A stretch of DNA of 64,000 nt, taken from positions 191 through 64,190 of the forward strand of contig PLOF01000050.1 in assembly GCA_003142035.1 (NCBI GenBank). The letters run 5' to 3'. The notes beneath the pieces were generated by a model. The model saw only the letters and a program-made list of their open reading frames with translations, did no database searches and was not told the DNA's origin. This stretch comes from Candidatus Dormiibacterota bacterium (GTDB lineage: Bacteria > Chloroflexota > Dormibacteria > Aeolococcales > Aeolococcaceae). The translations under genes and the position numbers were made by a program. Shown here in pieces: positions 1 through 64,000 of the stretch (positions within the stretch are counted from its first letter, which is position 1; each line of letters starts with the position of its first letter).

Positions 1-650
<650 letters not shown>

Positions 651-924
651 GCGTTCAGGGAGCGCTGCACCTCGGCCGGAGAAGCGGGCGTGGTGCTTCG
701 CTTCGGCCCGGCCGTCGCAACGCCCTGACTGGCGTTGCGCGGCCTCCGATCCCACCCCACGTGGCAGGCCACGCGGGGACCCCGGGCGGCGGCATCGCAA
801 CTGCCGCCTGCGCAGAGCCCTCGCTGCGCACGCACACCCGCTTCTCCTCGACCGCGAGCACACACACCGCAATTCCTGCCGCGACCAACCGGCGACACCT
901 GCCCAACGCAACTGAAGGTCAGTG

Positions 925-5301
<4,377 letters not shown>

Positions 5302-5360
5302 CCCCGCGCGCGCGGGGGGCCATCGGGCCCCCCGCGTCCCGGCGGCAGTGCCGCCGGGGG
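5302..5360 (+). terminator. Cluster of three GC-rich hairpins immediately after the rpoC stop
   Basis: Hairpin 1: ccccgcgcgcgcgggg. Hairpin 2: ggggggcc-atcg-ggcccccc. Hairpin 3: cccggcggc-agt-gccgccggg. There is no clear U-tract, so the mechanism is uncertain. Confidence 0.45.
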
Positions 5361-5434
5361 TCTCATCCCCTATCCCGGCGCGGCCTCGCGCCGGACCTGA
5401 TGGCTCTCGCCTGGCGAGATGTCCTGTTAGCGCC

Positions 5435-5794
5435 TCACCTGGGCCACCCGGTGGTGAGCGCGTCCCGCACGGTCATCTCGGCCCCGTGACCCCGCAGCTC
5501 CGCCGCGGGCTCGCGGGGGCGGATCACGGCGTCGCGCAGGCTCTGCCTCCAGTGACCTCGGACGGCGCGCTGAACCTGGAGATTGGTCCACCAGACGGGC
5601 ACGTCGGCAACCTGGTCGCGCCGGAAGCGGATGTGCGTGGCCAGGATGCGTCGACGAACCGGCATCCCGAAGTCCGGGCGGTAGAAGAACTTGTAGGCGA
5701 GGTAGACGATGAGGCAGCCCGCGAGAGCCGCGACCCCCGTCGTGAACCCGTTCGAAGTGAGGATCGAGGCGAGGAGCGAGGTGTTCATCGCCAT
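5435..5794 (-). CDS. Small membrane protein, function unknown
   Basis: ORF 5435..5875 trimmed to the internal ATG at 5794 (MAMNTSLL..). One or two hydrophobic segments (GVAALAGCLIVYLAYKFF). The competing frames are Arg/Pro-rich junk. Confidence 0.5.
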   Translation of the reverse strand: MAMNTSLLASILTSNGFTTGVAALAGCLIVYLAYKFFYRPDFGMPVRRRILATHIRFRRDQVADVPVWWTNLQVQRAVRGHWRQSLRDAVIRPREPAAELRGHGAEMTVRDALTTGWPR

Positions 5795-5872
5795 CAACGA
5801 TAGGGCCACAGTCTGTTGCCGTGGTGCGATTGCAGCGTAACGGTTTCGTGATGGGCGCACATTCGCCGGACC

Positions 5873-5915
5873 CAAAAAAAGAGGGGCCGCCGGTGACTTG
5901 ATGTCGCCGGCGGCC
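5873..5915 (-). terminator. Rho-independent terminator (minus strand)
   Basis: 10-bp perfect stem gggccgccgg/ccggcggccc (5883-5892 and 5906-5915). On the minus strand it is followed by a run of seven U (A-tract 5873-5879 on the plus strand). Confidence 0.7.
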
Positions 5916-6098
5916 CTTGGGAAGGGAGGGCAAATGCTGGGAGTCGGCGCGCCTCGGGCGCTACCCGACCTCCACCATCATCAGGCGCAACGGTGACGTC
6001 CTCATGCTCCGCCGGTCACGGGTCCGCGACGTGCCGACCCCGATGTTGAGACCGCTCGAACCTCCGGGGCCTGCCCGCATCCCCTTCGGGGGACGGCC

Positions 6099-6815
6099 TC
6101 AGTGCAGCGCCGCCCCCATGCCCCCAGCGATCGCGAGCTCCGCGGCCAGGTCGTCAGCCAGAAGGCCGTTGACCAGTTCGGCCACGCCCTCGCCGGCCGG
6201 CCGGCGGGTCACCAGGTCGGCGACCGCCTTGACCTCGTCCAGCCCGTTGGCGACGGCAACCCCGCACCCGGCGAAGGCGAGCATGGGCAGATCATTCTCG
6301 GCGTCGCCCACAGCGACGCACGCCGCGGCGGTCTCGCCGATATCGAAGAGGGCCGCGGCGACACCCGAGAGCTTGCTGACGCCCCTGGGGAGAATGACCA
6401 CTCCGTCACGGTTCACCACCAGGTCCAGGGAGAGGCCGAGGTCCCGGATCGTCTCCCGGATGACCTCCAGATGGCGGACCGAGGCGGCATAGACGGCTCG
6501 GCCGACGGCCAGCGGCTCGACGCCGCGGCGGCGCAGCTCCGGCTTCAGCCGGCTGGAGACCGGGGCGCAGAGCAGCCACTCGGTGCCGGCGGAGGGGTCG
6601 ACGAGGAGAGCTCCGTTCTCGAGGACCAGTCGGTCGAAGACGTCCCATCTGCCGAAGACCGTCTCCAGCTGAGCGGCGGTGCGCCCGGTGACCAGGAGCA
6701 ACCGCCGCCCGCTCCGCCGCACTCGCTCCAATGCCGCCAAAGTGGCTGGGGCCACCACGCCCTCGGTGGCGATGGTTCCATCGAAGTCGCATGCCAACAC
6801 GCGGAACCGCACCAC
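6099..6815 (-). CDS. HAD-IIB (Cof-type) phosphatase
   Basis: Motif I DFDGT, motif II VTGR, and C-terminal GDAENDLPML. GTG start. Confidence 0.85.
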   Translation of the reverse strand: MVRFRVLACDFDGTIATEGVVAPATLAALERVRRSGRRLLLVTGRTAAQLETVFGRWDVFDRLVLENGALLVDPSAGTEWLLCAPVSSRLKPELRRRGVEPLAVGRAVYAASVRHLEVIRETIRDLGLSLDLVVNRDGVVILPRGVSKLSGVAAALFDIGETAAACVAVGDAENDLPMLAFAGCGVAVANGLDEVKAVADLVTRRPAGEGVAELVNGLLADDLAAELAIAGGMGAALH

Positions 6816-6892
6816 CCCATTGTGTCAATCGACGGCGCCTGCCCGACTCCGCCGTGAGGGTGGCCCTCGCCGAACGCGCCCCTCCCGAGCGA

Positions 6893-7954
6893 TCAATGCT
6901 CGAAGCTCACCCGGATCTCGGTCCCCTTGCCGATCTGCGAGCGGATCTCGAGGCGGCCCTTCTCCAGGTCGGCGCGCTCCCGCATCGAGATCATGCCGAG
7001 GTGCTTGCCGGAATCCAGCCGCCCCTCGGCAGCGGCGACATCGAAGCCGACGCCGTCGTCGCGAACGATCGCCGAGACCGCATGCGGCTGAAAGGCGACG
7101 ACCACCTCCACGTTCTTGGCCCGGGCGTGCTTTCTGGCGTTGTTCATCGCCTCCTGGATGATCCGGAAGAGCGTCGGCTCCAGCGCGCCGGGCAGTCGCG
7201 TCTCCTCCCCGATGACCCGCAGGCTGGTGGTCACCCCACTCAGCTCGAAATCCTTGGTGAACTTGCGCAGGGTGGGCACCAGGCCAAGATCGTCCAGGGT
7301 CATCGGGCGCAGGTCAAAGATCAGCCGCCGCGTCTCGTCCAGGACCCCTCGGACCCCGTTCTTGAAGTCGGCCAGCTCGTTGACAACCAACTGCGGATCG
7401 CGGCTGATCAGCCGCTCCAGGATCTCGGCCTGGAGGACCAGGTTGGCCATGGACTGCGCAGGCCCGTCATGCATGTCCCGGGCGATCCGCATCCGCTCCT
7501 CCTCGATGATCTGGAAGACCTGACGGGAGGTGTTGCGGAGCCGGGCGGTGCCCGCGGTCGAAGCGGGCGAGGCGGCACTCGCCGCCAGGTCGTCCAGGCT
7601 CCGGTAGACCTGGCGGAGGAGCTCCTGCTCATGATGGATGTCGTTCATGCGGGCGACGGTGTCCCGGGTCCTCTCCTCCAGGGAGGCCAGGTCCGCCCGG
7701 GTCGAGGAGACCATCCGGAACTGGGTGTCGATGTCTTCGACGGCAAAGCGCTCGAAGTTCTTGAGGACGTGACTCCAGACCACCTCGGCCTCCTCGAGCC
7801 GGTCCCGCAACTGGTCGCGCCGCTCGACAGCGTCCGCCTGGCGTGCGTCAAGGCGCAGCGCCACCCCCTCGAGGTCCTCGATCCGTTTGGTGATGAGGAA
7901 CCGGATGCCGGAGATCGCGGACGGATTGACCGGCCGCGCGGTCTCTGCAGCCAC
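6893..7954 (-). CDS. DegS-like cytoplasmic sensor histidine kinase (HisKA_3 + HATPase_c)
   Basis: H-box EEERMRIARDMHDGPAQ. The N-terminal coiled region resembles the DegS sensor domain (NFERFAVEDI). N and G boxes are present. The start was trimmed to GTG 7954 because the first 28 codons of the 8038 ORF have low third-position GC. Confidence 0.85.
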   Translation of the reverse strand: MAAETARPVNPSAISGIRFLITKRIEDLEGVALRLDARQADAVERRDQLRDRLEEAEVVWSHVLKNFERFAVEDIDTQFRMVSSTRADLASLEERTRDTVARMNDIHHEQELLRQVYRSLDDLAASAASPASTAGTARLRNTSRQVFQIIEEERMRIARDMHDGPAQSMANLVLQAEILERLISRDPQLVVNELADFKNGVRGVLDETRRLIFDLRPMTLDDLGLVPTLRKFTKDFELSGVTTSLRVIGEETRLPGALEPTLFRIIQEAMNNARKHARAKNVEVVVAFQPHAVSAIVRDDGVGFDVAAAEGRLDSGKHLGMISMRERADLEKGRLEIRSQIGKGTEIRVSFEH

Positions 7955-8324
7955 GGTCAAGCGAGCAAAAGCACGCGGAACACTGCGCGGCCATGATACC
8001 GGCGACCCATGAAGGCGACGGACGCATGGCAGTGACAATGACGCGGCCGAGGCGTGACCGCTGCGGCGGTACGGTCGCGAGCCGGTCGGCAGAACGCCAG
8101 TGCCGAACGCGTCGATCGAGTGGCGAAGCCCTCGCCCAGATCTCGCTCATGGCAGCGTGGCGTCACGGCCCGGTGGTCAGGGACGGAGCTGTGGGAAGGC
8201 CCCACATCGGGTCTGTGACAAGCCGGTTGCGCCGTCACTCCCCCTTTACACCCCGAGCGTATAACCGGCACCTGGGCCACCGCCGTCCACCCTGCCGACG
8301 ATCGTGGTGGGGTGGCCGTAACCA

Positions 8325-8807
8325 ATGAGGACGAGAGCGATGAGCGACACGCCGGGGCCGACGCGCATCCTCGTGGCCGAAGATGACCCGGCGCTGCGCC
8401 GCCTCGTCGACATGCTCCTGAGCAATCAGGGCTACGACGTCCTCACCGTCAACGACGGTGCCGACGCCCTGGCCGCCGTGGAAAACTGGCCGCCCGACGC
8501 GCTGGTCGTCGACGTCATGATGCCCCGCATGTCCGGCCTCACCGTCTGCAGGGAACTCCGCGCCGACGGGCGCTTTGCCACGGTGCCGATCATCCTTCTG
8601 ACCGCGCGGGTCTTCGACGAGGACATCCAGGCGGTGATGGAGCTCGGCGGCATCGAGTTCATGAACAAACCCTTCAACCCGCGCCAGCTGGTGGCGGTGC
8701 TGGAAAGCCTGGTCACCGGCCCGCTGACCCCCGCCCACTCGCCGGCCCTGGCCGCCGCTCGTCCCGTCGCCTCGGCCCCGGCCGGGGACAGACCGGCTCG
8801 GCGCTGA
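8325..8807 (+). CDS. Stand-alone receiver (CheY-like) response regulator
   Basis: ILVAEDD ... VVDVMMPRMSG ... LTA ... KPF receiver signature with no output domain. ATG 8340 is an alternative start. Confidence 0.85.
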   Translation: MRTRAMSDTPGPTRILVAEDDPALRRLVDMLLSNQGYDVLTVNDGADALAAVENWPPDALVVDVMMPRMSGLTVCRELRADGRFATVPIILLTARVFDEDIQAVMELGGIEFMNKPFNPRQLVAVLESLVTGPLTPAHSPALAAARPVASAPAGDRPARR

Positions 8808-8833
8808 GCCGGGACGCGCGGGGGTTTGGGCCG

Positions 8834-10600
8834 ATGGGCTCCGGCCTCATCACGGCTGCGCCGGATGCCCCCGGCGGCGGCGCGGTGCCCCTTCCACACC
8901 CCCTGATGCGGCGGCTGCACGACCTCCTGGACGAGTGGAGCACCCCGGGGGGGCTGCTGGTCGTCGGCGCCCTCCTGATCACCGCCATCGCCGTGACCTC
9001 GGCGATCACCGATCCTGACTTCTGGTGGCACCTCCAAACCGGCCAGCTGCTGATCGCCAACCACCTCCAGCTGCTCGGCCACGATCCGTACACCTATACG
9101 GTTGCCAGCCATCACTGGACCATGCACGAGTGGCTCTTCGAGGCCGGTGTCGCCGCCCTCTACAACATCGGCGGGATGGGCGCGATCGTCCCCGTGCTCA
9201 GCCTGCTCACCTGGTTCGGCGTCGTCTTCATCCTGCTGCGGGCCCGCCTCCACACCGGGAACCGCCTCAGCCTGGGTCTCGGACTGATCGTGGCCGCGCT
9301 GGCGGCCAACCCGATCTGGGGACCGCGCGACCAGATGGTTGACTTCACCTTCAGCTGCCTGGTGTTGCTGCTGATCGAGCGGTACCTCATGCGCGGCGGC
9401 CGGGCGCTGTGGTTCCTACCCCCCCTCTTCCTGCTGTGGAGCAACCTGCACGGCGGCTTCGTCATCGGCTTGGTCTTCGCCGGGCTGATCGTGGCGGCCG
9501 AGGCGGCAGGCCTCCGCCTCCGCCTCCCCGACCCGGTGCCAACGCGAAGGATCGCCACCCTGGCCGGGGTGACCGTCCTCTCCACCCTGGTGTCGATGAT
9601 CAACCCCAATGGGCCGGGGATACTCATCTACGCCGCCGAGACGCTCGCCTCACCGGCCCAGCAGGCCCTCATCCTCGAGTGGCAGTCGCCCGACTTCCAC
9701 CAGCTCGAGGTGCGCGGATTCGCGGTGATGCTGGTCAGCCTGTTGGGATTCCTGATCGTCAACCGCAGGATCCGGGCTCGTGACGCGGTGCTGGTGGCGG
9801 CAACCAGCGTGCTCGCCCTCGAATCGGTGCGCAACGTCGCCCTCTTCGTGGCCGCCGCCAGCCCCACCTGGATCGAGCAACTGAGCCGGCTGCTGGACCG
9901 TCTTCGGTCGGACGCGGCGCTCGCGGCGCTGCGCCGGACGGCCGCCCGCGCCGGCGACCCGGTCCCCGCCGCAGCGGTCGCGCCAGCCCCGGCCGGAGAC
10001 GGCGGGAACGCGACGGCCCCGGCCGTCCGTCCGGCTGCCCGCCCGCTGCCCCCGTTCCGCATCCGGGTCATCGCCCTGACGGCGATGACCGCCGCGCTCC
10101 TCGGCGGCTGGGTCGGGCTCCGCCTCGTCCCGGCGATGACCACCACCCCCACGGCCCTCAGCTACGCGGATACCTACCCCGTCTGCGCCAGCGCCTGGCT
10201 GCGCTCCGCGCCGGGTCACCTGCGAATCTTCAACCAGTACGGGGAGGGGGGGTACCTGGCCTGGAGCCTGGCCGGCACGGGCGACAAGATCTTCATCTTC
10301 GGCGACGCCGCCCTGATGGGCGACAGCCTCCTCTACACCTACTCCGACGTCGCCGACGTCACGCCGCAATGGCAGAGCATCCTCCTCCACGACGGCACCC
10401 AGATGGTGCTCTTCGACACCGGCAGCGCCCTTGACCATGTGATCGAGGCGAGCCCGAACTGGGTGATGGTGTACAGCGACCCGCACAACCAGGCTTTTGT
10501 CCTGAAGAGCGAGCTGGCCTCTCTCCACCTTCCGCCCCAGCCGGCGCCCACGGGGACCTGCGCCCAGCTTGCCGCCCAGGACAAGGCGACCTCCTCGTGA
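8834..10600 (+). CDS. Large polytopic membrane protein (possible GT-C-like glycosyltransferase), paralog 1
   Basis: More than 10 hydrophobic segments. N-terminal loop motif DPDFWWHLQTG..HDPYTY..HEWL. C-terminal soluble domain. The family assignment is tentative. Confidence 0.75.
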   Translation: MGSGLITAAPDAPGGGAVPLPHPLMRRLHDLLDEWSTPGGLLVVGALLITAIAVTSAITDPDFWWHLQTGQLLIANHLQLLGHDPYTYTVASHHWTMHEWLFEAGVAALYNIGGMGAIVPVLSLLTWFGVVFILLRARLHTGNRLSLGLGLIVAALAANPIWGPRDQMVDFTFSCLVLLLIERYLMRGGRALWFLPPLFLLWSNLHGGFVIGLVFAGLIVAAEAAGLRLRLPDPVPTRRIATLAGVTVLSTLVSMINPNGPGILIYAAETLASPAQQALILEWQSPDFHQLEVRGFAVMLVSLLGFLIVNRRIRARDAVLVAATSVLALESVRNVALFVAAASPTWIEQLSRLLDRLRSDAALAALRRTAARAGDPVPAAAVAPAPAGDGGNATAPAVRPAARPLPPFRIRVIALTAMTAALLGGWVGLRLVPAMTTTPTALSYADTYPVCASAWLRSAPGHLRIFNQYGEGGYLAWSLAGTGDKIFIFGDAALMGDSLLYTYSDVADVTPQWQSILLHDGTQMVLFDTGSALDHVIEASPNWVMVYSDPHNQAFVLKSELASLHLPPQPAPTGTCAQLAAQDKATSS

Positions 10601-12279
10601 TCGAGCCCTCCACCGTAGCCGCCCACGACGGCGCCGGGACGGGCTCCCCGCGTCCCGGGTCGCGCGCGGTCAACGCGGCCTGGCTCCTCGGCGGCTTCTG
10701 CATCACCCTCATCTTCACGGTGCAGCTCTTCCGCTACGGCGACGAGTGGTGGCACATCGCTCTGGGCCGGCTGATCCTGAGCCACGGCATCCCCTCGGTC
10801 GAACCCTTCAGCTTCGTGGCGACCCAGCACCCCTGGGTGGAGCAGCAGTGGCTCTACGAGGTGGTCCTTGCCACCCTGGTCCGGCTCGGAGGCGACGGCC
10901 TCGCCTCCCTGGCCCTGGGGCTGGTCGGCAGCCTCGCCCTCCTCGTCGCCGCCCTCGCCGTCCCCCGGCGGGCTCACGTCCCGCGGGGTTGGAGCGCGGC
11001 CGCGATGGTCCTCTGCGGCCTGATGGCGGGCATGGCCCTCGGCGTCCGTGCCGAGACGGTGAGCGCCCTCGGCGTGGCACTGACCCTGCTAATCGTCCAG
11101 CGCTGGCGGGACGGCAACCGATGGGTGGTCTGGCTGCTGCCCCCGATGTACCTGCTCTGGGCCAACCTCCATGCCGGCTTCATCGCCGGGCTCGGGGTGC
11201 TGGCCTTCACCCTCGTCATCCATCGCGCCTCGCGAAACCGGACGTCGCCGGTCCCGGGGGGGCTCTCGCTGGCCGTGATCTGCGTGGGCGCCGCCGCCGC
11301 CGCGGTGCTCCTCGGCCTGGTTGCCGGCGCGGCGATCCTGGTCCTTCTCTGGGCGGTCTTCCGCCCCGCCCCCGTGGACCCGGGCGTCCGCCGCCGACCC
11401 CTGCTGATCGCATCGGTGACCGCCTCCGCCCTGACCCTGGTCAACCCGGCGGGGCCTGGCCTCTACCGGTACATCGCGGAGACGGTGAGCAACCCGATCC
11501 TCTCCCAACTGGTCTCCGAGTGGCAGTCGCCGAACTTCCACGACATGCTGACCCGGCTGATTGAGGTGGTCGCGGCCCTCCTGGTCCTGGTGTGGCTGCT
11601 CGGCCGGCGGCCGCGTGTGCCCGACATCCTGCTGGCCACCGGCGCCTTCCTCCTCACCCTCCAGGCCGTCCGCAACGTCAGCCTCTTCGCGGTGGTGGCG
11701 ATCCCCATCCTCTCCGAATACGGCGCGGCAGCCTGGGCGGCCCGAGCCCCGGTCCATCTGCGCATCCGCCTCGGCACCCGGCTGCCCGGAGCGGTGGCCC
11801 TGGTCGCCGCGATCGCGGTGAGCGCCGCCTCCATCGCGGTCATGGCGCCCCAGGCGTCGGCCTCGTCGGCTGTCCAATTCGAACAGACCCACGAGCCCGA
11901 AACCGCCGCCGACTACGTCGCCGCCCACTTTCCCGGGCAGCGTCTCCTCAGCTCGGACGGCGACGCCGGCTACCTCGCCTACCGCTTCCCCACCGGGCGC
12001 GTGGTCTTCTTGTACGACGAGATCGGCGTCTTCGGCACCGGTCCGCTGACGGACTACACCGACATCGCCACCATCTCCAGCACCTGGAAGGCGTTGCTCG
12101 TCAAGTACGACCTCCACCACGCCGTCCTCGGATCCCATAGCGCCGACGTCTCCGCCCTGCTGGAGCTCGGCTGGACGGTCAACTGCTACGAGGCGCCGAG
12201 CGGCCGGGTGGTCATGTCGGCGGGCGGCTCGCCCCCCGCCTCGCCTCCTCCCCCACCGTCTGACGCCCCCGCCTGTTAG
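10597..12279 (+). CDS. Large polytopic membrane protein, paralog 2 of 8834..10600
   Basis: Same architecture and motifs as paralog 1 (GDEWWHIALG..EPFSF..QQWLYE; SEWQSPNFH versus LEWQSPDFH). GTGA start/stop overlap with paralog 1. Confidence 0.75.
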   Translation: MIEPSTVAAHDGAGTGSPRPGSRAVNAAWLLGGFCITLIFTVQLFRYGDEWWHIALGRLILSHGIPSVEPFSFVATQHPWVEQQWLYEVVLATLVRLGGDGLASLALGLVGSLALLVAALAVPRRAHVPRGWSAAAMVLCGLMAGMALGVRAETVSALGVALTLLIVQRWRDGNRWVVWLLPPMYLLWANLHAGFIAGLGVLAFTLVIHRASRNRTSPVPGGLSLAVICVGAAAAAVLLGLVAGAAILVLLWAVFRPAPVDPGVRRRPLLIASVTASALTLVNPAGPGLYRYIAETVSNPILSQLVSEWQSPNFHDMLTRLIEVVAALLVLVWLLGRRPRVPDILLATGAFLLTLQAVRNVSLFAVVAIPILSEYGAAAWAARAPVHLRIRLGTRLPGAVALVAAIAVSAASIAVMAPQASASSAVQFEQTHEPETAADYVAAHFPGQRLLSSDGDAGYLAYRFPTGRVVFLYDEIGVFGTGPLTDYTDIATISSTWKALLVKYDLHHAVLGSHSADVSALLELGWTVNCYEAPSGRVVMSAGGSPPASPPPPPSDAPAC

Positions 12280-12306
12280 CGGGGTGCGCCAAGAGCCCCG
12301 AGGCTC

Positions 12307-13446
12307 CTACCCCACCTGCCCGTCAACGCCGCGGGCCAGGATCCGGGCCGCGATCCGGAATGCCTCGCCGCTCAGCGAAGCGGACCCCTGGCGCCGGGCC
12401 TCGTCGCCAATCTGACGGAGGACGGCCGCCGCCATCTGCCGCTCCTCGGCGGTCCGGGCGGCCAGGGCAGCCTCCTGGGCATAGGCGAGGGCCACCACCA
12501 GACGACCGCCCTCCAGAGCGACGGCGGCGAGAGCACGGAGCGCCTCCCCCCGCAGGGTGTCGTCGCCCAGCTCGTCGGCGCTGGCTCGGCAGTCCTCGAG
12601 ACAGCGCGTGGCCCGGTGCGCCTGGCCGCGCCGCCAGTGGCTGATGCCGAGGTCATGAAGGATTTCGGCCACGCCGTGCGCGTCGAGACCGGCTTCGCGG
12701 AGCGGCATCGCCTGACGAAGGCGAGCCTCCACGTCGGCCCAGCGCTCCTCCGCGGCCGCCTGGGACGCCAGGGTGACCAGCCCGTCGGCGACCACCTGGA
12801 CGTGGGGACCCTCAGGCACCTCCATCGCACGCTGGAACATCCTCTCCGCACCGGCGGCGTCCCCGCGGGCGGCGGCCAGACGACCAAGGTTGGCGGCTGC
12901 GGCCGCCCGCGTGTGAGGGTCGCCCCGCTCCAAGGCCTCCTGCCAGCGAGCCGCCGCGGTCTTGGCCTCGCCATTCTCCGCCGCCGCGGAGCCGAGCTCG
13001 AGAAGGACCGCAGCCAGCACCTCCGGGGGGCTGCCTCCGGAGAGGCGCTCGGCCGAAGCCAGGTAGGCGGCACCGAGTCCAACGTCGAGACCGGTGACGA
13101 GAGCGCGGCCAAGCGCGGCCAGAGCCACCGCGCAGGCGCCCGGGTCGGCGACCGCCCACTGCTCCAGTGCCAACCTGACGCTCGCCTGCGCCTCTGCCCT
13201 GGCTCCCTGCAGCTCCTCGCAGAGACCGCGCCCCAGCAGCTCGAGACCGCGCCACGCGGGCGATGCCTCGGCCGCCAGCAGCCGATCAAAGGCCGTGGCG
13301 GCGCCGGCTCCCTCCACCTGCAGTCGGTTCAGCGCGGCCAGCAGCGGAGCCGGGAGCGAGGCCGCATCGGCCGGTGTAACGGGGGGTGATGCCGCATCGT
13401 TACCGGAAGCGCTGGTGCCCCCGCCCAAGGCGGACAGTAGGCTCAT
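12307..13446 (-). CDS. Ala-rich TPR-like repeat protein
   Basis: Repeated helical A/L/R-rich 34-residue-like units. Trimmed to ATG 13446 (MSLLSALGGG). Confidence 0.6.
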   Translation of the reverse strand: MSLLSALGGGTSASGNDAASPPVTPADAASLPAPLLAALNRLQVEGAGAATAFDRLLAAEASPAWRGLELLGRGLCEELQGARAEAQASVRLALEQWAVADPGACAVALAALGRALVTGLDVGLGAAYLASAERLSGGSPPEVLAAVLLELGSAAAENGEAKTAAARWQEALERGDPHTRAAAAANLGRLAAARGDAAGAERMFQRAMEVPEGPHVQVVADGLVTLASQAAAEERWADVEARLRQAMPLREAGLDAHGVAEILHDLGISHWRRGQAHRATRCLEDCRASADELGDDTLRGEALRALAAVALEGGRLVVALAYAQEAALAARTAEERQMAAAVLRQIGDEARRQGSASLSGEAFRIAARILARGVDGQVG

Positions 13447-13476
13447 CGACGTGAACCGGAGGATCGGTGCGCCTCG

Positions 13477-14838
13477 ATGAGCGTGACTCCGCAGGTCGCG
13501 ATCGGCAACGCGGCCGCGCGCCCGCCGGCCGAATCGGCAGAGGGGACGCCGCACCGGACGATTCCTGACCTTCCGACGGTCCTCGACCGCGACCGCCGCG
13601 CAGGCATCGAGCGGGTGATCGAGCTGGCACGCTGGATCGTGCTGATCTTCGCCGCCGTCAGCGTGAACTTCCCCGGCGAGACCACCCCCAACCGCCCTGA
13701 GGTCGACCTGCTGCTCGGCATCTGGGCCATCTTCACCCTGGCGACGACCATCGCTCTCCTGACCAACCGCCTGCCCACCCGACGGCTACAGTACGCCATG
13801 CTCGCGCTCGACATCGCGATCGCGAGCGGCCTCGTCGACCTGACCGGGGGCTTCACCTCACAGCTGGGCCTCGTCTTCTACCTGGTCATCATCGCCAGCA
13901 GCCTCCGCTTCGGCTTGGGCGGCAGCCTCTTCTGCGCGGCGACCATCGCGGCGATCTACCTGGGCATCGGCTTCGCGACCGGCGGCCGGCTCAACGGCTC
14001 GACCGTCAACCTCTTCGCCGAGCGCCTCTTCCTCTTCATGGTCATCGCACTGATCACCGGGCTGATCTCCCGCGAAATGGTCCAGAGCCGGGCTCGCCAG
14101 CTCACTCATACGTACGAGCTGGAGGCGGTCGCCTTCAACGAGCTGCGCGAGGTCGATCGGATCAAGAGCGACTTCATGATGCTGGCGTCGCACGAGCTGA
14201 GGACCCCGCTGACCAAGATCAAGGCGTGGGTGAGCCTGATGCAGGACGCCGGCGACCGGCTCCCCATGAGCGCTCGTGACGAGGGCATCCGGGAGCTGCG
14301 TTCGGAGTCCGAGCACCTGGCCCGGCTGACCGACAACCTGCTGGCGATCGCCCAGCTCGAGTCCGGCGAGATCCGCCTCAAGACCACTGCCTGCGAGCTT
14401 GACGTCGTGATCGGCGACACCATCTCGCGCTTCATCGAGTCCGCCGATCGCAGCCGTTTCGTGGTCAACATCCTCCCCGACGCCTGCCGAGCGATGGCCG
14501 ACACCGAACGCCTCTCGCTCACCCTCGCCTGCCTCATCGACAACGCCCTGAAGTTCTCCCCAGAGTCGGAACAGGTGACCATCTCCACCCGGCGCGACGG
14601 GCCCTACGTGCTGATCGGGGTTCGCGACCAGGGTCGGCGCATCCCCGAGGCCGAGGCCGACCGGGTCTTCGCCTCCTTCTACCAGGTGGAGTCCCCGCTG
14701 CTCCGGCAACGCGGAGGCTTCGGGGTGGGCCTTTACCTGGCGCGACAGCTGGTGGAGCGAATGGGCGGCAGGATCTGGATCGACAATACCCGGGTCCGTG
14801 GCAACACCTTCATCGTCGCCCTGCCGGGGCAGTTTTAG
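13477..14838 (+). CDS. Membrane sensor histidine kinase (HisKA + HATPase_c)
   Basis: About 5-6 N-terminal TM helices, H-box FMMLASHELRTPLT, and G boxes (GGFGVGLYLA). Confidence 0.88.
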   Translation: MSVTPQVAIGNAAARPPAESAEGTPHRTIPDLPTVLDRDRRAGIERVIELARWIVLIFAAVSVNFPGETTPNRPEVDLLLGIWAIFTLATTIALLTNRLPTRRLQYAMLALDIAIASGLVDLTGGFTSQLGLVFYLVIIASSLRFGLGGSLFCAATIAAIYLGIGFATGGRLNGSTVNLFAERLFLFMVIALITGLISREMVQSRARQLTHTYELEAVAFNELREVDRIKSDFMMLASHELRTPLTKIKAWVSLMQDAGDRLPMSARDEGIRELRSESEHLARLTDNLLAIAQLESGEIRLKTTACELDVVIGDTISRFIESADRSRFVVNILPDACRAMADTERLSLTLACLIDNALKFSPESEQVTISTRRDGPYVLIGVRDQGRRIPEAEADRVFASFYQVESPLLRQRGGFGVGLYLARQLVERMGGRIWIDNTRVRGNTFIVALPGQF

Positions 14839-14993
14839 GCGCGCACCCGAGAGGCGGCAGGCCTCCGCCATCTCAGCCTGGTAAAGGCCCGCAACACTCG
14901 GGTAACCGAATCAGAGCCTTCGCGATCTTAGTGGTAGCGTCATGGCGAGCATCAAGCCGTCCTATCGCGGAGGCCAATCCAGGGAACGACAGG

Positions 14994-15830
14994 ATGAGCC
15001 CCTTCACGGACTACAGCATTCTCAACCCGGCAGCCTCATTGGGCGGCCGCACCGGGGTCGCCGAGGCGACCGTGCTCGTCGTCGACGACGACCCCTCGAT
15101 GCACGACATCCTCACCGTCCTCGGGCAGCAGCACGGCTTCAGCATCCAGTTTGCGGAGGATGGCCTGGACGGCGTGCGTCTCGCCGAGTCCAGTGACATC
15201 GACCTGATCATCCTCGACCTGACCCTGCCGGGCCTCACCGGGTTCGACGTCTGCCGGCGCCTCCGGGCCGCCGGTGTCGAGGTCCCGATCGTGATGGTCT
15301 CCGCCAGCTCCGACCCCGTGGACGTCGTGGTCGGGTTGGAGATCGGCGCCGACGACTACATCATCAAGCCCTTCGAGGTCAGAGAGCTCGCCGCGCGTAT
15401 CAACGCCAAGCTCCGCCGTCAGCGGACGACCCAGTCCCAGGTCCGGCCGGGACGCCTCAAGTTCCCCGGACTGATCGTCGACGTGGGCCGCCACGAGGTG
15501 CTGCGCGACGGCAAGCCGGTCACCCTCACCCCCACCGAGTTCGACCTCCTGGCGCTCCTCTCGGCCTCGCCGGGACGGGTCATCTCGCGCTCCGAGATGA
15601 TCCAGAAGGTGTGGGGCCAGGGCGCCGATCTCGACCTCCGCTCGGTGGACGCACACGTGTACCGGCTGCGCCGCAAGATCGAGCCGGAGGGACCGCGTCC
15701 CACCTACATCCACGCCGTCCCCGGGATCGGCTACCGCTTCGAGCGGCGGGGCCTCAACGAGCGCCTCGCCAAGGCTCAGGAGATCCCCCCCGGGGCCAAC
15801 GGCCTCCAGCCGGTCGCGGGCCAGAGCTGA
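14994..15830 (+). CDS. OmpR/PhoB-family response regulator
   Basis: Receiver (VLVVDDD..ILDLTLPG..KPF) plus a winged-helix domain (LTPTEFDLLALL..VDAHVYRLRRKI..GIGYRF). ATG 14994 follows GGGAACGACAGG. Confidence 0.9.
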   Translation: MSPFTDYSILNPAASLGGRTGVAEATVLVVDDDPSMHDILTVLGQQHGFSIQFAEDGLDGVRLAESSDIDLIILDLTLPGLTGFDVCRRLRAAGVEVPIVMVSASSDPVDVVVGLEIGADDYIIKPFEVRELAARINAKLRRQRTTQSQVRPGRLKFPGLIVDVGRHEVLRDGKPVTLTPTEFDLLALLSASPGRVISRSEMIQKVWGQGADLDLRSVDAHVYRLRRKIEPEGPRPTYIHAVPGIGYRFERRGLNERLAKAQEIPPGANGLQPVAGQS

Positions 15831-15877
15831 TCATTTCCTGCACCGGCCATGCCCGGGATGAGGGGAGGCCGCCAGGT

Positions 15878-16279
15878 TCAGGCCAGACCGCTGTGGTGAC
15901 GGCGCGGAGCGCGACGGTGTTGACCGTCCGGCTGCTGAAGCACCCACTGACCCCGCTCGTTGAGCTCAGCCGGCCGAGCGTCCACGAGCTGATTGGTGAG
16001 GAGCGACAGCGTCCTGCCCTGGGGCAGCGAAAAGTCGAGACAGGGCATGACGTCGCCGCTCCAGACGCGACGCTCCGTCTGGCCGCCGTAGATCGCCACG
16101 CTGCGGGTGACCCTGCGCTGGCTGGATCCGCCCACGGAATACGAGATCCGGTACATCTCTCCCGATCGCAGCACGAAGTGGTCCACGGGGTTGGCTTCGT
16201 TCTCGCGGAAGCCATCCCGGGTCAGGCGACGGCGCGGGGTCGTATCAGAGCTACTGAAGAGAGTGGGTTGTACGGTCAT
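15878..16279 (-). CDS. Hypothetical protein (134 aa)
   Basis: This is the C-terminal part of ORF 15878..16741. It has high third-position GC from ATG 16279 onward. The upstream part of that ORF is antisense to parA. Confidence 0.5.
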   Translation of the reverse strand: MTVQPTLFSSSDTTPRRRLTRDGFRENEANPVDHFVLRSGEMYRISYSVGGSSQRRVTRSVAIYGGQTERRVWSGDVMPCLDFSLPQGRTLSLLTNQLVDARPAELNERGQWVLQQPDGQHRRAPRRHHSGLA

Positions 16280-16492
16280 CTTGATGCGATTATCCGGGGC
16301 GGCTCCAGCCATTCCGGCAGACGCCGGGTCGCGGGCGCGTAACGGTCGGGTCGCCATTCGCCGGCCCCGAGCCACCAGGAGCGCCGCCACACCGCTTTCG
16401 CAGGCAAGATACGACGGGGCGAATCGGACGCCTGACGTGACCGGATTTGACCAAGGTTCGGTGGCGTGACAGCTGCAGCCCCGGAGGTGAGC

Positions 16493-17260
16493 ATGGGCAT
16501 CGGGATCGCCTGCGTGTCCGGGAAGGGTGGGGTGGGCAAGACGACCACCGCCATCAACCTGGCGGCGGCTCTCGCCGAGCGCGGCCGGCTGGTGCTGACC
16601 GTGGACTGCGACCCGCAGTCCAATCTCACGAGCGGCCTGGGGCTGAACCCCTACGAGGTCCAGCCCAGCCTGGGCGACGTGCTCATCGGTCGGGCGACAG
16701 CGGGCCAGGCCATCGTCACCACCGAGTGGGCAAACCTGCATCTGCTCCCCGCGACGCCCGACCTCACCGCGACCGAGGCGGAGCTCCCCTCAGGGCTGCA
16801 CCGGGAAACCTTGCTGCGCGACGCCCTGGACCGGGACGGGACCTCGGCCGCCTACGACTTCATCCTCTACGACACCCCGCCCAACTTCGGTTTCCACACC
16901 GTCAACGCCCTGGCCGCGACCAACTACGTGATCATCCCGCTCCAGATGTCGGGCTTCGCCGTCCGCGGGCTCAAGGAGGTGCTGCGGGCGGTCAACCTGG
17001 CGCGCAGCCGGCTCAACCCAGAGCTACAGGTGCTCGGCATGGTGCCCACCTTCGTCAACCTCCGCACCAACTTCAGCCAGCAGCTCCTGAGCGGGCTTGC
17101 CGACCTGGCCGGACTGCGCATCTTCCAGACCCTGATCCCTCCGACCGTGAAGCTCCAGGAGACGTCTCTGGCCGGTGTCCCGATCGTCGCGTACGCCCCC
17201 ACCTCGAAGGCGGCCGCAGCGTACCGGCAGCTGGCCGAGGAGGTCCTCCAGGTTGTCTGA
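16493..17260 (+). CDS. ParA/Soj-family ATPase
   Basis: Deviant Walker [17 protein letters not shown], plus DCDPQ. ATG 16493 lies 5 nt after GGAGGTGA. Confidence 0.9.
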
Positions 17261-17903
17261 TCCTTCCGAGGTCGAGGGCACCCCGAGCGACGCCGCCAGC
17301 CTCGCTCTTCACGCCGGTCCCCTGGCCCGCTGGCTGGCCCCAACGTCCCAGTCACGGCTGGAGCGCATCCCCTGCAGCGATGTTGACACCCGTCCGTGGC
17401 CCGACCCGCCGGGCGGCGATTTGCTGGCTCTCACCCGCAGCATCCGCCACCGCGGCATCGTGGAACCGCTGCTGCTCCGCCCGACCGAGGGGTCGCGCTT
17501 CCAGGTCGTGCTGGGTGCCCGCCGGCTGGAGGTGGCTCGCCGGTTGGGTCTGACCGAGGTCCCTGCCATCGTTCGAGAGCTCGACGAGGCGGAGGCCACC
17601 CTGGTCGCGGTCTGGAACGCCCTGCCCCGCCTGCAGCCCGGACAGATGATCGAGGTGGCGGCGCGCCTGACCGCGGCCGGTGTGACCGAGGCGGAGATCG
17701 CCCTCCTCCTCGCCAGCGGAGATCCGGAGACCCTCCCCGGGCCACCCCGCGACTGGCCTCTCCGCGCCGACTCCGTGCCGCTCCGCTTCTCCGGTTCGAT
17801 GACGCCAGTGCACCGCCTGCTGGACGCACTCGGGCCCGAGCGGAAAGCGGCACTCTCGGCACTGCACGGCGTCGACCCCGCGCGGCTCGCCGGCTCCGTC
17901 TGA
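17253..17903 (+). CDS. Short ParB-like protein (ParB N-terminal domain plus HTH)
   Basis: [35 protein letters not shown] matches the ParB box region. The proposed TTG start at 17253 overlaps the parA stop and is uncertain. Confidence 0.65.
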
Positions 17904-17946
17904 GAGGATCGTCGCAACCCGAACCGTCACCTGGGATGAATGCCGC

Positions 17947-18537
17947 GTGACCACCCGCAAGCCCAAGCTGGCGCACTCCGAGGAGGAGCTCCTCGAGCAG
18001 TGGGACTTCCTGGACCGGCTGGTTGAGAGGCAGGCGGCGCGGCTCCGAGCCGGGATCCAGGATGCGGAGGAACCCGATGAACCTGCCGCAGGGCTCGCCG
18101 AGGTGGACGGCCTGCGCCGGGACCTCGACCGCCTGCGGGCAGAACTGCGATCCGCGGAGGCGGCGCGCGCGGTCGCCGCCGAGGAGGCCCGGCGCTCCCG
18201 TGAGGCGCTCACGGCCCTCACCGCGACGCAGCAGCAGCGTCTGCCCGAGGAACATGCCATGCGCCAGCGTCACCGGACCCTGGAGCGCGAGGCGTCAGGG
18301 TGGAGAGAGCGCGCGGCGGCGGCCGAGCGAGAACTGACGGCCAGGGACGAACAGGCACGGGCGCTGGTGGCCGACCTCACCAGGCGGATCGGAGCGGCAG
18401 AGGCATCGCGCCAGCAGGCTGAGCGACGGCTCGCCGACGCTGCGGCTGGGCTGAATGCTGCCCAGGCCGAGATAGAAAGCCTGCACGAGCAGCTCGCCTC
18501 GGCGCAGCACGGCTTCTGGCGCTTCGGACGTCGCTGA
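17947..18537 (+). CDS. Coiled-coil protein (196 aa)
   Basis: Continuous heptad-like A/E/R/L-rich sequence. GTG start. Confidence 0.6.
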   Translation: MTTRKPKLAHSEEELLEQWDFLDRLVERQAARLRAGIQDAEEPDEPAAGLAEVDGLRRDLDRLRAELRSAEAARAVAAEEARRSREALTALTATQQQRLPEEHAMRQRHRTLEREASGWRERAAAAERELTARDEQARALVADLTRRIGAAEASRQQAERRLADAAAGLNAAQAEIESLHEQLASAQHGFWRFGRR

Positions 18538-18554
18538 GGCCGGCCCCCGGTCCT

Positions 18555-19331
18555 CTACGCGGGAGCGCCGGCAGTGGGATGCCGGCCCTGGGCCATGGCG
18601 ATGAACTGCCGCAAGGCCGCCGCCGGCACCGGCCGGGTGGCGACCTCGTGGAGCAGGCTCTTGGCCTCGTCGAGCAACTGCGGGTCGGGGAGCTCACCCT
18701 TCCCAGACGTGGCCACCACCCATCCCGACGAGAACCAGAGCACGGTCTCGAAGGCCAGCCCGCTCACAATCAGGCCATTGAGCAGCGAGTCGGTGATGCG
18801 GGAAAGCGGCCGCTTCGCGTTACTGACAACAATGCCCCGAATTCGCTCCAACACGCCTAGTTGCTCCGCGAGCCCGACCGTCAGCGCCGCAGCCCGCAGC
18901 GAAAGCAGGTCGAGCGCGGTCGGGATGACAATCCGGTCGGCCACCGACATGGGGCCCAGCAGCGACGGCTCATGAGGGTGCGTGTCGATCAAGACGACGT
19001 CAACATCTTCAAGCACAGGCTCGATAAGTGCACGAAGCTGCTGCTCATGCAGAGGCTCGTGGTTGAGGCTGCGGTGGCCGGGAACGGTCTTGATGCCGAG
19101 CGGGTGATCGACGAGCGCCTCTCGGAGGGTGAGTCGTCCGTGGAGAACGTCAGCGATGCTGGTGCTGCGCTTGGCCTTCTCCAGAGCGTTGCTCAGCCCC
19201 CCGGTGGGATCGAGGTCAATGGCGATGACGCGCAGGCCGCTGGCTGCCGCGGCTGCCGCCAGTGCGTAACTGGTAGTTGTCTTGCCAACGCCACCTTTCA
19301 GTGACGCGATTGTGATTATTTCTGCAGCCAC
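18555..19331 (-). CDS. Second ParA/MinD-like ATPase
   Basis: Walker [15 protein letters not shown], plus IDLDP. GTG 19331 gives VAAEIITIASLKGG. ATG 19403 is an alternative start. Confidence 0.8.
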   Translation of the reverse strand: MAAEIITIASLKGGVGKTTTSYALAAAAAASGLRVIAIDLDPTGGLSNALEKAKRSTSIADVLHGRLTLREALVDHPLGIKTVPGHRSLNHEPLHEQQLRALIEPVLEDVDVVLIDTHPHEPSLLGPMSVADRIVIPTALDLLSLRAAALTVGLAEQLGVLERIRGIVVSNAKRPLSRITDSLLNGLIVSGLAFETVLWFSSGWVVATSGKGELPDPQLLDEAKSLLHEVATRPVPAAALRQFIAMAQGRHPTAGAPA

Positions 19332-19350
19332 ACACGTAGAATATCTCGGG

Positions 19351-21180
19351 ATGGCAACAGCCGCACCCTTTGTCAAACTCCTGCGACAACTCGCATCAGC
19401 CAAAGACGACTATCGGACTGGTGCGCTCGACATCACCTGGGTCGGCGGCAGGGCGAGCCTGTTTCTGGTATTCGGGCAGCCAAACCACGCGGTCGCGGAG
19501 GTGGGTGACCGCCACCTGGAGGGGGTGGAGGCCCTGGCGGCACTCGTGACGCAGCTGCCACCGCGTTTTGAGCTGTCTCCCTGGCGCAAGGAGGTGGTGC
19601 GGACCGAGACGCTCAGCTGCACCCTCGACGAGCTGATGGAGCCGTTTGCCCAGCTGGCCGGCGCCGCGTCGCCGGGCGACGCCCTCGCGTCCGGCTCGGT
19701 CGGGTCGGGAGCCGCCAACGGCGGCTCAGCGCCCGAGACCGACTTCGGTCTCGCGGATTTCCCGCTGCTCCCGCTCGGGCCCTCCCTCTGGTCTGACGCG
19801 TCAGCGAGTGTCGTCCATCTCGACGTCCTGATCCCCAACCTGCCGGACGCGCTGATCGTCCTCACCGGGCCCAAGCTGCGTGCTGCCGCGATCGTCGTCC
19901 GTCACCAACTGATCGACGCGGTCTGGGTCGACGAGGAGGACCGCATGGTGGGCGAGGCCGCCGGCATGGCCGTGATGGGGGCACGCGTCGGCAGCGTATC
20001 CGGCTATCGGCTGGAGACTCCCAAGCTCGCCGAGGCCCTCACCATGCTCTGGCGCTGCCCGGCGGTCTACCGCGAGATGCCCGCCTCCTGGGTCAACGCC
20101 GACAACCTCCTCCAGGATCTCGAGGGGCGCCGCCGCGACAGCGCGATCGTGGTGACCGGTGGCGTCCGCGGGGTGGCCCTGGTCGCCGGCGGGAAACTGC
20201 TCGGTGTCTACACTGAGACCGACCGCCAACCGGTGGCATCGCCCGAGAGGCTGACCGAGCTTCTGCGGGACCCGCGCGCCAGGGTCACCCTCCGCCAGAG
20301 CCCGGAGGAGCGGCAGACCAATCACCTCCCCGAGACCGCCTACCACGCCTTTGTCGCGGACGCCGCCGAGGCACCGGCACCGCTCTCCGAGGTGCTCGCC
20401 GCCATCACGGCCTCCAGCCGGTACGCGGCCTCCGCGCTGCCTGCGACCGACCCGAGCGAATCCGTCGACGCCACCGCCAAGCTGGAGCTCACCCCCGAGG
20501 AGCCGGAGGCGGAGGAGGCGCAGTCCATGCCCGTCTCCGCACCGTCAGCCCCCGCACAACTCGTGGCTTCGAAGTGGGCGATGCCCGACGACCTCATGAC
20601 CTCCCCGGAGCAAACGCCTCCTGCGGAGGAGCGGGCCGCTCCACCCTCGGAGCGCCCAACGACCTTCTCCGAACCGGCTCCCATGACCTGGCCCGCGCCC
20701 CCGGTCGAGTCGGTCCCCACCATCCCGGTGGATCTCGGCGGCGCGTCAGGAGATCCGCCCTGGCCGCCCCTCCCCCTCGCCAACGTGAACGAGGAGGAGG
20801 GCACGCTGCCCGCGTGGGGTCAGACGTACAGCCCGGTCCCCGCCCCCGATGCCTCGCCCAGCGCGACCCCACAGGGTCCAGCGCAATTCGCGCAGTTCGA
20901 CTTCTCGCCTGCCCTGGAGGTCCTGGCGGAAGCCGGCGCGAGTGCCGACTTCGAAGGGATGAAGGCGGACCTGATCCAGATCGGCGTCCTCTGGCTGGGA
21001 ACAGACGGCGTGGCACCGGTGGCGGAGATGCTCCGCCGGACGCGGCCGTCCATTCAGGATGTGATGGCCACCATCGAGGCTATCAAGCACGTCGACCTGC
21101 CCGGTTTCGAGACCTCGGTGGTCCAGGCGATGGCTCGCGAGATGCACTACCACGCCGCTGAGTACCTGAGCGGCCTCTGA
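19351..21180 (+). CDS. DUF4388/PATAN-like N-terminal domain protein with a long Pro-rich linker
   Basis: The N-terminus (LLRQL..TGALDITWVGGRASLFLVFGQPNHAV..EGVEALAALV) follows the DUF4388 pattern. It is followed by a P/A/E-rich low-complexity stretch and a roughly 90-aa C-terminal domain. Confidence 0.65.
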   Translation: MATAAPFVKLLRQLASAKDDYRTGALDITWVGGRASLFLVFGQPNHAVAEVGDRHLEGVEALAALVTQLPPRFELSPWRKEVVRTETLSCTLDELMEPFAQLAGAASPGDALASGSVGSGAANGGSAPETDFGLADFPLLPLGPSLWSDASASVVHLDVLIPNLPDALIVLTGPKLRAAAIVVRHQLIDAVWVDEEDRMVGEAAGMAVMGARVGSVSGYRLETPKLAEALTMLWRCPAVYREMPASWVNADNLLQDLEGRRRDSAIVVTGGVRGVALVAGGKLLGVYTETDRQPVASPERLTELLRDPRARVTLRQSPEERQTNHLPETAYHAFVADAAEAPAPLSEVLAAITASSRYAASALPATDPSESVDATAKLELTPEEPEAEEAQSMPVSAPSAPAQLVASKWAMPDDLMTSPEQTPPAEERAAPPSERPTTFSEPAPMTWPAPPVESVPTIPVDLGGASGDPPWPPLPLANVNEEEGTLPAWGQTYSPVPAPDASPSATPQGPAQFAQFDFSPALEVLAEAGASADFEGMKADLIQIGVLWLGTDGVAPVAEMLRRTRPSIQDVMATIEAIKHVDLPGFETSVVQAMAREMHYHAAEYLSGL

Positions 21181-21203
21181 CCGGCCGACCTGGAGACTCA
21201 ACC

Positions 21204-21512
21204 GTGAACTCGGTGCTCAATGCCGTCACCGGACACGCCGCCATCCTGCTGGCTGTGGTGGCGATCCTCGAGGGGGTGCTCACCGCCTGGCTCTTCCGCC
21301 GCAACGACGAGCTGCGGATGCGGCTGCGCCGAGCCCGCGAGGCCGCCGACCAGGCGGCGCGAACCGCAGCGCTCGCCGCGCCAGGTGGCATCGACCCGGA
21401 GATCGTGATCCAGCTCATTCGCTCCGGTCAGTCTCCGACACTCGACGTGGTCCACACCCTCATGGAGCAGCGAGAGGCTGCCGATGCCGCCGCCGACCCC
21501 GCGGAGCTCTAG
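21204..21512 (+). CDS. Small single-pass membrane protein
   Basis: One TM (AAILLAVVAILEGVLTAWLF), high third-position GC, GTG start. Confidence 0.5.
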   Translation: MNSVLNAVTGHAAILLAVVAILEGVLTAWLFRRNDELRMRLRRAREAADQAARTAALAAPGGIDPEIVIQLIRSGQSPTLDVVHTLMEQREAADAAADPAEL

Positions 21513-22084
21513 GTGTCGATGTCCAGGTAGGCGAGCGCGGCCAGCTGCCAGGTGAGTTGGGCAGCCTCCTCCCGCAGCCGGTAAAGAGCGTCCTCTGTCA
21601 TCCGGAGCATCTGAACGCTCTGCCGGATCGACCACCCGGAGCGTTCCGTCACCGCCCCTGCGCCGAGCCGGCGGGGACGGCTGATGGGCCTGGGAGCATG
21701 CAGGGCCCATCCGGTGGGTGGCCCCCCGCGCGAGCTGGGCATGGGGGCCACCTGAAACTCGTCCGGCGGCTGGGGCGGCGCCGACGGGACTGCGGGCGGC
21801 CTTCCGGCCGGCTCGCGCATGACGGGGAGGCCTGCCGGCGCAGGAGGAGGGACCGAGACCCCGGCGAGGTCGAGCACACCGGCCGGCCAGACCATCTCGC
21901 CGCTCGCCAGAGCGGCCAGGGCGGCGGCCAGGTCCTCGCCCGTGTCGAAGACGCTCCCCTCGCCGAACCAATCCTCTCCGAGGAGCTCGTCGGCGGCTGG
22001 CGCGGGGAATTCGAAAGGCGGGAGCGTCACCACACACGCCTCCCCTCGCAGGCTGGGCAGCCTGAGCTCATGCAGTAGTCCCAT
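21509..22084 (-). CDS. Hypothetical protein with an excisionase/MerR-like HTH tail
   Basis: C-terminal WSIRQSVQMLRMTEDALYRLREE resembles short HTH_17-type domains. Trimmed to ATG 22084. Divergent from cpaF-1. Confidence 0.5.
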   Translation of the reverse strand: MGLLHELRLPSLRGEACVVTLPPFEFPAPAADELLGEDWFGEGSVFDTGEDLAAALAALASGEMVWPAGVLDLAGVSVPPPAPAGLPVMREPAGRPPAVPSAPPQPPDEFQVAPMPSSRGGPPTGWALHAPRPISRPRRLGAGAVTERSGWSIRQSVQMLRMTEDALYRLREEAAQLTWQLAALAYLDIDT

Positions 22085-22251
22085 GAACGGTGCTGAGGAG
22101 CACATGGTAGACGGGAGGCGCCCGGCGGCTTGGAAAAGATCGTGTATCGAATGTGTTGCCTTGCCCTACCATCGGTGGAGACGGGCGAGAATCGCCCTTG
22201 GCGGCCCTTCAGCTGGATGGCCGTCCGTGGTGCCCAAGAGGAGTCCCATCT

Positions 22252-23544
22252 GTGAGCGTCGCCGCCAACTCCCGCCTCGACAACCGCTACATGGAGGCCC
22301 TGGGGCCGATTCGGCCGCTGGTCGAGGACGACAGCCTGACCGAGATCATGGTCAATGGTCCCGAGATGGTGTACGTCGAGCGCAAGGGCAAGATCCTGCT
22401 GACCGACATCCGCTTCGATGACGAGGCCCACCTCATGCGGGTCATCGACACCATCGTCTCGTCGGTCGGCCGGCGGGTCGACGCGCGGACACCCCTCTGC
22501 GATGCCCGGCTCCTGGACGGATCGCGCGTCAACGCCTGCATCCCGCCGGTGGCCCTCGACGGCCCCCTGCTGACCATCCGGAAGTTCTCGAAGGATCCCT
22601 ATCAGGTTTCCGACCTGATCGGTTTCGGGACCATCACCCAGGAGGGCGCCTCGTTCGTCCAGGCGTGCGTCCTGGCCCGGGCCAACATCATCGTCTCCGG
22701 CGGCACCGGTACCGGGAAGACGACCCTCCTCAACGTCTGCTCCGGGTTCATCCCGATCGACGAGCGGATCATCACCATCGAGGACGCGGCCGAGCTCCAG
22801 CTCCACCAGGAGCACGTGTGCCGGCTCGAGTCGCGCCCGCCGGACGTCAACGGCGAGGGCCGCGTCAACATCCGCGATCTGGTCGTCAACTCCCTGCGGA
22901 TGCGCCCCGACCGCATCGTCATCGGCGAGTGCCGCTCCGGTGAGGCTCTCGACATGCTCCAGGCCATGAACACCGGCCACGACGGATCGATGACGACGAT
23001 CCACGCCAACTCTGCCCGTGAGACCCTCTCGCGGCTCGAGACCCTGGTCCTGATGGCCGGCATGGATCTGCCCCTGAAGGCCATCCGCCAGCAGGTTGCC
23101 AGCGCCATCAACCTGATCATCCAGCTGGCGCGCCTCAAGGATGGCTCGCGCAAGATCGTCTCGGTCACCGAGGTCGTGGGGATGGAGGGCGACACCATCA
23201 CCATGCAGGAGATCTTCAAGTTCGAGTCCAGGGGCGCCGATCCGGCGACCGGGAAGATCGTGGGCGACTTCAGCTCCACCGGCATCCGGCCGAAGATCAT
23301 CGACCGCCTCTTCGACATGGGGGTTCCCCTTCCGCCGCGTCTGGCCCAGCTCTTCCCCGATCGCCGCCAGCTTCAGCAGGAAGCGCTGATGGCGGCGGCG
23401 GGCAGGCAGATGGGCAACGGCGCTGCACAGCCGGCGCAGCCGCCTCCGGGCTTCGGCGGTCCTCCCGGGCTGGGACTGCCGCCGAGCATGCCGCCCGGGA
23501 TGGGGATGCCACCCGTCGGCCCCGGAGGATCGCGCGGCCGCTGA
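22252..23544 (+). CDS. cpaF: CpaF/TadA-type pilus secretion ATPase, copy 1 (short N-terminus, Pro/Gly-rich tail)
   Basis: Walker A GGTGTGKTT, Asp box, Walker B, His box (TGHDGSMTTIHAN). GTG 22252 lies 8 nt after AGGAG. Confidence 0.92.
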   Translation: MSVAANSRLDNRYMEALGPIRPLVEDDSLTEIMVNGPEMVYVERKGKILLTDIRFDDEAHLMRVIDTIVSSVGRRVDARTPLCDARLLDGSRVNACIPPVALDGPLLTIRKFSKDPYQVSDLIGFGTITQEGASFVQACVLARANIIVSGGTGTGKTTLLNVCSGFIPIDERIITIEDAAELQLHQEHVCRLESRPPDVNGEGRVNIRDLVVNSLRMRPDRIVIGECRSGEALDMLQAMNTGHDGSMTTIHANSARETLSRLETLVLMAGMDLPLKAIRQQVASAINLIIQLARLKDGSRKIVSVTEVVGMEGDTITMQEIFKFESRGADPATGKIVGDFSSTGIRPKIIDRLFDMGVPLPPRLAQLFPDRRQLQQEALMAAAGRQMGNGAAQPAQPPPGFGGPPGLGLPPSMPPGMGMPPVGPGGSRGR

Positions 23545-23575
23545 GCGGCGCTCTTCTCACGGCTCGGCGCGCGCC

Positions 23576-23592
23576 GTGGGGGTCTCCCCCAC
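23576..23592. terminator. Short hairpin between the convergent cpaF-1 and REC-EAL genes
   Basis: gtggggg-tct-cccccac, a 7-bp stem with no U-tract. Confidence 0.3.
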
Positions 23593-23622
23593 TCACGCGC
23601 ACGCCCAACCGGATCCGGCGCC

Positions 23623-24816
23623 TCAGACCCCCAGACGCTCGAGGATGCGGTGCTCGTCGATCGGCGGGACCATCGGCCTCGCGATCAGGAAGCCCTGGCC
23701 CTGGGTCACCCCGATCTCCTTAAGGGTGCGCAGCTCCGCGTTCGTCTCGATGCCCTCGGCGACGATCGTCATCGCCGTCTCGCGGGCAAACGCCACCAGG
23801 GCGCAGGAGAGAGCACGCCGTGGCCGGTCGACGTCGATCCCCCGGGTCAGAGAGATATCGAGCTTGATGATGTCCGGGACCAGCAGCAGGATGTGGCGAA
23901 GGCTGGCAAAACCCGCTCCCGCATCATCGACGGCCACCCGGACGCCCGCGTGACGGAGCGGTTGAAGTGCCCGGTTCAGCGCCTCGTAGTCGCCGACCGG
24001 GGAGTGCTCGGTCATCTCGATGACGATGCGCTCGAGGGGCACCGCCCCCAGCAGCCGAGCGACGTCCCGCCGGAGCAGGGTGGACGGTGAGAGGTTGAGG
24101 GAGAGGTAAGAGGTACTGGGCAACGCCGGGAACCCCACCAGAGCCACGGCCAGCGCCGACGCCTCCAGGTCCTCGCGGAGGCCAACGTCGGACGCCTCCT
24201 CAAACCACTGCAGTGGCATCCCGGTGTCGAAGCGGGAGAGCGCCTCGACACCCGTGACCCTGCCCCTGGCAAGGTCAACGATCGGCTGATAGACGGGATG
24301 GATGCCTCCGTACTCGATCACCCCCTGGACCCGGGAGAGAACGCGGGCCCGCTTGACCTCGGCCTCCTCCTTACCCGCCAGCTGCTCGCTCAGCTCGCGA
24401 ACCACGGTGCTGGCCACATCCGGCGAGAACGCGGACTCGCCGCGGAGGACGCGCTGGATGGTCTGAGTGACCTCGTCCGGCATCGACCCCTTGACCAGAT
24501 ATGCGGTTGCTCCGGACTGCAGCATCTCCAGAATGCTGGCGCGGTCGCCATAGGCGGAGAGCGCGACGATCCGGGTGAGCGGGCTCTCGGCGCGGATGCC
24601 GCGGGCCGCGTGGGGCCCGCCACCTCCCGGCATCTTGACGTCGAGGATGGCCACGTCGGGCCGCTCGCGTGCGGCCATCTCGACGGCCTGGAGGGCATCC
24701 TCGGCCACCCCGACAACTTCGAGTCCATCCTCGCACTCGAGCAGCTCTCGGAGCGCCTCTCGAATGTTGGCATCGTCGTCCGCGATCAGGATCCGGGCCA
24801 AGGTTGGGGAGATCAT
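23623..24816 (-). CDS. Response regulator with EAL (c-di-GMP phosphodiesterase) output
   Basis: Receiver ILIADDD..ILDVKMPG plus EAL-domain motifs (VEALSRF, EMTE, DDAGAG, KLD, EGIE, QGF). ATG 24816 overlaps the kinase stop (ATGA). Confidence 0.9.
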   Translation of the reverse strand: MISPTLARILIADDDANIREALRELLECEDGLEVVGVAEDALQAVEMAARERPDVAILDVKMPGGGGPHAARGIRAESPLTRIVALSAYGDRASILEMLQSGATAYLVKGSMPDEVTQTIQRVLRGESAFSPDVASTVVRELSEQLAGKEEAEVKRARVLSRVQGVIEYGGIHPVYQPIVDLARGRVTGVEALSRFDTGMPLQWFEEASDVGLREDLEASALAVALVGFPALPSTSYLSLNLSPSTLLRRDVARLLGAVPLERIVIEMTEHSPVGDYEALNRALQPLRHAGVRVAVDDAGAGFASLRHILLLVPDIIKLDISLTRGIDVDRPRRALSCALVAFARETAMTIVAEGIETNAELRTLKEIGVTQGQGFLIARPMVPPIDEHRILERLGV

Positions 24817-26501
24817 GCCACGGACCCGAGGCCGGGCCGCGCCCCACCCTGCAGCGGTATCCAGGCGGTCACCACGGTGCCGCGGAGAACCCCCGCCTCG
24901 ACCCGCAGCCAGCCTCCGGCGACTTCGGCCCGCTCGCGCATGCTGGCCAGGCCGAGATGGCCGGGTAGGCTCTCGGCCGCGGCTCCGAGCCCGGCGCCAT
25001 CGTCGGTGATCCGCATCTGACAGCCATCGTCCCGTTCCTGCACAGAGACGCTGACATGACTCGCCGAGGCGTGTTTGACCACGTTGGCAATGGCCTCTTG
25101 GGCGACTCGATAGAGTGTCACTCTCGCCGCGGTGGTCAGTGCTCCCGGCTCCGAACCGGCGAGGCTCCACTCGATGCCCTCATCCTGCTGCACCTGGATC
25201 AGACGGTCACGAATCGTGCCGAGCAGGTCACCGTGATCAAGCCCGGTGGGGCGCAGGTTGAACATCAGACCCCGAAGGCGCGAAACCGCAGTCCCCACCA
25301 TCTGATCCATGGCGTCGAGGGTGCTCCGGGCCGCCTCGTCGTTGACCCGACGCCGGAGTGTCTGCAACCGAAGCCCGACGGCGGCGAGGATCTGCAGGGA
25401 GTCGTCGTGGATGTCGGCGGCGATGGTCCGGCGCTCGTCCTCATGCGCCTCGACAAGGAGGCGCATCAGCCGAAGACGCTCCCCACTGACGTGTTTCAGC
25501 TCCTCCAGGCTGCGTGCAAAATCTGCGGCGCTCCGCCGCTGCGCGCAATCGATGCCGAGGTAGTTGCCAAGTGCTGTGAGGTGGGCGGCGTGGGCGTCAT
25601 CGAAACCGGCGAAGTCCGGCGCGCTGATCTCGATGGCGCCGAGAGCCTGGTCGCCCTTCAGCACCGGAACACCCAAGGAGTCCCCCTCCGGGTGGGCGGA
25701 GCTCGCCCCCGAGAAGGACAATTCCCGGCTGCTGATCACCTTCGTCACCACGGCGGGTGGGTCAGCCGGCGTTGAGGGCTGTGTCATCGCGTCGTTGCCT
25801 GCACGACTCCAGGCAGCGCGGAGTCGCACCCCCCCCCGGACGTCAGACTTCCAGAACCTGACCTCGGTGCCATCGACGCTCACCCCTATCTGCTCCAGCG
25901 CTCCGAGGAGCGCGGTGTCCTCGTCGGACGAACCGAGAGCGCGGATGAACCGCAATTGACAGTCCTTCAGGAACTGTGCTCGCCGGCGCTCGGCGACGTC
26001 CTGTTGGAAGGCTGCCTGCAGCATCTGGTCGGCACCCGGTGCGGTGGCCTCGATGCGCATCAGCTTGCGGCCGAGCGCCTCCCTTTCGACCGCAGCACGT
26101 ACGGCCACGGGAAGGCGTGCCAACCGATCCGAGGCGAGGTAGTCGGCCGCCCCGCGTTCCACGAGCGCGATTCCGGCTGCCTCGTGCGAGGGGGCGCAAA
26201 CGACCACCACCGGGATGCTCACGTGGCGGCCGTGGATGTGGTCGAGCAGCGCCGCCGCCGACCAACCGGGCCGGCCGTCCTCAACCACCGCGGCGTCCCA
26301 ACCGGTGCCGAGGTCATCTGGCAACGAAGCCAGATCCGGCACCGCGAGGATCTCGATCCCGGGAGGGGCGCCCGGGCCTCTCAGAGCGCCCGTGATCACG
26401 GCTCCCTCGGCTGCGCACACGAGCACCCGGACAGACGGGACGGCTGGGCCGCTCCGGGCATGGGGAGAGCGGGCGCCGCCCACCGTCGGAGACGAGGACA
26501 T
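24813..26501 (-). CDS. Cytoplasmic histidine kinase: pseudo-receiver, GAF-like domain, HisKA_3, HATPase_c
   Basis: H-box EDERRTIAADIHDDSLQ and an ATPase N box (QEAIANVVKHA). The N-terminal receiver-like fold lacks the acidic pocket (VLVCAAEG). Confidence 0.85.
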   Translation of the reverse strand: MSSSPTVGGARSPHARSGPAVPSVRVLVCAAEGAVITGALRGPGAPPGIEILAVPDLASLPDDLGTGWDAAVVEDGRPGWSAAALLDHIHGRHVSIPVVVVCAPSHEAAGIALVERGAADYLASDRLARLPVAVRAAVEREALGRKLMRIEATAPGADQMLQAAFQQDVAERRRAQFLKDCQLRFIRALGSSDEDTALLGALEQIGVSVDGTEVRFWKSDVRGGVRLRAAWSRAGNDAMTQPSTPADPPAVVTKVISSRELSFSGASSAHPEGDSLGVPVLKGDQALGAIEISAPDFAGFDDAHAAHLTALGNYLGIDCAQRRSAADFARSLEELKHVSGERLRLMRLLVEAHEDERRTIAADIHDDSLQILAAVGLRLQTLRRRVNDEAARSTLDAMDQMVGTAVSRLRGLMFNLRPTGLDHGDLLGTIRDRLIQVQQDEGIEWSLAGSEPGALTTAARVTLYRVAQEAIANVVKHASASHVSVSVQERDDGCQMRITDDGAGLGAAAESLPGHLGLASMRERAEVAGGWLRVEAGVLRGTVVTAWIPLQGGARPGLGSVA

Positions 26502-26633
26502 TTCGCCACGAGTGTATGGAGGGCGAATCGAGGTGGGGAGGTGGCACCCTGACCGAAACCGATCGGTTAGGAGCCCGTCACCCGCTCGGCATATCCTTCA
26601 CACCCGGTTCCGTACCACGGGTGGGGTGAAAAG

Positions 26634-28376
26634 TCACGCGGCGGCGAACATCTCCTCCGAGAGGCCCTGACCCTCCGCGGTCAGACGTTCGAGAACCTGA
26701 GGTACCACGCCGGTGGGAGCCAGCTCGCCGAGCACCTTGCCGGTGTCGGGATCGACGCCTGTCTGCGTGAAAGCGAAGATCTCCTGCATCAGGACGCCCT
26801 CGGGGCCGGTTCCCAGAACCTCGGCGATGCTGACGATCCTCCGGGTGCCGTCGCGGAGACGCGACTGATGCACGATGATGTTCACCGCCGACGCGATCTG
26901 CTCACGGATCGCGCGCGACGGCAGCTCAACGCCAGACATCAGCACCATGGTCTCCAGACGACTCGTCGCATCCCTCGGGTTGTTGGCGTGGAGCGTGGTG
27001 AGCGAGCCATCGTGCCCGGTGTTCATGGCCTGGAGCATGTCCAGTGCCTCACCGCCGCGGCACTCACCGATGATGATGCGGTCCGGCCTCATCCGGAGGG
27101 TGTTGATGACCAGCTCCCGGATGGAGACCTCACCCCTGCCCTCGACGTTGGCCGGCCTCGCCTCCAGGGTGACCACGTGCTCCTGCCCGAGTTGGAGCTC
27201 GGCCGCGTCCTCGATGGTGACGATCCGCTCATCCGCGGGGATGAAGCTCGACAGCACGTTCAGCGTCGAGGTCTTGCCCGACCCGGTACCCCCGGAGACG
27301 ACGATGTTCAGGCGGCCGACGACGCAGGCCCTGATGAACCTCGCCATCCCCTCGGTGAGGGTACCGAAGCGGATCAGGTCGTCGATGGTGAAGGCCTCCT
27401 TCGTGAACTTCCGGATCGTCACCGTCGGTCCGCGAAGGGCAAGTGGGGGGATGATGACATTCACGCGCGAGCCGTCCTTGAGCCGGGCGTCGACCATCGG
27501 CGACGACTCATCCACGCGCCGGCCGATGGAGGAGACGATGCGATCGATGACCTGCATGAGTTGCTCGGTGCTCTCGAAGGTGACCGGGCTCCTCAGCAGC
27601 TTGCCCTTCTCCTCGATGTAGATCTGGTTGGGTCCGTTGACCATGATCTCGGCGATGTCGGGGTTCGCCAGCAGGTCCTCGAGCGGTCCGAGTCCGAGAA
27701 CGTCATGGATGAGCGTCTCGACCACCCGGAGGCGGTCCTGACGGCTCATGGTCATGCCCTGCTCGGTGACGATCTCACCGACCAACTCGGCGATGCGCTG
27801 GCGGATGACATCCCCGGGCGCCGAGTCCGTGTTGCCGGCAAGCTCCTCGACGAGGCGCTGGTGGACGCGGGACCGGAGCTGAGCGTACATGGCGCCGACA
27901 GTTCCCCGGGCCTGACCGGGACGGGGGATCCCGGTACGGCTGAGCAGGGAGTTGGGACGGCTGCCATCACCCGTGCCCCCCGCCTCACCGGTGCGGTTCA
28001 GCAGCGAGGAGGTTCGGGCGCCGTCGCCCGAACCGGCGGCGTCACCGGTGCGGCTGAGCAGGGACATGGGCCGGTTGCCATCGCCCAGCCCGGGGGTGTC
28101 GGCAGGCCGCAGCCGCAGCGGAGGCGGCGGGGTCTGAGCGGGCGCTGAGCGCCCGAATTGCGCCGGTTCCAGCGCCCGCCGGGGCGGAGCGACCAGGGCG
28201 GCCGAGTTGACCGGCGGGGTGCGCACCGACCAGCCCGGCGTCGGTGCGGGAGACTCGGCGGCAGGGGTGCCGGTGGACGGCAGCGCAAACGTCGGCGGGG
28301 GCGGGGGCGGTGCGGCCGCCCCACCCGACGGCGACGCGTCCTCAGCCTTCCTCTGGACGCGGTCGAGAAGCGACAT
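26634..28376 (-). CDS. cpaF: CpaF/TadA-type pilus secretion ATPase, copy 2 (long disordered N-terminus)
   Basis: Walker A GGTGSGKTS and TGHDGSLTTLHAN. About 190 aa of Pro/Gly/Ser-rich N-terminal sequence containing three 19-aa repeats. Confidence 0.92.
   Translation of the reverse strand: MSLLDRVQRKAEDASPSGGAAAPPPPPPTFALPSTGTPAAESPAPTPGWSVRTPPVNSAALVAPPRRALEPAQFGRSAPAQTPPPPLRLRPADTPGLGDGNRPMSLLSRTGDAAGSGDGARTSSLLNRTGEAGGTGDGSRPNSLLSRTGIPRPGQARGTVGAMYAQLRSRVHQRLVEELAGNTDSAPGDVIRQRIAELVGEIVTEQGMTMSRQDRLRVVETLIHDVLGLGPLEDLLANPDIAEIMVNGPNQIYIEEKGKLLRSPVTFESTEQLMQVIDRIVSSIGRRVDESSPMVDARLKDGSRVNVIIPPLALRGPTVTIRKFTKEAFTIDDLIRFGTLTEGMARFIRACVVGRLNIVVSGGTGSGKTSTLNVLSSFIPADERIVTIEDAAELQLGQEHVVTLEARPANVEGRGEVSIRELVINTLRMRPDRIIIGECRGGEALDMLQAMNTGHDGSLTTLHANNPRDATSRLETMVLMSGVELPSRAIREQIASAVNIIVHQSRLRDGTRRIVSIAEVLGTGPEGVLMQEIFAFTQTGVDPDTGKVLGELAPTGVVPQVLERLTAEGQGLSEEMFAAA
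27931..28101 (-). repeat. Three tandem 57-nt (19-aa) repeats inside the cpaF-2 N-terminal region
   Basis: Units start at 27931, 27988 and 28045 (ccggtRcggYt...). They encode ..GxGDGxRxxSLL(S/N)RTG.. three times. Confidence 0.85.
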
Positions 28377-28630
28377 CCTCTGTCCCAGCCTACCTGTCTA
28401 CGGTGTCTCGTCGGCCAGGCTTGCTCTGCCTGCCGGTCTCACCCAGGCTACACCCCAACCTGCGGCCTCGAATCCGCAGAATGCAACGATCGTGTCAAGA
28501 GGCGGCAGCCTGCATCGCTCGCTGCATCGTCCCCCCGCCCCCGTACCGGGACTCGGTCGCTCTGCAACGGGCTCGCAACGGAGGCGTGACAGGCACGCGT
28601 GGCCTGCCTCCGGTGCGGTGTGATCCCCCC

Positions 28631-29617
28631 GTGAGCGAGAGCAGCGCGCGCGCGTCCGCCCCCCAGGCGAAGTGGGAGACGCTGTGCCGAACGGCTGCGG
28701 CCGTCCAGGCCGGCCGCGACGGAGCGTGCAACCCGTCTGCCCGGCGGCGCCGGGTTCCCGGCCTCGTGATCATCGCCGGCGCGATGCTCGGCATCGCCCT
28801 CTTCGCCGGGAGCCATCTCCAAGGACAGCCGGCCGCCGCCGACGGCACTGCCGACGCCGACCTCTTCGCCTACACCAACCAGGACCGCGCCAGCAACGGC
28901 GTGGCAGCGCTGACGGAAAACGGGACTCTGGCCGCGATCGCCGAGGCCGCCCCTTACAGCGGTTGCGCCGGTGCCGGCACCATCGACGGCAGAGCCCAGG
29001 ACATGATCAACCGCGACTACTTCTCCCAGCAGATCCCCCCCTGCGGCCAGGAGGTCTTCTCGATGATGAGCGCCTTCGGTGTTAACCCCGCTCGTGGGGC
29101 AGGCGAGAACGTCGGGTGGGTGGACAACGAGGGGTCGGCGGACGCTGCGGCGAACTGGATCAATACACAGTTCATGCAGAGCCCCGAGCATAAGAAGAAC
29201 ATCCTCGCCACCAACGTCACCAGCCTGGGGATCGGCAGCGCCACCAGCCAGTCATGGACTCCCCCGGGCGCGGCGTCTCCCGCCTCGGGCGTGTGGATGT
29301 TCGCCGAGGAGTTTGCCAACATCCCATCGGCGGCCACCGCCCCTCCGGCCACTGCCCCTCCGGCCACCGCCCCGCCGGCCGCGGCCCCGCCGGCCACCGC
29401 CGCGCCGGCCACCGCCCCGCGAGCGACGGCTCAACCGGTCGCCACACCGACACCGACACCCACGCCCACCCCGACCCCGACGCCGTCGCCGACCCCCAGC
29501 CCCACGGCGACACCCTCGGTCACGACGAGCCTCCCGCTGCCCGCCTACGAGTACCGCGGGCAGGGGCTCATCTCCAATACCATCGAGTCGGCCCTGGAAG
29601 CCTTCCTCTTCAACTAG
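28631..29617 (+). CDS. Secreted or anchored CAP/SCP (YkwD-like) domain protein with a Pro/Thr/Ala-rich tail
   Basis: Signal anchor RRRRVPGLVIIAGAMLGIALFAG. CAP motifs (NQDRA.., GENVGW, H(K)KNIL). The start is uncertain (GTG 28631 or 28613). Confidence 0.7.
   Translation: MSESSARASAPQAKWETLCRTAAAVQAGRDGACNPSARRRRVPGLVIIAGAMLGIALFAGSHLQGQPAAADGTADADLFAYTNQDRASNGVAALTENGTLAAIAEAAPYSGCAGAGTIDGRAQDMINRDYFSQQIPPCGQEVFSMMSAFGVNPARGAGENVGWVDNEGSADAAANWINTQFMQSPEHKKNILATNVTSLGIGSATSQSWTPPGAASPASGVWMFAEEFANIPSAATAPPATAPPATAPPAAAPPATAAPATAPRATAQPVATPTPTPTPTPTPTPSPTPSPTATPSVTTSLPLPAYEYRGQGLISNTIESALEAFLFN
29331..29516 (+). repeat. Coding low-complexity tandem repeats (APPAT x5, then TP/SP dipeptides)
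   Basis: 15-nt units gccaccgcccctccg followed by acaccg-type units, inside the CAP-domain gene. Confidence 0.8.
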
Positions 29618-29657
29618 AGTTGCGGACAATACCGCCAGATACAGGGAGGCCCGCACG

Positions 29658-30470
29658 GTGACCGAGAAGCCTGCGACCGAACCTTCTCCTGACGTCCCCG
29701 CGGTGGTCACCGTGGATGGGGTGTGCCGGAGCTACCAGATCAGCCGGCCGCCCCGCACCATCCTGGACCGGGTTTCCCTCACCGTCCGCTCCGGTGAGTT
29801 CGTGGCCATCATGGGGCAGAGCGGCGCCGGCAAGAGCACCCTGCTCCACATCATGGGCGGGCTCGAGCCACCGGATTCGGGCCGCGTCCTGGTCGACGGC
29901 CGCGACCTCTACGCGATGGGAGACGCCGAGCGCTCGGCATTCCGCCGCGACCACATCGGCTTTGTCTTCCAGTTCTTCAACCTGATCCCCAGCCTCACCG
30001 CCGCCGAGAACGTGGCCCTGCCACTCCGGCTGCGTGGCGGCAGGCACGCTGCCCGCCTGGACAGCAAGACGGTGTCTGAACGTGTCCGCGTGCTCATGGA
30101 CCAGCTCTCCCTTCACGGTCTCCAGGGCCACGGCCCCGACGAGATCTCGGGAGGCGAGCAGCAGAGGGTGGCCCTGGCCCGGGCTCTGGCTGCGGCACCC
30201 GCTCTGCTCTTGGCCGACGAGCCCACCGGCAATCTCGACCGCCAGAGCGGCCACGAGGTGATGGAGATGCTCAGCCGCCTCTGCCGCGAACGGTCCCAGA
30301 CCACCGTCCTGGTCACCCACAACGCGCGGGTGGCCGCGTACGCGGACCGGGTGCTCGTCCTGGCCGATGGCAGGGTTGTGGACGACCTGCGGGTGGAGGA
30401 CGGCGGCGCGGACGGCGACTCCGCCGGCTTCCGGGCACTCGTCCGCCGGCTCGAGCGGCATGACCTCTGA
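29658..30470 (+). CDS. ABC transporter ATP-binding protein (MacB/LolD-like)
   Basis: Walker [10 protein letters not shown], signature ISGGEQQR, Walker [12 protein letters not shown] 29658 lies 9 nt after AGGGAGG. Confidence 0.92.
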
Positions 30471-33042
30471 CCCGATCTCGCGGGGCCTGACCGGGTTGGT
30501 CAACTCCATCACGCGACGGATCGTGGGCGGGGCGACCTGGCTGGTCACCGCAGGGCTCGAGCCAGGTCTCCGACCGGTGCTCCGGCGCAACCTCGCCTCC
30601 CGGCCGGCACGAGCGGCGCTCACCGTCACCGCCGTGGGGCTGGGGGTGGCGGCGATACTGGGCGTCCAGATGGAAGTCGCCGGGGTCGGTGCCCAGGCTG
30701 ACGCGTCGGCGCAGCTCCGTGCCGGGCAATCGGGACTGGACGTCCGCACCAACTCCGAGGTCGGCCTCACCACCACGCAGCTGGCATCCCTCCGAAGCCT
30801 CTCCGGGGTCCGGGGAATGGTCCCCCTGTACCAGAAGCGGGTCACGGCCCAGGCCCCGGAGCTGGGCGCACCGACCTCGACCGTGACCCTGGTCGGGGTG
30901 CAGAGTGGAGGAGCCGCACTCCGCAGCATCAGCGTGAGCGCCGGGCACCTTCCGACCTCCTCGGCTCACGACCAGGTCGCCATCGATACGGCGCTGCTTC
31001 CGACCCTGGCCCCTCCGGGGGGCAGTCTCGGCATCGGCGGCAGCGTCCTGCTGACCACGTCGACCGGCCCCCACTCCTTCAAGGTGGTCGGTCTCACCGA
31101 CGCGAGCGGAGTGGGCGCCAGCTTCACCCAGGACGTCATCTTCGTCCCGGCCCCGGAGCTGCTCTCCTCCTTCGACCTCGGCCTCCACGCCTCGCTCGCA
31201 GCTCTCCGCCTCGCTCCGGGGACCAGCTCAGCGGAGGCCGCGGCGGAGGTCCATCAGCGGCTCGGCGGGGCGGTGACCACCTTCGACCCGGCCAGCCACT
31301 CGAGCGATCCAGCCTCCCAGCTCTCCTCCCTGCTGGTCCTCGTCAGCGTCCTCAGCGTGGTCATCGGAGCCGGGGTGTGCGCCAACACGGTGAGCCTCGC
31401 CGCCATGGAGCGGCGGCGCGAGATCGGCCTGCTGCGGGCGGCGGGCGCCTCGGCCGCCCAGGTGTTCCGTCTCCTCGCCGCCGAGGCCACGGTCCTCGCC
31501 CTCTTGGGAGCGGCGGCCGGGATCGTCGTCGGCGTGGGGCTCGGAGCTGCCCTCCAGGCCGCCTTCGGAGCCGCCTCGACCGCGCCCGCGGTCGGGCTTC
31601 AGATCGATCCCCTGGCGGTGGTGCTCGCCGTGCTCGCCGGGGTCCTCTCGGCCCTGGTCGCCTCCGCCGTCCCCGCCGCAACCGCCGCGCGCGTGCCGAT
31701 TCTCGAAGCCCTGAGCCCCGAGAGCGCCGGTCGGAGCGAGCGGATCCATGGCGCCGTGATCGGCGCGGTGCCGCCGCTCGCCGCCGTGGCGCTGGTGTCG
31801 GATCTGGCCGGCGGAGCCCTGGCGCCGGTGGGTGCGGTGGCCCTGCTCCTCGCGGTGGTGCTCAGCCTCCCGCTCCTGGCCCCGTCCCTGGCGCATCTCC
31901 TGACGCGGATGCTGCGGATGATCTGGCCGGAGACAGAGGTTGCGGCGGCGAGCCTGAGACGCCGCCGCAACCGCACCGCCCTGACACTCTCCGGATTGGT
32001 TACCGCCATCGCGGCGGCGATGGCCGCAGGGGTCCTGGTAACGGGAAGCCTCGCCTCCGGCGACGCCTGGATCAGCCACCTCTTCATCGGTGACACCCTG
32101 ATCCACAGCCCGGTGACCCAGCCGAGCCGCATCGCCGCCCAGATCGGGGAGGAGGCGGGGGTACAGCTCACCAGCCTCCGCTTCTTCCCCGCCGTCGTCG
32201 ACGGCGATGTGATCGGGATGACCGCCTTCGACAGCGCAACCTACGCTCGCGACGGCGGCTTGGAGCTGGTGGCCGGCAGTCGCAGTCGAGCCTTCGCGGC
32301 ACTCGCCGGCGGCTCCGCCCTGCTGGCGCCGCTCAGCCTGGCGGAGGCGGATGACTGGCAGGTGGGCACCGTGCTCCCGGTGGCGACGGGCAGCGGGACG
32401 ACCGATTTCACCATCGCCGGCATCGTGGAGCACTCCTTCCCGGCCGCCGACGGCCGGGAGTCGCTGCTCGTCGACTCCGGACAGGCGGTGCGGTACTTCG
32501 GAAGCCAGGCGTCGGGGTTCGACGATCTGGAGGTGCTGACCGCGGGACGCGGACCGGCCGCGGCCGCAGTGGCGGGCCGGTACGGCCTCTCGGCGACCTC
32601 GGTCAGCACGATCGAGTCGGCCACCGAACAGGCCCTGAGCGACACCGTCGGCATCCTCGCGGCCGTCGCCTGGCTGGCGGTGGCGATCGCCGTGCTGGCA
32701 GTCATCAATACGCTGGTGGTGAACGTCCGCCAGGGCCGCCGTGAGCTGGGACTGCTCCGGGCCGTGGGGCTCAGCCAGGGTCAGGCCCGGCGCCTGGTAC
32801 TGGCGCAGGCCGGCCTGCTCGGAGGAGTCGCGGCCGTGCTCGGCATCGGGGTGGGTTGCCTGCTCGCCGTGCCCCTGCTCGCGGCCGGCACCAGCCCCGG
32901 CTTCGTTCCTGGGTTCGTCTTCCCGATCACCACAGCGCTGGCCCTGCTGGGAGGCGTGGTCGTGGCAGTGCTCCTCGCTGGAGTGCTGCCCGCTCGCCGC
33001 GCAGCCGCCGCCGACATTGTGAGCGCCGTTCGCGAGGAATGA
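30460..33042 (+). CDS. ABC transporter permease with two FtsX-type domains (about 860 aa)
   Basis: Two blocks of 4 TM helices, each preceded by a large extracytoplasmic domain, plus RREIGLLRAAGAS and RRELGLLRAVGLS motifs. ATG 30460 overlaps the ATPase gene end. Confidence 0.88.
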   Translation: MTSDPISRGLTGLVNSITRRIVGGATWLVTAGLEPGLRPVLRRNLASRPARAALTVTAVGLGVAAILGVQMEVAGVGAQADASAQLRAGQSGLDVRTNSEVGLTTTQLASLRSLSGVRGMVPLYQKRVTAQAPELGAPTSTVTLVGVQSGGAALRSISVSAGHLPTSSAHDQVAIDTALLPTLAPPGGSLGIGGSVLLTTSTGPHSFKVVGLTDASGVGASFTQDVIFVPAPELLSSFDLGLHASLAALRLAPGTSSAEAAAEVHQRLGGAVTTFDPASHSSDPASQLSSLLVLVSVLSVVIGAGVCANTVSLAAMERRREIGLLRAAGASAAQVFRLLAAEATVLALLGAAAGIVVGVGLGAALQAAFGAASTAPAVGLQIDPLAVVLAVLAGVLSALVASAVPAATAARVPILEALSPESAGRSERIHGAVIGAVPPLAAVALVSDLAGGALAPVGAVALLLAVVLSLPLLAPSLAHLLTRMLRMIWPETEVAAASLRRRRNRTALTLSGLVTAIAAAMAAGVLVTGSLASGDAWISHLFIGDTLIHSPVTQPSRIAAQIGEEAGVQLTSLRFFPAVVDGDVIGMTAFDSATYARDGGLELVAGSRSRAFAALAGGSALLAPLSLAEADDWQVGTVLPVATGSGTTDFTIAGIVEHSFPAADGRESLLVDSGQAVRYFGSQASGFDDLEVLTAGRGPAAAAVAGRYGLSATSVSTIESATEQALSDTVGILAAVAWLAVAIAVLAVINTLVVNVRQGRRELGLLRAVGLSQGQARRLVLAQAGLLGGVAAVLGIGVGCLLAVPLLAAGTSPGFVPGFVFPITTALALLGGVVVAVLLAGVLPARRAAAADIVSAVREE

Positions 33043-33644
33043 GGGCGCCAAGGGGCACGGCGCGAGCGCTCGGGGCGCTGGCGCTGGTGGCCCTGACCGG
33101 CGGCTGCGGGGGGACCGGCGGCACGACGACCCTGGCCGGGGATCCGAGCAGCTACCTGATCACCCTCAGCCAGCTCCCCACCCCGGACTTCATCGTCTAC
33201 CAGGCGGTGAAACAGGTGGGACCGGGCTGGCTGGACGAGGCCAGCTCAACCGCGGTGCGGAGGGACGGGCTGGTGCGAGCGGTGGCCGTCGAGTACTACC
33301 GCAACGTGTCGTTCAGCACCAGCAACGGCGCGATCACGCTCACGGTGGCGGTCGCCTCCTTCGCGACAACGACCGGAGCGGCGGCCGCCATGCTCCACCT
33401 CGACACCGCCCTGGATGCCCGCGCCGGTGCGAAGCCCGTCTCCACCGGCCCACTGGGCGAGGGTGGGCACGCCACCACCACCCCGGGAACCGTGGAGGGC
33501 GTCGGAGCCCTCCAGATCATCGTGGTGTGGCGGGTCGACAACCTGATCAACAGTCTGGTGGCGGAGGGACGGCTCGGTGGTCTCCAGCTCGACCAGATCC
33601 TCCCCATCGCCGCGGCCCAGACGGCCAACGAGCGCGCCGGTTGA
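33039..33644 (+). CDS. Lipoprotein, function unknown
   Basis: Lipobox LVALTGGC. ATGA overlap with the permease stop. Confidence 0.7.
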   Translation: MRAPRGTARALGALALVALTGGCGGTGGTTTLAGDPSSYLITLSQLPTPDFIVYQAVKQVGPGWLDEASSTAVRRDGLVRAVAVEYYRNVSFSTSNGAITLTVAVASFATTTGAAAAMLHLDTALDARAGAKPVSTGPLGEGGHATTTPGTVEGVGALQIIVVWRVDNLINSLVAEGRLGGLQLDQILPIAAAQTANERAG

Positions 33645-33650
33645 GCCGTG

Positions 33651-35459
33651 TCAGGCGATCCGGATACCGGTGCCGGCCCCGAGCGGCCGGCCCTCGCGCA
33701 GAAGTCGAAGGATCTCGTCGGCCGGCACCGGGGGTGAGAAGAGGAAGCCCTGGTAGGCGTCCAGGCCCTGGGGCTGCAGGCGGCTGAGCTGTTCCTCCGT
33801 CTCGACGCCCTCGGCGATCACCCGCAGACCGAGGTTGCGGCCCAGGGTCACCACGGCGTGGATCAGGGCCCCGGGGTCCGGGGCGGGATTCGCCTCGTCC
33901 TCGAGGAGGAGGCTGCGGTCGATCTTGATCGTGCTGACCGCCAGGTGGTGGAGCTTGCCGATGTTGGAGTAGCCAGTCCCGAAGTCGTCCAGCGAGATGG
34001 TCACGCCCCGGCGCGAGAGCTCACCGAGCACATCGGCGGCCGCATGGGGATCGACCATGGCCGCCGAATCGGTGACCTCCAGCTCGAGCAGATGGGCCGG
34101 GAGCCCGCTCTCTTCCAGGCACTCGAGCACGGCCGCGACGAGGCTGCGGTCAGTCAGCTGGTAGGCCGAGACGTTGACCGCAACCCGAACGTCTCCCCGC
34201 CCGTCCGACCGCCACTGAGCCGCATGCCGGACCGCGCTCCGCAGGACGAACCGACCGATCTCCGTGATGACTCCGATCTCCTCGGCGATGGGGATGAACC
34301 GGATGGGGGGAACCTCCCCGAGCACCGGGTGATGCCAGCGGGCGAGCGCCTCGAGACCAACGATGCGGTGAGAGACGGCATCGACCTCCGGCTGGTAGGC
34401 GACGCTGAGCTCCCCCCGCTCCAGGGCGAGGGGGAGCTGCTGCTCGATGAGGAGCCGGCCCTCGGCCTCCTGTGAGAGGGCGAGCTCAAAGCGGGCCATG
34501 TGCTCGGTCGAGGTGCGCCCGGCGTGCTGCGCGATGGCGGCGTACCGCATCAACGTGGCGGGATGGTCGCCATCGGACGGTGCCAGAGCGATCCCGATCG
34601 CGGCGCTCAGCCGGAGGTCGGCGGCGAGGCCGGTGCAGGGGGCCGCGACGGCCGCCACGATGGAGCGCGCCATGTGGACGGCCTCCTCGGGGAAGACCAG
34701 GCCGGGAAGGAGGACGGCGAACTCGTCGTCCGACCAGCGCGCGACCAACCACGCGCTCATCGGTTCGGACGCGCCGGCAGGCAGCGGGAGCGACGGTGTG
34801 CGCCCCGCGGCGGCTCCGACGCAGTCCGAGACTCGTTCCGCCATCTCGGCGACCAGCTGGTCCCCCGCATCCTGGCCGAGGGTCTCGACCACAGTGCGCA
34901 GCCGGTCGAGCGCCACCAGGAGGACGCCGGTCGAGCGTCCCGAGCGACGCCCGGCGCTCAACTCGCTGCCGAGCCGCCAGCGGAAGGTGGAGGCGTTGGG
35001 AAGTCCGGTGAGGCGATCGTGCGAGGCGTCGAAGTCCCTCTCGGCGGCCAGGTGGTCGCGTTCCTCGGTCCACCGGGTCACGTCGACCCCCACGGAGGTG
35101 ACGGAGGACGGCCGGCCGTCCTCGCCGAGGCTCGGTGTGGCCGACCAAGCCACGATCCGCACCCGCCCATCGCTGGTTCGGAGCGGCGCCTCGACGGTGG
35201 CGGTATCGTCCTTACCGGTCACGGCTCGATCGAAGGCTCGGACCACGCGGCGCCGGTGCTCGGGAGCGATCAGCACCTCGTGCCAGAGACGGCCGCTCAG
35301 GTCGCTCCAGCGCCACCCTCCGAGGGCGAGCAGGTCGCCGTTGGCGAAGGCGAGGCGACCGTCAGCATCGGTGATCATGGCCAGGACGATCTGCCGCCCC
35401 GAGGCTCTCTGGTCCCGACCTCCCGTTTCCAGGCGGCAGCGCGGTCCCTTGGCAAGCAT
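33651..35459 (-). CDS. PAS, degenerate GGDEF and EAL protein
   Basis: The GGDEF-domain signature reads SDDEF. The EAL domain looks intact (EALARW, ELEVTD, DDFGTGYS, EGVE, QGF). Trimmed to ATG 35459. Confidence 0.88.
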   Translation of the reverse strand: MLAKGPRCRLETGGRDQRASGRQIVLAMITDADGRLAFANGDLLALGGWRWSDLSGRLWHEVLIAPEHRRRVVRAFDRAVTGKDDTATVEAPLRTSDGRVRIVAWSATPSLGEDGRPSSVTSVGVDVTRWTEERDHLAAERDFDASHDRLTGLPNASTFRWRLGSELSAGRRSGRSTGVLLVALDRLRTVVETLGQDAGDQLVAEMAERVSDCVGAAAGRTPSLPLPAGASEPMSAWLVARWSDDEFAVLLPGLVFPEEAVHMARSIVAAVAAPCTGLAADLRLSAAIGIALAPSDGDHPATLMRYAAIAQHAGRTSTEHMARFELALSQEAEGRLLIEQQLPLALERGELSVAYQPEVDAVSHRIVGLEALARWHHPVLGEVPPIRFIPIAEEIGVITEIGRFVLRSAVRHAAQWRSDGRGDVRVAVNVSAYQLTDRSLVAAVLECLEESGLPAHLLELEVTDSAAMVDPHAAADVLGELSRRGVTISLDDFGTGYSNIGKLHHLAVSTIKIDRSLLLEDEANPAPDPGALIHAVVTLGRNLGLRVIAEGVETEEQLSRLQPQGLDAYQGFLFSPPVPADEILRLLREGRPLGAGTGIRIA

Positions 35460-35715
35460 CCGGTGGCGACCTCTTGAATCACGCCGACCCCCGGGCATCC
35501 CCCCCGGAGCAACGGCGGCTATGGTCGCCCGAAGGGATGGGAATGAAAGACGCTTTCAGCCAGCCTGGGACGCTCAAGAGACAACAACGTCATCGTCACA
35601 CGACCCCACCCTCCCGGTGTGACGGCGGGCGGCCCGGAAGAGCCTTATCACGACTGAGAAGAGGCGCCGCGACGGTGTGCTGGAGGACCGGAGCGGATCA
35701 GACGCATCGCTCGCG

Positions 35716-35862
35716 TTCACGACTTCACACGAACCCCGTTACCCGCCCGTCGCCGCTTCGGCGGGGGCTTCGTCAGATCACTCCCCCTAGCCTGCCCATT
35801 GCCGTCTAGTGCATTTGACCTATCTGGCTAGAGCGGTCAGAGACTTTGAAGGAATGAAGATC
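35716..35862 (+). promoter_or_regulatory. Conserved upstream module, copy A (candidate promoter/operator of TasA-like gene 1)
   Basis: Aligns with 36611..36762. The invariant 16-mer CGTCTAGTGCATTTGA lies at 35803-35818. CCGTTACCCG at 35736-35745 and GGCTTCGT.AGATC are also shared. Confidence 0.55.
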
Positions 35863-36519
35863 ATGGAACGGAAGAGCAGACGATCGCTTCGAGTGGCCCT
35901 GGTGCTGGGCGCCGCCGTGGCCGGCACCGCCCTGGTCGGCTGGGGCGGGTTGGCGGCATGGAGTGCCTACACCGAGAACGCCGGCAACAGCGTCGCGGCC
36001 GGCACTCTCGCGCACAACAACTACGTCAGCTCCAACTGCGCGTCGGTCATCGGAGTGGCCCCGGTTGGCACCGGCCCCGGCTGGTGCTCCGTCCTGATCA
36101 CGGTCAACGGAGCTGACGCCGTGAACGGGAAGCTTCCCGCCACAGGCGTCGTCAAGATCGACAACACGGGCACCCTCTCAAGCACCTTTCAGATGAGCAT
36201 GCCGTCAGCCCCGGTCAGCTCTGGCGGAACCATCTGCGCGGACCTCACCCTCGCGGTCTCCGACCCCGACGCCGGGGCCCCGGGAACCCCCTACGCCGCA
36301 ACCGCGCTGACCAGCACGATGGGGCCGACCACGATCGACAACAATGCGAGCACTCCGAGCGCGACCTGGTCGCCCAACGGCACGGCCGGCACGGGCACCG
36401 GCGCGACGGGCAACACCTTCACCTTCACCGTGGCCGCCCTGACCAGCTTCGGAAACAACTACGCGGACGCCGGACAGAGCTGCACCTTCAGCATTCTCTT
36501 CACCCAGACGGCCGCCTAA
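35863..36519 (+). CDS. TasA/camelysin-like secreted protein with a SipW-type signal peptide, paralog 1
   Basis: N-terminus RRSLRVALVLGAAVAGTALVGWGGLAAWSAYTENAGNSVAAGTL parallels B. subtilis TasA (..GGGTWAAFND..FASGTL). The C-terminal CTFSILFTQT parallels TasA LQFSFEATQ. The start was set by homology with paralog 2. Confidence 0.8.
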   Translation: MERKSRRSLRVALVLGAAVAGTALVGWGGLAAWSAYTENAGNSVAAGTLAHNNYVSSNCASVIGVAPVGTGPGWCSVLITVNGADAVNGKLPATGVVKIDNTGTLSSTFQMSMPSAPVSSGGTICADLTLAVSDPDAGAPGTPYAATALTSTMGPTTIDNNASTPSATWSPNGTAGTGTGATGNTFTFTVAALTSFGNNYADAGQSCTFSILFTQTAA

Positions 36520-36534
36520 CCCACGCCTTGATCC

Positions 36535-36575
36535 GGAAGGCCGGGGCAGGATCTCCTGCCCCGGCCTTCCCTTTG
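36535..36575 (+). terminator. 16-bp perfect hairpin after TasA-like gene 1
   Basis: ggaaggccggggcagg-atct-cctgccccggccttcc followed by cttt. Confidence 0.65.
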
Positions 36576-36610
36576 CCCGTGGACGATAACGCGGCATACG
36601 GAGCGATCAG

Positions 36611-36762
36611 TTCACCACTTCCACCGAACACCGTTACCCGGCTGTGGCGGTATCGGACGAGGCTTCGTGAGATCGACCCCCCTAGGCTGCACCAGTAGCG
36701 TCTAGTGCATTTGAACTAGCTGCACCGAAAGACCAGAAGGCACAAATAGGGAACTGAAGATC
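36611..36762 (+). promoter_or_regulatory. Conserved upstream module, copy B (candidate promoter/operator of TasA-like gene 2)
   Basis: Homologous to 35716..35862. The invariant 16-mer lies at 36699-36714 and CCGTTACCCG at 36631-36640. Confidence 0.55.
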
Positions 36763-37365
36763 ATGGAACAGCACAAGAGCAGGCGATCCGTCCGGCTAGC
36801 CCTGGTCCTGGGCGCGGCCGTGGCGGGCACGGCCCTGGTCGGGTGGGGCGGCTTGGCCGCATGGCAGGCCTACACGCAGAACGCCGGTAACGCCTTCACG
36901 GTGGGGACCATCTCGCACACCAACGCAGTGGGTTCGCAAACCGCCTGCAACTCGACCCTCTCGTCCACCACCCCAGGTGCGTGCTCCATCATCGTCACCA
37001 ACGCGGCCCTGACGTCGGACTTCACCTCGATCAGCCAGACGGTGACCATCACCGACACCGGCTCGCTGGGCAGCACGTTCTTGATGTCGATGCCCGCGCC
37101 CGGCAGCAGCGAGCTCTGCAAGGATCTCGCCCTGACGGTCACCGACAGCGAGACATCGCCCGTCAACGTCTACCCGGCGACGGCGCTCACCGCGGCCATG
37201 AGCCCCACCGCACTGAAGACCAGTGGCGGCGCCAGCACCTGGGCGAACGGCAACGCCGACACCTTCACGTTCCTGATCACCCCCATCAACGGTTACGCCA
37301 CCGACGACGCCGTCCTGGGCGCGAGCTGCAGCTTCACCATCAACTTCACCCAGGCCAGCACCTAA
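36763..37365 (+). CDS. TasA/camelysin-like secreted protein, paralog 2
   Basis: Signal region nearly identical to paralog 1 (..LVGWGGLAAWQAYTQNAGNAFTVGTI). C-terminal CSFTINFTQ. Confidence 0.8.
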   Translation: MEQHKSRRSVRLALVLGAAVAGTALVGWGGLAAWQAYTQNAGNAFTVGTISHTNAVGSQTACNSTLSSTTPGACSIIVTNAALTSDFTSISQTVTITDTGSLGSTFLMSMPAPGSSELCKDLALTVTDSETSPVNVYPATALTAAMSPTALKTSGGASTWANGNADTFTFLITPINGYATDDAVLGASCSFTINFTQAST

Positions 37366-37386
37366 CCCCCAGCCATGATCTGAGGG

Positions 37387-37420
37387 GGGCCGGGAAGAGC
37401 GCCTTCCCGGTCCCTTTCTC
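37387..37420 (+). terminator. Hairpin after TasA-like gene 2
   Basis: ccgggaag-agcgc-cttcccgg with flanking G:C extension, followed by ctttctc. Confidence 0.45.
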
Positions 37421-37538
37421 CCCCACCCAGGCAACCAGGGCGAGCGCGGCGCCGCCCTTCCCCAACAGCGCCGCTGCCGCCTCTCCTCCGTCAGACCGGA
37501 GGCGGTGACGCCCACCACAGCAGTCTTGGAGGTTCCCC

Positions 37539-38162
37539 ATGTCCATCGAGCGGAAGACGTCCGACCGCAGGAAGCTGCGGGCCGGGATGGTCTTTGTCCT
37601 GGTTGTCGCCGGCACCGCCATGATCGGATGGGGTGGGTTGGCGGCATGGCAGGCGGTGACCGCGAACGACGGAAGCAGCTTCGCCACTGGCGGCGTACAC
37701 ATGCAGAACGTGGCCACAATCAGCTACCCCAACGGCCAGACACCGGTCACCTGCACTGAGCAGGTCTCCTCTGGAAACTGCGGCGCGATCTTTGCCGTCA
37801 CCGGCGCCGCTCCGGGATTCTCAGCATCGGTGGGCACGGTGCAGATCACCAACACCGGAGCCCTGCCGTCCACCTTTGCCCTCAGCCTCGGGTCGGCGGT
37901 CACGAGCGGTGCCGGCAGCACCCTCTGCGGTGACCTGACGCTCACCATCACCGACTCGACAGGGGCCTCTGTGTACAACGGCGCGCTGACCAACTTGGGC
38001 ACCACGCCGAACCTCTTCAAGGCGACGGGCTCCCCCTCTACCACCTGGAACCAGAACGACACCAACACCTTCACCTTCAACCTGGCGCTGCCCGGCAGCA
38101 CGAGCACCGACCAGGATTCCACCTGCACCGCTGACTTCACCTGGACCCAGACGCAGGCGTAA
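37539..38162 (+). CDS. TasA/camelysin-like secreted protein, paralog 3
   Basis: MIGWGGLAAWQAVTANDGSSFATGGV signal-type N-terminus and C-terminal CTADFTWTQTQ. Confidence 0.8.
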   Translation: MSIERKTSDRRKLRAGMVFVLVVAGTAMIGWGGLAAWQAVTANDGSSFATGGVHMQNVATISYPNGQTPVTCTEQVSSGNCGAIFAVTGAAPGFSASVGTVQITNTGALPSTFALSLGSAVTSGAGSTLCGDLTLTITDSTGASVYNGALTNLGTTPNLFKATGSPSTTWNQNDTNTFTFNLALPGSTSTDQDSTCTADFTWTQTQA

Positions 38163-38223
38163 GGATCTCCCTCAACCGTCCGGAGGCGGCGGCCACCCGC
38201 CGTTCTCCCTCGCCCTCAGGGTC

Positions 38224-38262
38224 ACGACCGCCGGCCTCGGCCACCACCGAGCCGGCGGTCGT
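38224..38262 (+). terminator. Long imperfect hairpin after TasA-like gene 3
   Basis: acgaccgccggc(c)tcgg-ccaccac-cgagccggcggtcgt. No U-tract. Confidence 0.4.
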
Positions 38263-38401
38263 CGCATATCCGGCGCTGCCCACGTCCCGCAACCGATTCG
38301 TTGCGCCCCGTTGCACGAGGCGTCGCCCAGGCGGGCCGACAATTGGCCGGGCGGCTCAAACCGCCTTTGATGGTGCGCGGAAGCAGCAGGGGAATTCGCT
38401 A

Positions 38402-39694
38402 GTGGGCAACGTGAGGGTGACGCTCCCCGAGGAGCTGCACGACCTGGTCAGGGACGTCGTGGCGGATCTCGAGTCCGCCACCGACAGCCTCGACCTGGGC
38501 GGTGTCCGGCCTGCCCAGCGCGCCCCCCGGCCAGAACGCCGTCATCTCCGACAGGCGACGATCCTCCGGATGCCCGAGCCGCTGGTGCCGGCGCCGCCAC
38601 CGGCCGCACCTGCGACCTCGGTGCCCCTCCCCCCTCCCACAACCCCCGTGGCCGTCGAGAGCTCGGTCCCGGCCCTCCCCGCCGCTCCGCGCCGGCGGGC
38701 CTTCCTGGCCCGGCTGGATATCGCCTCGACCGTCCCCAACGTCGCCCTGCCGGTCCGGACTCGCCGCCTCCAGGTGGCCTGCCGGCGTGCCTCTCCACTC
38801 GACGCCACCCGCATCTCCCGGATGCTGCGGGTGGCGGTACCGGCGATCCCGGTGGCCCCGGCCGCGCTCACGTCGCCGCCCGCCTGGCTGCTCGCCGCCA
38901 TGGCACCGTCCATCCCCGCCCCCCTCGCCGAGGTGCCGGCCGTCGCGCACCCGAACCCTGCCAGCGTCATCCTCGCCGGGCGGTCGTCCCCGACCCTGAC
39001 CGAGGTGAATGCCTCGCCCGCGGCCGCCACCACGGTGCCGGACATTCCCGTCGCGGTCACCACCGTGGCGGCCCCTCTCCCGGTCAGCGTTCCGGCCACC
39101 CTCCCGGCGCTCCCGATGGAGGAGCGCCTCCCGGTCTGGCGGGCCGCCGGCGGCCACGTCGTCAACCTCCTGATCGCCGCGGCCCTGGGGCTGGTGGCGA
39201 TCTTCTGCGCGATCGTGGTCGGGCTCGTCGTCACCGGGCACCACCTGGAGGAGGTGGTCACCGGGAGCATGCAGCCGATCATCCCGATCGGTTCGCTGGT
39301 CGTGACTGAGAACCTGCCGGCGGGCCAGCTCCAGGTCGGGGACATCATGGTGTTCCCCAACCCCAACGACACCAAGCTCACCATCGTTCACCGCATCGTC
39401 TGGCTGAGCCACGACCAGAGCGGCGACGTGCTGGTGCGGACCAAGGGTGACTACAACGCCCTGCCCGACGACTGGACCCTGAAGCGGGCGGCGAACGCCG
39501 AAGCCGACAGGGTCATCGAGATCCTCCCCGGTGCCGGGACGGCCGCCGGTTACCTTCAGACGATCGGCTTCGCCGGTCTGGTGCTGCTGATCGCAGGGGT
39601 GATCGTCTACTACGGCGTGCGCAAGGTCCGCCAGATCCTCAACGAGGACGACCTCCATGAGGAGGCGATCGGTGCCCCGGAGCGGCTGACATGA
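38402..39694 (+). CDS. SipW-type (ER/archaeal-type, S26B) signal peptidase I with an N-terminal extension of about 238 aa
   Basis: Catalytic region VVTGSMQPIIP, IVHRIVW, TKGDYNALPDDW, and a C-terminal TM as in SipW. The upstream P/A/V-rich 238 codons keep high third-position GC. The minimal start would be ATG 39116. Confidence 0.8.
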   Translation: MGNVRVTLPEELHDLVRDVVADLESATDSLDLGGVRPAQRAPRPERRHLRQATILRMPEPLVPAPPPAAPATSVPLPPPTTPVAVESSVPALPAAPRRRAFLARLDIASTVPNVALPVRTRRLQVACRRASPLDATRISRMLRVAVPAIPVAPAALTSPPAWLLAAMAPSIPAPLAEVPAVAHPNPASVILAGRSSPTLTEVNASPAAATTVPDIPVAVTTVAAPLPVSVPATLPALPMEERLPVWRAAGGHVVNLLIAAALGLVAIFCAIVVGLVVTGHHLEEVVTGSMQPIIPIGSLVVTENLPAGQLQVGDIMVFPNPNDTKLTIVHRIVWLSHDQSGDVLVRTKGDYNALPDDWTLKRAANAEADRVIEILPGAGTAAGYLQTIGFAGLVLLIAGVIVYYGVRKVRQILNEDDLHEEAIGAPERLT

Positions 39695-41532
39695 GCTACG
39701 ACACCCTGGGGATGATCCGGCGCGGCTGGCAGGACGGCGTCGCCACGGTGGCTCCGCACGTCCCCGGCCTGGCCGACCTGCTGGAGCAGCGACTGGCCGA
39801 GGCCATACGTCTTGGCCGGCTCGATGAGGCAGGACTGCTCTCCATCGTGGACGCCGCGACCCAGCTGGCCGCCGACATGGGCGCCGTCGACATCGCCCCG
39901 GCGCTCAGCAAGCGGCTGCGCCGCCACGTGTACGAATACCTCCTCTCCCTCGACGCACTGAGCAGCTCCGATCGGAACGAGGCGGCGGGGCAGGCTCCTC
40001 CCCCGGAGGAGGGCGAGGCGATGGACGGCGCCGACCTGGCCAGCGGGTTTGCCGAGATGCGGCTGGCCGAGGTCGGCTCCTCGGCTCCCGCGTCCAACGG
40101 CGGCGGACCGCACCGTTTCCCGCCCATGTACCCCCTTGCCGAACCCAACCAGCCGCTCCGGGACTCCACCTATCCAGATTCCGAATCGGCGTACGCCCAC
40201 CCGGAGTCCATGTACGTCGCGCCGGAGTTCAGCTATCCGCAACCGGAATCACCGTACCCCCTTCCCGAGTCGCCGTATCCGCTCGCGGAGTTTTCCCGCT
40301 CCCTTCCCGAGTCGCTCTACCCGCCTCCCGACGCCACCTCCCCCCCGCCGGAGGAGGACGGAACCAGCGGCGCGGAGGAGGACGGCTCCCGATCGTCACC
40401 GCCTCAGTTCAGCTTTCATATCGGCGACCCGGACGACCTGCTGACGAGCCGGGCGCCGCAACAGGAACGGGGGACGGTGGCGGAAACGGCGGCGCCCTCC
40501 GGTGCGTTCGGCGCCGGCGAGGTGGAAACGCCGACGGAGGCTCCCGTGCCGGCCCGCCGCCGGGCCTCCTTCTCCGACCCCTCGACGTGGCCAAAGCCGG
40601 TGACGCCCACGCTGAAGGGGGTGCGCGATCCGCTCGCCGAGGGGCTCCGCGACGAGCTCCTCTCGCCCGACGACCTTCCGGTGTCTCCCGCCCCCGACGG
40701 AACCCGTTTCCAGAATGTGGGTCACTGGCCCGCGGCTCCCGCCGCTGAACCACCTCACCGGAGCGGGCCGCCCGACCTGGCCCGATGGTCATCTCCGTGG
40801 CCGGCCCCCGAAACGCCCCCTGCCGTCAGGCGCGAAGCGCCGATCACCAACCCGGCGCCCACCCCCGGCATCGCAGCCTTCGTGCCGGCGACCGGCCCCG
40901 CTCACCACGACGTGCGCGAGGACTGGCGGGTGGCGGCCGAGGGATGGCTCCCCGCGAGCCCCGCAACGGCAGCCGGTGCCCCCCCCTCCGAGATCGCGGC
41001 CGGCTGGTCGGTGCGGCAGCAAGACGCTGTGGAATTGCACATGGCGCCACCATCGACCGCTGGAGCACCCGCGCCAGCGGTCGATGACGTCCCGGAGCGC
41101 GATCTCGTCGCGCTCCGCGCCGGCGTGGGCGAGAAGCTGCGCAAAAAGCGGTGCGACGATGTCGCCGCGGTGCTGCAGCAGGCCGCTCAGGAGCTCGGAG
41201 GTCAGGCCGTCGCCGAGCTCGCCCTCGACGCGGGCGATCGGTGCCGGAGCCTCGGCAAGCGCAATGCGGCGCTCAACTGCTACCTGGCCGCATCGCGCGC
41301 CGACCCGATCTACGAGCCCCCCCTGGCGCGCCTGGCCGACATCTGCATCGATGACCAGGACATCGATCTGGCAGTTTCATACCTGGAACGCATCGCACGT
41401 CTCACCCGGCTGCGCGGGGACAACCACGGTGCGCTGCGGATCTACCGTAAGATCGCGACCATCGCCCCCTATCGGGACGATGTCCTCGAGATGCTGATGC
41501 GGGCCCAGACCACCGGTAGGATCGACCCGTGA
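39691..41532 (+). CDS. Repeat-rich protein with a C-terminal TPR-like domain
   Basis: ATGA overlap with the peptidase stop. Contains YPxPES-type repeats, a long P/A/E-rich linker, and C-terminal helical repeats (..NAALNCYLAASRADPIYEP..AVSYLERIA..). Confidence 0.7.
   Translation: MSYDTLGMIRRGWQDGVATVAPHVPGLADLLEQRLAEAIRLGRLDEAGLLSIVDAATQLAADMGAVDIAPALSKRLRRHVYEYLLSLDALSSSDRNEAAGQAPPPEEGEAMDGADLASGFAEMRLAEVGSSAPASNGGGPHRFPPMYPLAEPNQPLRDSTYPDSESAYAHPESMYVAPEFSYPQPESPYPLPESPYPLAEFSRSLPESLYPPPDATSPPPEEDGTSGAEEDGSRSSPPQFSFHIGDPDDLLTSRAPQQERGTVAETAAPSGAFGAGEVETPTEAPVPARRRASFSDPSTWPKPVTPTLKGVRDPLAEGLRDELLSPDDLPVSPAPDGTRFQNVGHWPAAPAAEPPHRSGPPDLARWSSPWPAPETPPAVRREAPITNPAPTPGIAAFVPATGPAHHDVREDWRVAAEGWLPASPATAAGAPPSEIAAGWSVRQQDAVELHMAPPSTAGAPAPAVDDVPERDLVALRAGVGEKLRKKRCDDVAAVLQQAAQELGGQAVAELALDAGDRCRSLGKRNAALNCYLAASRADPIYEPPLARLADICIDDQDIDLAVSYLERIARLTRLRGDNHGALRIYRKIATIAPYRDDVLEMLMRAQTTGRIDP
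40165..40332 (+). repeat. Degenerate 7-8-aa coding repeats (Y-P-x-P-E-S-x)
   Basis: STYPDSESAYAHPESMYVAPEFSYPQPESPYPLPESPYPLAEFSRSLPESLYPPPD. Confidence 0.75.
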
Positions 41533-41700
41533 GCGCGCTCGGGGGGAGTGGAGAAGGCGCACTCATCTGTTACCGGGTAGTGACATCCAGTTCGCCGGTC
41601 TCGTGCACACTCGGTCGACCGGCCTCAGCCGCACCAACCGTGTCCCGCACCGCACCCAGCCCGGGGTGATGGCGGCGCGGGGACCAGCAGAGGAAAGCAA

Positions 41701-42609
41701 GTGGCGATCCCCTCCAACAAGCCTCAGAACCGGATCCTTCTCGTTGGCGGCATCATCTTCGCCCTGCTCGCGGGCGTAGTGGTCTTCATCGCCGTCTCCA
41801 GATCGTCGAGCACGCCCCCGGCCCAGCCCGAGACGCCGGTGGTTGTGGCGGCGACGGCGATCACCGCCGGTTCCCAGCTCTCGACCGCCAATCTCACCAC
41901 TCGCGAGTACCTGAACATCGACCTTCCGACCAACTACTACACGACCACCACCCAGGTGGTCGGGCAGACCCTCCCCGTCGCGGTCTCTGCCGGGACCCCG
42001 ATCACCGAGGCGTTGCTGCAGGCCACCCCCGGCTCGAGCGGTGCCTCGACCCTGACCACTCCGGGCGACCAGCTCCCGATCGCCAACAACGAGGTGGCCC
42101 TGGCCATCCCGGCCCACGAGGCAACGCCGGACACCACCGTCGATCAGATGAGCGTCGGCTACTACATCCTTGCCGGCGACCAGATCGACATCATCGGTGA
42201 CCTGGGTACCTCCGCCACGGCCAGTCACCAGGTCCAGTACCTCTTCCAGGACATCCCGGTGCTGGCGGTCGGTTACGCCACGCCGACCACCACCCCTGCG
42301 AGTGGAACGGCGACGACGACAGCCGCGCCAACCCTGTCGGCGCCCAGCTACTTCGTGGTCGAGATGAGCAGGTCGCAGGCTGAAGAGATGACCGCGCTGC
42401 TGACCGGTAATTTCACGTCGGTCGCGGGTGGCAACCCCGCGCTCGTCCTCAAGTACGTGCTCCGCCCGACCAGTGAATACGGCACCACCAACTCGAGCGG
42501 CGCCTTCGTCCCCAAGATCGAGAGCAACGTCAGTGCCAGCCCGGCACCGTCCGCCTCCGACCAACCGGTGACGCCGTCGTCGCTGGCCGGGGCGTTCACA
42601 GGCTCGTGA
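41701..42609 (+). CDS. cpaB: Flp pilus assembly protein CpaB/RcpC-like (SAF domain)
   Basis: N-terminal TM (ILLVGGIIFALLAGVVVFIAV), then a SAF-like segment (VVAATAITAGSQL..). GTG start after AGAGGAAAG. Confidence 0.8.
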   Translation: MAIPSNKPQNRILLVGGIIFALLAGVVVFIAVSRSSSTPPAQPETPVVVAATAITAGSQLSTANLTTREYLNIDLPTNYYTTTTQVVGQTLPVAVSAGTPITEALLQATPGSSGASTLTTPGDQLPIANNEVALAIPAHEATPDTTVDQMSVGYYILAGDQIDIIGDLGTSATASHQVQYLFQDIPVLAVGYATPTTTPASGTATTTAAPTLSAPSYFVVEMSRSQAEEMTALLTGNFTSVAGGNPALVLKYVLRPTSEYGTTNSSGAFVPKIESNVSASPAPSASDQPVTPSSLAGAFTGS

Positions 42610-42650
42610 TCCCGGGAGTGCCGAAGGACAAACGGACGTAGGGCCCGGCA

Positions 42651-43631
42651 ATGACCGACTTCCTCCCCCTGCTCGCAGCGGTCCTGGTGGCCTGCTTCCT
42701 GCTCTGCTGGGTCGCCCTGATCGCGACCCGGAGCCGGACTGAGGCCGACGAGGTGGCCCGCCGTCTGAGCGCCTACATGGGCGGTCAGCGGCCCCCCCAG
42801 CCCGAGCGGATCAAGAGCGGGAACCCCCTTCGCGATGCTCTCGACGTCTTCACCGAAGCCATCAACCCGCTGTTCGCCCGGGGCTCCTACGCGGGCAAGC
42901 TCGCCGAGGACCTCCAGAAAGCCGGACTGCGACTCAAGGCCTCCGAATGGATGCTGATCGTCGCCGGTGTGGGGGTGGTGATCGGCGCCATCTTCTGGCT
43001 GCGGTTCGGCACATTCATCGCCTTCATCCCCTGCCCCATCGTGATCTGGATCGCGAGCGGCATCTTCCTCCGCTTCCGCCAGACCCGGCGCACCCGCGCC
43101 TTCGAGAATCAGCTCGGCGACACGATCATCCTGCTCAGCAACGCGCTCAAGGCCGGTCTCTCCTTTGCCCAAGCGATGAGCACGGTGGCGAAGAACGCGT
43201 CACCGCCCATCTCCGAGGAGTTTGCCCGCGCCACCCGCGAGATCGCGCTCGGCATCCCCGTGGACGACGCCCTCCAGCACATGGTGCAGCGCAACAAGTC
43301 AGAGGACTTCGACCTGATGGTCACCGCAGTGCAGATCCAGCGCGTGGTCGGAGGCAACCTGGCCGAGATCCTCGACACGATCGCCTACACGATTCGCGAG
43401 CGGGTGCGCATTCACGGTGAGATCCGGACCATCACGGCGCAGGCCCGGATGTCGGGCATGATCATCACACTCCTGCCGGTCGGGCTCGCGCTGTTCCTCT
43501 TCTTCGTGGAGCCGTCGTACTTCGCGCCGATGATCAAGCAGACCCTCGGTTGGGTGATGCTGGGCGTGGGCGCCCTGAGCATCTTGGTGGGGACGGCGAT
43601 CATCCAGAAGATCGTCAGGATCGAAGTATGA
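42651..43631 (+). CDS. tadB: TadB-like type II secretion system F-domain protein
   Basis: T2SSF domain (LPDxxxLLSxALxAGLSFxQA..) and TM topology typical of TadB. Confidence 0.88.
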   Translation: MTDFLPLLAAVLVACFLLCWVALIATRSRTEADEVARRLSAYMGGQRPPQPERIKSGNPLRDALDVFTEAINPLFARGSYAGKLAEDLQKAGLRLKASEWMLIVAGVGVVIGAIFWLRFGTFIAFIPCPIVIWIASGIFLRFRQTRRTRAFENQLGDTIILLSNALKAGLSFAQAMSTVAKNASPPISEEFARATREIALGIPVDDALQHMVQRNKSEDFDLMVTAVQIQRVVGGNLAEILDTIAYTIRERVRIHGEIRTITAQARMSGMIITLLPVGLALFLFFVEPSYFAPMIKQTLGWVMLGVGALSILVGTAIIQKIVRIEV

Positions 43632-44560
43632 TCGCCTACCTCGCCGGCGCTCTCGCAGCCTGCTCGGTGGCCCTGGTGGTGCTCTGGCTCCGTCAGGCCC
43701 GGTCGCCTCAGGCGGACCTCCTGGAAGCGCGCCTGGCCCAGTTCACCGAGTCCGGGCGCGCCGTCCAGAGCCTGGCCGAGGTGGAGATGACCCTTCCGTT
43801 CTTCGATCGGGTCCTCCGGCCGACCCTGGATCGTTGGGGACGGCGTCTTGCCGCCCGGAACAACCAGCAGCGCACCCAGGCCCTGCAGGAAAAGCTCAAC
43901 CTGGCCGGGAGGCCGTGGGGGCTGACGGTGGGCGGCTTCCTGGTGCTGCGCATCATCGCCGTCATCCTCGTCGGCTTCTTCGGGCTCGCCATCGCCGCCC
44001 TGCTCCAGTTCCCGGTGCCCCAGCTCCTCCTCGGCCCCGTGGCCGGCATCGTCATCGGCTATCTGCTGCCGGACGCGACCATCTCCCGCCGCATGCGAGG
44101 CCGGCAGAAGGAGATCCTGCTGGCGCTGCCCTCGTCACTCGACCTCCTCACCATCAGCGTCGAGGCCGGGCTCGGCTTCGACGCCGCCCTGGGCCGGGTA
44201 TGCGACAAGTACCGCAACGCTCTGGCCTCCGAGTTCAACCAAGTGCTCAACGAGATCCGCCTGGGCCGCCCGCGGATCGAGGCGCTCGACGACATGGCGA
44301 GACGCAACAAGGTGGATGAGCTGAACAACTTCATCCAGGCGATCATCCAGTCGGAACAGCTCGGCGTCGGCATCGCCAACGTGCTGCGCATCCAGTCAGA
44401 GGAGATCCGGCGGCGCCGGCGCCAGCGGGCCGAGGAAACCGGCCAGAAGGCCCCGCTGAAGATGCTCTTCCCCATGGCCTGCTGCATCTTCCCGACGCTC
44501 TTTATCGTCCTTCTCGGTCCCGCCGCCCTGCAGGTTCTCCAGGAGTTCGGCGTCAAGTGA
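43628..44560 (+). CDS. tadC: TadC-like type II secretion system F-domain protein
   Basis: T2SSF domain (LPSSLDLLTISVEAGLGFDAAL..). ATGA overlap with tadB. Confidence 0.88.
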   Translation: MIAYLAGALAACSVALVVLWLRQARSPQADLLEARLAQFTESGRAVQSLAEVEMTLPFFDRVLRPTLDRWGRRLAARNNQQRTQALQEKLNLAGRPWGLTVGGFLVLRIIAVILVGFFGLAIAALLQFPVPQLLLGPVAGIVIGYLLPDATISRRMRGRQKEILLALPSSLDLLTISVEAGLGFDAALGRVCDKYRNALASEFNQVLNEIRLGRPRIEALDDMARRNKVDELNNFIQAIIQSEQLGVGIANVLRIQSEEIRRRRRQRAEETGQKAPLKMLFPMACCIFPTLFIVLLGPAALQVLQEFGVK

Positions 44561-44603
44561 GCCCGGACCGGACGCGCGGGGTCAGACCCGGCGACCGGGA
44601 TGG

Positions 44604-45452
44604 TCAACCCGAGCGGATGGTCTCCAAGACGGCGATCGCCTCGGCAAGGCGACGCTCGAAGCGGATGCGCCAGCGTTCGCGGAGCACCGGGCTCGAGCGA
44701 TAGACGCTGGGCCCCGGCAGCTGGTCGCGGCGCAGCATCTCCGCCAGGTGGGCGAGCTCAGGCTCGAGCTCGGTGAGTCCCAGCCGGGCGACCACATGGA
44801 CCGCAGCCCCGACCCTCAGCAGCTCGCCTGACAACAGCCAGTCGTGGACGGCCGCCACGATGCCCTCGCGGCCCTCCTCGGCAAGCGCCCGCGAGTAGAC
44901 GAGGAGATCCGCTTCCAGGGCATCGGCAGCGTCCTCCAGGCGGCGTTCAAAGGCGGCCAGCACAGCGTCCCTGGCGCCCTGGTGGGCCAGCACAGCGGCG
45001 AGGCCAGGAGCGACCCGCCCGAGGAGGAGCTTCTCGAACGGCGTGAACTCCACGTAGCCGATGCGGTCCGCGGCGATCGAGACGATCCAGGGACTGCCGT
45101 CCGCTCGGAGCAGGCAGAGGTTCTCGGGGAGCCCCGGCTGGCGCCAGGCGAAGAGCCCCGGCGCCTCACTCAGCACGTCGATGCAGGCCTGGTTGAACTC
45201 GTAGCGGAGGAGCCGGACGTCGCCGTTCCGGCTCTCGGAGCGCAGCTGGCTGGACAGGCGGTCGACGATGGCCTGCCCGGCAGGGTGTAGGTCGTGGTTG
45301 GCGTCGAGGCTCAGCACCGCCGTGTCGCACTGGGCGCGGGCACAGACGAGCAAGGCCCGGTAGTCATCGCCCGTCGGTTCGTCGACAAGGTCGTAGGTCT
45401 TGCGACCGGAGACGTCGACGCCGCTGAGGCGGGCGATGAAGCTCCTATCCAT
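44604..45452 (-). CDS. Hypothetical protein (282 aa)
   Basis: Long ORF with high third-position GC and non-repetitive sequence. No family recognised. Confidence 0.65.
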   Translation of the reverse strand: MDRSFIARLSGVDVSGRKTYDLVDEPTGDDYRALLVCARAQCDTAVLSLDANHDLHPAGQAIVDRLSSQLRSESRNGDVRLLRYEFNQACIDVLSEAPGLFAWRQPGLPENLCLLRADGSPWIVSIAADRIGYVEFTPFEKLLLGRVAPGLAAVLAHQGARDAVLAAFERRLEDAADALEADLLVYSRALAEEGREGIVAAVHDWLLSGELLRVGAAVHVVARLGLTELEPELAHLAEMLRRDQLPGPSVYRSSPVLRERWRIRFERRLAEAIAVLETIRSG

Positions 45453-45569
45453 GCTCGTGACCGGGCTCCTCGAGGGTGGCCTTTCCGGCGACCTGGCGCG
45501 ATGGTATCAGGGGGCGAGCCGATACACAGCCACCTCGCCCCTGGAGCCTCGACATGGCCGCCCAGCCAC

Positions 45570-46202
45570 ATGGACGTCACAGAGTCGTTGGCCCCCGGTC
45601 CGGGACGGGCCGACCGTGCTAGATTCGCGCGTGCCGTGCCAGGGTACGGCCTCAATGAGGCCCTCGCCGATCTGATCCTCGTCCTGATCGTCGGCGTCAA
45701 CTGCTACCTCGGTTGGCGCCACGGTCTGGTCCGCCGTGCCATCGCCTGCGTCGCGGTTTATGGCGGCATCCTGGCCGCGTACTACGTGGGCGACCCGCTG
45801 GCCGGGACGCTCGGGAACTCCAACCTGACCGGCAACGCCTGGGCATTCGTCGGCGTGTTCGGGGTGGGCGTGCTGATGATCGAGATCCTCGCCGCGCTCT
45901 ACTCCGACCTGATCAAGAAGACCATCACGGTCATGTTTGACCGCGTCACCGGGCTCGCGGCCGGCCTTGTGGTCGGGGTGCTCGAGCTGGGAGTGGTCCT
46001 CCTCGTGATCCAGGCGGTCGCGGACGCCCCGCCGTCAACGGCCAATGTCTCCTCGGCGATCCGAACCACTCCGGCCATCGCCGTGGACCACGGCGTCCTG
46101 ACCCAGGTCGTCGTCGATCTGGAGCCGGGGATCCAAAGGCTGCTCAGCCCCGCCATTCCCGGCAACATCCAGGACCGGCTGGACCAGTACTCCGCCGGCT
46201 GA
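45570..46202 (+). CDS. CvpA-family membrane protein
   Basis: Four TM helices with a CvpA-like pattern (DLILVLIVGVNCYLGWRHGLVR..). The start is uncertain (ATG 45570). Confidence 0.7.
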   Translation: MDVTESLAPGPGRADRARFARAVPGYGLNEALADLILVLIVGVNCYLGWRHGLVRRAIACVAVYGGILAAYYVGDPLAGTLGNSNLTGNAWAFVGVFGVGVLMIEILAALYSDLIKKTITVMFDRVTGLAAGLVVGVLELGVVLLVIQAVADAPPSTANVSSAIRTTPAIAVDHGVLTQVVVDLEPGIQRLLSPAIPGNIQDRLDQYSAG

Positions 46203-46225
46203 CTGATCTGGCGGGGGCGGGACGG

Positions 46226-46615
46226 TCAGGCGGGAACGGGCTGGTCGGACCCGAAGAAGGAGCGCACGACCGACCCCAGGCCAACCAGGTTGAACGGCTT
46301 GGTGATGAGGTGATTGGCCCCCGCGAGCCGGGCACGCTCGACATCGTCGTCGCCGGAGAGCGCACTGAACATCAGGACCGGGATGTCGGCGGTGGCCGGA
46401 TCGCCACGGATCCGCCGGCATGCTTCCAGCCCGTCCATCCCCGGCATCATGATGTCGAGGATGATCAGATCGGGGCGTTGGGCGTCCACCTCCCGAAGAC
46501 CCTCCTCGCCATTGGAGGCCGTCCTCACCTCATAGCCCTCGATCCCCAGGTACATCTCGACGATGTGGAGCAACCGGGGATCGTCATCCACAACCAGGAT
46601 GCGGCGCTGTCTCAC
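46226..46615 (-). CDS. Stand-alone receiver (CheY-like) response regulator
   Basis: RILVVDDD..ILDIMMPGMDG..FSA..KPF. GTG 46615 gives VRQRRILVVDDD. The longer ORF to 46825 looks non-coding at its 5' end. Confidence 0.82.
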   Translation of the reverse strand: MRQRRILVVDDDPRLLHIVEMYLGIEGYEVRTASNGEEGLREVDAQRPDLIILDIMMPGMDGLEACRRIRGDPATADIPVLMFSALSGDDDVERARLAGANHLITKPFNLVGLGSVVRSFFGSDQPVPA

Positions 46616-46754
46616 AGCGGGAGCTCCAGGTGAGGCGCGGGTTGTGCGGGACGGAGGGTGGACATCTCTCTTTGTGGGGATGATTCTGGACGCTTCGCAC
46701 CGGCAGCGGTGCTGGCGGCCACCAGGATAATGGAGGAGGGTGCTCTTCTGACCG

Positions 46755-47516
46755 TCAGGGACGGGAAAGTGCCGCCTCCGCGGCACCTCGGACCCCGGCG
46801 AAGACCAAACTCTGGTATCCCTCACGCTCGATTCCCCGGTGGATCACGCCGAGGAGGCGACGATTGAAGTCCTTGCGTCGCTGAGCGTCGACCTCGGGCG
46901 GCGGCATGGCGCCGTGGAGCCGCTGGACGATCCAGGGTGGGGTGAGGCGATCCACGCTCTCCGCATTGACGCGGACCTCGACCTCCGCGTCCGCGCACTC
47001 CTCAACAAGGAGCGCGATCCGGAGGCTCTCGCCGGAATGGTCCACCAGCTTCCAGGCTCGCTCCCAGGCGCGGCGCCGGTCGCAGCCGATGAAGACAAAG
47101 TAAACGGGGTCCGTGACGAGCCGGGCCTGGTCATCGCGAAGGCCGGCGAGAAGCAGCTGCCGGATGTCGGCATCGACCTCCCGAGCCACCCAGCTGACCA
47201 AGGAGGGCGCCCGGGTCTCGAGGTCGGGCATCGGGGCGGTGTGACCGACATAGCCGACGGGCAGGGCGCTGACCACGCCGGCATGCCTCCGGCAGTACAC
47301 GCGACCGTCAATGACCAGACGATGATCGGGGCACCACGACGTCCGGCAGTCGTGGCCGCGGCGATCCACGTACTCGCAGGCGAGACCGGTGGTCCTCCCG
47401 CATCCCGGCTGGGTGCAGCGCTGGTCCCCGGCCAGGTCGGCGAGAACGGCGGTGCCGCGTTCCGATCCGGCCCCGGAGATGGCGATGGGCGGTCTCGACA
47501 TGCTCCACGAGGCCAT
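46755..47516 (-). CDS. Hypothetical protein with an N-terminal Cys/His-rich (zinc-ribbon-like) segment
   Basis: CTQPGCG..CEY..HDCRTSWCPDH..YCRRH. ATG 47516 lies 6 nt after AAGGTG. Confidence 0.6.
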   Translation of the reverse strand: MASWSMSRPPIAISGAGSERGTAVLADLAGDQRCTQPGCGRTTGLACEYVDRRGHDCRTSWCPDHRLVIDGRVYCRRHAGVVSALPVGYVGHTAPMPDLETRAPSLVSWVAREVDADIRQLLLAGLRDDQARLVTDPVYFVFIGCDRRRAWERAWKLVDHSGESLRIALLVEECADAEVEVRVNAESVDRLTPPWIVQRLHGAMPPPEVDAQRRKDFNRRLLGVIHRGIEREGYQSLVFAGVRGAAEAALSRP

Positions 47517-47760
47517 GACGGTCACCTTAGCATCGGCCGGCGACCTCATCCGGCACCTTCACCGAGCCGTTGAAGCCGGCCCTCGGAGTGGCCCCCACGC
47601 GGGGTTAGGACTGTTTTTGGGGGCCCCCGAAGATGTGAGATCGGTTGTTACCGACCCTTCGCACTTCACGCATCCCAGGAGGGAGGGATCAGAGCATAGT
47701 TCGCAGGAGCCGCCCTAGCAGCGGCCACTCTACGTGTCATAAGGAGGTGAAGCAGCCGAT

Positions 47761-47961
47761 ATGTTGAGCAACCTTTACCAGCGCCTTCGTGGGCTCATGG
47801 TTCGTAAGACCGAGCTCGAAGAGAAGGAGAAGGGCCAGGGAATGGTCGAGTACGCCCTGATCCTCGTCCTCATCGCCATCGTTGTCATCGTCATCCTGAC
47901 CGTGGTTGGCCACCAAGTCAACAACATCTTCTCGAACATCAGCAGCTCCCTGGGCACGTAA
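47761..47961 (+). CDS. flp: Flp-family type IVb pilin precursor
   Basis: G/MVEYALILVLIAIVVIV Flp motif (Gly, then xxEY plus a hydrophobic helix). AAGGAGGTG SD sequence 10 nt upstream. Followed by a strong terminator. Confidence 0.9.
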   Translation: MLSNLYQRLRGLMVRKTELEEKEKGQGMVEYALILVLIAIVVIVILTVVGHQVNNIFSNISSSLGT

Positions 47962-47985
47962 TCCACCAGGGCACTTGCCGAAAAA

Positions 47986-48014
47986 GGGGAGCCGCACCCG
48001 CGGCTCCCCTTTTC
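47986..48014 (+). terminator. Rho-independent terminator after flp
   Basis: 10-bp perfect stem ggggagccgc/gcggctcccc, loop accc, then tttt. Confidence 0.85.
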
Positions 48015-48068
48015 ATTTCCCCCGTGCTGGACGCCCCGGGCGGCCGGATTCCATGCTTTCGACGTACC

Positions 48069-49706
48069 ATGCCGCCAATGCAGAACGGTCCCTCGGGCGG
48101 CGCCGTGCGAGTGGTCATCGCCAGCGACGCGCCCCAGGCGGTGGCCGAGCTGGACAAGCTCGCCGGCTACGCCGATCAGGTGTGCCTGGTCGGCTTCATC
48201 CGCCATCCCGATGAGCTCGACGAGGATCTCGAGGCGCTCCGGCCCGACCTGATCCTCCTCTACACCGGTTTTGGCGGCCTCGACACCGTGAGCCTGGCGG
48301 CCAACCTGGCCTCCCGATCTGCCCTCCTGCGGGTCATGGTCGTCGTCGATCCGGCGGACGAGCCGTTCATCGCCCGGCTGGAGGACGTCGGCGCCGCCAC
48401 CGTGCCCTCCGACGCCAGCCCGGTGGCCCTAGTCACGGCCATTCGCGGCGCGGCGGCCACCAGTCCGCCTCCGCCCGCCCTCAGCGCCCCTCCGGCGGCC
48501 TCCTGGCCCGAGGTGGACGCCACCCTCCTCTCCCCGCCCCCGGCGGGCACAGAGCCTCCTCCAGGGATGCCCGCGAGCGAGGCGCCCGAGCGGGCGGGGC
48601 AGTCTCCTGCCGTCAGCCCCGGCGGCATCACGGCGTGGCCGGAGCGGCTGCCTGGGGCCGGCCCCACCGGCACCACCATGCGGACCGAGCCGGGCCCGGC
48701 GGCAGTCGCCTTCCCCAGCTCCGTACCGGTCTTCCAGCTGGACACCGCCGCCTTCGAGCCCCCCCCCACCGGCAGCCGCGCGTCCGGACCGGAGTGGCCC
48801 GGCGTCCCCGTGGCGCCCGCGGCCGCGCCGCCAGCCGCCGAGCCGGAGCAGGAGCCCATCCAGCCGCTGCGCCCGCGACCGGCCCGGCGACGGACTCGTG
48901 GCCACGCCGAGCTGGCAGTGGTCTTCTCGGGGAAGGGCGGGGTGGGTAAGTCGCTGATCGCCACCAACCTCGCCGTGGCCCTTGCCGCCGAGGGAGAGAA
49001 GGCGGCGATCGTCGACCTCGACCTCCAGTTCGGCGACGTCGCCGTGATGCTCCATGCCGAAAGCCACCCCACCGGCATTGATGCCCTCGCCCAGCAGGGC
49101 GAGCAGGTCGACCCCGAGTTCATCGATGAGGTCATGGCGACCGGGCCCGAGGGGGTCCGCGCTCTGCTCGCACCGGCCAGCCCAGAGTTCGCCGACCTGG
49201 TCAACACCGCCAATCTGCGTGCCATCCTGCGGGAGCTGGCCAAGGAGTACGACTTCATCGTCGTGGACACCTCGTCTCACCTCGAAGAGCGCACCCTGGA
49301 GGCGATCGAGATGGCCGATCAGATCGTCGTCGTGACCAGCTTCAACTTCGCCGCCATCAAAGACACCAAGGTGACCCTGAAGCTGCTCCAGTCGCTCGGC
49401 GTCGACAGGGACAAGATCAGCGTGGTCCTCAACCAGACCCGGGCCAAGGTGAGCTTCCAGCGCTCCGAGGTCGAGGAGAGCCTCCGCTTCCGGGTGCTCA
49501 CGGTCCTCCCCTTCGAGCCACGGCTGGACGACTTCATCGACGAAGGGCAGCCGATCGTCACCGTCGAACCGAAGGCGGAGTTCAGCAAGCAATTCCGCCT
49601 GCTCGTCGATCACATCAGGGGGGGGGAAGGCGACACCCCGGGCACGGAGCCGGACCGTGCCCGACCCGGGGCACACCGCCGGCGCTTCTCACTCGGACGC
49701 GGCTGA
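48069..49706 (+). CDS. TadZ/CpaE-like protein 1: degenerate receiver, Pro-rich linker, MinD/ParA-type ATPase
   Basis: [24 protein letters not shown]. The N-terminal receiver-like fold lacks the acidic pocket (VVIASDAP). The start is uncertain (ATG 48069 or 48078). Confidence 0.82.
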   Translation: MPPMQNGPSGGAVRVVIASDAPQAVAELDKLAGYADQVCLVGFIRHPDELDEDLEALRPDLILLYTGFGGLDTVSLAANLASRSALLRVMVVVDPADEPFIARLEDVGAATVPSDASPVALVTAIRGAAATSPPPPALSAPPAASWPEVDATLLSPPPAGTEPPPGMPASEAPERAGQSPAVSPGGITAWPERLPGAGPTGTTMRTEPGPAAVAFPSSVPVFQLDTAAFEPPPTGSRASGPEWPGVPVAPAAAPPAAEPEQEPIQPLRPRPARRRTRGHAELAVVFSGKGGVGKSLIATNLAVALAAEGEKAAIVDLDLQFGDVAVMLHAESHPTGIDALAQQGEQVDPEFIDEVMATGPEGVRALLAPASPEFADLVNTANLRAILRELAKEYDFIVVDTSSHLEERTLEAIEMADQIVVVTSFNFAAIKDTKVTLKLLQSLGVDRDKISVVLNQTRAKVSFQRSEVEESLRFRVLTVLPFEPRLDDFIDEGQPIVTVEPKAEFSKQFRLLVDHIRGGEGDTPGTEPDRARPGAHRRRFSLGRG

Positions 49707-49716
49707 GGGGGACGGC

Positions 49717-51006
49717 GTGATCCGCGTCCTCCTCGCCGACGAATCGACCCGCATCATCGAGAACCTCACCAAGCGTCTGGGCCAGGAGGAGGACCTCACC
49801 GTCTGTGCTGTCGCCGGGGACGGCGACACGGCCCTCCAGGAGGCCCTGCGCACCCAGCCCGACGTGGCCGTGGTGGACGCCGGGCTCCCCGGCATGGACG
49901 GCATCCAGACCACCGAGATGCTGGTGCAGTACCTGCCCAACACGGGGGTGATCCTCCTCTCCATGGAGGCCGAGAATGAGGCCTTCCGGCGCGCCATGCT
50001 GGCCGGGGCCCGTGAATTCCTGCAGAAGCCCTTCAGTGGCGACGAGCTGGTATCCGCGATCCGCCGCGTGCACGCGTACGGGCAACGTAAGGGGACCCCA
50101 GCGGCCTCCCCGGCCGCCGACCCCGGTGCCGACGCCGGTGCCGACGCCGGTGCCGCACCCTCACGCGGGGGCAAGCTCTTCACCGTGGTCGGCGCCAAGG
50201 GAGGAGTGGGGAAGTCGGTGATCGCAGCCAACCTCGCCGTGTCGCTCGGCCGGACCTGCCGGGTGGCGCTGCTGGACTGCTCGCTGCAGTTCGGCGACAT
50301 CGGCATCCTGCTGAACATCACCGCCGAGCGCACCATCGCGGACCTGGCGGCCAACAACGCCGTGGCGGATCACGACGTGGTCGAGGACGTGATGGTCGAC
50401 GGGCCGGGTGGGGTGCGGGTGCTGGCCGCCCCGATCAGCCCCGAGCTGGCGGACTACGTCACCACCCAGCACCTGAGGGCTCTGATCGAGCAACTGCGGC
50501 GCACCTACGACTGCATCGTGGTGGACACCGCCACCCACCTCAGCGAGATCAGCCTGGACCTCGTTGAGATGGCCGACAAGATCCTGGTGGTCACCGACCT
50601 GAGCACCACCGGGGTGAAGAACGCTCGGCTGCTCCAGACGGTCATGGGGGTGCTCAAGGTCGACCCGGCGCGCTTCGTGCTCGTCGTCAACCACCGGGAC
50701 GGGGCGGGCGAGCTGGAGCGGAGCTACGTCGAGAACGTCCTCAAGACCGAGGCGACCGTGGAGATCCCGTACGACCCGAACGTGGTCGCCACCTCGATCG
50801 CCCGCGGGGTGCCCTTCCTCCTGTCCCAGCCTCAGAGCCAGGCGGCACTCCGCATCGCCGGACTGGCCGGTCTGCTTTCCTCGGCTGTGCCGGGACGCGG
50901 CCACCCCGGGGCCGGCGCGGCAATGCTCGATGCCGCGCCCCACAAGCGGCGGAGACGGCTCAGCATCGGCCGCAACCGGTCCGGCCAGGCGCCGGCCTCG
51001 GACTGA
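49717..51006 (+). CDS. TadZ/CpaE-like protein 2: canonical receiver plus MinD/ParA-type ATPase
   Basis: VLLADES..VVDAGLPGMDG..LSM..QKPF, then GAKGGVGKSVIAANLA, DCSLQFGD. GTG 49717 follows GAGGGGGA. Confidence 0.85.
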   Translation: MIRVLLADESTRIIENLTKRLGQEEDLTVCAVAGDGDTALQEALRTQPDVAVVDAGLPGMDGIQTTEMLVQYLPNTGVILLSMEAENEAFRRAMLAGAREFLQKPFSGDELVSAIRRVHAYGQRKGTPAASPAADPGADAGADAGAAPSRGGKLFTVVGAKGGVGKSVIAANLAVSLGRTCRVALLDCSLQFGDIGILLNITAERTIADLAANNAVADHDVVEDVMVDGPGGVRVLAAPISPELADYVTTQHLRALIEQLRRTYDCIVVDTATHLSEISLDLVEMADKILVVTDLSTTGVKNARLLQTVMGVLKVDPARFVLVVNHRDGAGELERSYVENVLKTEATVEIPYDPNVVATSIARGVPFLLSQPQSQAALRIAGLAGLLSSAVPGRGHPGAGAAMLDAAPHKRRRRLSIGRNRSGQAPASD

Positions 51007-51010
51007 CCGG

Positions 51011-52246
51011 TCAGCGGCCGAAGATCCCTCGGCGGCGCTTCCTGTCGCCGCCGACCACCGCCGGCTGCTCCTGGGGGACCAGCCGGAAGACGAGCTCACG
51101 GATGGCGCGGCTGATCTCGGCCTCGGGCTGGGTCTCGACGAACGGCTTGCCCTGGTTCCAGGCGTCGGAGACCGCCTTCGGGTCGTGGGGGATCTGGACG
51201 GCCACCGGCACCCGCAGGTACTGCTCCGTGGCCTCCTTGTTGAAGTCGGAGTAGCCGTCGACACGGTTGACGACCAGCAGGACGCGCTCGGGGTCGATGT
51301 TCAACGACTCCAGCACCCCCAGCGTGAGACGCGCGTTCTTGACACTCGGGATCGTGAGCCCGGTGACCACCAGGATCTTGCTGGCGATCTCCATGACTTG
51401 CAGGATCGCCTCCCCGAGGTGGCTCGAGGCGTCGACGACCACGAAGTCGCAGACCTTGCGCACCTCGGCGAAGACAGTGCGGACGTGGTCGGGGGTCACC
51501 AGGTCGGCCAGCTCGGGCTTGACGGGCGCCAGGAGCACGCGAACCCCCGCCGGCCCGACCGCGAGGATGTCGTCGAGGATCTCCGCGTCCAGGTGGTCCT
51601 GGGCGTCCACGACGTCGGTGATGCTGCGGGAATGGTTGAGGTTGAGCATCACCCCGATGTCGCCGAACTGAAGGTCCAGGTCGACCAGGGCGACCCTGGC
51701 GTCGGTCTCCCGAGCGAGAGCCACGGCGAGGTTGGCGGCGATGATGGACTTGCCGACACCGCCCTTGGCCGAGAAGACGACGAAGACCTCGCCCAGGCCG
51801 AAACGGCCGGAGGTCGCGGCGGCCGGTGGAGCCTCCGCGGTCCGGGTCAGGAAGGTCCCCTTCTTGACCTCCATGGCGTAGACACGCCGGATCGCGGCCA
51901 CCAGCTCGTCGTGGCTGAACGGCTTGATCAGGAACTCACGCGCCCCCGCCTGCATGGCCCGGCGCAGGTAGTCCCGCTCGCCCTGCACCGACATGATGAT
52001 CACCGGGCTCCCGGGAAGATCCTGGGTGAGCTGCTCGGTGAGCTGGATGCCATCCATGAGCGGCATGTTCACGTCGGTGAGGACGATGTCCGGATGGAGC
52101 CTCTGGGCCTCCTCCACCCCCTCCTTGCCGTCCCCAGCCGTGCCCACCACCTCGATGTCGTCCTCAAAGCTGAGGAGCTTGCGCAGGTTGTCGCGTGTCG
52201 ACTGGATGTCGTCGACGATGAGCAGGCGGATGGGCTGTTCGGCCAC
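51011..52246 (-). CDS. TadZ/CpaE-like protein 3: canonical receiver plus MinD/ParA-type ATPase
   Basis: LLIVDDI..VLTDVNMPLMDG..MSV..IKPF, then SAKGGVGKSIIAANLA, DLDLQFGD. The GTG start is 7 nt downstream of the rplA stop. Confidence 0.88.
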   Translation of the reverse strand: MAEQPIRLLIVDDIQSTRDNLRKLLSFEDDIEVVGTAGDGKEGVEEAQRLHPDIVLTDVNMPLMDGIQLTEQLTQDLPGSPVIIMSVQGERDYLRRAMQAGAREFLIKPFSHDELVAAIRRVYAMEVKKGTFLTRTAEAPPAAATSGRFGLGEVFVVFSAKGGVGKSIIAANLAVALARETDARVALVDLDLQFGDIGVMLNLNHSRSITDVVDAQDHLDAEILDDILAVGPAGVRVLLAPVKPELADLVTPDHVRTVFAEVRKVCDFVVVDASSHLGEAILQVMEIASKILVVTGLTIPSVKNARLTLGVLESLNIDPERVLLVVNRVDGYSDFNKEATEQYLRVPVAVQIPHDPKAVSDAWNQGKPFVETQPEAEISRAIRELVFRLVPQEQPAVVGGDRKRRRGIFGR

Positions 52247-52253
52247 GGCCGAG

Positions 52254-52964
52254 CTACGCCACCTGAAGCTTCGATGCCTGTGCGGGATCGACCCTGATGG
52301 CCGGTCCGTGGGTCGTGCAGAGGGTCAACGACTTCAGGTAAGTGCCCTTGGCGGCCGGGGGCTTGGCACGCATGATGGCGTCCATGAGGGCGGCGAAGTT
52401 CTCCCCCAACCGGCCGTCGTCGAAGGACGCCTTGCCGATGACCGCATGGAGATTGCCAAGGCGATCGTTCCTGACCTCGATGCGGCCACCCTGGACCTCC
52501 CGGACGGCCTTGGCGATGTCGAAGGTGACCGTCCCCGCCTTGGGGTTGGGCATCAGTCCCCGGGGACCGAGGATCTTGCCGATGCGGCCGACGAGCCCCA
52601 TCACATCGGGGGTGGCGAGGGCCACGTCGAAGTCGATCTGGCCTGCCTGGACCTGCTTGACCAGGTCCTCACCGCCGACGAGGTCGGCGCCGGCCTCGAG
52701 CGCCTCGCGCGCCTTCTCGCCGGTGGCGAACACAGCGATGCGCCGCGTCCTACCGGTGCCGTGAGGCAGCACCACGGTGGTGCGCACGGCCTGATCGGCG
52801 TGGCGGGGGTCGATGCCCAACCGGAAGTGGGCTTCGATGGTGGGGTCGTACTTGGTCATCGAGGTCGCCCGTACCAGCTCCACCGCCTCCCGAGGCGGGT
52901 AGAGGTGTCCGGCCTCGATCTTCTCCGCGGCCATACGGTAGTTCTTGCCGAATTGATGGGGCAT
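52254..52964 (-). CDS. rplA: 50S ribosomal protein L1
   Basis: Conserved L1 sequence (..[20 protein letters not shown]-like..[14 protein letters not shown]). ATG 52964 follows AGGGAGA. Confidence 0.95.
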
Positions 52965-53052
52965 CGCCGTTCTCCCTGTGGTCCTGGCGGGCTCGGTGAG
53001 CCCTCCCACTTTTGCTGCGCAGGCGCCCGGCCTGCGGATCTCCCTCGGATGG

Positions 53053-53481
53053 CTACGGTTCGACGGTCAGGCCCATGGAGCGGGCCGTGCCCTCAATGGT
53101 GTGCATCGCCTGCCCGATGTCGAAGGCGTTGAGATCGGCGAGCTTGACCTCGGCGATCTCCCGGACCTGGGCGGCGGTGACGGTCCCGACCTTGTCGCGG
53201 TTGGGCTGCGCCGATCCCTTCTCGACGCCGGCCGCCTTCTTGAGAAGGTCGTAGGCCGGCGGCGTCTTGGTGATGAAGTTGAAGCTGCGGTCCTCGTAGA
53301 CCGTGATCTCGGCCGGGATGACCATGCCGGCCTGAGCTGCCGTGCGCTCGTTGTAGGCCCGGCAGAACTCCATGATGTTGATCCCGTGCGGGCCCAGCGC
53401 GGTGCCCACCGGAGGAGCCGGGGTCGCCTTGCCAGCCTGGATCTGGAGGCGAACGACCGTCTTGACCTTCTTCTTGCCCAT
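53053..53481 (-). CDS. rplK: 50S ribosomal protein L11
   Basis: [40 protein letters not shown].. Confidence 0.97.
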
Positions 53482-53496
53482 TCTGCTCTCCGTCCC

Positions 53497-54063
53497 CTAG
53501 CGAAGTCGCTCGACCTGAAGCAGATCGAGCTCCACCGGTGTCTCCCGGCCAAACATATTGACGAGCACCTTGAGCTTGCCCTTCTCGGCATTGATCTCGG
53601 TGACCTTGCCATGGAAATCGGTGAAGGGCCCGTCGACCACTCGCACGCTCTCGTCGACCTGATATTCGACGGAGACCTTGGTCGGAGCCTCGGCCTTCAC
53701 CTGCCTCTGAATGCCCCGAATCTCGCTCTCGGCGAGCGGCACCGGCTTGTTGCCGGAGCCGACGAAGGAGGTGACCCCGGGGGTGTTGCGGACCACGTAC
53801 CAGGACTCGTCCGACATGACCATGTTGACCAGGATGTACCCCGGATAGATCCGCTTGGAGACCCTCCGGCGCTGGCCATCCTTGATCTCCATCACCTCTT
53901 CGGTGGGGACCAGGACCTCGAAGATCTTGTCGTGCATGTCCATCGATTCCACGCGCTTGAGGAGGTTGTTCTTTACCTTTTCCTCGTGCCCGGAGTAGGC
54001 GTGGATGACGTACCAGCGCGCGTCGCTGGCCTGCGTCGTGGTGGCGGTGTCGCTCATGGTCAT
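53497..54063 (-). CDS. nusG: Transcription termination/antitermination factor NusG
   Basis: NGN domain (WYVIHAYSGHEEKV) and KOW (VRVVDGPFTDFHGKV). Confidence 0.96.
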   Translation of the reverse strand: MTMSDTATTTQASDARWYVIHAYSGHEEKVKNNLLKRVESMDMHDKIFEVLVPTEEVMEIKDGQRRRVSKRIYPGYILVNMVMSDESWYVVRNTPGVTSFVGSGNKPVPLAESEIRGIQRQVKAEAPTKVSVEYQVDESVRVVDGPFTDFHGKVTEINAEKGKLKVLVNMFGRETPVELDLLQVERLR

Positions 54064-54081
54064 CTCAGTGTGGCTGGTCCG

Positions 54082-54414
54082 TCAGCTCGAGGCGCTCGCC
54101 GAGGGCGAGGCGGTGGCGGTTGCGCTCGGGGTCGCGGTGCTCGCCGGCACCGCCGAGGCGGTGGTGGAGGCGTTCTGAACGTAGATCGGCTTGACGGCGT
54201 ACCCGAGCGCGTAGTCCGCGCCCCCGATCAGGAGGCTGAATAGGACCACGGTCACGACCACCACACCGGTCATCCGCGTCAACTCCGGCCAGGTGGGCCA
54301 TACGACCTTGCGCAGCTCCTCCCAGACCCCCCGGAAGTAGGCGGTCAGGCGTCTCGGACGGCGCCCCCCGCTCCCACCTGTCGTGAGTCCCGTCCTGGCC
54401 GACGATCTGGCCAC
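54082..54414 (-). CDS. secE: Preprotein translocase subunit SecE (with an extended Ala/Ser/Thr-rich C-terminal tail)
   Basis: Context rpmG-tRNA-secE-nusG. Motif ELRKVVWPTWPEL followed by a single TM. About 30 aa of low-complexity tail. Confidence 0.85.
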   Translation of the reverse strand: MARSSARTGLTTGGSGGRRPRRLTAYFRGVWEELRKVVWPTWPELTRMTGVVVVTVVLFSLLIGGADYALGYAVKPIYVQNASTTASAVPASTATPSATATASPSASASS

Positions 54415-54472
54415 GTCCTCTATCGACCTCCAACGCTCGACCCAAGCCTACGCGGCCGGGTCCGACCCGAGA

Positions 54473-54548
54473 TGGCAGGGGCGGCAAGATTCGAACTCGC
54501 GACCCTCGGTTTTGGAGACCGATGCTCTACCAACTGAGCTACGCCCCT
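54473..54548 (-). tRNA. tRNA-Trp (anticodon CCA), 3' CCA encoded
   Basis: Manual cloverleaf: acceptor AGGGGCG/CGCCCCT, D arm GCTC/GAGC, anticodon stem TCGGT/ACCGA with loop CTCCAAA, T arm GCGAG/CTTGC with TTCGAAT. Confidence 0.93.
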
Positions 54549-54614
54549 GTGGCCCGTCAGCATAGCGGCCTACGGGGCCGGCTTCCCACATTGCTTGGCT
54601 TCTCCTGGCGCGAG

Positions 54615-54779
54615 CTACTTGGTTTCGCGATGGCGCGTGTGGGCGCGACACCGCGGGCAGAACTTGCGCAGTTCGATCCGATCCGGATCGTTGCGCTTGT
54701 TCTTGACGGTGGTGTAGTTCCGCTCCTTGCAGTCAGGACACTGCAGGGTGATGATCGAACTGCCTTTAGCCGTGGCCAC
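54615..54779 (-). CDS. rpmG: 50S ribosomal protein L33 (54 aa, zinc-ribbon C4 type)
   Basis: Not in the ORF track (under 60 aa). Manual translation gives [57 protein letters not shown] start. Confidence 0.9.
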
Positions 54780-54914
54780 GTTAAGCCCCAACACAAATAA
54801 AACCTAGCCGCGCTAGGTCAAGCGGATGATACCACAGGCCCGGCCGGCGTCAATCGCGGGTGCCGCCGCACGGAGCCCCTACCTTACCCCGCTGGAGGTC
54901 GCCGCCGGGCGGCG

Positions 54915-54995
54915 CCGGCGAGGAGAGGGCCGGGCCCCGGTCCGGCGAGGAGAGCACCGCGCCCGGTCCGGCGTGCGAGGGGCATGGGGCCGGGC
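54915..54995. repeat. About three degenerate 27-nt direct repeats in a non-coding GC-rich spacer
   Basis: ccggcgaggagag recurs at 54915 and 54942. cccggtccggcg and ggccgggcc also recur. Confidence 0.5.
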
Positions 54996-55099
54996 CGGCA
55001 CAGGGGCAGGACGCGGGGGCCTGGGGGCGGCCCAGGGGTACCGGAGCGGAATGCGACCCTGCCGTGGCCGGGGCGTCACCTCGATCACGGGAATGCGGC

Positions 55100-55120
55100 T
55101 TGACACGCTGAGCTTCGTGT
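55100..55120 (+). promoter_or_regulatory. TTGACA hexamer overlapping the inverted repeat ACACG-N8-CGTGT (candidate marR promoter/operator)
   Basis: TTGACA at 55100-55105. Palindrome arms at 55103-55107 and 55116-55120. Lies 15-30 nt upstream of the MarR gene start. The -10 element is unclear. Confidence 0.35.
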
Positions 55121-55134
55121 ATCACATACTTTAG

Positions 55135-55650
55135 GTGCCTGAGTATCCGAGGAGTGAACAAGTGACCCCAGAGCCCGCAACCCTCTCCGAGAGGGAGATC
55201 CTTCTGCACCGGCTGACCTGCATGCAGCCGGCGCTCCGGCACCGCTTCCGCGCCACCATCCCGGCGGACGCCCAGGCCACCATGCGCGAGACCATGGAGG
55301 AGGTGACCGCCTCCCAGCTGGAGGCGCTCATGCTCCTCCACCAGGCCGGCTCCGCCGTCTCCATGCATCAGCTGGCCGAGGCCCAGTCGATCACCCCCAG
55401 CTCGGCCACCCAGCTCGTCGACCGCCTGGTGAGGATCGGGCTGGTGGAGCGTCTCCGTGAGGACGAGGACCGGCGCCTCGTCCGCGTGCAGCTCTCCGAG
55501 GCGGCCCGCCAGAGATTCGAGGAGATGATGCGGCTGCACCTGCGCAGCCTCGCCGCGGTGACCGCACCGCTGAGCGACGACGATCTCCGCTCCCTCGTCG
55601 AACTGCTCGCCAGGCTGGCTCAGCCAGCGGGCGCGGAGCTCCCGTCGTGA
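55135..55650 (+). CDS. MarR-family transcriptional regulator
   Basis: Winged HTH (MHQLAEAQSITPSSATQLVDRLVRIGLVERLREDEDRRLVRVQLS). GTG start. A downstream GTG near 55161 is an alternative. Confidence 0.88.
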   Translation: MPEYPRSEQVTPEPATLSEREILLHRLTCMQPALRHRFRATIPADAQATMRETMEEVTASQLEALMLLHQAGSAVSMHQLAEAQSITPSSATQLVDRLVRIGLVERLREDEDRRLVRVQLSEAARQRFEEMMRLHLRSLAAVTAPLSDDDLRSLVELLARLAQPAGAELPS

Positions 55651-57956
55651 GGCGGTTCTACTCCCGCCTCGGCAAGTTCGACGTCCGCTTCCGGTACCTC
55701 ATCGTCGTCGCCTGGGTGGTCATCACGGTGGTCTGCGTGAGCACCCTGCCCGGGCTCGGCTCGGTGGCCAAGGACACCGAGAGCGGCTTCCTGCCGGCGA
55801 ACTCCCCGAGCATGCACGCGGCTCAGCTGCTCAACCCCTTTCAGAACTCCAGTCTCGCCACCGCCACCCTGGTGGCCTCGCGCAGTGGCAGCCCGCTGAC
55901 CGCCTCCGACAAGCTCGTCGTCACATCCCTCCTCGCCAAGATCAAGGAGCTGCCCAACGTCGTCACCGCGCGCGCCCTCGGGACGTCGAGCGACGGTGAG
56001 GCCACCCAGGCCCTGATCCAGGCCAACGTCCCCCAGTACGGCGGGGGCACCGGAACGACGCTCGTCGACTCGATCCGGAGCGACTTCTCGAAGGTGGGAG
56101 CCCCCGGCGGCCTCCAGTTCAACCTGACCGGCCAGCTGGCGACCGCCGCGGACTCCAACACCTCTTCGGCCCACTCCCAGAACACCACCCAGCTGCTCTC
56201 GGTCGTGTTCATCATCATCCTGCTGCTCTTCGCCTTCCGGGCGCTGCTCGCGCCGCTCGTGACGCTGCTCCCGGCCGGCCTGGTGCTGGCGCTTGCCGGC
56301 CCGGTGATCGCCGCCGCCTCCCACATCGGCGTCCAGGTCTCGGTCATCACGGAGCTGATCCTCGTCGTCCTCGTCCTGGGGGCCGGCACCGACTACGGCC
56401 TCTTCCTCGTCTTTCGAGTCCGCGAGGAGATCCGGAGCGGCCTCGCCCCCCGCGACGCCGTAGTGCGCGCCGTCGAGACCGTGGGGGAATCCATCACCTT
56501 CTCCGCGCTGATCGTGATCGGCGCGCTGCTCAGCCTGGTGATCGCGCAGTTCGGCTTCTACCAGGGGCTCGGCCCGGCGCTCGCCATCGGCATCGCCCTG
56601 ATGCTCCTCGCCGGCCTCACGCTGCTCCCGGCACTGCTGGCGATCCTCGGCCGCGCCGTCTTCTGGCCCAGCAACCTCACGGTCCGCTCCACCCCGCAGG
56701 TGGGCTTCTGGGGCCGGGTGGCCACCGCCTTTGTCCGGAGCCCGGTGGTCACCGCGATCGCGGGGATCGGGATATTCGCGGCTCTCGCCCTGGGTTCGGT
56801 GGGGACGACCACCGCCGGGTTCGGCAACGCCGTCTCGGGCCCGGCGGGCAGCGACTCCGCGACCGGCCAGGCGGTCCTCAACAAGCACTTCCCCTCCGCC
56901 GGGACGATCACCTCGACCGAGGTGGTCATGCACTTCTCCCACCCCGTCTTTGCGGATCCCGCCGAGCTGGTGACGGCCCAGAAGAGCCTCGCGGCGTCGA
57001 CGGGCTTCCGGAGCGTCATCGGGCCCCTCGACCCCAACGGTCCCACCGGGGTGACCCTGACGGCGACGGAAATTGCGGCCCTGCACCAGACGCTGGGCTG
57101 GCCGCTGAACCCCGCCGCGCTCGCCGCCCTTCCCCCGGCGGTGGCGCAGGTCGACGGCGCCCTGGCGAGCTTCGTCAGCACCGACGCGCGGACGGTGGTG
57201 TTCGCCGTGGTGCCCACGGTCGGGCCGGCGGGAAGCTCGGCGGCGAGCGCCAACATTCCGGCGCTCCGCGCGGACACCACCGCCGCGGCCCATGCCGCGG
57301 GGGCGGCCGACAGCGGCATCTTCAGCCTCGACGCCTTCGCCTATGACGTCGAGAACATCTCCCAGAACGATCTGATCCACATCATCCCGACGGTGGCGAT
57401 CATCATCGCGCTCCTCCTCGCCATCGTTCTGCGGAGCGGCATCGCGTCCCTCTTCCTGGTCCCGAGCGTGGTCCTCTCGTACCTCGCCGCCCTGGGCCTG
57501 GTAGGCCTGGTCTTTGTGCACTTCGGGGGCCAGAGCGGAGTGCAATTCATCCTGCCCTTCCTGATGTTCGTCTTTCTGATGGCGCTGGGCTCGGACTACA
57601 ACGTGCTGGTGATGACGAGGATCCGCGAGGAGGCTCATGGCCTCCCCCTGCGAGAGGCGGTGACGAAGGCCATCGGGGTGACCGGGACAACCGTCACCAC
57701 CGCCGGGCTGGTGCTCGGCGGCACCTTCGCCGTGCTCGGCTTCGCGGCGGGAGGATCAGCGCAGTCCGGGGAGATCCAGCAGGTGGGCTTCGGCATCGCC
57801 GCCGGGGTCCTGATGGACACCTTCTTCGTCCGGACCATCATGGTGCCGGCGTTCGTCGTGCTGGTCGGTCGCTGGACCTGGTGGCCCTCCCGCCTCTTCC
57901 GGCAGCACAGCTCACTGGTCATGACCGGTGAGCCCACCGCCGAGCCAGCCGCATGA
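55647..57956 (+). CDS. MMPL-family (RND superfamily) membrane transporter
   Basis: Two 6-TM bundles with large loops and an MMPL-type N-terminus. GTGA overlap with marR. Confidence 0.9.
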   Translation: MRRFYSRLGKFDVRFRYLIVVAWVVITVVCVSTLPGLGSVAKDTESGFLPANSPSMHAAQLLNPFQNSSLATATLVASRSGSPLTASDKLVVTSLLAKIKELPNVVTARALGTSSDGEATQALIQANVPQYGGGTGTTLVDSIRSDFSKVGAPGGLQFNLTGQLATAADSNTSSAHSQNTTQLLSVVFIIILLLFAFRALLAPLVTLLPAGLVLALAGPVIAAASHIGVQVSVITELILVVLVLGAGTDYGLFLVFRVREEIRSGLAPRDAVVRAVETVGESITFSALIVIGALLSLVIAQFGFYQGLGPALAIGIALMLLAGLTLLPALLAILGRAVFWPSNLTVRSTPQVGFWGRVATAFVRSPVVTAIAGIGIFAALALGSVGTTTAGFGNAVSGPAGSDSATGQAVLNKHFPSAGTITSTEVVMHFSHPVFADPAELVTAQKSLAASTGFRSVIGPLDPNGPTGVTLTATEIAALHQTLGWPLNPAALAALPPAVAQVDGALASFVSTDARTVVFAVVPTVGPAGSSAASANIPALRADTTAAAHAAGAADSGIFSLDAFAYDVENISQNDLIHIIPTVAIIIALLLAIVLRSGIASLFLVPSVVLSYLAALGLVGLVFVHFGGQSGVQFILPFLMFVFLMALGSDYNVLVMTRIREEAHGLPLREAVTKAIGVTGTTVTTAGLVLGGTFAVLGFAAGGSAQSGEIQQVGFGIAAGVLMDTFFVRTIMVPAFVVLVGRWTWWPSRLFRQHSSLVMTGEPTAEPAA

Positions 57957-59620
57957 GCGCCCAGATCTCGTCGCTCAAGGTCGAGCGCCGGAGCGACGCC
58001 GAGCGGCGCCGGCTCATGGTGGTGTTCGGTGCCCTGATGCTGGCGATGCTGATCGCCGCCCTCGACCAGACCATCGTCTCCACGGCCCTGCCCACGATCG
58101 TGGGCGACCTGGGCGGTCTCACCCAGCTCTCCTGGGTGGTGACGGCCTACATCCTGACCTCGACGATCTCGACCCCGCTCTACGGGAAGATCGGAGACCT
58201 CTACGGGCGCAAGCGCATCTTCCAGGCCGCGATCGTCATCTTCCTGGTCGGATCGATGCTCTGCGGCCTCTCCCAGAACATGGCCGAGCTGATCGGATTC
58301 CGGGCTCTCCAGGGCGTCGGCGCAGGGGGGCTGTTCGTCGGCTCCCAGGCGATCATCGGCGACATCGTCTCCCCTCGCGAGCGGGGCCGCTACATGGGGT
58401 ACTTCGGCGCCGTCTTTGGACTGGCCACGGTGGCCGGGCCCCTGCTCGGCGGCTTCCTCGTCGACCACGCCACCTGGCGCTGGGTCTTCTACATCAACGT
58501 CCCCATCGGCATCGCCGCCCTGGTCGCGACCGGCCTGGTCCTCCACCTGCCCCGCCAGCGACGCGAGCACCGCATCGACTACCTGGGCGCGAGTCTGTTG
58601 GGGGCCGGGGTCACCTGCATCGTCCTGCTCACCACCTGGGGAGGCACCGAGTATCCGTGGGCGTCCGCCCAGACCCTCGGACTGGCCCTGGGAGCGCTGG
58701 TGTTGCTCGGTTTCTTCATCCAGGTCGAGCGGCGGGCGACCGAGCCCATCCTGCCGCTGCAGCTGTTCCGCAATTCCGTCTTTGCGGTGAGCAACGCGGC
58801 CGGCTTCATCATCGGCCTGGCGCTTTTCGGATCGATCGTCTTTCTCCCCCAGTACCTGCAGATCGTCAAGGGCGACGGGGCCACCAACTCCGGCCTGCTG
58901 CTCGTCCCGATGATGGTCGGTCTGCTCATCACCTCGATCGTGAGCGGCCAGCTGATCAGCCGTACCGGGCGCTACAAGATCTGGCCAATCCTGGGCACAG
59001 CCATCACCGTTATCGGCCTCTTCCTGCTCTCCACCATGGACGCGGCCACCCCAGCGGTCGTCACCGCCGCCTACATGGTGGTGCTGGGCCTCGGCCTCGG
59101 CGGGGTCATGCAGGTCCTGGTGGTCGTGGTGCAGAACAGCGTCGCCCAGAGGGACCTGGGCACCGCCACCTCGACGGCGACCTTCTTCCGCTCCATGGGC
59201 GGCTCCATCGGGGTGCCGATCTTCGGAGCCATCTTCAGCAACGTGCTGATCGCCAAGCTGGTCACGGATCTTCCCAAGGGATTCCACCTCGGCGGACTCT
59301 CGGGGGGCGTCGGCAACGCCAGCCCGCAGGTGCTGGACAAGCTGCCTGCCGTCATCCACAGCGGCGTCGTGCACGCCTTCTCCCAGTCGCTGGGCTCGGT
59401 CTTCCTGGCCGGCGTGCCCTTCGCGGTCATCGCCCTCGTTCTGGTGTGCTTCATCAAGGAGGTTCCGCTGCGCACCCGGGTCGCCCCGGTGCTCGAGGGC
59501 GTCGACGAGAGTTTCGGTTACTCCGAGGACGTGGCAGAGACGGCAACGGGCACCGACGGTGCCGCACCCAGGCTGGCGCCCCGGGAAGATCGCGCAGCGA
59601 CAGGCGGCACCAAACCATGA
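57953..59620 (+). CDS. MFS transporter, DHA2 (EmrB/QacA, 14-TM) family
   Basis: LDQTIVSTALPTI, GKIGDLYGRKR motifs. ATGA overlap with the MMPL gene. Confidence 0.92.
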   Translation: MSAQISSLKVERRSDAERRRLMVVFGALMLAMLIAALDQTIVSTALPTIVGDLGGLTQLSWVVTAYILTSTISTPLYGKIGDLYGRKRIFQAAIVIFLVGSMLCGLSQNMAELIGFRALQGVGAGGLFVGSQAIIGDIVSPRERGRYMGYFGAVFGLATVAGPLLGGFLVDHATWRWVFYINVPIGIAALVATGLVLHLPRQRREHRIDYLGASLLGAGVTCIVLLTTWGGTEYPWASAQTLGLALGALVLLGFFIQVERRATEPILPLQLFRNSVFAVSNAAGFIIGLALFGSIVFLPQYLQIVKGDGATNSGLLLVPMMVGLLITSIVSGQLISRTGRYKIWPILGTAITVIGLFLLSTMDAATPAVVTAAYMVVLGLGLGGVMQVLVVVVQNSVAQRDLGTATSTATFFRSMGGSIGVPIFGAIFSNVLIAKLVTDLPKGFHLGGLSGGVGNASPQVLDKLPAVIHSGVVHAFSQSLGSVFLAGVPFAVIALVLVCFIKEVPLRTRVAPVLEGVDESFGYSEDVAETATGTDGAAPRLAPREDRAATGGTKP

Positions 59621-59635
59621 ACCGGAGAAGCTGAC

Positions 59636-60409
59636 ATGCCGGATTTCCACGCCTGGCTGGCCGCCGTGCGCAGCTCGCACGACCGGCTGAGGTCGCTGAC
59701 CGGCGGCCTGGGGCCGGACGAGGTCACGGCGCGGTCGTACGCCAAGGAGTGGACTCTCGCCCAAGTGCTCTCGCACCTCGGCAGTCAGGCAGAGCTCTTC
59801 TGGCTGCTCCTCGACGCCGGCCTCTCCGGCGGAGCCGCGCCGGGTCGGGAGACGATGCTGCCGATCTGGCAGAGATGGGATGCCCTGCCGCCCCGGGCCC
59901 AGGTCGCCACGAGCCTCGATGCCAACGAGCGCCTGGTGCGCCGCTTCGAGACGCTCGATGCGGCCCAGATCGGTGCCCTTCAGGTTTCCTTCTTCGGCCG
60001 GGACCTCGACTTCGCGGGGGTGCTGCGCATGCGCCTCTCCGAGCACGCGGTGCACACCTGGGACGTGGCCGTCGCCCTCGAACCGGCCGCCCGCGTCGCC
60101 GGCGACGCGGTGGCGCTCCTCGTCGACCAACTCCCGGAGATGGTCGCCCGGGTCGGCAAGCCCTCCGCGCAGCCGGCGACGCTCTTGGTGTCGACGACCG
60201 ATCCCGAGCGCCGCTTCACGCTCGCCACCGGCGGTGTCCGCCTCGAACCGCGGACCGACCCGGCGACGGACGGCTCGCTCCACCTGCCGGCGGAGGCGCT
60301 CCTCCGGTTGGTGTACGGGCGGCTCGACCCGGCCCACACCCCGCCGCTGCGACTCGACTCCCCCACCGTCACCCTGGACGATCTGCGGAGCGTCTTCCCC
60401 GGTTTCTGA
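59636..60409 (+). CDS. DinB-like / maleylpyruvate isomerase N-terminal domain (mycothiol-dependent enzyme family) protein
   Basis: N-terminal DinB-type helices with W.L.QVL.HL, and C-terminal ..LRLVYGR.. typical of the actinobacterial TIGR03083-like family (recalled from memory). Confidence 0.7.
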   Translation: MPDFHAWLAAVRSSHDRLRSLTGGLGPDEVTARSYAKEWTLAQVLSHLGSQAELFWLLLDAGLSGGAAPGRETMLPIWQRWDALPPRAQVATSLDANERLVRRFETLDAAQIGALQVSFFGRDLDFAGVLRMRLSEHAVHTWDVAVALEPAARVAGDAVALLVDQLPEMVARVGKPSAQPATLLVSTTDPERRFTLATGGVRLEPRTDPATDGSLHLPAEALLRLVYGRLDPAHTPPLRLDSPTVTLDDLRSVFPGF

Positions 60410-60462
60410 CCCGCCGCGCGGTTCAGGGCCACGCGCTGCCGAGAGTGAGAGACTTCCACCTC

Positions 60463-61380
60463 GTGCGGTTCGGAGTGCTGATCCTCCCGGCAGAGAGTTG
60501 GGGAGAGCAGAGTCAGACGTGGAGGTACGCGGAGGCTCTCGGCTTTGACCATGCCTGGACCTTCGACCATCTGGCGTGGCGATCATTCCGGGACTCCCCC
60601 TGGTTCGGGGCGGTGCCGACCCTGGCCGCTGCAGCCGCGGTCACGTCGAAGATCCGCCTCGGAACGCTCGTCGCGTCACCGAACTTTCGCCACCCGGTGC
60701 CCTTCGCCCGAGAGCTGATGACGCTCGACCACATCTCCGCGGGCCGGTTCACCCTGGGGATCGGAGCGGGTGGGAGCGGCTTCGACGCCACCACCACGCG
60801 GCGCGAGCCCTGGAGCCGCCGCGAGCGCGCGGATCGTTTCGAGGAGTTCGTGACCCTCCTCGACGAGCTGCTCACCGAGCCGGTCACGACCCACGACGGC
60901 CGCCACTACCAGGCATTCGGCGCCCGCATGCACCCCGGCTGCGTGCAGCGTCCCCGCCTGCCCTTCGCGGTCGCGGCGGGAGGCCCCCGGGGCATGCGAC
61001 TGGCGGCGCGCTTCGGCAGCACCTGGGTAACCGAGGGCCCACTCGCGCCGGACGGCAGCGCGCTTGGCGTCGCGGGCGCCCTGCCCGGCCTCGCCGCCGA
61101 GATGGAGCGCATCGATGCCGCCTGCGCCGAGGTGGGCCGCGATCCCGCGACCCTGGGACGCCTCCTCTACGTCGGGACGCGGATCTCCGGGGTCACCGCT
61201 TCGCCGGAGGCATTCCGGGACGCAACCGGCCGTTTCGAGGAGCTCGGTGTCACCGACCTCGTCGTCCACTGGCCGCGGCCGGTCGCCCCCTTCGCCGGGG
61301 ATCTCGGCACCCTCGAGCTGATCGCGGCTGAGGTGCGGGCACGAAGAGGTGGAAGCGAGGGGAAGGCGGAATCCCCCTGA
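60463..61380 (+). CDS. Luciferase-like monooxygenase (LLM class, possibly F420-dependent) oxidoreductase
   Basis: VRFGVLILP..FDHAWTFDHL..LGTLV..LDHISAGRFTLGIGAG. The start is GTG 60463 or 60445. The long upstream part of ORF 59749.. is out-of-frame overlap with the previous gene. Confidence 0.82.
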   Translation: MRFGVLILPAESWGEQSQTWRYAEALGFDHAWTFDHLAWRSFRDSPWFGAVPTLAAAAAVTSKIRLGTLVASPNFRHPVPFARELMTLDHISAGRFTLGIGAGGSGFDATTTRREPWSRRERADRFEEFVTLLDELLTEPVTTHDGRHYQAFGARMHPGCVQRPRLPFAVAAGGPRGMRLAARFGSTWVTEGPLAPDGSALGVAGALPGLAAEMERIDAACAEVGRDPATLGRLLYVGTRISGVTASPEAFRDATGRFEELGVTDLVVHWPRPVAPFAGDLGTLELIAAEVRARRGGSEGKAESP

Positions 61381-61480
61381 ACCGGGCCGGCCATGGCACG
61401 AGGAGGCTGGCCGGACGCGGACGATCGCGACTCCCCTCCCCCGCCAGGCGCGTCTCAGCCGCGGCGGAGGCGCCGTCCCA

Positions 61481-63094
61481 TCACTGCCAGCCGCCGACGT
61501 TCCAGCCGAGCGTGTACACGGCCGGCGAGCTGGGGCCGCTCGTCCAGCCCCCGTGCGTGCCGGCCACCTCGTAGTAGTAGGTGCTCGGAGCGACGGCGAT
61601 CGCGTACGGAGCGCTACCGCCCGCCATCCCGACGGTCCGGGTCACGGTGTAGCTGCTGGTGGCGATGACGCTCACGCTGGGGTCGTAGAAGTTGGCCACG
61701 TACACCGCCGCGCCGTTCGGGGTCACCGCCATCCCGGTCGGGTCGCCGGTCTGGCCGACCGCTGTGGTGGAGGCGGCGAGAGTGTCGGTGCTCACGTCGA
61801 TCAGGTCCACCTTGTTGTTGTCGTAGTCGTTGACGTAGAGCTGACAACCGTTGGGGGTCAGAGCCAGGGCGTTGGGCGCAGCGGGGCCGAGAACGCCACC
61901 GGGTGGCAACGCGAAGGTCGTTGCCACCGCGTCGTTGCTGGTGGTGATGTCCTCCACCGACCCGCCCAACCCATCCCCGAAGCTGGCCACGTAGACCTTG
62001 GCACCGTTCGGGGTTACCGCCAGGATGTTGGGATCTCCACCGTTGGGCACGTAGCCGTCGCTGTCGGTCAGGCTGGGCACCTTGATGGTCGCGCTCACGG
62101 TGTCGCTGGAGGTGGTGATGTCGTCGATCTGGCTGTTGCCCTCGTCCGCCACGTAGACGTGAGCGGAGTTGGGGGTCACCGCCAGCGCGATGGGGATTCC
62201 AGTGGTGCCTCCGACCGCGATGGTGGTGACGGCGTCAGTGGAGGTGTCGATCGCGCTCACCTGGTGGGAGCCATAGTCGGCGACAAAGACCTGCACCCCG
62301 TTGGGCGTCACCACCGCCGCGCTGGGGTCGCCCTGGGCCCCCACCGTGATCGCGCCTCCCAGGGTGGCAGTGGCCAGCCTGAGGGGATAGACCAGATCGT
62401 TGGCCGCGTCCACGATCCAGGCGGTGCTGCCGTCCGGGCTCACCGCCACGGCCACCGGCGTGGAGGCCGTGCCGTTCACCGTGGGGATGGCCACCGTGCT
62501 CTCAACCGCGCCAGTTGTGGTGGAGATGATCTGCACCTGGTGCGCCGCGCCCTCCGCGGCGATCAGCTTGGTTCCGTCCGGGGTCACCTGCAGTGCGTTC
62601 GGCTCCTTCCCCACAGCTCCGCCGAGATTCACCGTCGCGGTGGCGTAGGTCGAGGTGTCGATGCTCAGGGCGTTGCTCCCACTACCCGAGGCAACGAAGG
62701 CAAGCGGGGCCGCTGCACCGGACGGGCTGGTGTCCGTGTACGTCGTCGAGGGAGGGCTTCCGGTCACCGTCCCCGCCGAGCTGTAGGGGCCCGAGGAGCT
62801 GGGGGAGCGCAGAACGCTGTAGCCGGCGACCAGATAGTTGCCGCTCGCGTCGAGGGCCGAGGAGCCGGTCCAGCTGCTGGCGACATTGGTCTGGGTCGGG
62901 CTGCCGGAGCAACCGCCATTGCTGACCGCGAGGCCAGCCGGGATCGGGAGCGTCCCCGTCTGGAAGCTCCCCGGCCCGGCTGTGGTCGAATCGGTGAACA
63001 TCGCGAAGGCGCCCCCGCACTGTCCGAGCGCGAGGACCGCCACGCCCGCGGCCAGCAGCCAGCCTCTCCGCCGGTTGCCGACGAAAGGAATCAT
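61481..63094 (-). CDS. YVTN-type beta-propeller repeat protein with a TasA/SipW-type signal peptide and FN3-like end domains
   Basis: N-terminus RRRGWLLAAGVAVLALGQCGGAFAMFTDSTTAGPGSFQTGTL. It has 7-8 repeats of the form ..P.G(V/I)AVTP(D/N)G..(V/L)YV(A/T)... ATGA overlap with the upstream peptidase gene. Confidence 0.85.
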   Translation of the reverse strand: MIPFVGNRRRGWLLAAGVAVLALGQCGGAFAMFTDSTTAGPGSFQTGTLPIPAGLAVSNGGCSGSPTQTNVASSWTGSSALDASGNYLVAGYSVLRSPSSSGPYSSAGTVTGSPPSTTYTDTSPSGAAAPLAFVASGSGSNALSIDTSTYATATVNLGGAVGKEPNALQVTPDGTKLIAAEGAAHQVQIISTTTGAVESTVAIPTVNGTASTPVAVAVSPDGSTAWIVDAANDLVYPLRLATATLGGAITVGAQGDPSAAVVTPNGVQVFVADYGSHQVSAIDTSTDAVTTIAVGGTTGIPIALAVTPNSAHVYVADEGNSQIDDITTSSDTVSATIKVPSLTDSDGYVPNGGDPNILAVTPNGAKVYVASFGDGLGGSVEDITTSNDAVATTFALPPGGVLGPAAPNALALTPNGCQLYVNDYDNNKVDLIDVSTDTLAASTTAVGQTGDPTGMAVTPNGAAVYVANFYDPSVSVIATSSYTVTRTVGMAGGSAPYAIAVAPSTYYYEVAGTHGGWTSGPSSPAVYTLGWNVGGWQ

Positions 63095-63768
63095 CTCGGC
63101 TCCGCGCGCCAGACGCGTCTGAGCACTTCCCCGACCACGATCCCGATGACGAGGAGCAACGCCAGGAGGTGGATCCACGGGTAGGTGACCCAGATGGCGA
63201 CGTAGCCCGCGGAGGGGAGCACCCAGCTCACCCTCCAGGCCGAGGTGCCCTCGAGCACGGCCGTCCACTGGTCGGGAGCGTTGTTGTCGTCACCCTGGGT
63301 TCGGATCTCCACCTTCTTGCCGTCATGGACCACCTGGATGATCCGGTGGACCACCACGATGCTCGGATCGTAGGGGGGGTGGAAGGCGAGCACCTGGCCG
63401 GCGGAGACCTCGGAGTCCGGCTCGGAGACAGCGAGGATGACGTCCCCTGGCCGCAGCGTGGGCGCCATCGACCCGCTCAGCACGACGTCGAGGCGACACC
63501 AGTTCACGGCCGTGCCCACGATCGCCAGCACGACCAGGCTCGCACCGACCAACAGCAGAGCCCCGCCGGCGCGCTGCAGCCGTGACCGGAGGTACCCGGC
63601 ACCCTTCGCGATCCGGGAGGTCACGGTGGATGGGACGGCGGGGCTGCGCTGGCTGGATCGGGGGATCGCGGGACCCATGGAGGGCCCCGAGGCCGTGGGC
63701 GCAGCCACGACGACCGTCGGGTTCTGCCCCGACATCTCGTCCCTCTCGGGCGGCGCCTCAGACTTCAT
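63091..63768 (-). CDS. SipW-type (S26B) signal peptidase I, copy 2
   Basis: VVLSGSMAPTLRPGD, VVHRIIQ, TQGDDNNAPDQW, and a C-terminal TM. ATG 63768 follows GAGG. The ORF extends to 63810 but that part lies inside a hairpin. Confidence 0.82.
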   Translation of the reverse strand: MKSEAPPERDEMSGQNPTVVVAAPTASGPSMGPAIPRSSQRSPAVPSTVTSRIAKGAGYLRSRLQRAGGALLLVGASLVVLAIVGTAVNWCRLDVVLSGSMAPTLRPGDVILAVSEPDSEVSAGQVLAFHPPYDPSIVVVHRIIQVVHDGKKVEIRTQGDDNNAPDQWTAVLEGTSAWRVSWVLPSAGYVAIWVTYPWIHLLALLLVIGIVVGEVLRRVWRAEPR

Positions 63769-63791
63769 GACGTTCCAACCTCTGGAAGCGC

Positions 63792-63824
63792 GTTGAGGGG
63801 AGCGGTACAACCGCTCCCCTCAAC
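63792..63824 (-). terminator. 14-bp perfect hairpin between the TasA-like gene and sipW-2 (terminator or attenuator candidate)
   Basis: gttgaggggagcgg-tacaa-ccgctcccctcaac. No U-tract on the minus strand. Confidence 0.5.
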
Positions 63825-63841
63825 GATCCGTTCTGCCTCGA

Positions 63842-64000
63842 TTACTTGTTGGTACCGGCCCGCTGAGTTGCGGTGAAGTGGTAGGTGAGCGTCGAGGAGC
63901 ACCCCTCGAGGTTCTCGGCCGACGCCGAGGTGCTACCGGCCGTGCCGCTGCACGCTCCCAGGAGGGTGAGGTTGCCGGGAGCCCCCGACGGGAAGGTGAA
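63842..64000 (-). CDS. TasA/camelysin-like protein, C-terminal fragment (5' end outside the window)
   Basis: Manual translation of the minus strand gives ..FTFPSGAPGNLTLLGACSGTAGSTSASAENLEGCSSTLTYHFTATQRAGTNK*. The C..TLTYHFTATQ ending matches the C-termini of the three paralogs at 35863-38162. Confidence 0.6.
   Translation of the reverse strand, partial: FTFPSGAPGNLTLLGACSGTAGSTSASAENLEGCSSTLTYHFTATQRAGTNK

Follow-up and report, generated by a model that had tools for sequence, protein, structure and literature searches.

A conserved gene cluster with two ParA/MinD-type modules beside Tad pilus motor ATPase genes in Candidatus Dormibacterota

In Candidatus Dormibacterota, a soil phylum without cultured members, a conserved cluster encodes two ParA/MinD-type modules between a two-component system and two motor ATPases of the Tad (type IVc) pilus. 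By analogy, the probable task of this cluster is to position or control some protein machine and not to segregate DNA, and the reading we favour, at a probability of roughly 45%, is a two-ParA positioning module serving the Tad machinery. Such a module would combine an invariant core, the ATPase ParA2 and the 609-aa protein P609 (51/51 related loci), with an accessory operon for a second ATPase (ParA1), a ParB-like protein and a coiled-coil-type protein (47–48 of the 51 loci). The original prediction had placed five consecutive genes here, all of which are present as described, and had proposed a positioning or polarity module for the pilus apparatus encoded around them; this interpretation is partly supported, a pilus function of this kind being plausible by guilt by association and analogy. 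The combination had also been called one not recognised as a described system, and none was turned up by literature searches.

The stretch of DNA analysed here (the window, 64 kb) belongs to a Dormibacterota chromosome of ~69% GC, with rpoB and rpoC at its beginning and an even base composition along its whole length. Its genes include, as first reported, neither dnaA, rsmG or rnpA nor the backbone of any plasmid or phage, and no canonical parS occurs in it at ≤3 mismatches. Upstream of the cluster lie the genes for a sensor histidine kinase with HisKA and HATPase_c domains and a PilS-like membrane domain (nt 13477–14838, + strand) and for an OmpR-type response regulator with REC and Trans_reg_C domains (nt 14994–15830, + strand, start set from orthologues; 76–99% identity), both assigned by Pfam and present in 50/51 loci. 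Divergent from the ParA1 gene, a conserved 133-aa protein is encoded (nt 15878–16279, − strand; 50/51 loci), not mentioned in the original prediction, which shows in the alignment a conserved core of ~85 aa and a basic C-terminal tail, and has no match in Pfam or NCBIfam.

The CpaF gene expected downstream of the cluster was found (CpaF1, nt 22153–23544, + strand; T2SSE E = 2e-63), with two conserved small genes in between that had been missed. The first codes for a protein of 102 aa whose N-terminus contains a hydrophobic segment (nt 21204–21512, + strand; 37/38 loci), a probable single-pass membrane protein without match in family searches, the second for a 198-aa protein (nt 21509–22105, − strand; 34/38 loci) whose only match is a weak, C-terminal, winged-helix-like one (HTH_29, E = 0.047). 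Judging from orthologue N-termini, the true start of CpaF1 is probably near nt 22252–22291. Beyond it are encoded a REC-EAL response regulator of the c-di-GMP phosphodiesterase type (nt 23623–24810, − strand) and a GAF-HisKA_3 histidine kinase (nt 24813–26501, − strand), both recognised by Pfam, followed by CpaF2 (nt 26634–28376, − strand), the second ATPase of the Tad/CpaF type, which is extended at its N-terminus by a long Pro-rich stretch; CpaF1 and CpaF2 are present in 37/38 loci. Genes for CpaB, TadB, TadC and a signal peptidase are also found in the window.

The gene order, from histidine kinase, response regulator and small gene through ParA1, ParB-like, coiled-coil, ParA2 (− strand) and P609 to the two small genes, CpaF1 and, further on, CpaF2, is kept in 66 species-level Dormibacterota genomes, even where the identity of P609 falls to 34–50%. 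The co-occurrence in other genomes on which the original prediction depended is therefore real, and, being conserved in dozens of species-level genomes, the arrangement is far beyond chance. It was observed within one phylum and on a few unassigned metagenome contigs, so that gene order may in part be simply inherited. The minimal locus (L021) consists of histidine kinase, response regulator, ParA2 (− strand), P609, CpaF1 and CpaF2 (− strand), with no genes between. Another locus (L016) has no CpaF within 10 kb; a gene for a Flp-type pilin-like protein, recognised by sequence and not by family search, lies near. In distant relatives (27–30% identity, 42–55% GC) a P609-like gene is again divergent from an ATPase gene (L073, L075/L076 and L078), and the paired ATPase is 33–39% identical to ParA2 and only 27–29% to ParA1; L075 has in addition a Flp pilin gene and a gene for another ParA/MinD-type P-loop ATPase. 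Three distant P609 relatives are found without an adjacent ParA.

Within the core, ParA2 (258 aa, nt 18555–19331, − strand) is a divergent MinD/ParA-family ATPase (AAA_31 E = 5e-21) with an intact deviant Walker A motif KGGVGKT and a conserved C-terminal motif ALRQF..MAQGRR, 73–97% identical over related loci, where the alignment fixes its GTG/ATG start (GTG in the window). Its gene and the coiled-coil gene run towards each other, as had been stated, and their stops are 17 bp apart. The distance between the divergent starts of ParA2 and P609, originally given as about 20 bp, is exactly 19 bp (nt 19332–19350), and the sequence of this spacer, GTAGAATAT, is conserved in ~60 loci. It holds overlapping, face-to-face −10 boxes whose distance from either start is fixed: TAGAAT on the + strand (nt 19337–19342, its sole occurrence in the 64 kb) ends 8 nt before the ATG of P609, and TATTCT on the − strand (nt 19343–19338) ends 6 nt before the GTG of ParA2. 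Loci with a longer spacer have two separate TAnnnT boxes, at unchanged distances from each start. Conserved −10 boxes so near to the starts suggest that both mRNAs are probably leaderless, and, since the boxes overlap, RNA polymerase probably cannot sit on both promoters at once; the two products would in this way be tightly co-regulated.

P609 (nt 19351–21180, + strand) is predicted by AlphaFold2 and alignments to consist of three folded N-terminal alpha/beta domains (residues 1–105, 134–235 and 238–316), a linker of ~185 residues (~335–520) and a conserved helical C-terminal domain (520–606), with pLDDT >90 in the folded parts; the second and third domains are similar to each other by hhalign (E = 6e-5). 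The long Pro-rich linker of the original prediction was recovered as an acidic, Pro/Ala/Ser/Glu-rich region (Pro 19%, Ala 18%), predicted to be disordered. The DUF4388/PATAN-like N-terminus fared less well, as the protein of the window has no Pfam match even at E ≤10; sub-threshold DUF4388 matches were obtained for 14 of 19 homologues, the best of which, at 24.9 bits, falls short of the cut-off of 25. The PATAN link is further weakened by a profile of the N-terminal domains, which at E ≤1e-3 retrieves only 250 representatives out of 1.84 billion, a small family, and not the thousands of PATAN proteins. With the PatA-type PATAN regulators of cyanobacteria P609 shares the weakly PATAN-patterned N-terminus and a neighbouring ATPase gene of the PilB superfamily (CpaF), and it differs from them in having no receiver domain. 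According to published work, PATAN domains bind PilB1, the ATPase for type IV pilus extension, as well as PilC, a platform protein (bioRxiv 10.1101/2021.06.11.447907), a finding relevant to P609 only if this weak likeness is real. On its modelled architecture, P609 may be taken as a new multi-domain adaptor-like protein.

The accessory operon begins with ParA1 (255 aa, nt 16493–17260, + strand; 47/51 loci), preceded by an SD motif GGAGG. As predicted, it is a true Soj-type ATPase (AAA_31 E = 4e-48), with a deviant Walker A motif KGGVGKT and PDB matches to the ParA of 8ray (7e-50) and Thermus thermophilus Soj (3e-46), while staying under every NCBIfam cut-off. Its stop is overlapped by 8 nt, in agreement with the overlap first described, by the TTG start of the ParB-like gene (nt 17253–17903, + strand; 48/51 loci), whose 216-aa product has database orthologues of the same length. 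This protein carries a ParB N-domain (ParB_N E = 1e-14) with the nucleotide-binding motif GxRR and a conserved, ParB-like N-terminal peptide of 11 residues; G88, R90, R91 and A95 are invariant in the alignment, and an invariant W121 takes the place of the catalytic Glu of the ENLQR box. According to Pfam, its family and the AlphaFold2 model, it has neither HTH_ParB nor a C-terminal dimerisation domain. The family (~80 clusters, 204–237 aa) contains PF02195 (ParB_N) only, and ParBs of canonical make-up, which carry HTH_ParB and ParB_C, reach ~1e-8 at best. The third gene (nt 17947–18537, + strand; 47/51 loci) codes for the 196-aa coiled-coil-type protein already recognised as such, supported by heptad periodicity, composition (A+R+E+L = 62% of residues) and sub-threshold matches to coiled-coil families only; its N-terminal ~45 residues (aa 10–55) are conserved, the rod varies in sequence, and the protein ends in an aromatic-basic tail (GFWRFGRR). 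Contigs of peat metatranscriptomes include all genes of the cluster, though at low depth.

ParA1 and the ParB-like protein resemble the chromosomal ParABS system (Soj/Spo0J/parS) in the type of ATPase, in the overlapping partner gene and in the retained GxRR and N-terminal peptide. They might thus, together with the coiled-coil protein, be a reduced, non-canonical form of the chromosome segregation or nucleoid-organisation system of the phylum, with ParA2/P609 separate and the pilus neighbourhood incidental, and no other ParA/ParB pair was found in searches that are unable to prove absence. We consider this unlikely. The missing HTH_ParB and dimerisation domains and the replaced catalytic Glu set the ParB-like protein apart from ParB, the window has no parS and the neighbourhood is not of the origin type, and in 4/51 genomes the trio is missing from a locus that keeps ParA2/P609. 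The same points speak in part against the canonical chromosomal parAB, which the original prediction had named as its counter-case. Another parallel is PadC of Myxococcus, a protein adaptor whose CTP-binding, ParB-like domain links ParA to bactofilins: here too a ParB/Srx-type N-domain is associated with a ParA ATPase and used without parS binding. Best Foldseek matches of the ParB-like model were Noc, ParB and PadC over ~100–130 residues (PadC, 6ryk, E = 3e-7). However, PadC has its ParB-like domain C-terminal together with a bactofilin-binding region, none of the genes here codes for a bactofilin, and the ParB-like protein of the cluster is at most a putative CTP binder.

Systems of the PomXYZ and HubP types are composed of a ParA/MinD ATPase together with scaffold proteins of coiled-coil and disordered character, and in PomXYZ of Myxococcus xanthus the ParA-like PomZ has a coiled-coil PomX/PomY cargo on the nucleoid. 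The cluster likewise encodes a ParA-type ATPase, a coiled-coil protein and a candidate ATPase-activating partner, with no parS or DNA cargo evident, but its proteins show no recognisable sequence similarity to PomX or PomY, the role of candidate activator falls to a protein with a ParB N-domain, and pilus genes, not division genes, surround the cluster. P609 recalls the polar hubs HubP/FimV in architecture only: its folded ends are separated by a long disordered region, acidic and rich in Pro, and it is associated with ParA-like ATPases and pilus genes. It has no LysM, transmembrane segment or match to the FimV C-terminal domain. A cell-pole or division-site landmark like PomXYZ, MipZ or HubP, organising division or general polarity with the pilus genes as one of several neighbours or clients, would suit this set of components, and ParA2 is about equally far from MinD, FleN and Soj (all ~1e-10). 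It is nevertheless improbable to a somewhat greater degree than a segregation system, since genes for division, ftsZ and min among them, are missing from the window, and of all machinery genes only those for the CpaF ATPases remain linked to the cluster from lineage to lineage.

A chromosomally fixed relic of the partition and transfer module (ParA, ParB-like and TadA-type conjugal ATPase) of some plasmid or integrative conjugative element is very improbable: both CpaFs score best with the NCBIfam model 'TadA family conjugal transfer-associated ATPase', without reaching its cut-off of 373 (CpaF1 307 bits, CpaF2 335 bits), and two of the three P609 relatives without adjacent ParA adjoin TraG/VirD4-type coupling-protein genes, but chromosomal position and order are the same in dozens of species, base composition is uniform, integrase, relaxase and replication genes are absent from the window, and CpaB, TadB, TadC and signal-peptidase genes indicate a pilus.

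As for a service to the Tad pilus, the machines of such pili are brought to the pole by TadZ/CpaE, an ATPase of the MinD/ParA family. ParA2, of the same family and encoded beside Tad ATPase genes, matches the model of an actinobacterial CpaE homologue weakly (30 bits, far under the cut-off of 154) and has no N-terminal receiver-like domain. Better fits are two REC+MinD proteins encoded near the Tad core genes (nt 49657–51006 and 51011–52246), so ParA2 is not simply a missing TadZ. Together with a third MinD-like ATPase also near the Tad core, all ~27–33 kb from the cluster, they count against the pilus reading, as a dedicated Tad-positioning ATPase may already exist.

In the positioning mechanism that we infer, including every protein–protein contact, the matrices of the two ATPases and the identity of the cargo as the pilus, ParA1 would use the nucleoid as its matrix, like Soj-type ATPases, and the ParB-like protein would be its ATPase-activating partner, tethered to a protein scaffold, the coiled-coil protein, and not to DNA. 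At a defined site in the cell, ParA2 and P609 would recruit or regulate the Tad machinery, either CpaF1/CpaF2 or the platform proteins, and the neighbouring two-component and c-di-GMP signalling genes may control the action of the cluster.

The original prediction described five consecutive genes at 16493-21180, coding for a Soj-type ParA, a short ParB-like protein overlapping its stop codon, a 196-aa coiled-coil protein, a convergent second ParA/MinD-like ATPase and, divergent from the latter with about 20 bp between the starts, a 609-aa protein with a long Pro-rich linker, followed by a CpaF-type ATPase gene and with nothing origin-like nearby. Gene calls in this high-G+C DNA (~69% along the whole 64-kb window) were chosen by third-position G+C and then checked against families and orthologues. 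All five genes were confirmed at the places given, and the downstream ATPase (CpaF1) was indeed of the CpaF type (T2SSE, E 2e-63). Three conserved small genes had been overlooked, at 15878-16279 (- strand), 21204-21512 (+) and 21509-22105 (-). The first, divergent from the ParA gene, codes for a conserved 133-aa protein with a conserved core of ~85 aa and an Arg-rich C-terminal tail, without any family match; its assignment as a PilZ c-di-GMP receptor was considered and rejected, the RxxxR-like N-terminal stretch not being conserved and no PilZ match being found.

The gene-neighbourhood survey proposed for co-occurrence was run with one genome per species and retrieved 66 loci, all from Dormibacterota or from otherwise-labelled MAGs with the same synteny. 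The locus lies at 1.11 Mb in the complete chromosome OY970307.1 and at 3.03 Mb in OY970355.1. The recurring order was HK and RR (the two-component genes upstream), the small gene (-), ParA1, the ParB-like gene, the coiled-coil gene, ParA2 (-), P609 (the 609-aa protein), two small genes, CpaF1 and, further on, a second Tad/CpaF-type ATPase gene, CpaF2 (-), and it held even where P609 identity was 34-50%. Counting only loci with enough flank, ParA2 was present in 51/51, HK and RR in 50/51, the ParB-like gene in 48/51, ParA1 and the coiled-coil gene in 47/51 each, and both CpaF1 and CpaF2 in 37 of 38. Four lineages that keep ParA2/P609 are missing ParA1, the ParB-like gene and the coiled-coil gene (the ParA1 trio) at the locus, and one locus, L021, is pared down to HK-RR-ParA2-P609-CpaF1-CpaF2. 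This makes ParA2/P609 the core and the ParA1 trio an accessory operon, with the Tad ATPases as constant neighbours.

ParA1 (16493-17260, +; 255 aa) matched AAA_31 with an E value of 4e-48 and carries the deviant Walker A motif KGGVGKT. Its closest solved structures were ParA 8ray (7e-50), Thermus thermophilus Soj (3e-46) and Helicobacter pylori Soj (3e-40), with full-length alignment, that of T. thermophilus Soj spanning residues 5-253. It is a genuine Soj-type ATPase, with scores under the cut-offs of every NCBIfam equivalog model. A basic residue at the position that we take to be Soj R189, together with a conserved 'ARWLAPT' peptide in the ParB-like partner, were the only features seen that bear on DNA binding or stimulation.

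The ParB-like gene has a TTG start codon (17253, +), shares 8 nt with the end of ParA1 and is preceded by GGAGG 6 nt upstream. Its product is 216 aa long, as are its database orthologues, against ~270-300 aa for canonical ParBs, and contains a ParB N-terminal domain (PF02195, E 1e-14). In an alignment of 34 family members, G88, R90, R91 and A95 of the GxRR motif were invariant, in agreement with the GxxRxxA pattern. The ENLQR box, whose Glu is needed for CTP hydrolysis in canonical ParB, is altered: an invariant Trp (W121) stands in place of the Glu, the Asn position is occupied by N, S, T or A, and the Arg alone is kept. The N-terminal peptide is conserved in the family, ends in (I/L)ERI and is reminiscent of LGRGL, the ParA-activating peptide of ParB. 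The family comprises ~80 clusters of 204-237 aa, with ParB_N as the only domain in all. The helix-turn-helix domain HTH_ParB (PF17762) is absent from the window protein and from these ~80 clusters; canonical ParBs with HTH_ParB and ParB_C, in which the same search did detect PF17762, surfaced only at E ~1e-8 and worse. Likewise, the ParB-like protein gave no match to the C-terminal dimerisation domain (PF23552). In its AlphaFold2 model (pLDDT 77), the ParB N-domain is followed by two more helices, then by disorder and finally by a small helical part, and no complete helix-turn-helix domain was seen; the best structural matches, over 100-130 residues, were Noc, ParB and the ParB-like adaptor PadC. 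As regards parS, a search of the 64 kb for TGTTTCACGTGAAACA, allowing up to 3 mismatches, gave no site, and direct and inverted repeats within 15800-21300 were rejected as candidates, since they look like chance matches or shared P-loop coding sequence. The protein is thus not a canonical ParB, lacking the helix-turn-helix, the C-terminal domain, the catalytic box and parS.

These results bear on the possibility, named in the original prediction as its refutation, that the pair is the canonical chromosomal parAB of this organism. Against it stand the ParB-like protein devoid of helix-turn-helix and C-terminal domain, the lack of parS and the fact that no dnaA, rsmG or rnpA was found among the genes of the window. 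A second parAB was sought through canonical ParB neighbourhoods reached via distant matches, cluster names and a ParA1 homologue search. The neighbourhoods were those of Firmicutes noc-soj-spo0J or of one unassigned MAG, no Dormibacterota ParB occurred among the cluster names, and the ParA1 homologues listed were orthologues throughout, down to 60% identity. A reduced chromosome segregation system, with a Soj-type ParA and a ParB N-domain retained and the remaining ParB parts and parS missing, is in our opinion unlikely.

The third gene of the trio (17947-18537, +) codes for a 196-aa protein made up for 62% of Ala, Arg, Glu and Leu, with heptad-like periodicity, whose family matches were coiled-coil families alone, all below threshold. 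Its C-terminus (18511-18537) is a strongly amphipathic aromatic-basic tail, HGFWRFGRR (muH 0.72), that could be a membrane-binding or partner-binding peptide.

ParA2 (18555-19331, -) is convergent with the coiled-coil gene and codes for 258 aa consisting of the ATPase domain only. With identities of 73-97% across related loci, it ranks with the best-conserved proteins of the cluster, and its distances to Soj, FleN and MinD are about the same (E near 1e-10 for each, over the N-terminal two-thirds alone). It fell far under all NCBIfam cut-offs, MinD models giving 59-70 bits versus cut-offs of 202-213 and TIGR03815 30 bits versus 154. In TadZ/CpaE, a MinD-like ATPase carries an atypical receiver at its N-terminus; ParA2, the start of which was fixed by alignment, has no such receiver domain and, because of this, is not a member of that group. 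A conserved, moderately amphipathic C-terminal motif, ALRQF..MAQGRR (muH 0.56), offers a hint of possible membrane binding. ParA/MinD ATPases are the general bacterial means of placing large structures, and one reading would make the cluster a general polarity or division landmark, which we regard as quite unlikely; neither minC nor minE was found in the window, and the Tad ATPases are constant neighbours.

The start codons of ParA2 (GTG) and P609 (ATG 19351, +), both fixed by alignment over ~60 genomes, are separated by a 19-bp spacer (19332-19350), which reads, with the flanking start codons, CAC-ACAC-GTAGAATAT-CTCGGG-ATG. The element GTAGAATAT is kept in nearly all loci of these ~60 genomes, and its TAGAAT occurs nowhere else in the 64-kb window on either strand. 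The end of TAGAAT is separated from the P609 ATG by 8 nt on the + strand, that of TATTCT from the ParA2 GTG by 6 nt on the - strand, and the two boxes overlap by 5 bp. In longer spacers of 20-30 bp (e.g., loci L018, L038 and L056) two separate TAnnnT boxes are found at the same distances from the respective start codons. There is good evidence, drawn from this cross-species conservation and not from a consensus scan, for two putative leaderless transcripts issuing from face-to-face overlapping promoters, which would not both be occupiable at once. A consensus sigma-70 promoter scan found nothing, and the single site from a terminator scan is within chance expectation. Metatranscriptome contigs placed the genes in RNA libraries, and were too short and shallow for 5′-end mapping. 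Overlapping face-to-face −10 boxes for two leaderless mRNAs would be a neat case of built-in promoter competition.

The AlphaFold2 model of P609 (19351-21180) showed pLDDT >90 in three alpha/beta domains, D1 (1-105), D2 (134-235) and D3 (238-316), and in a helical C-terminal domain (520-606), with a linker of 185 residues predicted to be disordered (Pro 19%, Ala 18%, pI 4.1). D2 and D3 are related (hhalign E 6e-5); D1 as a further repeat was discarded, since D1 against D2 was not significant (E 0.07). The N-terminus had been proposed to match a DUF4388/PATAN-like pattern. This was overstated for the window protein, which has no match in Pfam or NCBIfam even at E<=10, and survives as a sub-threshold DUF4388 (PF14332) signal in 14/19 homologues, the best reaching 24.9 bits versus a gathering score of 25. 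P609, being below threshold, is not a DUF4388 member, and its PATAN likeness is a lead and not a membership. Searching 1.84 billion representative proteins with a profile of the three domains retrieved 250 at E<=1e-3, of which 73 at E<=1e-30; ordinary PATAN proteins were not brought in, and the distant matches scanned contained no Pfam domain except one further sub-threshold DUF4388. Given this small yield and the lack of Pfam domains, P609 founds a small unnamed family. Foldseek of the model against the PDB gave nothing convincingly similar, the sliding-clamp matches alone that were returned (TM ~0.1, rmsd ~19 Å) reflecting three tandem alpha/beta domains and not homology. The C-terminal domain matched the C-termini of short distant relatives in position, in weak alignments (E 0.002-0.12). 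In three giant proteins from the profile search, P0413 (1734 aa), P0431 (1343 aa) and P0436 (2200 aa), 9-13 tandem copies of a segment match part of D3, so that this segment serves as a repeat unit elsewhere too.

Five distant full-length P609 relatives had usable flanks (27-30% identity, contigs of 42-55% G+C). In 3/5 a divergently adjacent ATPase was found, 33-39% identical to ParA2 versus 27-29% to ParA1, and one of these three contigs also has a Flp pilin gene plus another gene for a P-loop ATPase, again of the ParA/MinD type. The ParA2-P609 core pair is older than the Dormibacterota clade. No adjacent ParA was found in the remaining two or in one short two-domain relative. Two of these three (L072, 4522-6306; L077, 5004-6788), one being the short two-domain form, adjoin TraG/VirD4-like genes, which would favour a fossil transfer or partition module, but neither integrase nor relaxase was found among the genes of the 64-kb window and we consider this highly improbable. 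A sortase gene lies beside one of the L072/L077 relatives.

The window opens with the end of rpoB and rpoC (3-5301, +), and the named homologues of its proteins come from Candidatus Dormibacteria/Dormibacterota MAGs; peat and permafrost metagenomes contain 96-99% of the sampled words of its DNA. The nusG-rplK-rplA genes (52254-54063, -), which usually form with rpoB-rpoC one co-oriented block, lie here ~47 kb away on the opposite strand, and the entire pilus, signalling and ParA region sits in between. Two adjacent genes (8834-10600 and 10597-12279, +), with overlapping stop and start codons, code for apparently polytopic proteins of ~560-590 aa with many hydrophobic stretches and no significant family match. 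At 12280-13554, a + strand open frame of 370 codons (stop to stop) overlaps a - strand ORF of 415 aa, with an atypical codon-position G+C (GC1 ~ GC3). The Tad core genes CpaB, TadB and TadC are at 41701-44560, and GGDEF/EAL genes and further two-component genes are also present. Three paralogous secreted proteins of ~200 aa (35863-36519, 36763-37365 and 37539-38162, +) have similar N-terminal signal-anchor sequences and no family match. After them comes an archaeal/SipW-type signal peptidase I (38402-39694, +), extended at its N-terminus by a long Pro-rich segment, and together they may constitute a second, TasA-like fibre system. Three further MinD/ParA-family ATPases (48024-49706, +; 49657-51006, +; 51011-52246, -), two of which are REC+MinD proteins of the TadZ/CpaE type, bring the ParA/MinD ATPases encoded in the window to five.

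The reading we prefer, as originally proposed, is that of a conserved ParA/MinD system in two parts, tied in function to Tad pilus motors. The conserved synteny with Tad ATPases favours the link; we give it a probability of about 45%, because the contacts are inferred, the synteny is drawn from a single phylum plus a few unassigned contigs, and TadZ-type ATPases are already encoded in the window. Under this reading, ParA1 would cycle on the nucleoid. The ParB-like protein, having lost the DNA-binding parts but neither the activating peptide nor the nucleotide-binding motif, would act as its partner and might sit on a protein scaffold, for which the coiled-coil protein of the same operon is the obvious candidate. 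ParA2 and P609 would link to the Tad ATPases or platform. The folded N-terminal domains of P609 would be the binding module, whereas ParA2 might be contacted either by the conserved N-terminal helix of P609 or by its C-terminal domain. PATAN domains bind PilB1 and PilC (bioRxiv 10.1101/2021.06.11.447907), which makes a contact between P609 and the motor plausible on the sole condition that the weak PATAN likeness is genuine. A bolder version, speculative as a whole, would have a ParB N-domain nucleotide switch freed from DNA (no helix-turn-helix, no parS, an altered catalytic box), a Soj-type ParA and a coiled-coil scaffold accomplish parS-independent positioning of the Tad apparatus, with the ancient ParA2-adaptor pair linking to the motor and its two partners made from mutually exclusive, overlapping leaderless promoters.

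In its working, the cluster would be most like protein-cargo ParA systems (PomXYZ; PadC-ParA) and TadZ-dependent pilus placement. In systems of the PomXYZ type, a nucleoid ParA-like ATPase translocates a cluster of coiled-coil protein that stimulates its ATPase activity. Only the parts list is comparable with the present cluster (ParA1, a coiled-coil protein and a candidate activator), and the proteins have no sequence relationship. No description of this gene combination, or of pili in Dormibacterota, was found in the literature.

Each new type of ParA/MinD partner shows how this motor is adapted to new cargo, and a ParB N-domain protein that is compact, conserved and devoid of DNA-binding parts is relevant to the question whether CTP switches of the ParB type may act on protein cargo. 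P609 represents an adaptor family that had no name before and has a ParA-type ATPase of its own as partner (51/51 related loci and 3/5 distant full-length relatives), with a fixed link to Tad motors in Dormibacterota. This phylum is abundant in soil and peat and essentially uncultured, and the small size of the cluster proteins would permit reconstitution in vitro, hence tests without culturing the organism. The cluster, the function of which we infer, is clean, conserved and open to testing.

Follow-up and report, generated by a model that had tools for sequence, protein, structure and literature searches.

Gene content and layout of the locus

The stretch of DNA analyzed here (the window, 64,000 nucleotides in full) comes from Candidatus Dormibacterota, an uncultured phylum of soil and peat. 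Between 35.8 and 44.6 kb it carries eight plus-strand genes, encoding three TasA-like proteins, a SipW/archaeal-type signal peptidase, the TPR protein X613, CpaB, TadB and TadC. The first-pass annotation had the order and strand of these genes right but counted nine of them.

35863-36519, + strand: TasA-like 1, 218 aa, with a SipW-type signal and putative donor strand (ALVGWGGLAAW/SAYTENAGNSVAAGTL)
36763-37365, + strand: TasA-like 2, 200 aa, with a beta-sandwich core predicted by AlphaFold2
37539-38162, + strand: TasA-like 3, 207 aa, of the SipW-proximal type
38402-39694, + strand: S26 signal peptidase of the SipW/archaeal type (Ser-His), 430 aa, NCBIfam TIGR02228
39691-41532, + strand: X613, a Dormibacterota-specific TPR protein of 613 aa
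41701-42609, + strand: CpaB/RcpC-like protein with an N-terminal transmembrane segment, SAF and RcpC domains and a Thr/Ser/Pro-rich tail
42651-43631, + strand: TadB, single T2SSF domain
43628-44560, + strand: TadC, single T2SSF domain; its start overlaps the tadB stop

The peptidase scores 64.3 bits against the archaeal/SipW-type model TIGR02228 (cut-off 51.85) and has the expected Ser (GSMQP), His (VHRI) and Asp (KGDYN) motifs. Its catalytic domain (approximately residues 263-417) is followed by a C-terminal transmembrane anchor and preceded by a conserved, Pro/Ala-rich extension of ~260 aa that is predicted to be cytoplasmic. The sipW stop and the X613 start overlap by 4 nt (ATGA), an arrangement seen in all gene-called loci. 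X613 has an N-terminal 4-helix domain (residues 1-95), a disordered region (96-465) in which FHIGDPDD and SFSDPSTWP are invariant, and, at the C-terminus, an extremely conserved domain of four TPR repeats (469-608); neither a signal peptide nor a transmembrane segment was found in it. The remaining Tad-related genes and their neighbors are spread on both sides of the locus.

22153-23544, + strand: TadA/CpaF-type ATPase 1 (T2SSE)
23623-25170, - strand: REC-EAL protein
26634-28376, - strand: TadA/CpaF-type ATPase 2 (T2SSE) with a Pro-rich N-terminal extension
33651-35459, - strand: PAS-GGDEF-EAL protein, divergent from TasA-like 1
44604-45452, - strand: accessory gene hyp282
45570-46202, + strand: accessory gene, CvpA-family membrane protein
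46226-46615, - strand: accessory gene, stand-alone receiver domain
46755-47549, - strand: accessory gene, Cys-rich hypothetical protein
47761-47961, + strand: Flp prepilin, 66 aa, with a G/MVEYA processing motif
47982-48013: classical intrinsic terminator after flp
48078-49706, + strand: first TadZ/CpaE-like ParA-family ATPase
49657-51006, + strand: second TadZ/CpaE-like ParA-family ATPase, with an N-terminal receiver domain
51011-52246, - strand: third TadZ/CpaE-like ParA-family ATPase, with an N-terminal receiver domain

Although the ATPase genes do lie upstream, as first annotated, their distance had been put at 14-20 kb and is 7.5-13.7 kb when measured from the start of the locus, or 13-19.5 kb from cpaB. 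The downstream placement of flp and the TadZ-like genes was confirmed, as was the absence of several expected components: no secretin, Peptidase_A24 (prepilin peptidase) or TadE/F/G was detected among the coding-like ORFs scanned or pre-annotated in the window, and tadV and tadE/F/G were likewise absent from the Pfam-annotated locus flanks (+/-10 kb) of relatives. The four accessory genes (44604-47549) are retained in all relatives with a long enough flank. Judging from neighboring domains, the PAS-GGDEF-EAL and REC-EAL proteins are candidate c-di-GMP regulators. The window also contains a second SipW module (61481-63810, - strand) that had been overlooked.

61481 to ~63100, - strand: NHL/beta-propeller protein with a SipW-type signal (GGAFAMFTDSTTAGPGSFQTGTL), beside the second SipW
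63091-63810, - strand: second SipW-type peptidase, unlinked to Tad genes

Upstream elements, hairpins and putative transcription units

Several conserved elements and strong hairpins lie between the genes from TasA-like 1 to sipW.

35804-35818, + strand: conserved element GTCTAGTGCATTTGA, ~60 nt upstream of TasA-like 1
36535-36570, + strand: GC-rich 16 bp hairpin followed by CTTTG, terminator-like, directly 3' of TasA-like 1
36700-36714: second copy of GTCTAGTGCATTTGA, upstream of TasA-like 2
37382-37418: similar hairpin after TasA-like 2
~38182-38265: similar hairpin after TasA-like 3
38291-38350, + strand: conserved element GCAACCGATTCGTTGC..CGTTGCACG..CGACAATTGG, ~110 nt before the sipW start

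The GTCTAGTGCATTTGA element belongs to a leader of ~170 nt common to its TasA-like genes. It precedes all TasA-like genes but the last, which in all cases is the SipW-proximal type represented by TasA-like 3, and it was not found upstream of sipW, cpaB or flp. Of 45 distinct non-terminal TasA-like genes, 43 are followed by a strong hairpin, with a mean dG of -36 kcal/mol and a mean z of -4.8, and so are all three in the window. Scanning for promoter consensus sequences gave no hits, and the terminator scan did no better than chance. Their leaders and hairpins suggest that most TasA-like genes are transcribed separately and end in strong terminators. In ~40 loci, including one (L123) with a decayed SipW, the element upstream of sipW is kept. 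It may serve sipW-X613 as a promoter or operator, and its survival where SipW has decayed implies that it drives X613. Another conserved element separates X613 from cpaB; cpaB-tadBC may thus have a promoter of its own, which would weaken the case for co-expression.

Conservation of the gene order in Dormibacterota

The linkage of TasA-like genes and sipW with cpaB-tadBC, which the first-pass annotation had put forward for comparison across genomes, proved to be conserved: all recovered Dormibacterota loci but one have the order TasA-like (2-6 copies)-sipW-X613-cpaB-tadB-tadC. Flank permitting, the order continues with hyp282-cvpA-REC-hyp264-flp in 22 species-level loci; ~15 metagenome loci match it, as do gene-called contigs. 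It is found even in a locus (L026) whose TadB and SipW are only 55% and 50% identical to those of the window. In L023, the tadA genes, tadA2 among them, lie immediately beside the TasA-like genes.

Such an adjacency could be functionally meaningless: an ancestral tad cluster may have received an independent TasA/SipW cassette at a variable position in a single event, with simple inheritance keeping it there since. The interval between tadA2 and X613 is variable, with an ABC exporter and GGDEF-EAL block present or absent and zero to six TasA-like copies. The flanking genes are all syntenic too. Because the 20-kb neighborhood is syntenic as a whole, ABC exporter included, adjacency alone cannot tell functional linkage from slow rearrangement. 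A meaningless adjacency would also fit the separability of the two modules described below and the lack of any cis-element that the TasA-like genes have in common with flp, cpaB or sipW. It is harder to reconcile with an order that holds down to 50-55% protein identity in all loci but one, and with the conservation of both the 4-nt sipW/X613 overlap and the sipW-upstream element, the latter even after SipW decay. We consider this explanation credible but rather unlikely, and favor a regulatory link between the two modules.

Separability of the TasA/SipW and Tad modules

Locus L123 provides a natural loss variant. Its genes for TadA1, TadA2, X613, CpaB, TadB, TadC, Flp and three TadZ proteins are intact (46-90% identity), but no TasA-like gene is present and SipW is reduced to a 109-aa remnant without the Ser and His motifs. 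At the Tad locus of this lineage, the TasA-like genes and SipW's catalytic part are gone, and X613 keeps company with cpaB-tadB-tadC even there. The TasA/SipW module is also found by itself. Outside Dormibacterota, 60 of 61 SipW loci are free of TadA/B/C and Flp genes within 10 kb; the exception (L076) has PilB/PilC-type genes 3.5-5 kb downstream, and one other locus (L055) has a lone CpaB/SAF-like ORF. Many of the 61 have a TasA-like gene immediately 5' of SipW, and metagenome loci L108-L122 are TasA-like/SipW cassettes without Tad genes. The second SipW of the window is similarly Tad-unlinked and has its own substrate. Since each system can exist without the other, as the loss variant and stand-alone cassettes indicate, their coupling is best described as regulatory and genomic rather than structural.

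These observations bear directly on the possibility of a hybrid apparatus, in which the CpaB-TadB-TadC platform would assemble, anchor or position the TasA-like proteins; in variants of this idea, the SipW extension binds the X613 TPR scaffold, or TasA-like proteins replace the missing TadE/F/G. Such an apparatus would account for the phylum-wide embedding of the TasA-like and sipW genes in the Tad cluster, the translational coupling of sipW to X613 with its extremely conserved TPR domain, the conserved SipW extension, the invariant hydrophobic region of the TasA-like signals, and the failure to find TadE/F/G or TadV in the window or any annotated relative locus. However, the Tad supercluster of L123, X613 included, remains complete and well conserved despite the loss of the TasA-like genes and SipW catalysis, while the TasA-like/SipW cassettes of other lineages, and the second SipW module, stand without Tad genes. 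Furthermore, the N-termini of the TasA-like proteins lack the G/xxxxE prepilin motif, and, in contrast to pseudopilins, they would be expected to come free of the membrane on type I cleavage. Even at E <= 1, neither the TadE nor the TadG models had a match in the family, and terminator-like hairpins follow nearly all subunit genes. A hybrid apparatus is therefore improbable.

Relationship of the small secreted proteins to TasA

The TasA-like label is transitive and draws on four supports: the signal and N-terminal strand motif, AlphaFold2/Foldseek, a profile search and hhalign. None of the small proteins directly matched a Pfam or NCBIfam model above threshold. The AlphaFold2 model of TasA-like 2 has a confident core (pLDDT 85-94) and 60 disordered N-terminal residues. 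Foldseek paired it with the TasA fibre 8aur (probability 1.0, E 3.6e-3, TM 0.39) and with CanA (9hdi), although TM-scores were low overall (0.32-0.39) and the top match was Bd1399, a generic, non-fibre secreted beta-sandwich. The A1 profile search recovered 295 relatives among 1.84 billion representative proteins. Of 34 distant full-length relatives, 15 matched PF12389 above threshold, 9 had TIGR04088 and 3 had TIGR04089, and hhalign aligned the TasA-like proteins with this set at 99.9% probability (E 6.5e-36, 186 columns). The profile searches thus tie the small proteins to the TasA/camelysin superfamily. It would be very surprising if they were ordinary secreted beta-sandwich proteins with a SipW-type signal (adhesins, wall proteins or camelysin-like proteases) rather than fibre subunits: the missing curated match, the Bd1399 hit, the four invariant cysteines (a feature shared with Bd1399-type proteins, which have two disulfides) and the non-TasA substrate of the second SipW would suit that view, but they are set against the full-length profile match, a conserved N-terminal strand (xNxFxxGTL) equivalent to the TasA donor strand and disordered in the monomer model as expected of one, and several paralogues with a dedicated peptidase in a layout like tapA-sipW-tasA.

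Two probable fibre systems in one supercluster

The interpretation that we find the most convincing, if by no means certain, is that two mechanistically separate fibre systems reside in one phylum-conserved adhesion/biofilm supercluster. The first would be a TasA-superfamily matrix fibre built from two to six paralogous subunits (three in the window). Each subunit would be exported by Sec, cut past the invariant hydrophobic signal region (...GGLAA/W...) by the SipW-type peptidase dedicated to it and, by analogy with TasA, polymerized extracellularly by donor-strand exchange through the freed N-terminal strand. The second would be a Flp/Tad pilus fit for a cell that lacks an outer membrane, with its genes (two tadA, X613-cpaB-tadB-tadC, flp and three tadZ) dispersed over ~30 kb and its prepilin peptidase and any pseudopilins presumably encoded elsewhere. 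The two would meet at sipW: given its translational coupling to the Tad-side cytoplasmic TPR protein X613 and their common upstream element, the peptidase of the TasA-like fibre and part of the Tad platform operon are probably produced jointly, and the two fibre systems are probably co-expressed. The c-di-GMP and receiver-domain regulators that surround the region suggest that c-di-GMP may control it.

Two readings of the locus had been proposed at the outset. Co-regulation is supported by the sipW/X613 overlap, the association of X613 with cpaB-tadBC and the retained upstream element. A hybrid apparatus or shared components, on the other hand, are not supported: the L123 loss, the Tad-free cassettes and the TasA-like genes' own upstream elements and hairpins argue against them.

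Comparison with known systems

The TasA/SipW module most resembles the tapA-sipW-tasA operon of Bacillus subtilis (PF12389, TIGR04088 signal class), the source of the TasA fibres of its biofilm matrix, which likewise places a dedicated Ser-His archaeal/ER-type peptidase gene beside more than one paralogous substrate with a conserved signal, an xNxFxxGTL strand and a jelly-roll/beta-sandwich core. It differs in its host, which is not a member of the Firmicutes, and in its subunits, which fall below every curated threshold, so that the link is transitive only, and have four invariant cysteines. There are two to six paralogues, most with their own leader and terminator-like hairpin, and no TapA homologue was recognized. 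Its SipW also has the ~260 aa extension, predicted to be cytoplasmic, and is coupled to a Tad-cluster TPR gene. Stand-alone Actinomycetota cassettes (TIGR04089, "alternate-type signal peptide") share the SipW-signal substrate directly 5' of the peptidase but have no Tad neighbors. No dedicated machine is needed for TasA fibres, which assemble themselves through donor-strand exchange (PMC9674648). Among archaea, AbpA is a TasA homologue (PMC9245690), and CanA (Foldseek match 9hdi) is of the same fold class. Archaeal ABP loci lack a dedicated peptidase (PMC9245690).

The Tad genes resemble monoderm Tad loci in the Flp G/xxxxEY motif, TadA, single-domain TadB and TadC, the receiver-like N-terminus of TadZ and the absence of a secretin. 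Monoderm Tad/Flp (type IVc) systems include Bifidobacterium breve tad2003, Micrococcus luteus and Mycobacterium tuberculosis flp, and in such bacteria tadV may lie apart from the other tad genes, as it does in B. breve. In contrast to these loci, the Dormibacterota cluster is without TadE/F pseudopilin genes. It has two tadA and three tadZ genes, is broken up into four or more units across 30 kb, and keeps cpaB-tadB-tadC apart from both tadA and tadZ. Its constant members X613, hyp282, hyp264 and cvpA are phylum-specific, and it has a TasA/SipW module embedded within it.

Gene organization of the composite locus

Genes in the window, which has a G+C content of ~70%, were called from third-codon-position G+C and checked against the gene calls on identical metagenome contigs. 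All genes named in the first-pass annotation were recovered where it had placed them, but the run of same-strand genes at 35.8-44.6 kb, described there as nine, consists of eight. The resulting map is as follows.

Gene map of the window (coordinates, strand, feature)
922-5301, +, rpoC
16.4-17.9 kb, +, ParA and ParB
22153-23544, +, TadA-type ATPase 1 (T2SSE; tadA1)
23623-25170, -, REC-EAL protein
24813-26501, -, histidine kinase
26634-28376, -, TadA-type ATPase 2 (T2SSE; tadA2)
about 28.4-33.6 kb, +, CAP-domain protein, ABC ATPase, MacB/FtsX permease and lipoprotein
33651-35459, -, PAS-GGDEF-EAL protein
35.8-44.6 kb, +, eight genes of the composite locus (three TasA-like genes, sipW, X613, cpaB, tadB, tadC)
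44604-45452, -, hyp282
45570-46202, +, CvpA-family membrane protein
46226-46615, -, stand-alone receiver domain
46755-47549, -, hyp264, Cys-rich hypothetical protein
47761-47961, +, flp
48078-52246, +, + and -, three TadZ-like genes
52.2-54.4 kb, -, rplA, rplK, nusG and secE

A scan of the window with Rfam, covering riboswitches and other known RNAs, returned a single match, a tRNA gene at 54476-54548 (minus strand) between secE/nusG and rpmG. At 8834-12279, two neighbouring genes encode large polytopic membrane proteins (588 and 560 aa) with no Pfam match, and the pair sits between a gene for a response regulator and one for a PilS-like histidine kinase (13477-14838).

Conservation of the linkage within and outside the Dormibacterota

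To place the locus in a wider context, 80 loci were collected in a scan seeded with the SipW catalytic domain, using one genome per species. As far as their flanking sequence reached, gene order and strands were common to all 22 Dormibacterota loci (L005-L026), the order being TasA-like genes (2-6), sipW, X613 (a 613-aa TPR protein), cpaB, tadB, tadC, hyp282, cvpA, the receiver-domain gene (REC), hyp264 and flp. In the deepest of these loci (L026), identity was 50% for SipW, 55% for TadB, 28% for CpaB and about 30% for the TasA-like proteins. One locus (L023) is without the ABC and GGDEF-EAL block, so that tadA1 and tadA2 directly adjoin the TasA-like genes. A scan of metagenomes that started from TasA-like proteins of greater divergence added about 15 composite loci. 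The linkage of TasA-like genes and sipW with cpaB-tadBC, which the first-pass annotation had singled out for comparative genomics, is thus conserved across 22 species-level loci and about 15 metagenome loci. Named relatives of the small TasA-like proteins and X613 come nearly all from Candidatus Dormibacteria/Dormibacterota MAGs, and the X613 relatives from Dormibacterota only. Our literature searches turned up no paper on pili in Dormibacterota, Tad pili included, and none in which TasA/SipW and Tad genes are linked.

Outside the phylum, 61 SipW loci were identified in Actinomycetota, Clostridia, Dehalococcoidia and other groups. The informative negatives in this set were TadA, TadB, TadC, Flp and CpaB, as matches to the TadZ query traced back to response regulators of the ordinary kind, through their receiver domain. 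With tblastn and iterated HMM searches, TadA, TadB, TadC and Flp were absent within 10 kb in 60 of the 61 loci; a lone CpaB/SAF-like ORF was seen in one (L055). Many of these loci have a single TasA-like gene immediately 5' of SipW, and a metagenome group (L108-L122) likewise has one TasA-like gene and SipW without Tad genes. The sole exception among the 61 is a Dehalococcoidia MAG locus (L076), where a PF12389 gene and SipW lie 3.5-5 kb from PilB and PilC. Because one locus in 61 is about the chance rate, this lone instance outside Dormibacterota of TasA/SipW beside a type IV pilus motor was not taken to mean that TasA and type IV filaments are linked in general. The gene order of this locus, all on one strand at 9278-16505, is PF12389 gene, SipW, DUF2341/LamG, GAF-HD, PilB (MshEN) and PilC. 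In the Arthrobacter-type cassettes of TasA-like gene and SipW (L038, L046, L054, L055, L063, L070, L082, L085 and L086), a response-regulator gene is regularly found on the opposite strand, about 0.8-1.3 kb downstream of SipW.

A divergent branch of the TasA/camelysin superfamily

The three small proteins encoded upstream of sipW do not match Pfam PF12389 (Peptidase_M73) or NCBIfam NF046066 (TasA) at E <= 0.01, nor the signal models TIGR04088 and TIGR04089. Among 62 family members, PF12389 gave 10 weak matches (best E 0.037) and NF046066 seven (best E 0.0087), all below the curated thresholds, and TIGR04089 matched weakly in two. By eye, the N-termini nevertheless resemble those of TasA/CalY: a basic region and a conserved hydrophobic region ending in GGLAAW are followed by xNxFxxGTL. 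An AlphaFold2 model has a beta-sandwich core (pLDDT 85-94) behind a disordered N-terminus (residues 1-63, pLDDT <50). Foldseek matched it to the TasA fibre 8aur with probability 1.0 and E 3.6e-3, but with a TM-score of only 0.39; the top match was 8okh (Bd1399), a generic secreted beta-sandwich, and archaeal CanA was also among the top matches, TM-scores being low. Nothing of use came out of searching PDB sequences with the TasA-like profile or with X613, hyp282 or CpaB.

The 62-member profile retrieved only 295 relatives from 1.84 billion representative proteins. Of the distant full-length relatives, 15/34 pass the PF12389 threshold, and the TIGR04088 SipW-dependent signal is found in 9/34 and TIGR04089 in 3/34. 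When the family was aligned by hhalign to a single true PF12389 protein, only the signal and first strand aligned (29 columns), so an intermediate sequence set was needed to make the link; with it, the profile of the window-type family (A1) aligned to that of the distant relatives (A4) over 186 columns at 99.9% probability (E 6.5e-36). Full-length homology to genuine TasA/camelysin members was therefore found at the superfamily level. Based on the N-terminal motif, the AlphaFold2/Foldseek results, the profile search and the A1-A4 alignment, we place the three proteins in the TasA/camelysin superfamily, as a divergent branch that is unannotated. The branch lies outside PF12389 as curated, and its link to TasA is transitive.

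A dispersed Tad gene set

On the Tad side, a TadA/CpaF ATPase, a TadB and TadC pair and TadZ/CpaE were all recognized, with the genes dispersed rather than in a single operon. TadB and TadC have one T2SSF domain each, and the three TadZ-like products are of the ParA type, a receiver domain being present in two. CpaB scores 35.3 for the Pfam SAF domain (cut-off 21), barely passes for RcpC (28.9 against 28.8) and falls under the NCBIfam TIGR03177 cut-off (65.3 against 71). Flp matches PF04964 at 37.7 bits (cut-off 32.2) and has a canonical G/MVEYA processing site (...KGQG|MVEYALIL...), so an A24 prepilin peptidase is needed. None (TadV/CpaA; Peptidase_A24) was found in the coding-like ORFs of the 64-kb window or in those flanks of relatives that carry Pfam annotation. 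The possibility that the CvpA-family protein is a prepilin peptidase in disguise was rejected, as it is without GxGD-type motifs. The same search space had no PF07811/PF13400 match for TadE/TadF/TadG, and the TasA-like family did not match TadE/TadG models even at E <= 1. It also had no secretin (RcpA/CpaC), which with TadD and RcpB marks the diderm form. The absence of secretin, TadV/CpaA and TadE/F/G from the window, remarked on in the first-pass annotation, is thus borne out by Pfam on its coding-like ORFs, and the lack of a secretin would fit a cell without an outer membrane.

Predicted transcription units

The sipW and X613 reading frames overlap by 4 nt in all gene-called loci, and tadB and tadC overlap as well. 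In about 40 loci, a conserved element lies ~110 nt 5' of sipW (window 38291-38350; GCAACCGATTCGTTGC..CGTTGCACG..CGACAATTGG) and holds the inverted repeat GCAAC-N6-GTTGC. A second one (CCCATCTGTTACCGG...TCACACTCGG, window 41560-41620) falls in the 168-nt gap before cpaB, suggesting that cpaB-tadBC may have its own promoter. With the exception of the SipW-proximal copy, all TasA-like genes have a conserved ~170-nt leader in front of them, its core GTCTAGTGCATTTGA lying ~60 nt upstream of the gene; 46 distinct copies were found across Dormibacterota loci, with none elsewhere in the window. Two of the leaders are in the window:

35640-35862, TasA-like leader, core at 35804-35818
36560-36762, TasA-like leader, core at 36700-36714

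No consensus structure was obtained for the 46 copies with RNAalifold and there was no Rfam match, making a promoter or operator likelier than a structured RNA. The leader is probably a binding site of this kind for some regulator or sigma factor. At the other end of the genes, 43/45 distinct TasA-like genes other than the SipW-proximal copy have a strong GC hairpin on their 3' side, with a dG of -36 kcal/mol and a z of -4.8 on average. Hairpins also follow all three TasA-like genes of the window, and flp has a classical terminator. A scan for sigma-70 promoters gave nothing, and matches to a terminator consensus across 35.4-48.1 kb did not exceed chance level. With their own leaders and strong hairpins, the TasA-like genes look like separate, strongly terminated units, and the overlapping sipW-X613 pair is predicted to be the sole operon-level tie of the two fibre systems.

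A natural variant without the TasA-like module

A 46%-identical X613 relative led to a 1.46-Mb contig with a natural loss variant of the locus (L123). Its order is tadA1, REC-EAL, tadA2, a 109-aa ORF, X613, cpaB, tadB, tadC, hyp282, cvpA and REC, then a hypothetical gene, flp and the three copies of tadZ. The Tad-cluster genes are all intact, with 46-90% identity to the window, and both the TasA-like genes and the ABC/GGDEF-EAL block are missing. The 109-aa ORF (L123 9653-9982) is a SipW remnant: it represents the C-terminal part only, matching SipW domain residues 88-173, and the Ser and His motifs are gone. sipW therefore adjoined X613 in the ancestor of this lineage, and the layout marks X613 as a Tad-side gene and indicates that the Tad supercluster is kept up without the TasA/SipW module. 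The sipW-upstream element is retained before the SipW stub, which points to a role in driving X613 and, perhaps, the genes downstream of it.

Upstream of tadA1 in the window (19282-22105) are three hypothetical genes, one of 632 aa, one of 102 aa whose product has a transmembrane segment, and one of 198 aa on the minus strand, and L123 has counterparts of 557, 98 and 104 aa at the same position. Together with the ParA/ParB pair, these genes may be members of the Tad supercluster.

A probable pair of separable fibre systems in one supercluster

The data fit two separable fibre systems that are held together in one supercluster. Their co-expression is probable, by way of sipW-X613 and of the c-di-GMP and receiver-domain regulators around the locus. 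The physical linkage had also raised the idea of a hybrid TasA-Tad apparatus. The two systems have stayed linked from a deep point in the phylum onwards, and the gene for the peptidase is tied to one on the Tad side. An obligatory hybrid is disfavoured, however, by the L123 variant, which keeps its Tad cluster, by the cassettes of TasA-like gene and SipW that stand alone, by the terminator-like hairpin of each subunit gene, and by the published self-assembly of TasA through donor-strand exchange (PMC9674648; PMC9245690). The variant and the stand-alone cassettes thus answer part of the question posed by the linkage: the Tad cluster outlasts the TasA-like module.

A looser association, in which the TasA-like pathway is spatially tethered to the Tad machine as a two-fibre adhesion organelle, strikes us as a long shot. 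The window SipW has a Pro/Ala-rich N-terminal extension of ~260 aa (38402-39180) with a short conserved helix at its very start. In the AlphaFold2 model of X613, four helices form an N-terminal domain, about 370 residues that include invariant short motifs are disordered, and the C-terminal domain (469-608, pLDDT about 95) is matched only by generic TPR structures. Tethering would have the long conserved extension of SipW, taken to be cytoplasmic, dock on X613, which would act as a cytoplasmic scaffold through its near-invariant TPR domain and the conserved short motifs of its 370-residue linker. Binding of X613 to the TadA/TadZ/TadBC platform would then bring the processing and nucleation of TasA-like subunits to the Flp pilus base. 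The L123 lineage would then be a secondary simplification.

Separable systems under probable co-expression remain our preferred reading. Peat, permafrost and desert soils all harbour abundant Dormibacterota. To our knowledge they have never been cultured, and we know of no mode of cell attachment or matrix building for them. The analysis adds a divergent, previously unannotated TasA superfamily branch in this phylum and defines the scattered set of Tad genes found there, some of whose constant members are specific to the phylum. Should the two systems be co-expressed, the locus would offer a compact genetic marker of an adhesive or biofilm state in metatranscriptomes of these soils.

Comparison with other SipW-type peptidases

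A second SipW-type peptidase is encoded in the window at 63091-63810 (minus strand), directly upstream of a 595-aa NHL/SGL beta-propeller protein whose N-terminus (GGAFAMFTDSTTAGPGSFQTGTL) is a SipW-type signal of the same class. This cassette (61481-63810) has no linkage to Tad genes, and its presence indicates that SipW-plus-substrate cassettes are a recurrent self-contained unit in the genome. P0358, at first sight a fusion of SipW and X613, and P0355 were both rejected as frameshifted assembly artefacts.

The peptidase encoded by sipW matches TIGR02228 (archaeal/SipW type) at 64.3 bits (cut-off 51.85). Its Ser (GSMQP), His (HRI) and Asp (KGDxN) motifs are invariant, giving an active site of the Ser-His-Asp rather than the Ser-Lys type. 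Against NF046067, the Bacillus SipW equivalog, it scores 51.9 bits where at least 190 are required. Judged by these profiles, the enzyme is of one type with Bacillus SipW without being its orthologue, and its N-terminal extension, with 43-76% identity across the phylum, is far longer than that of the Bacillus protein.
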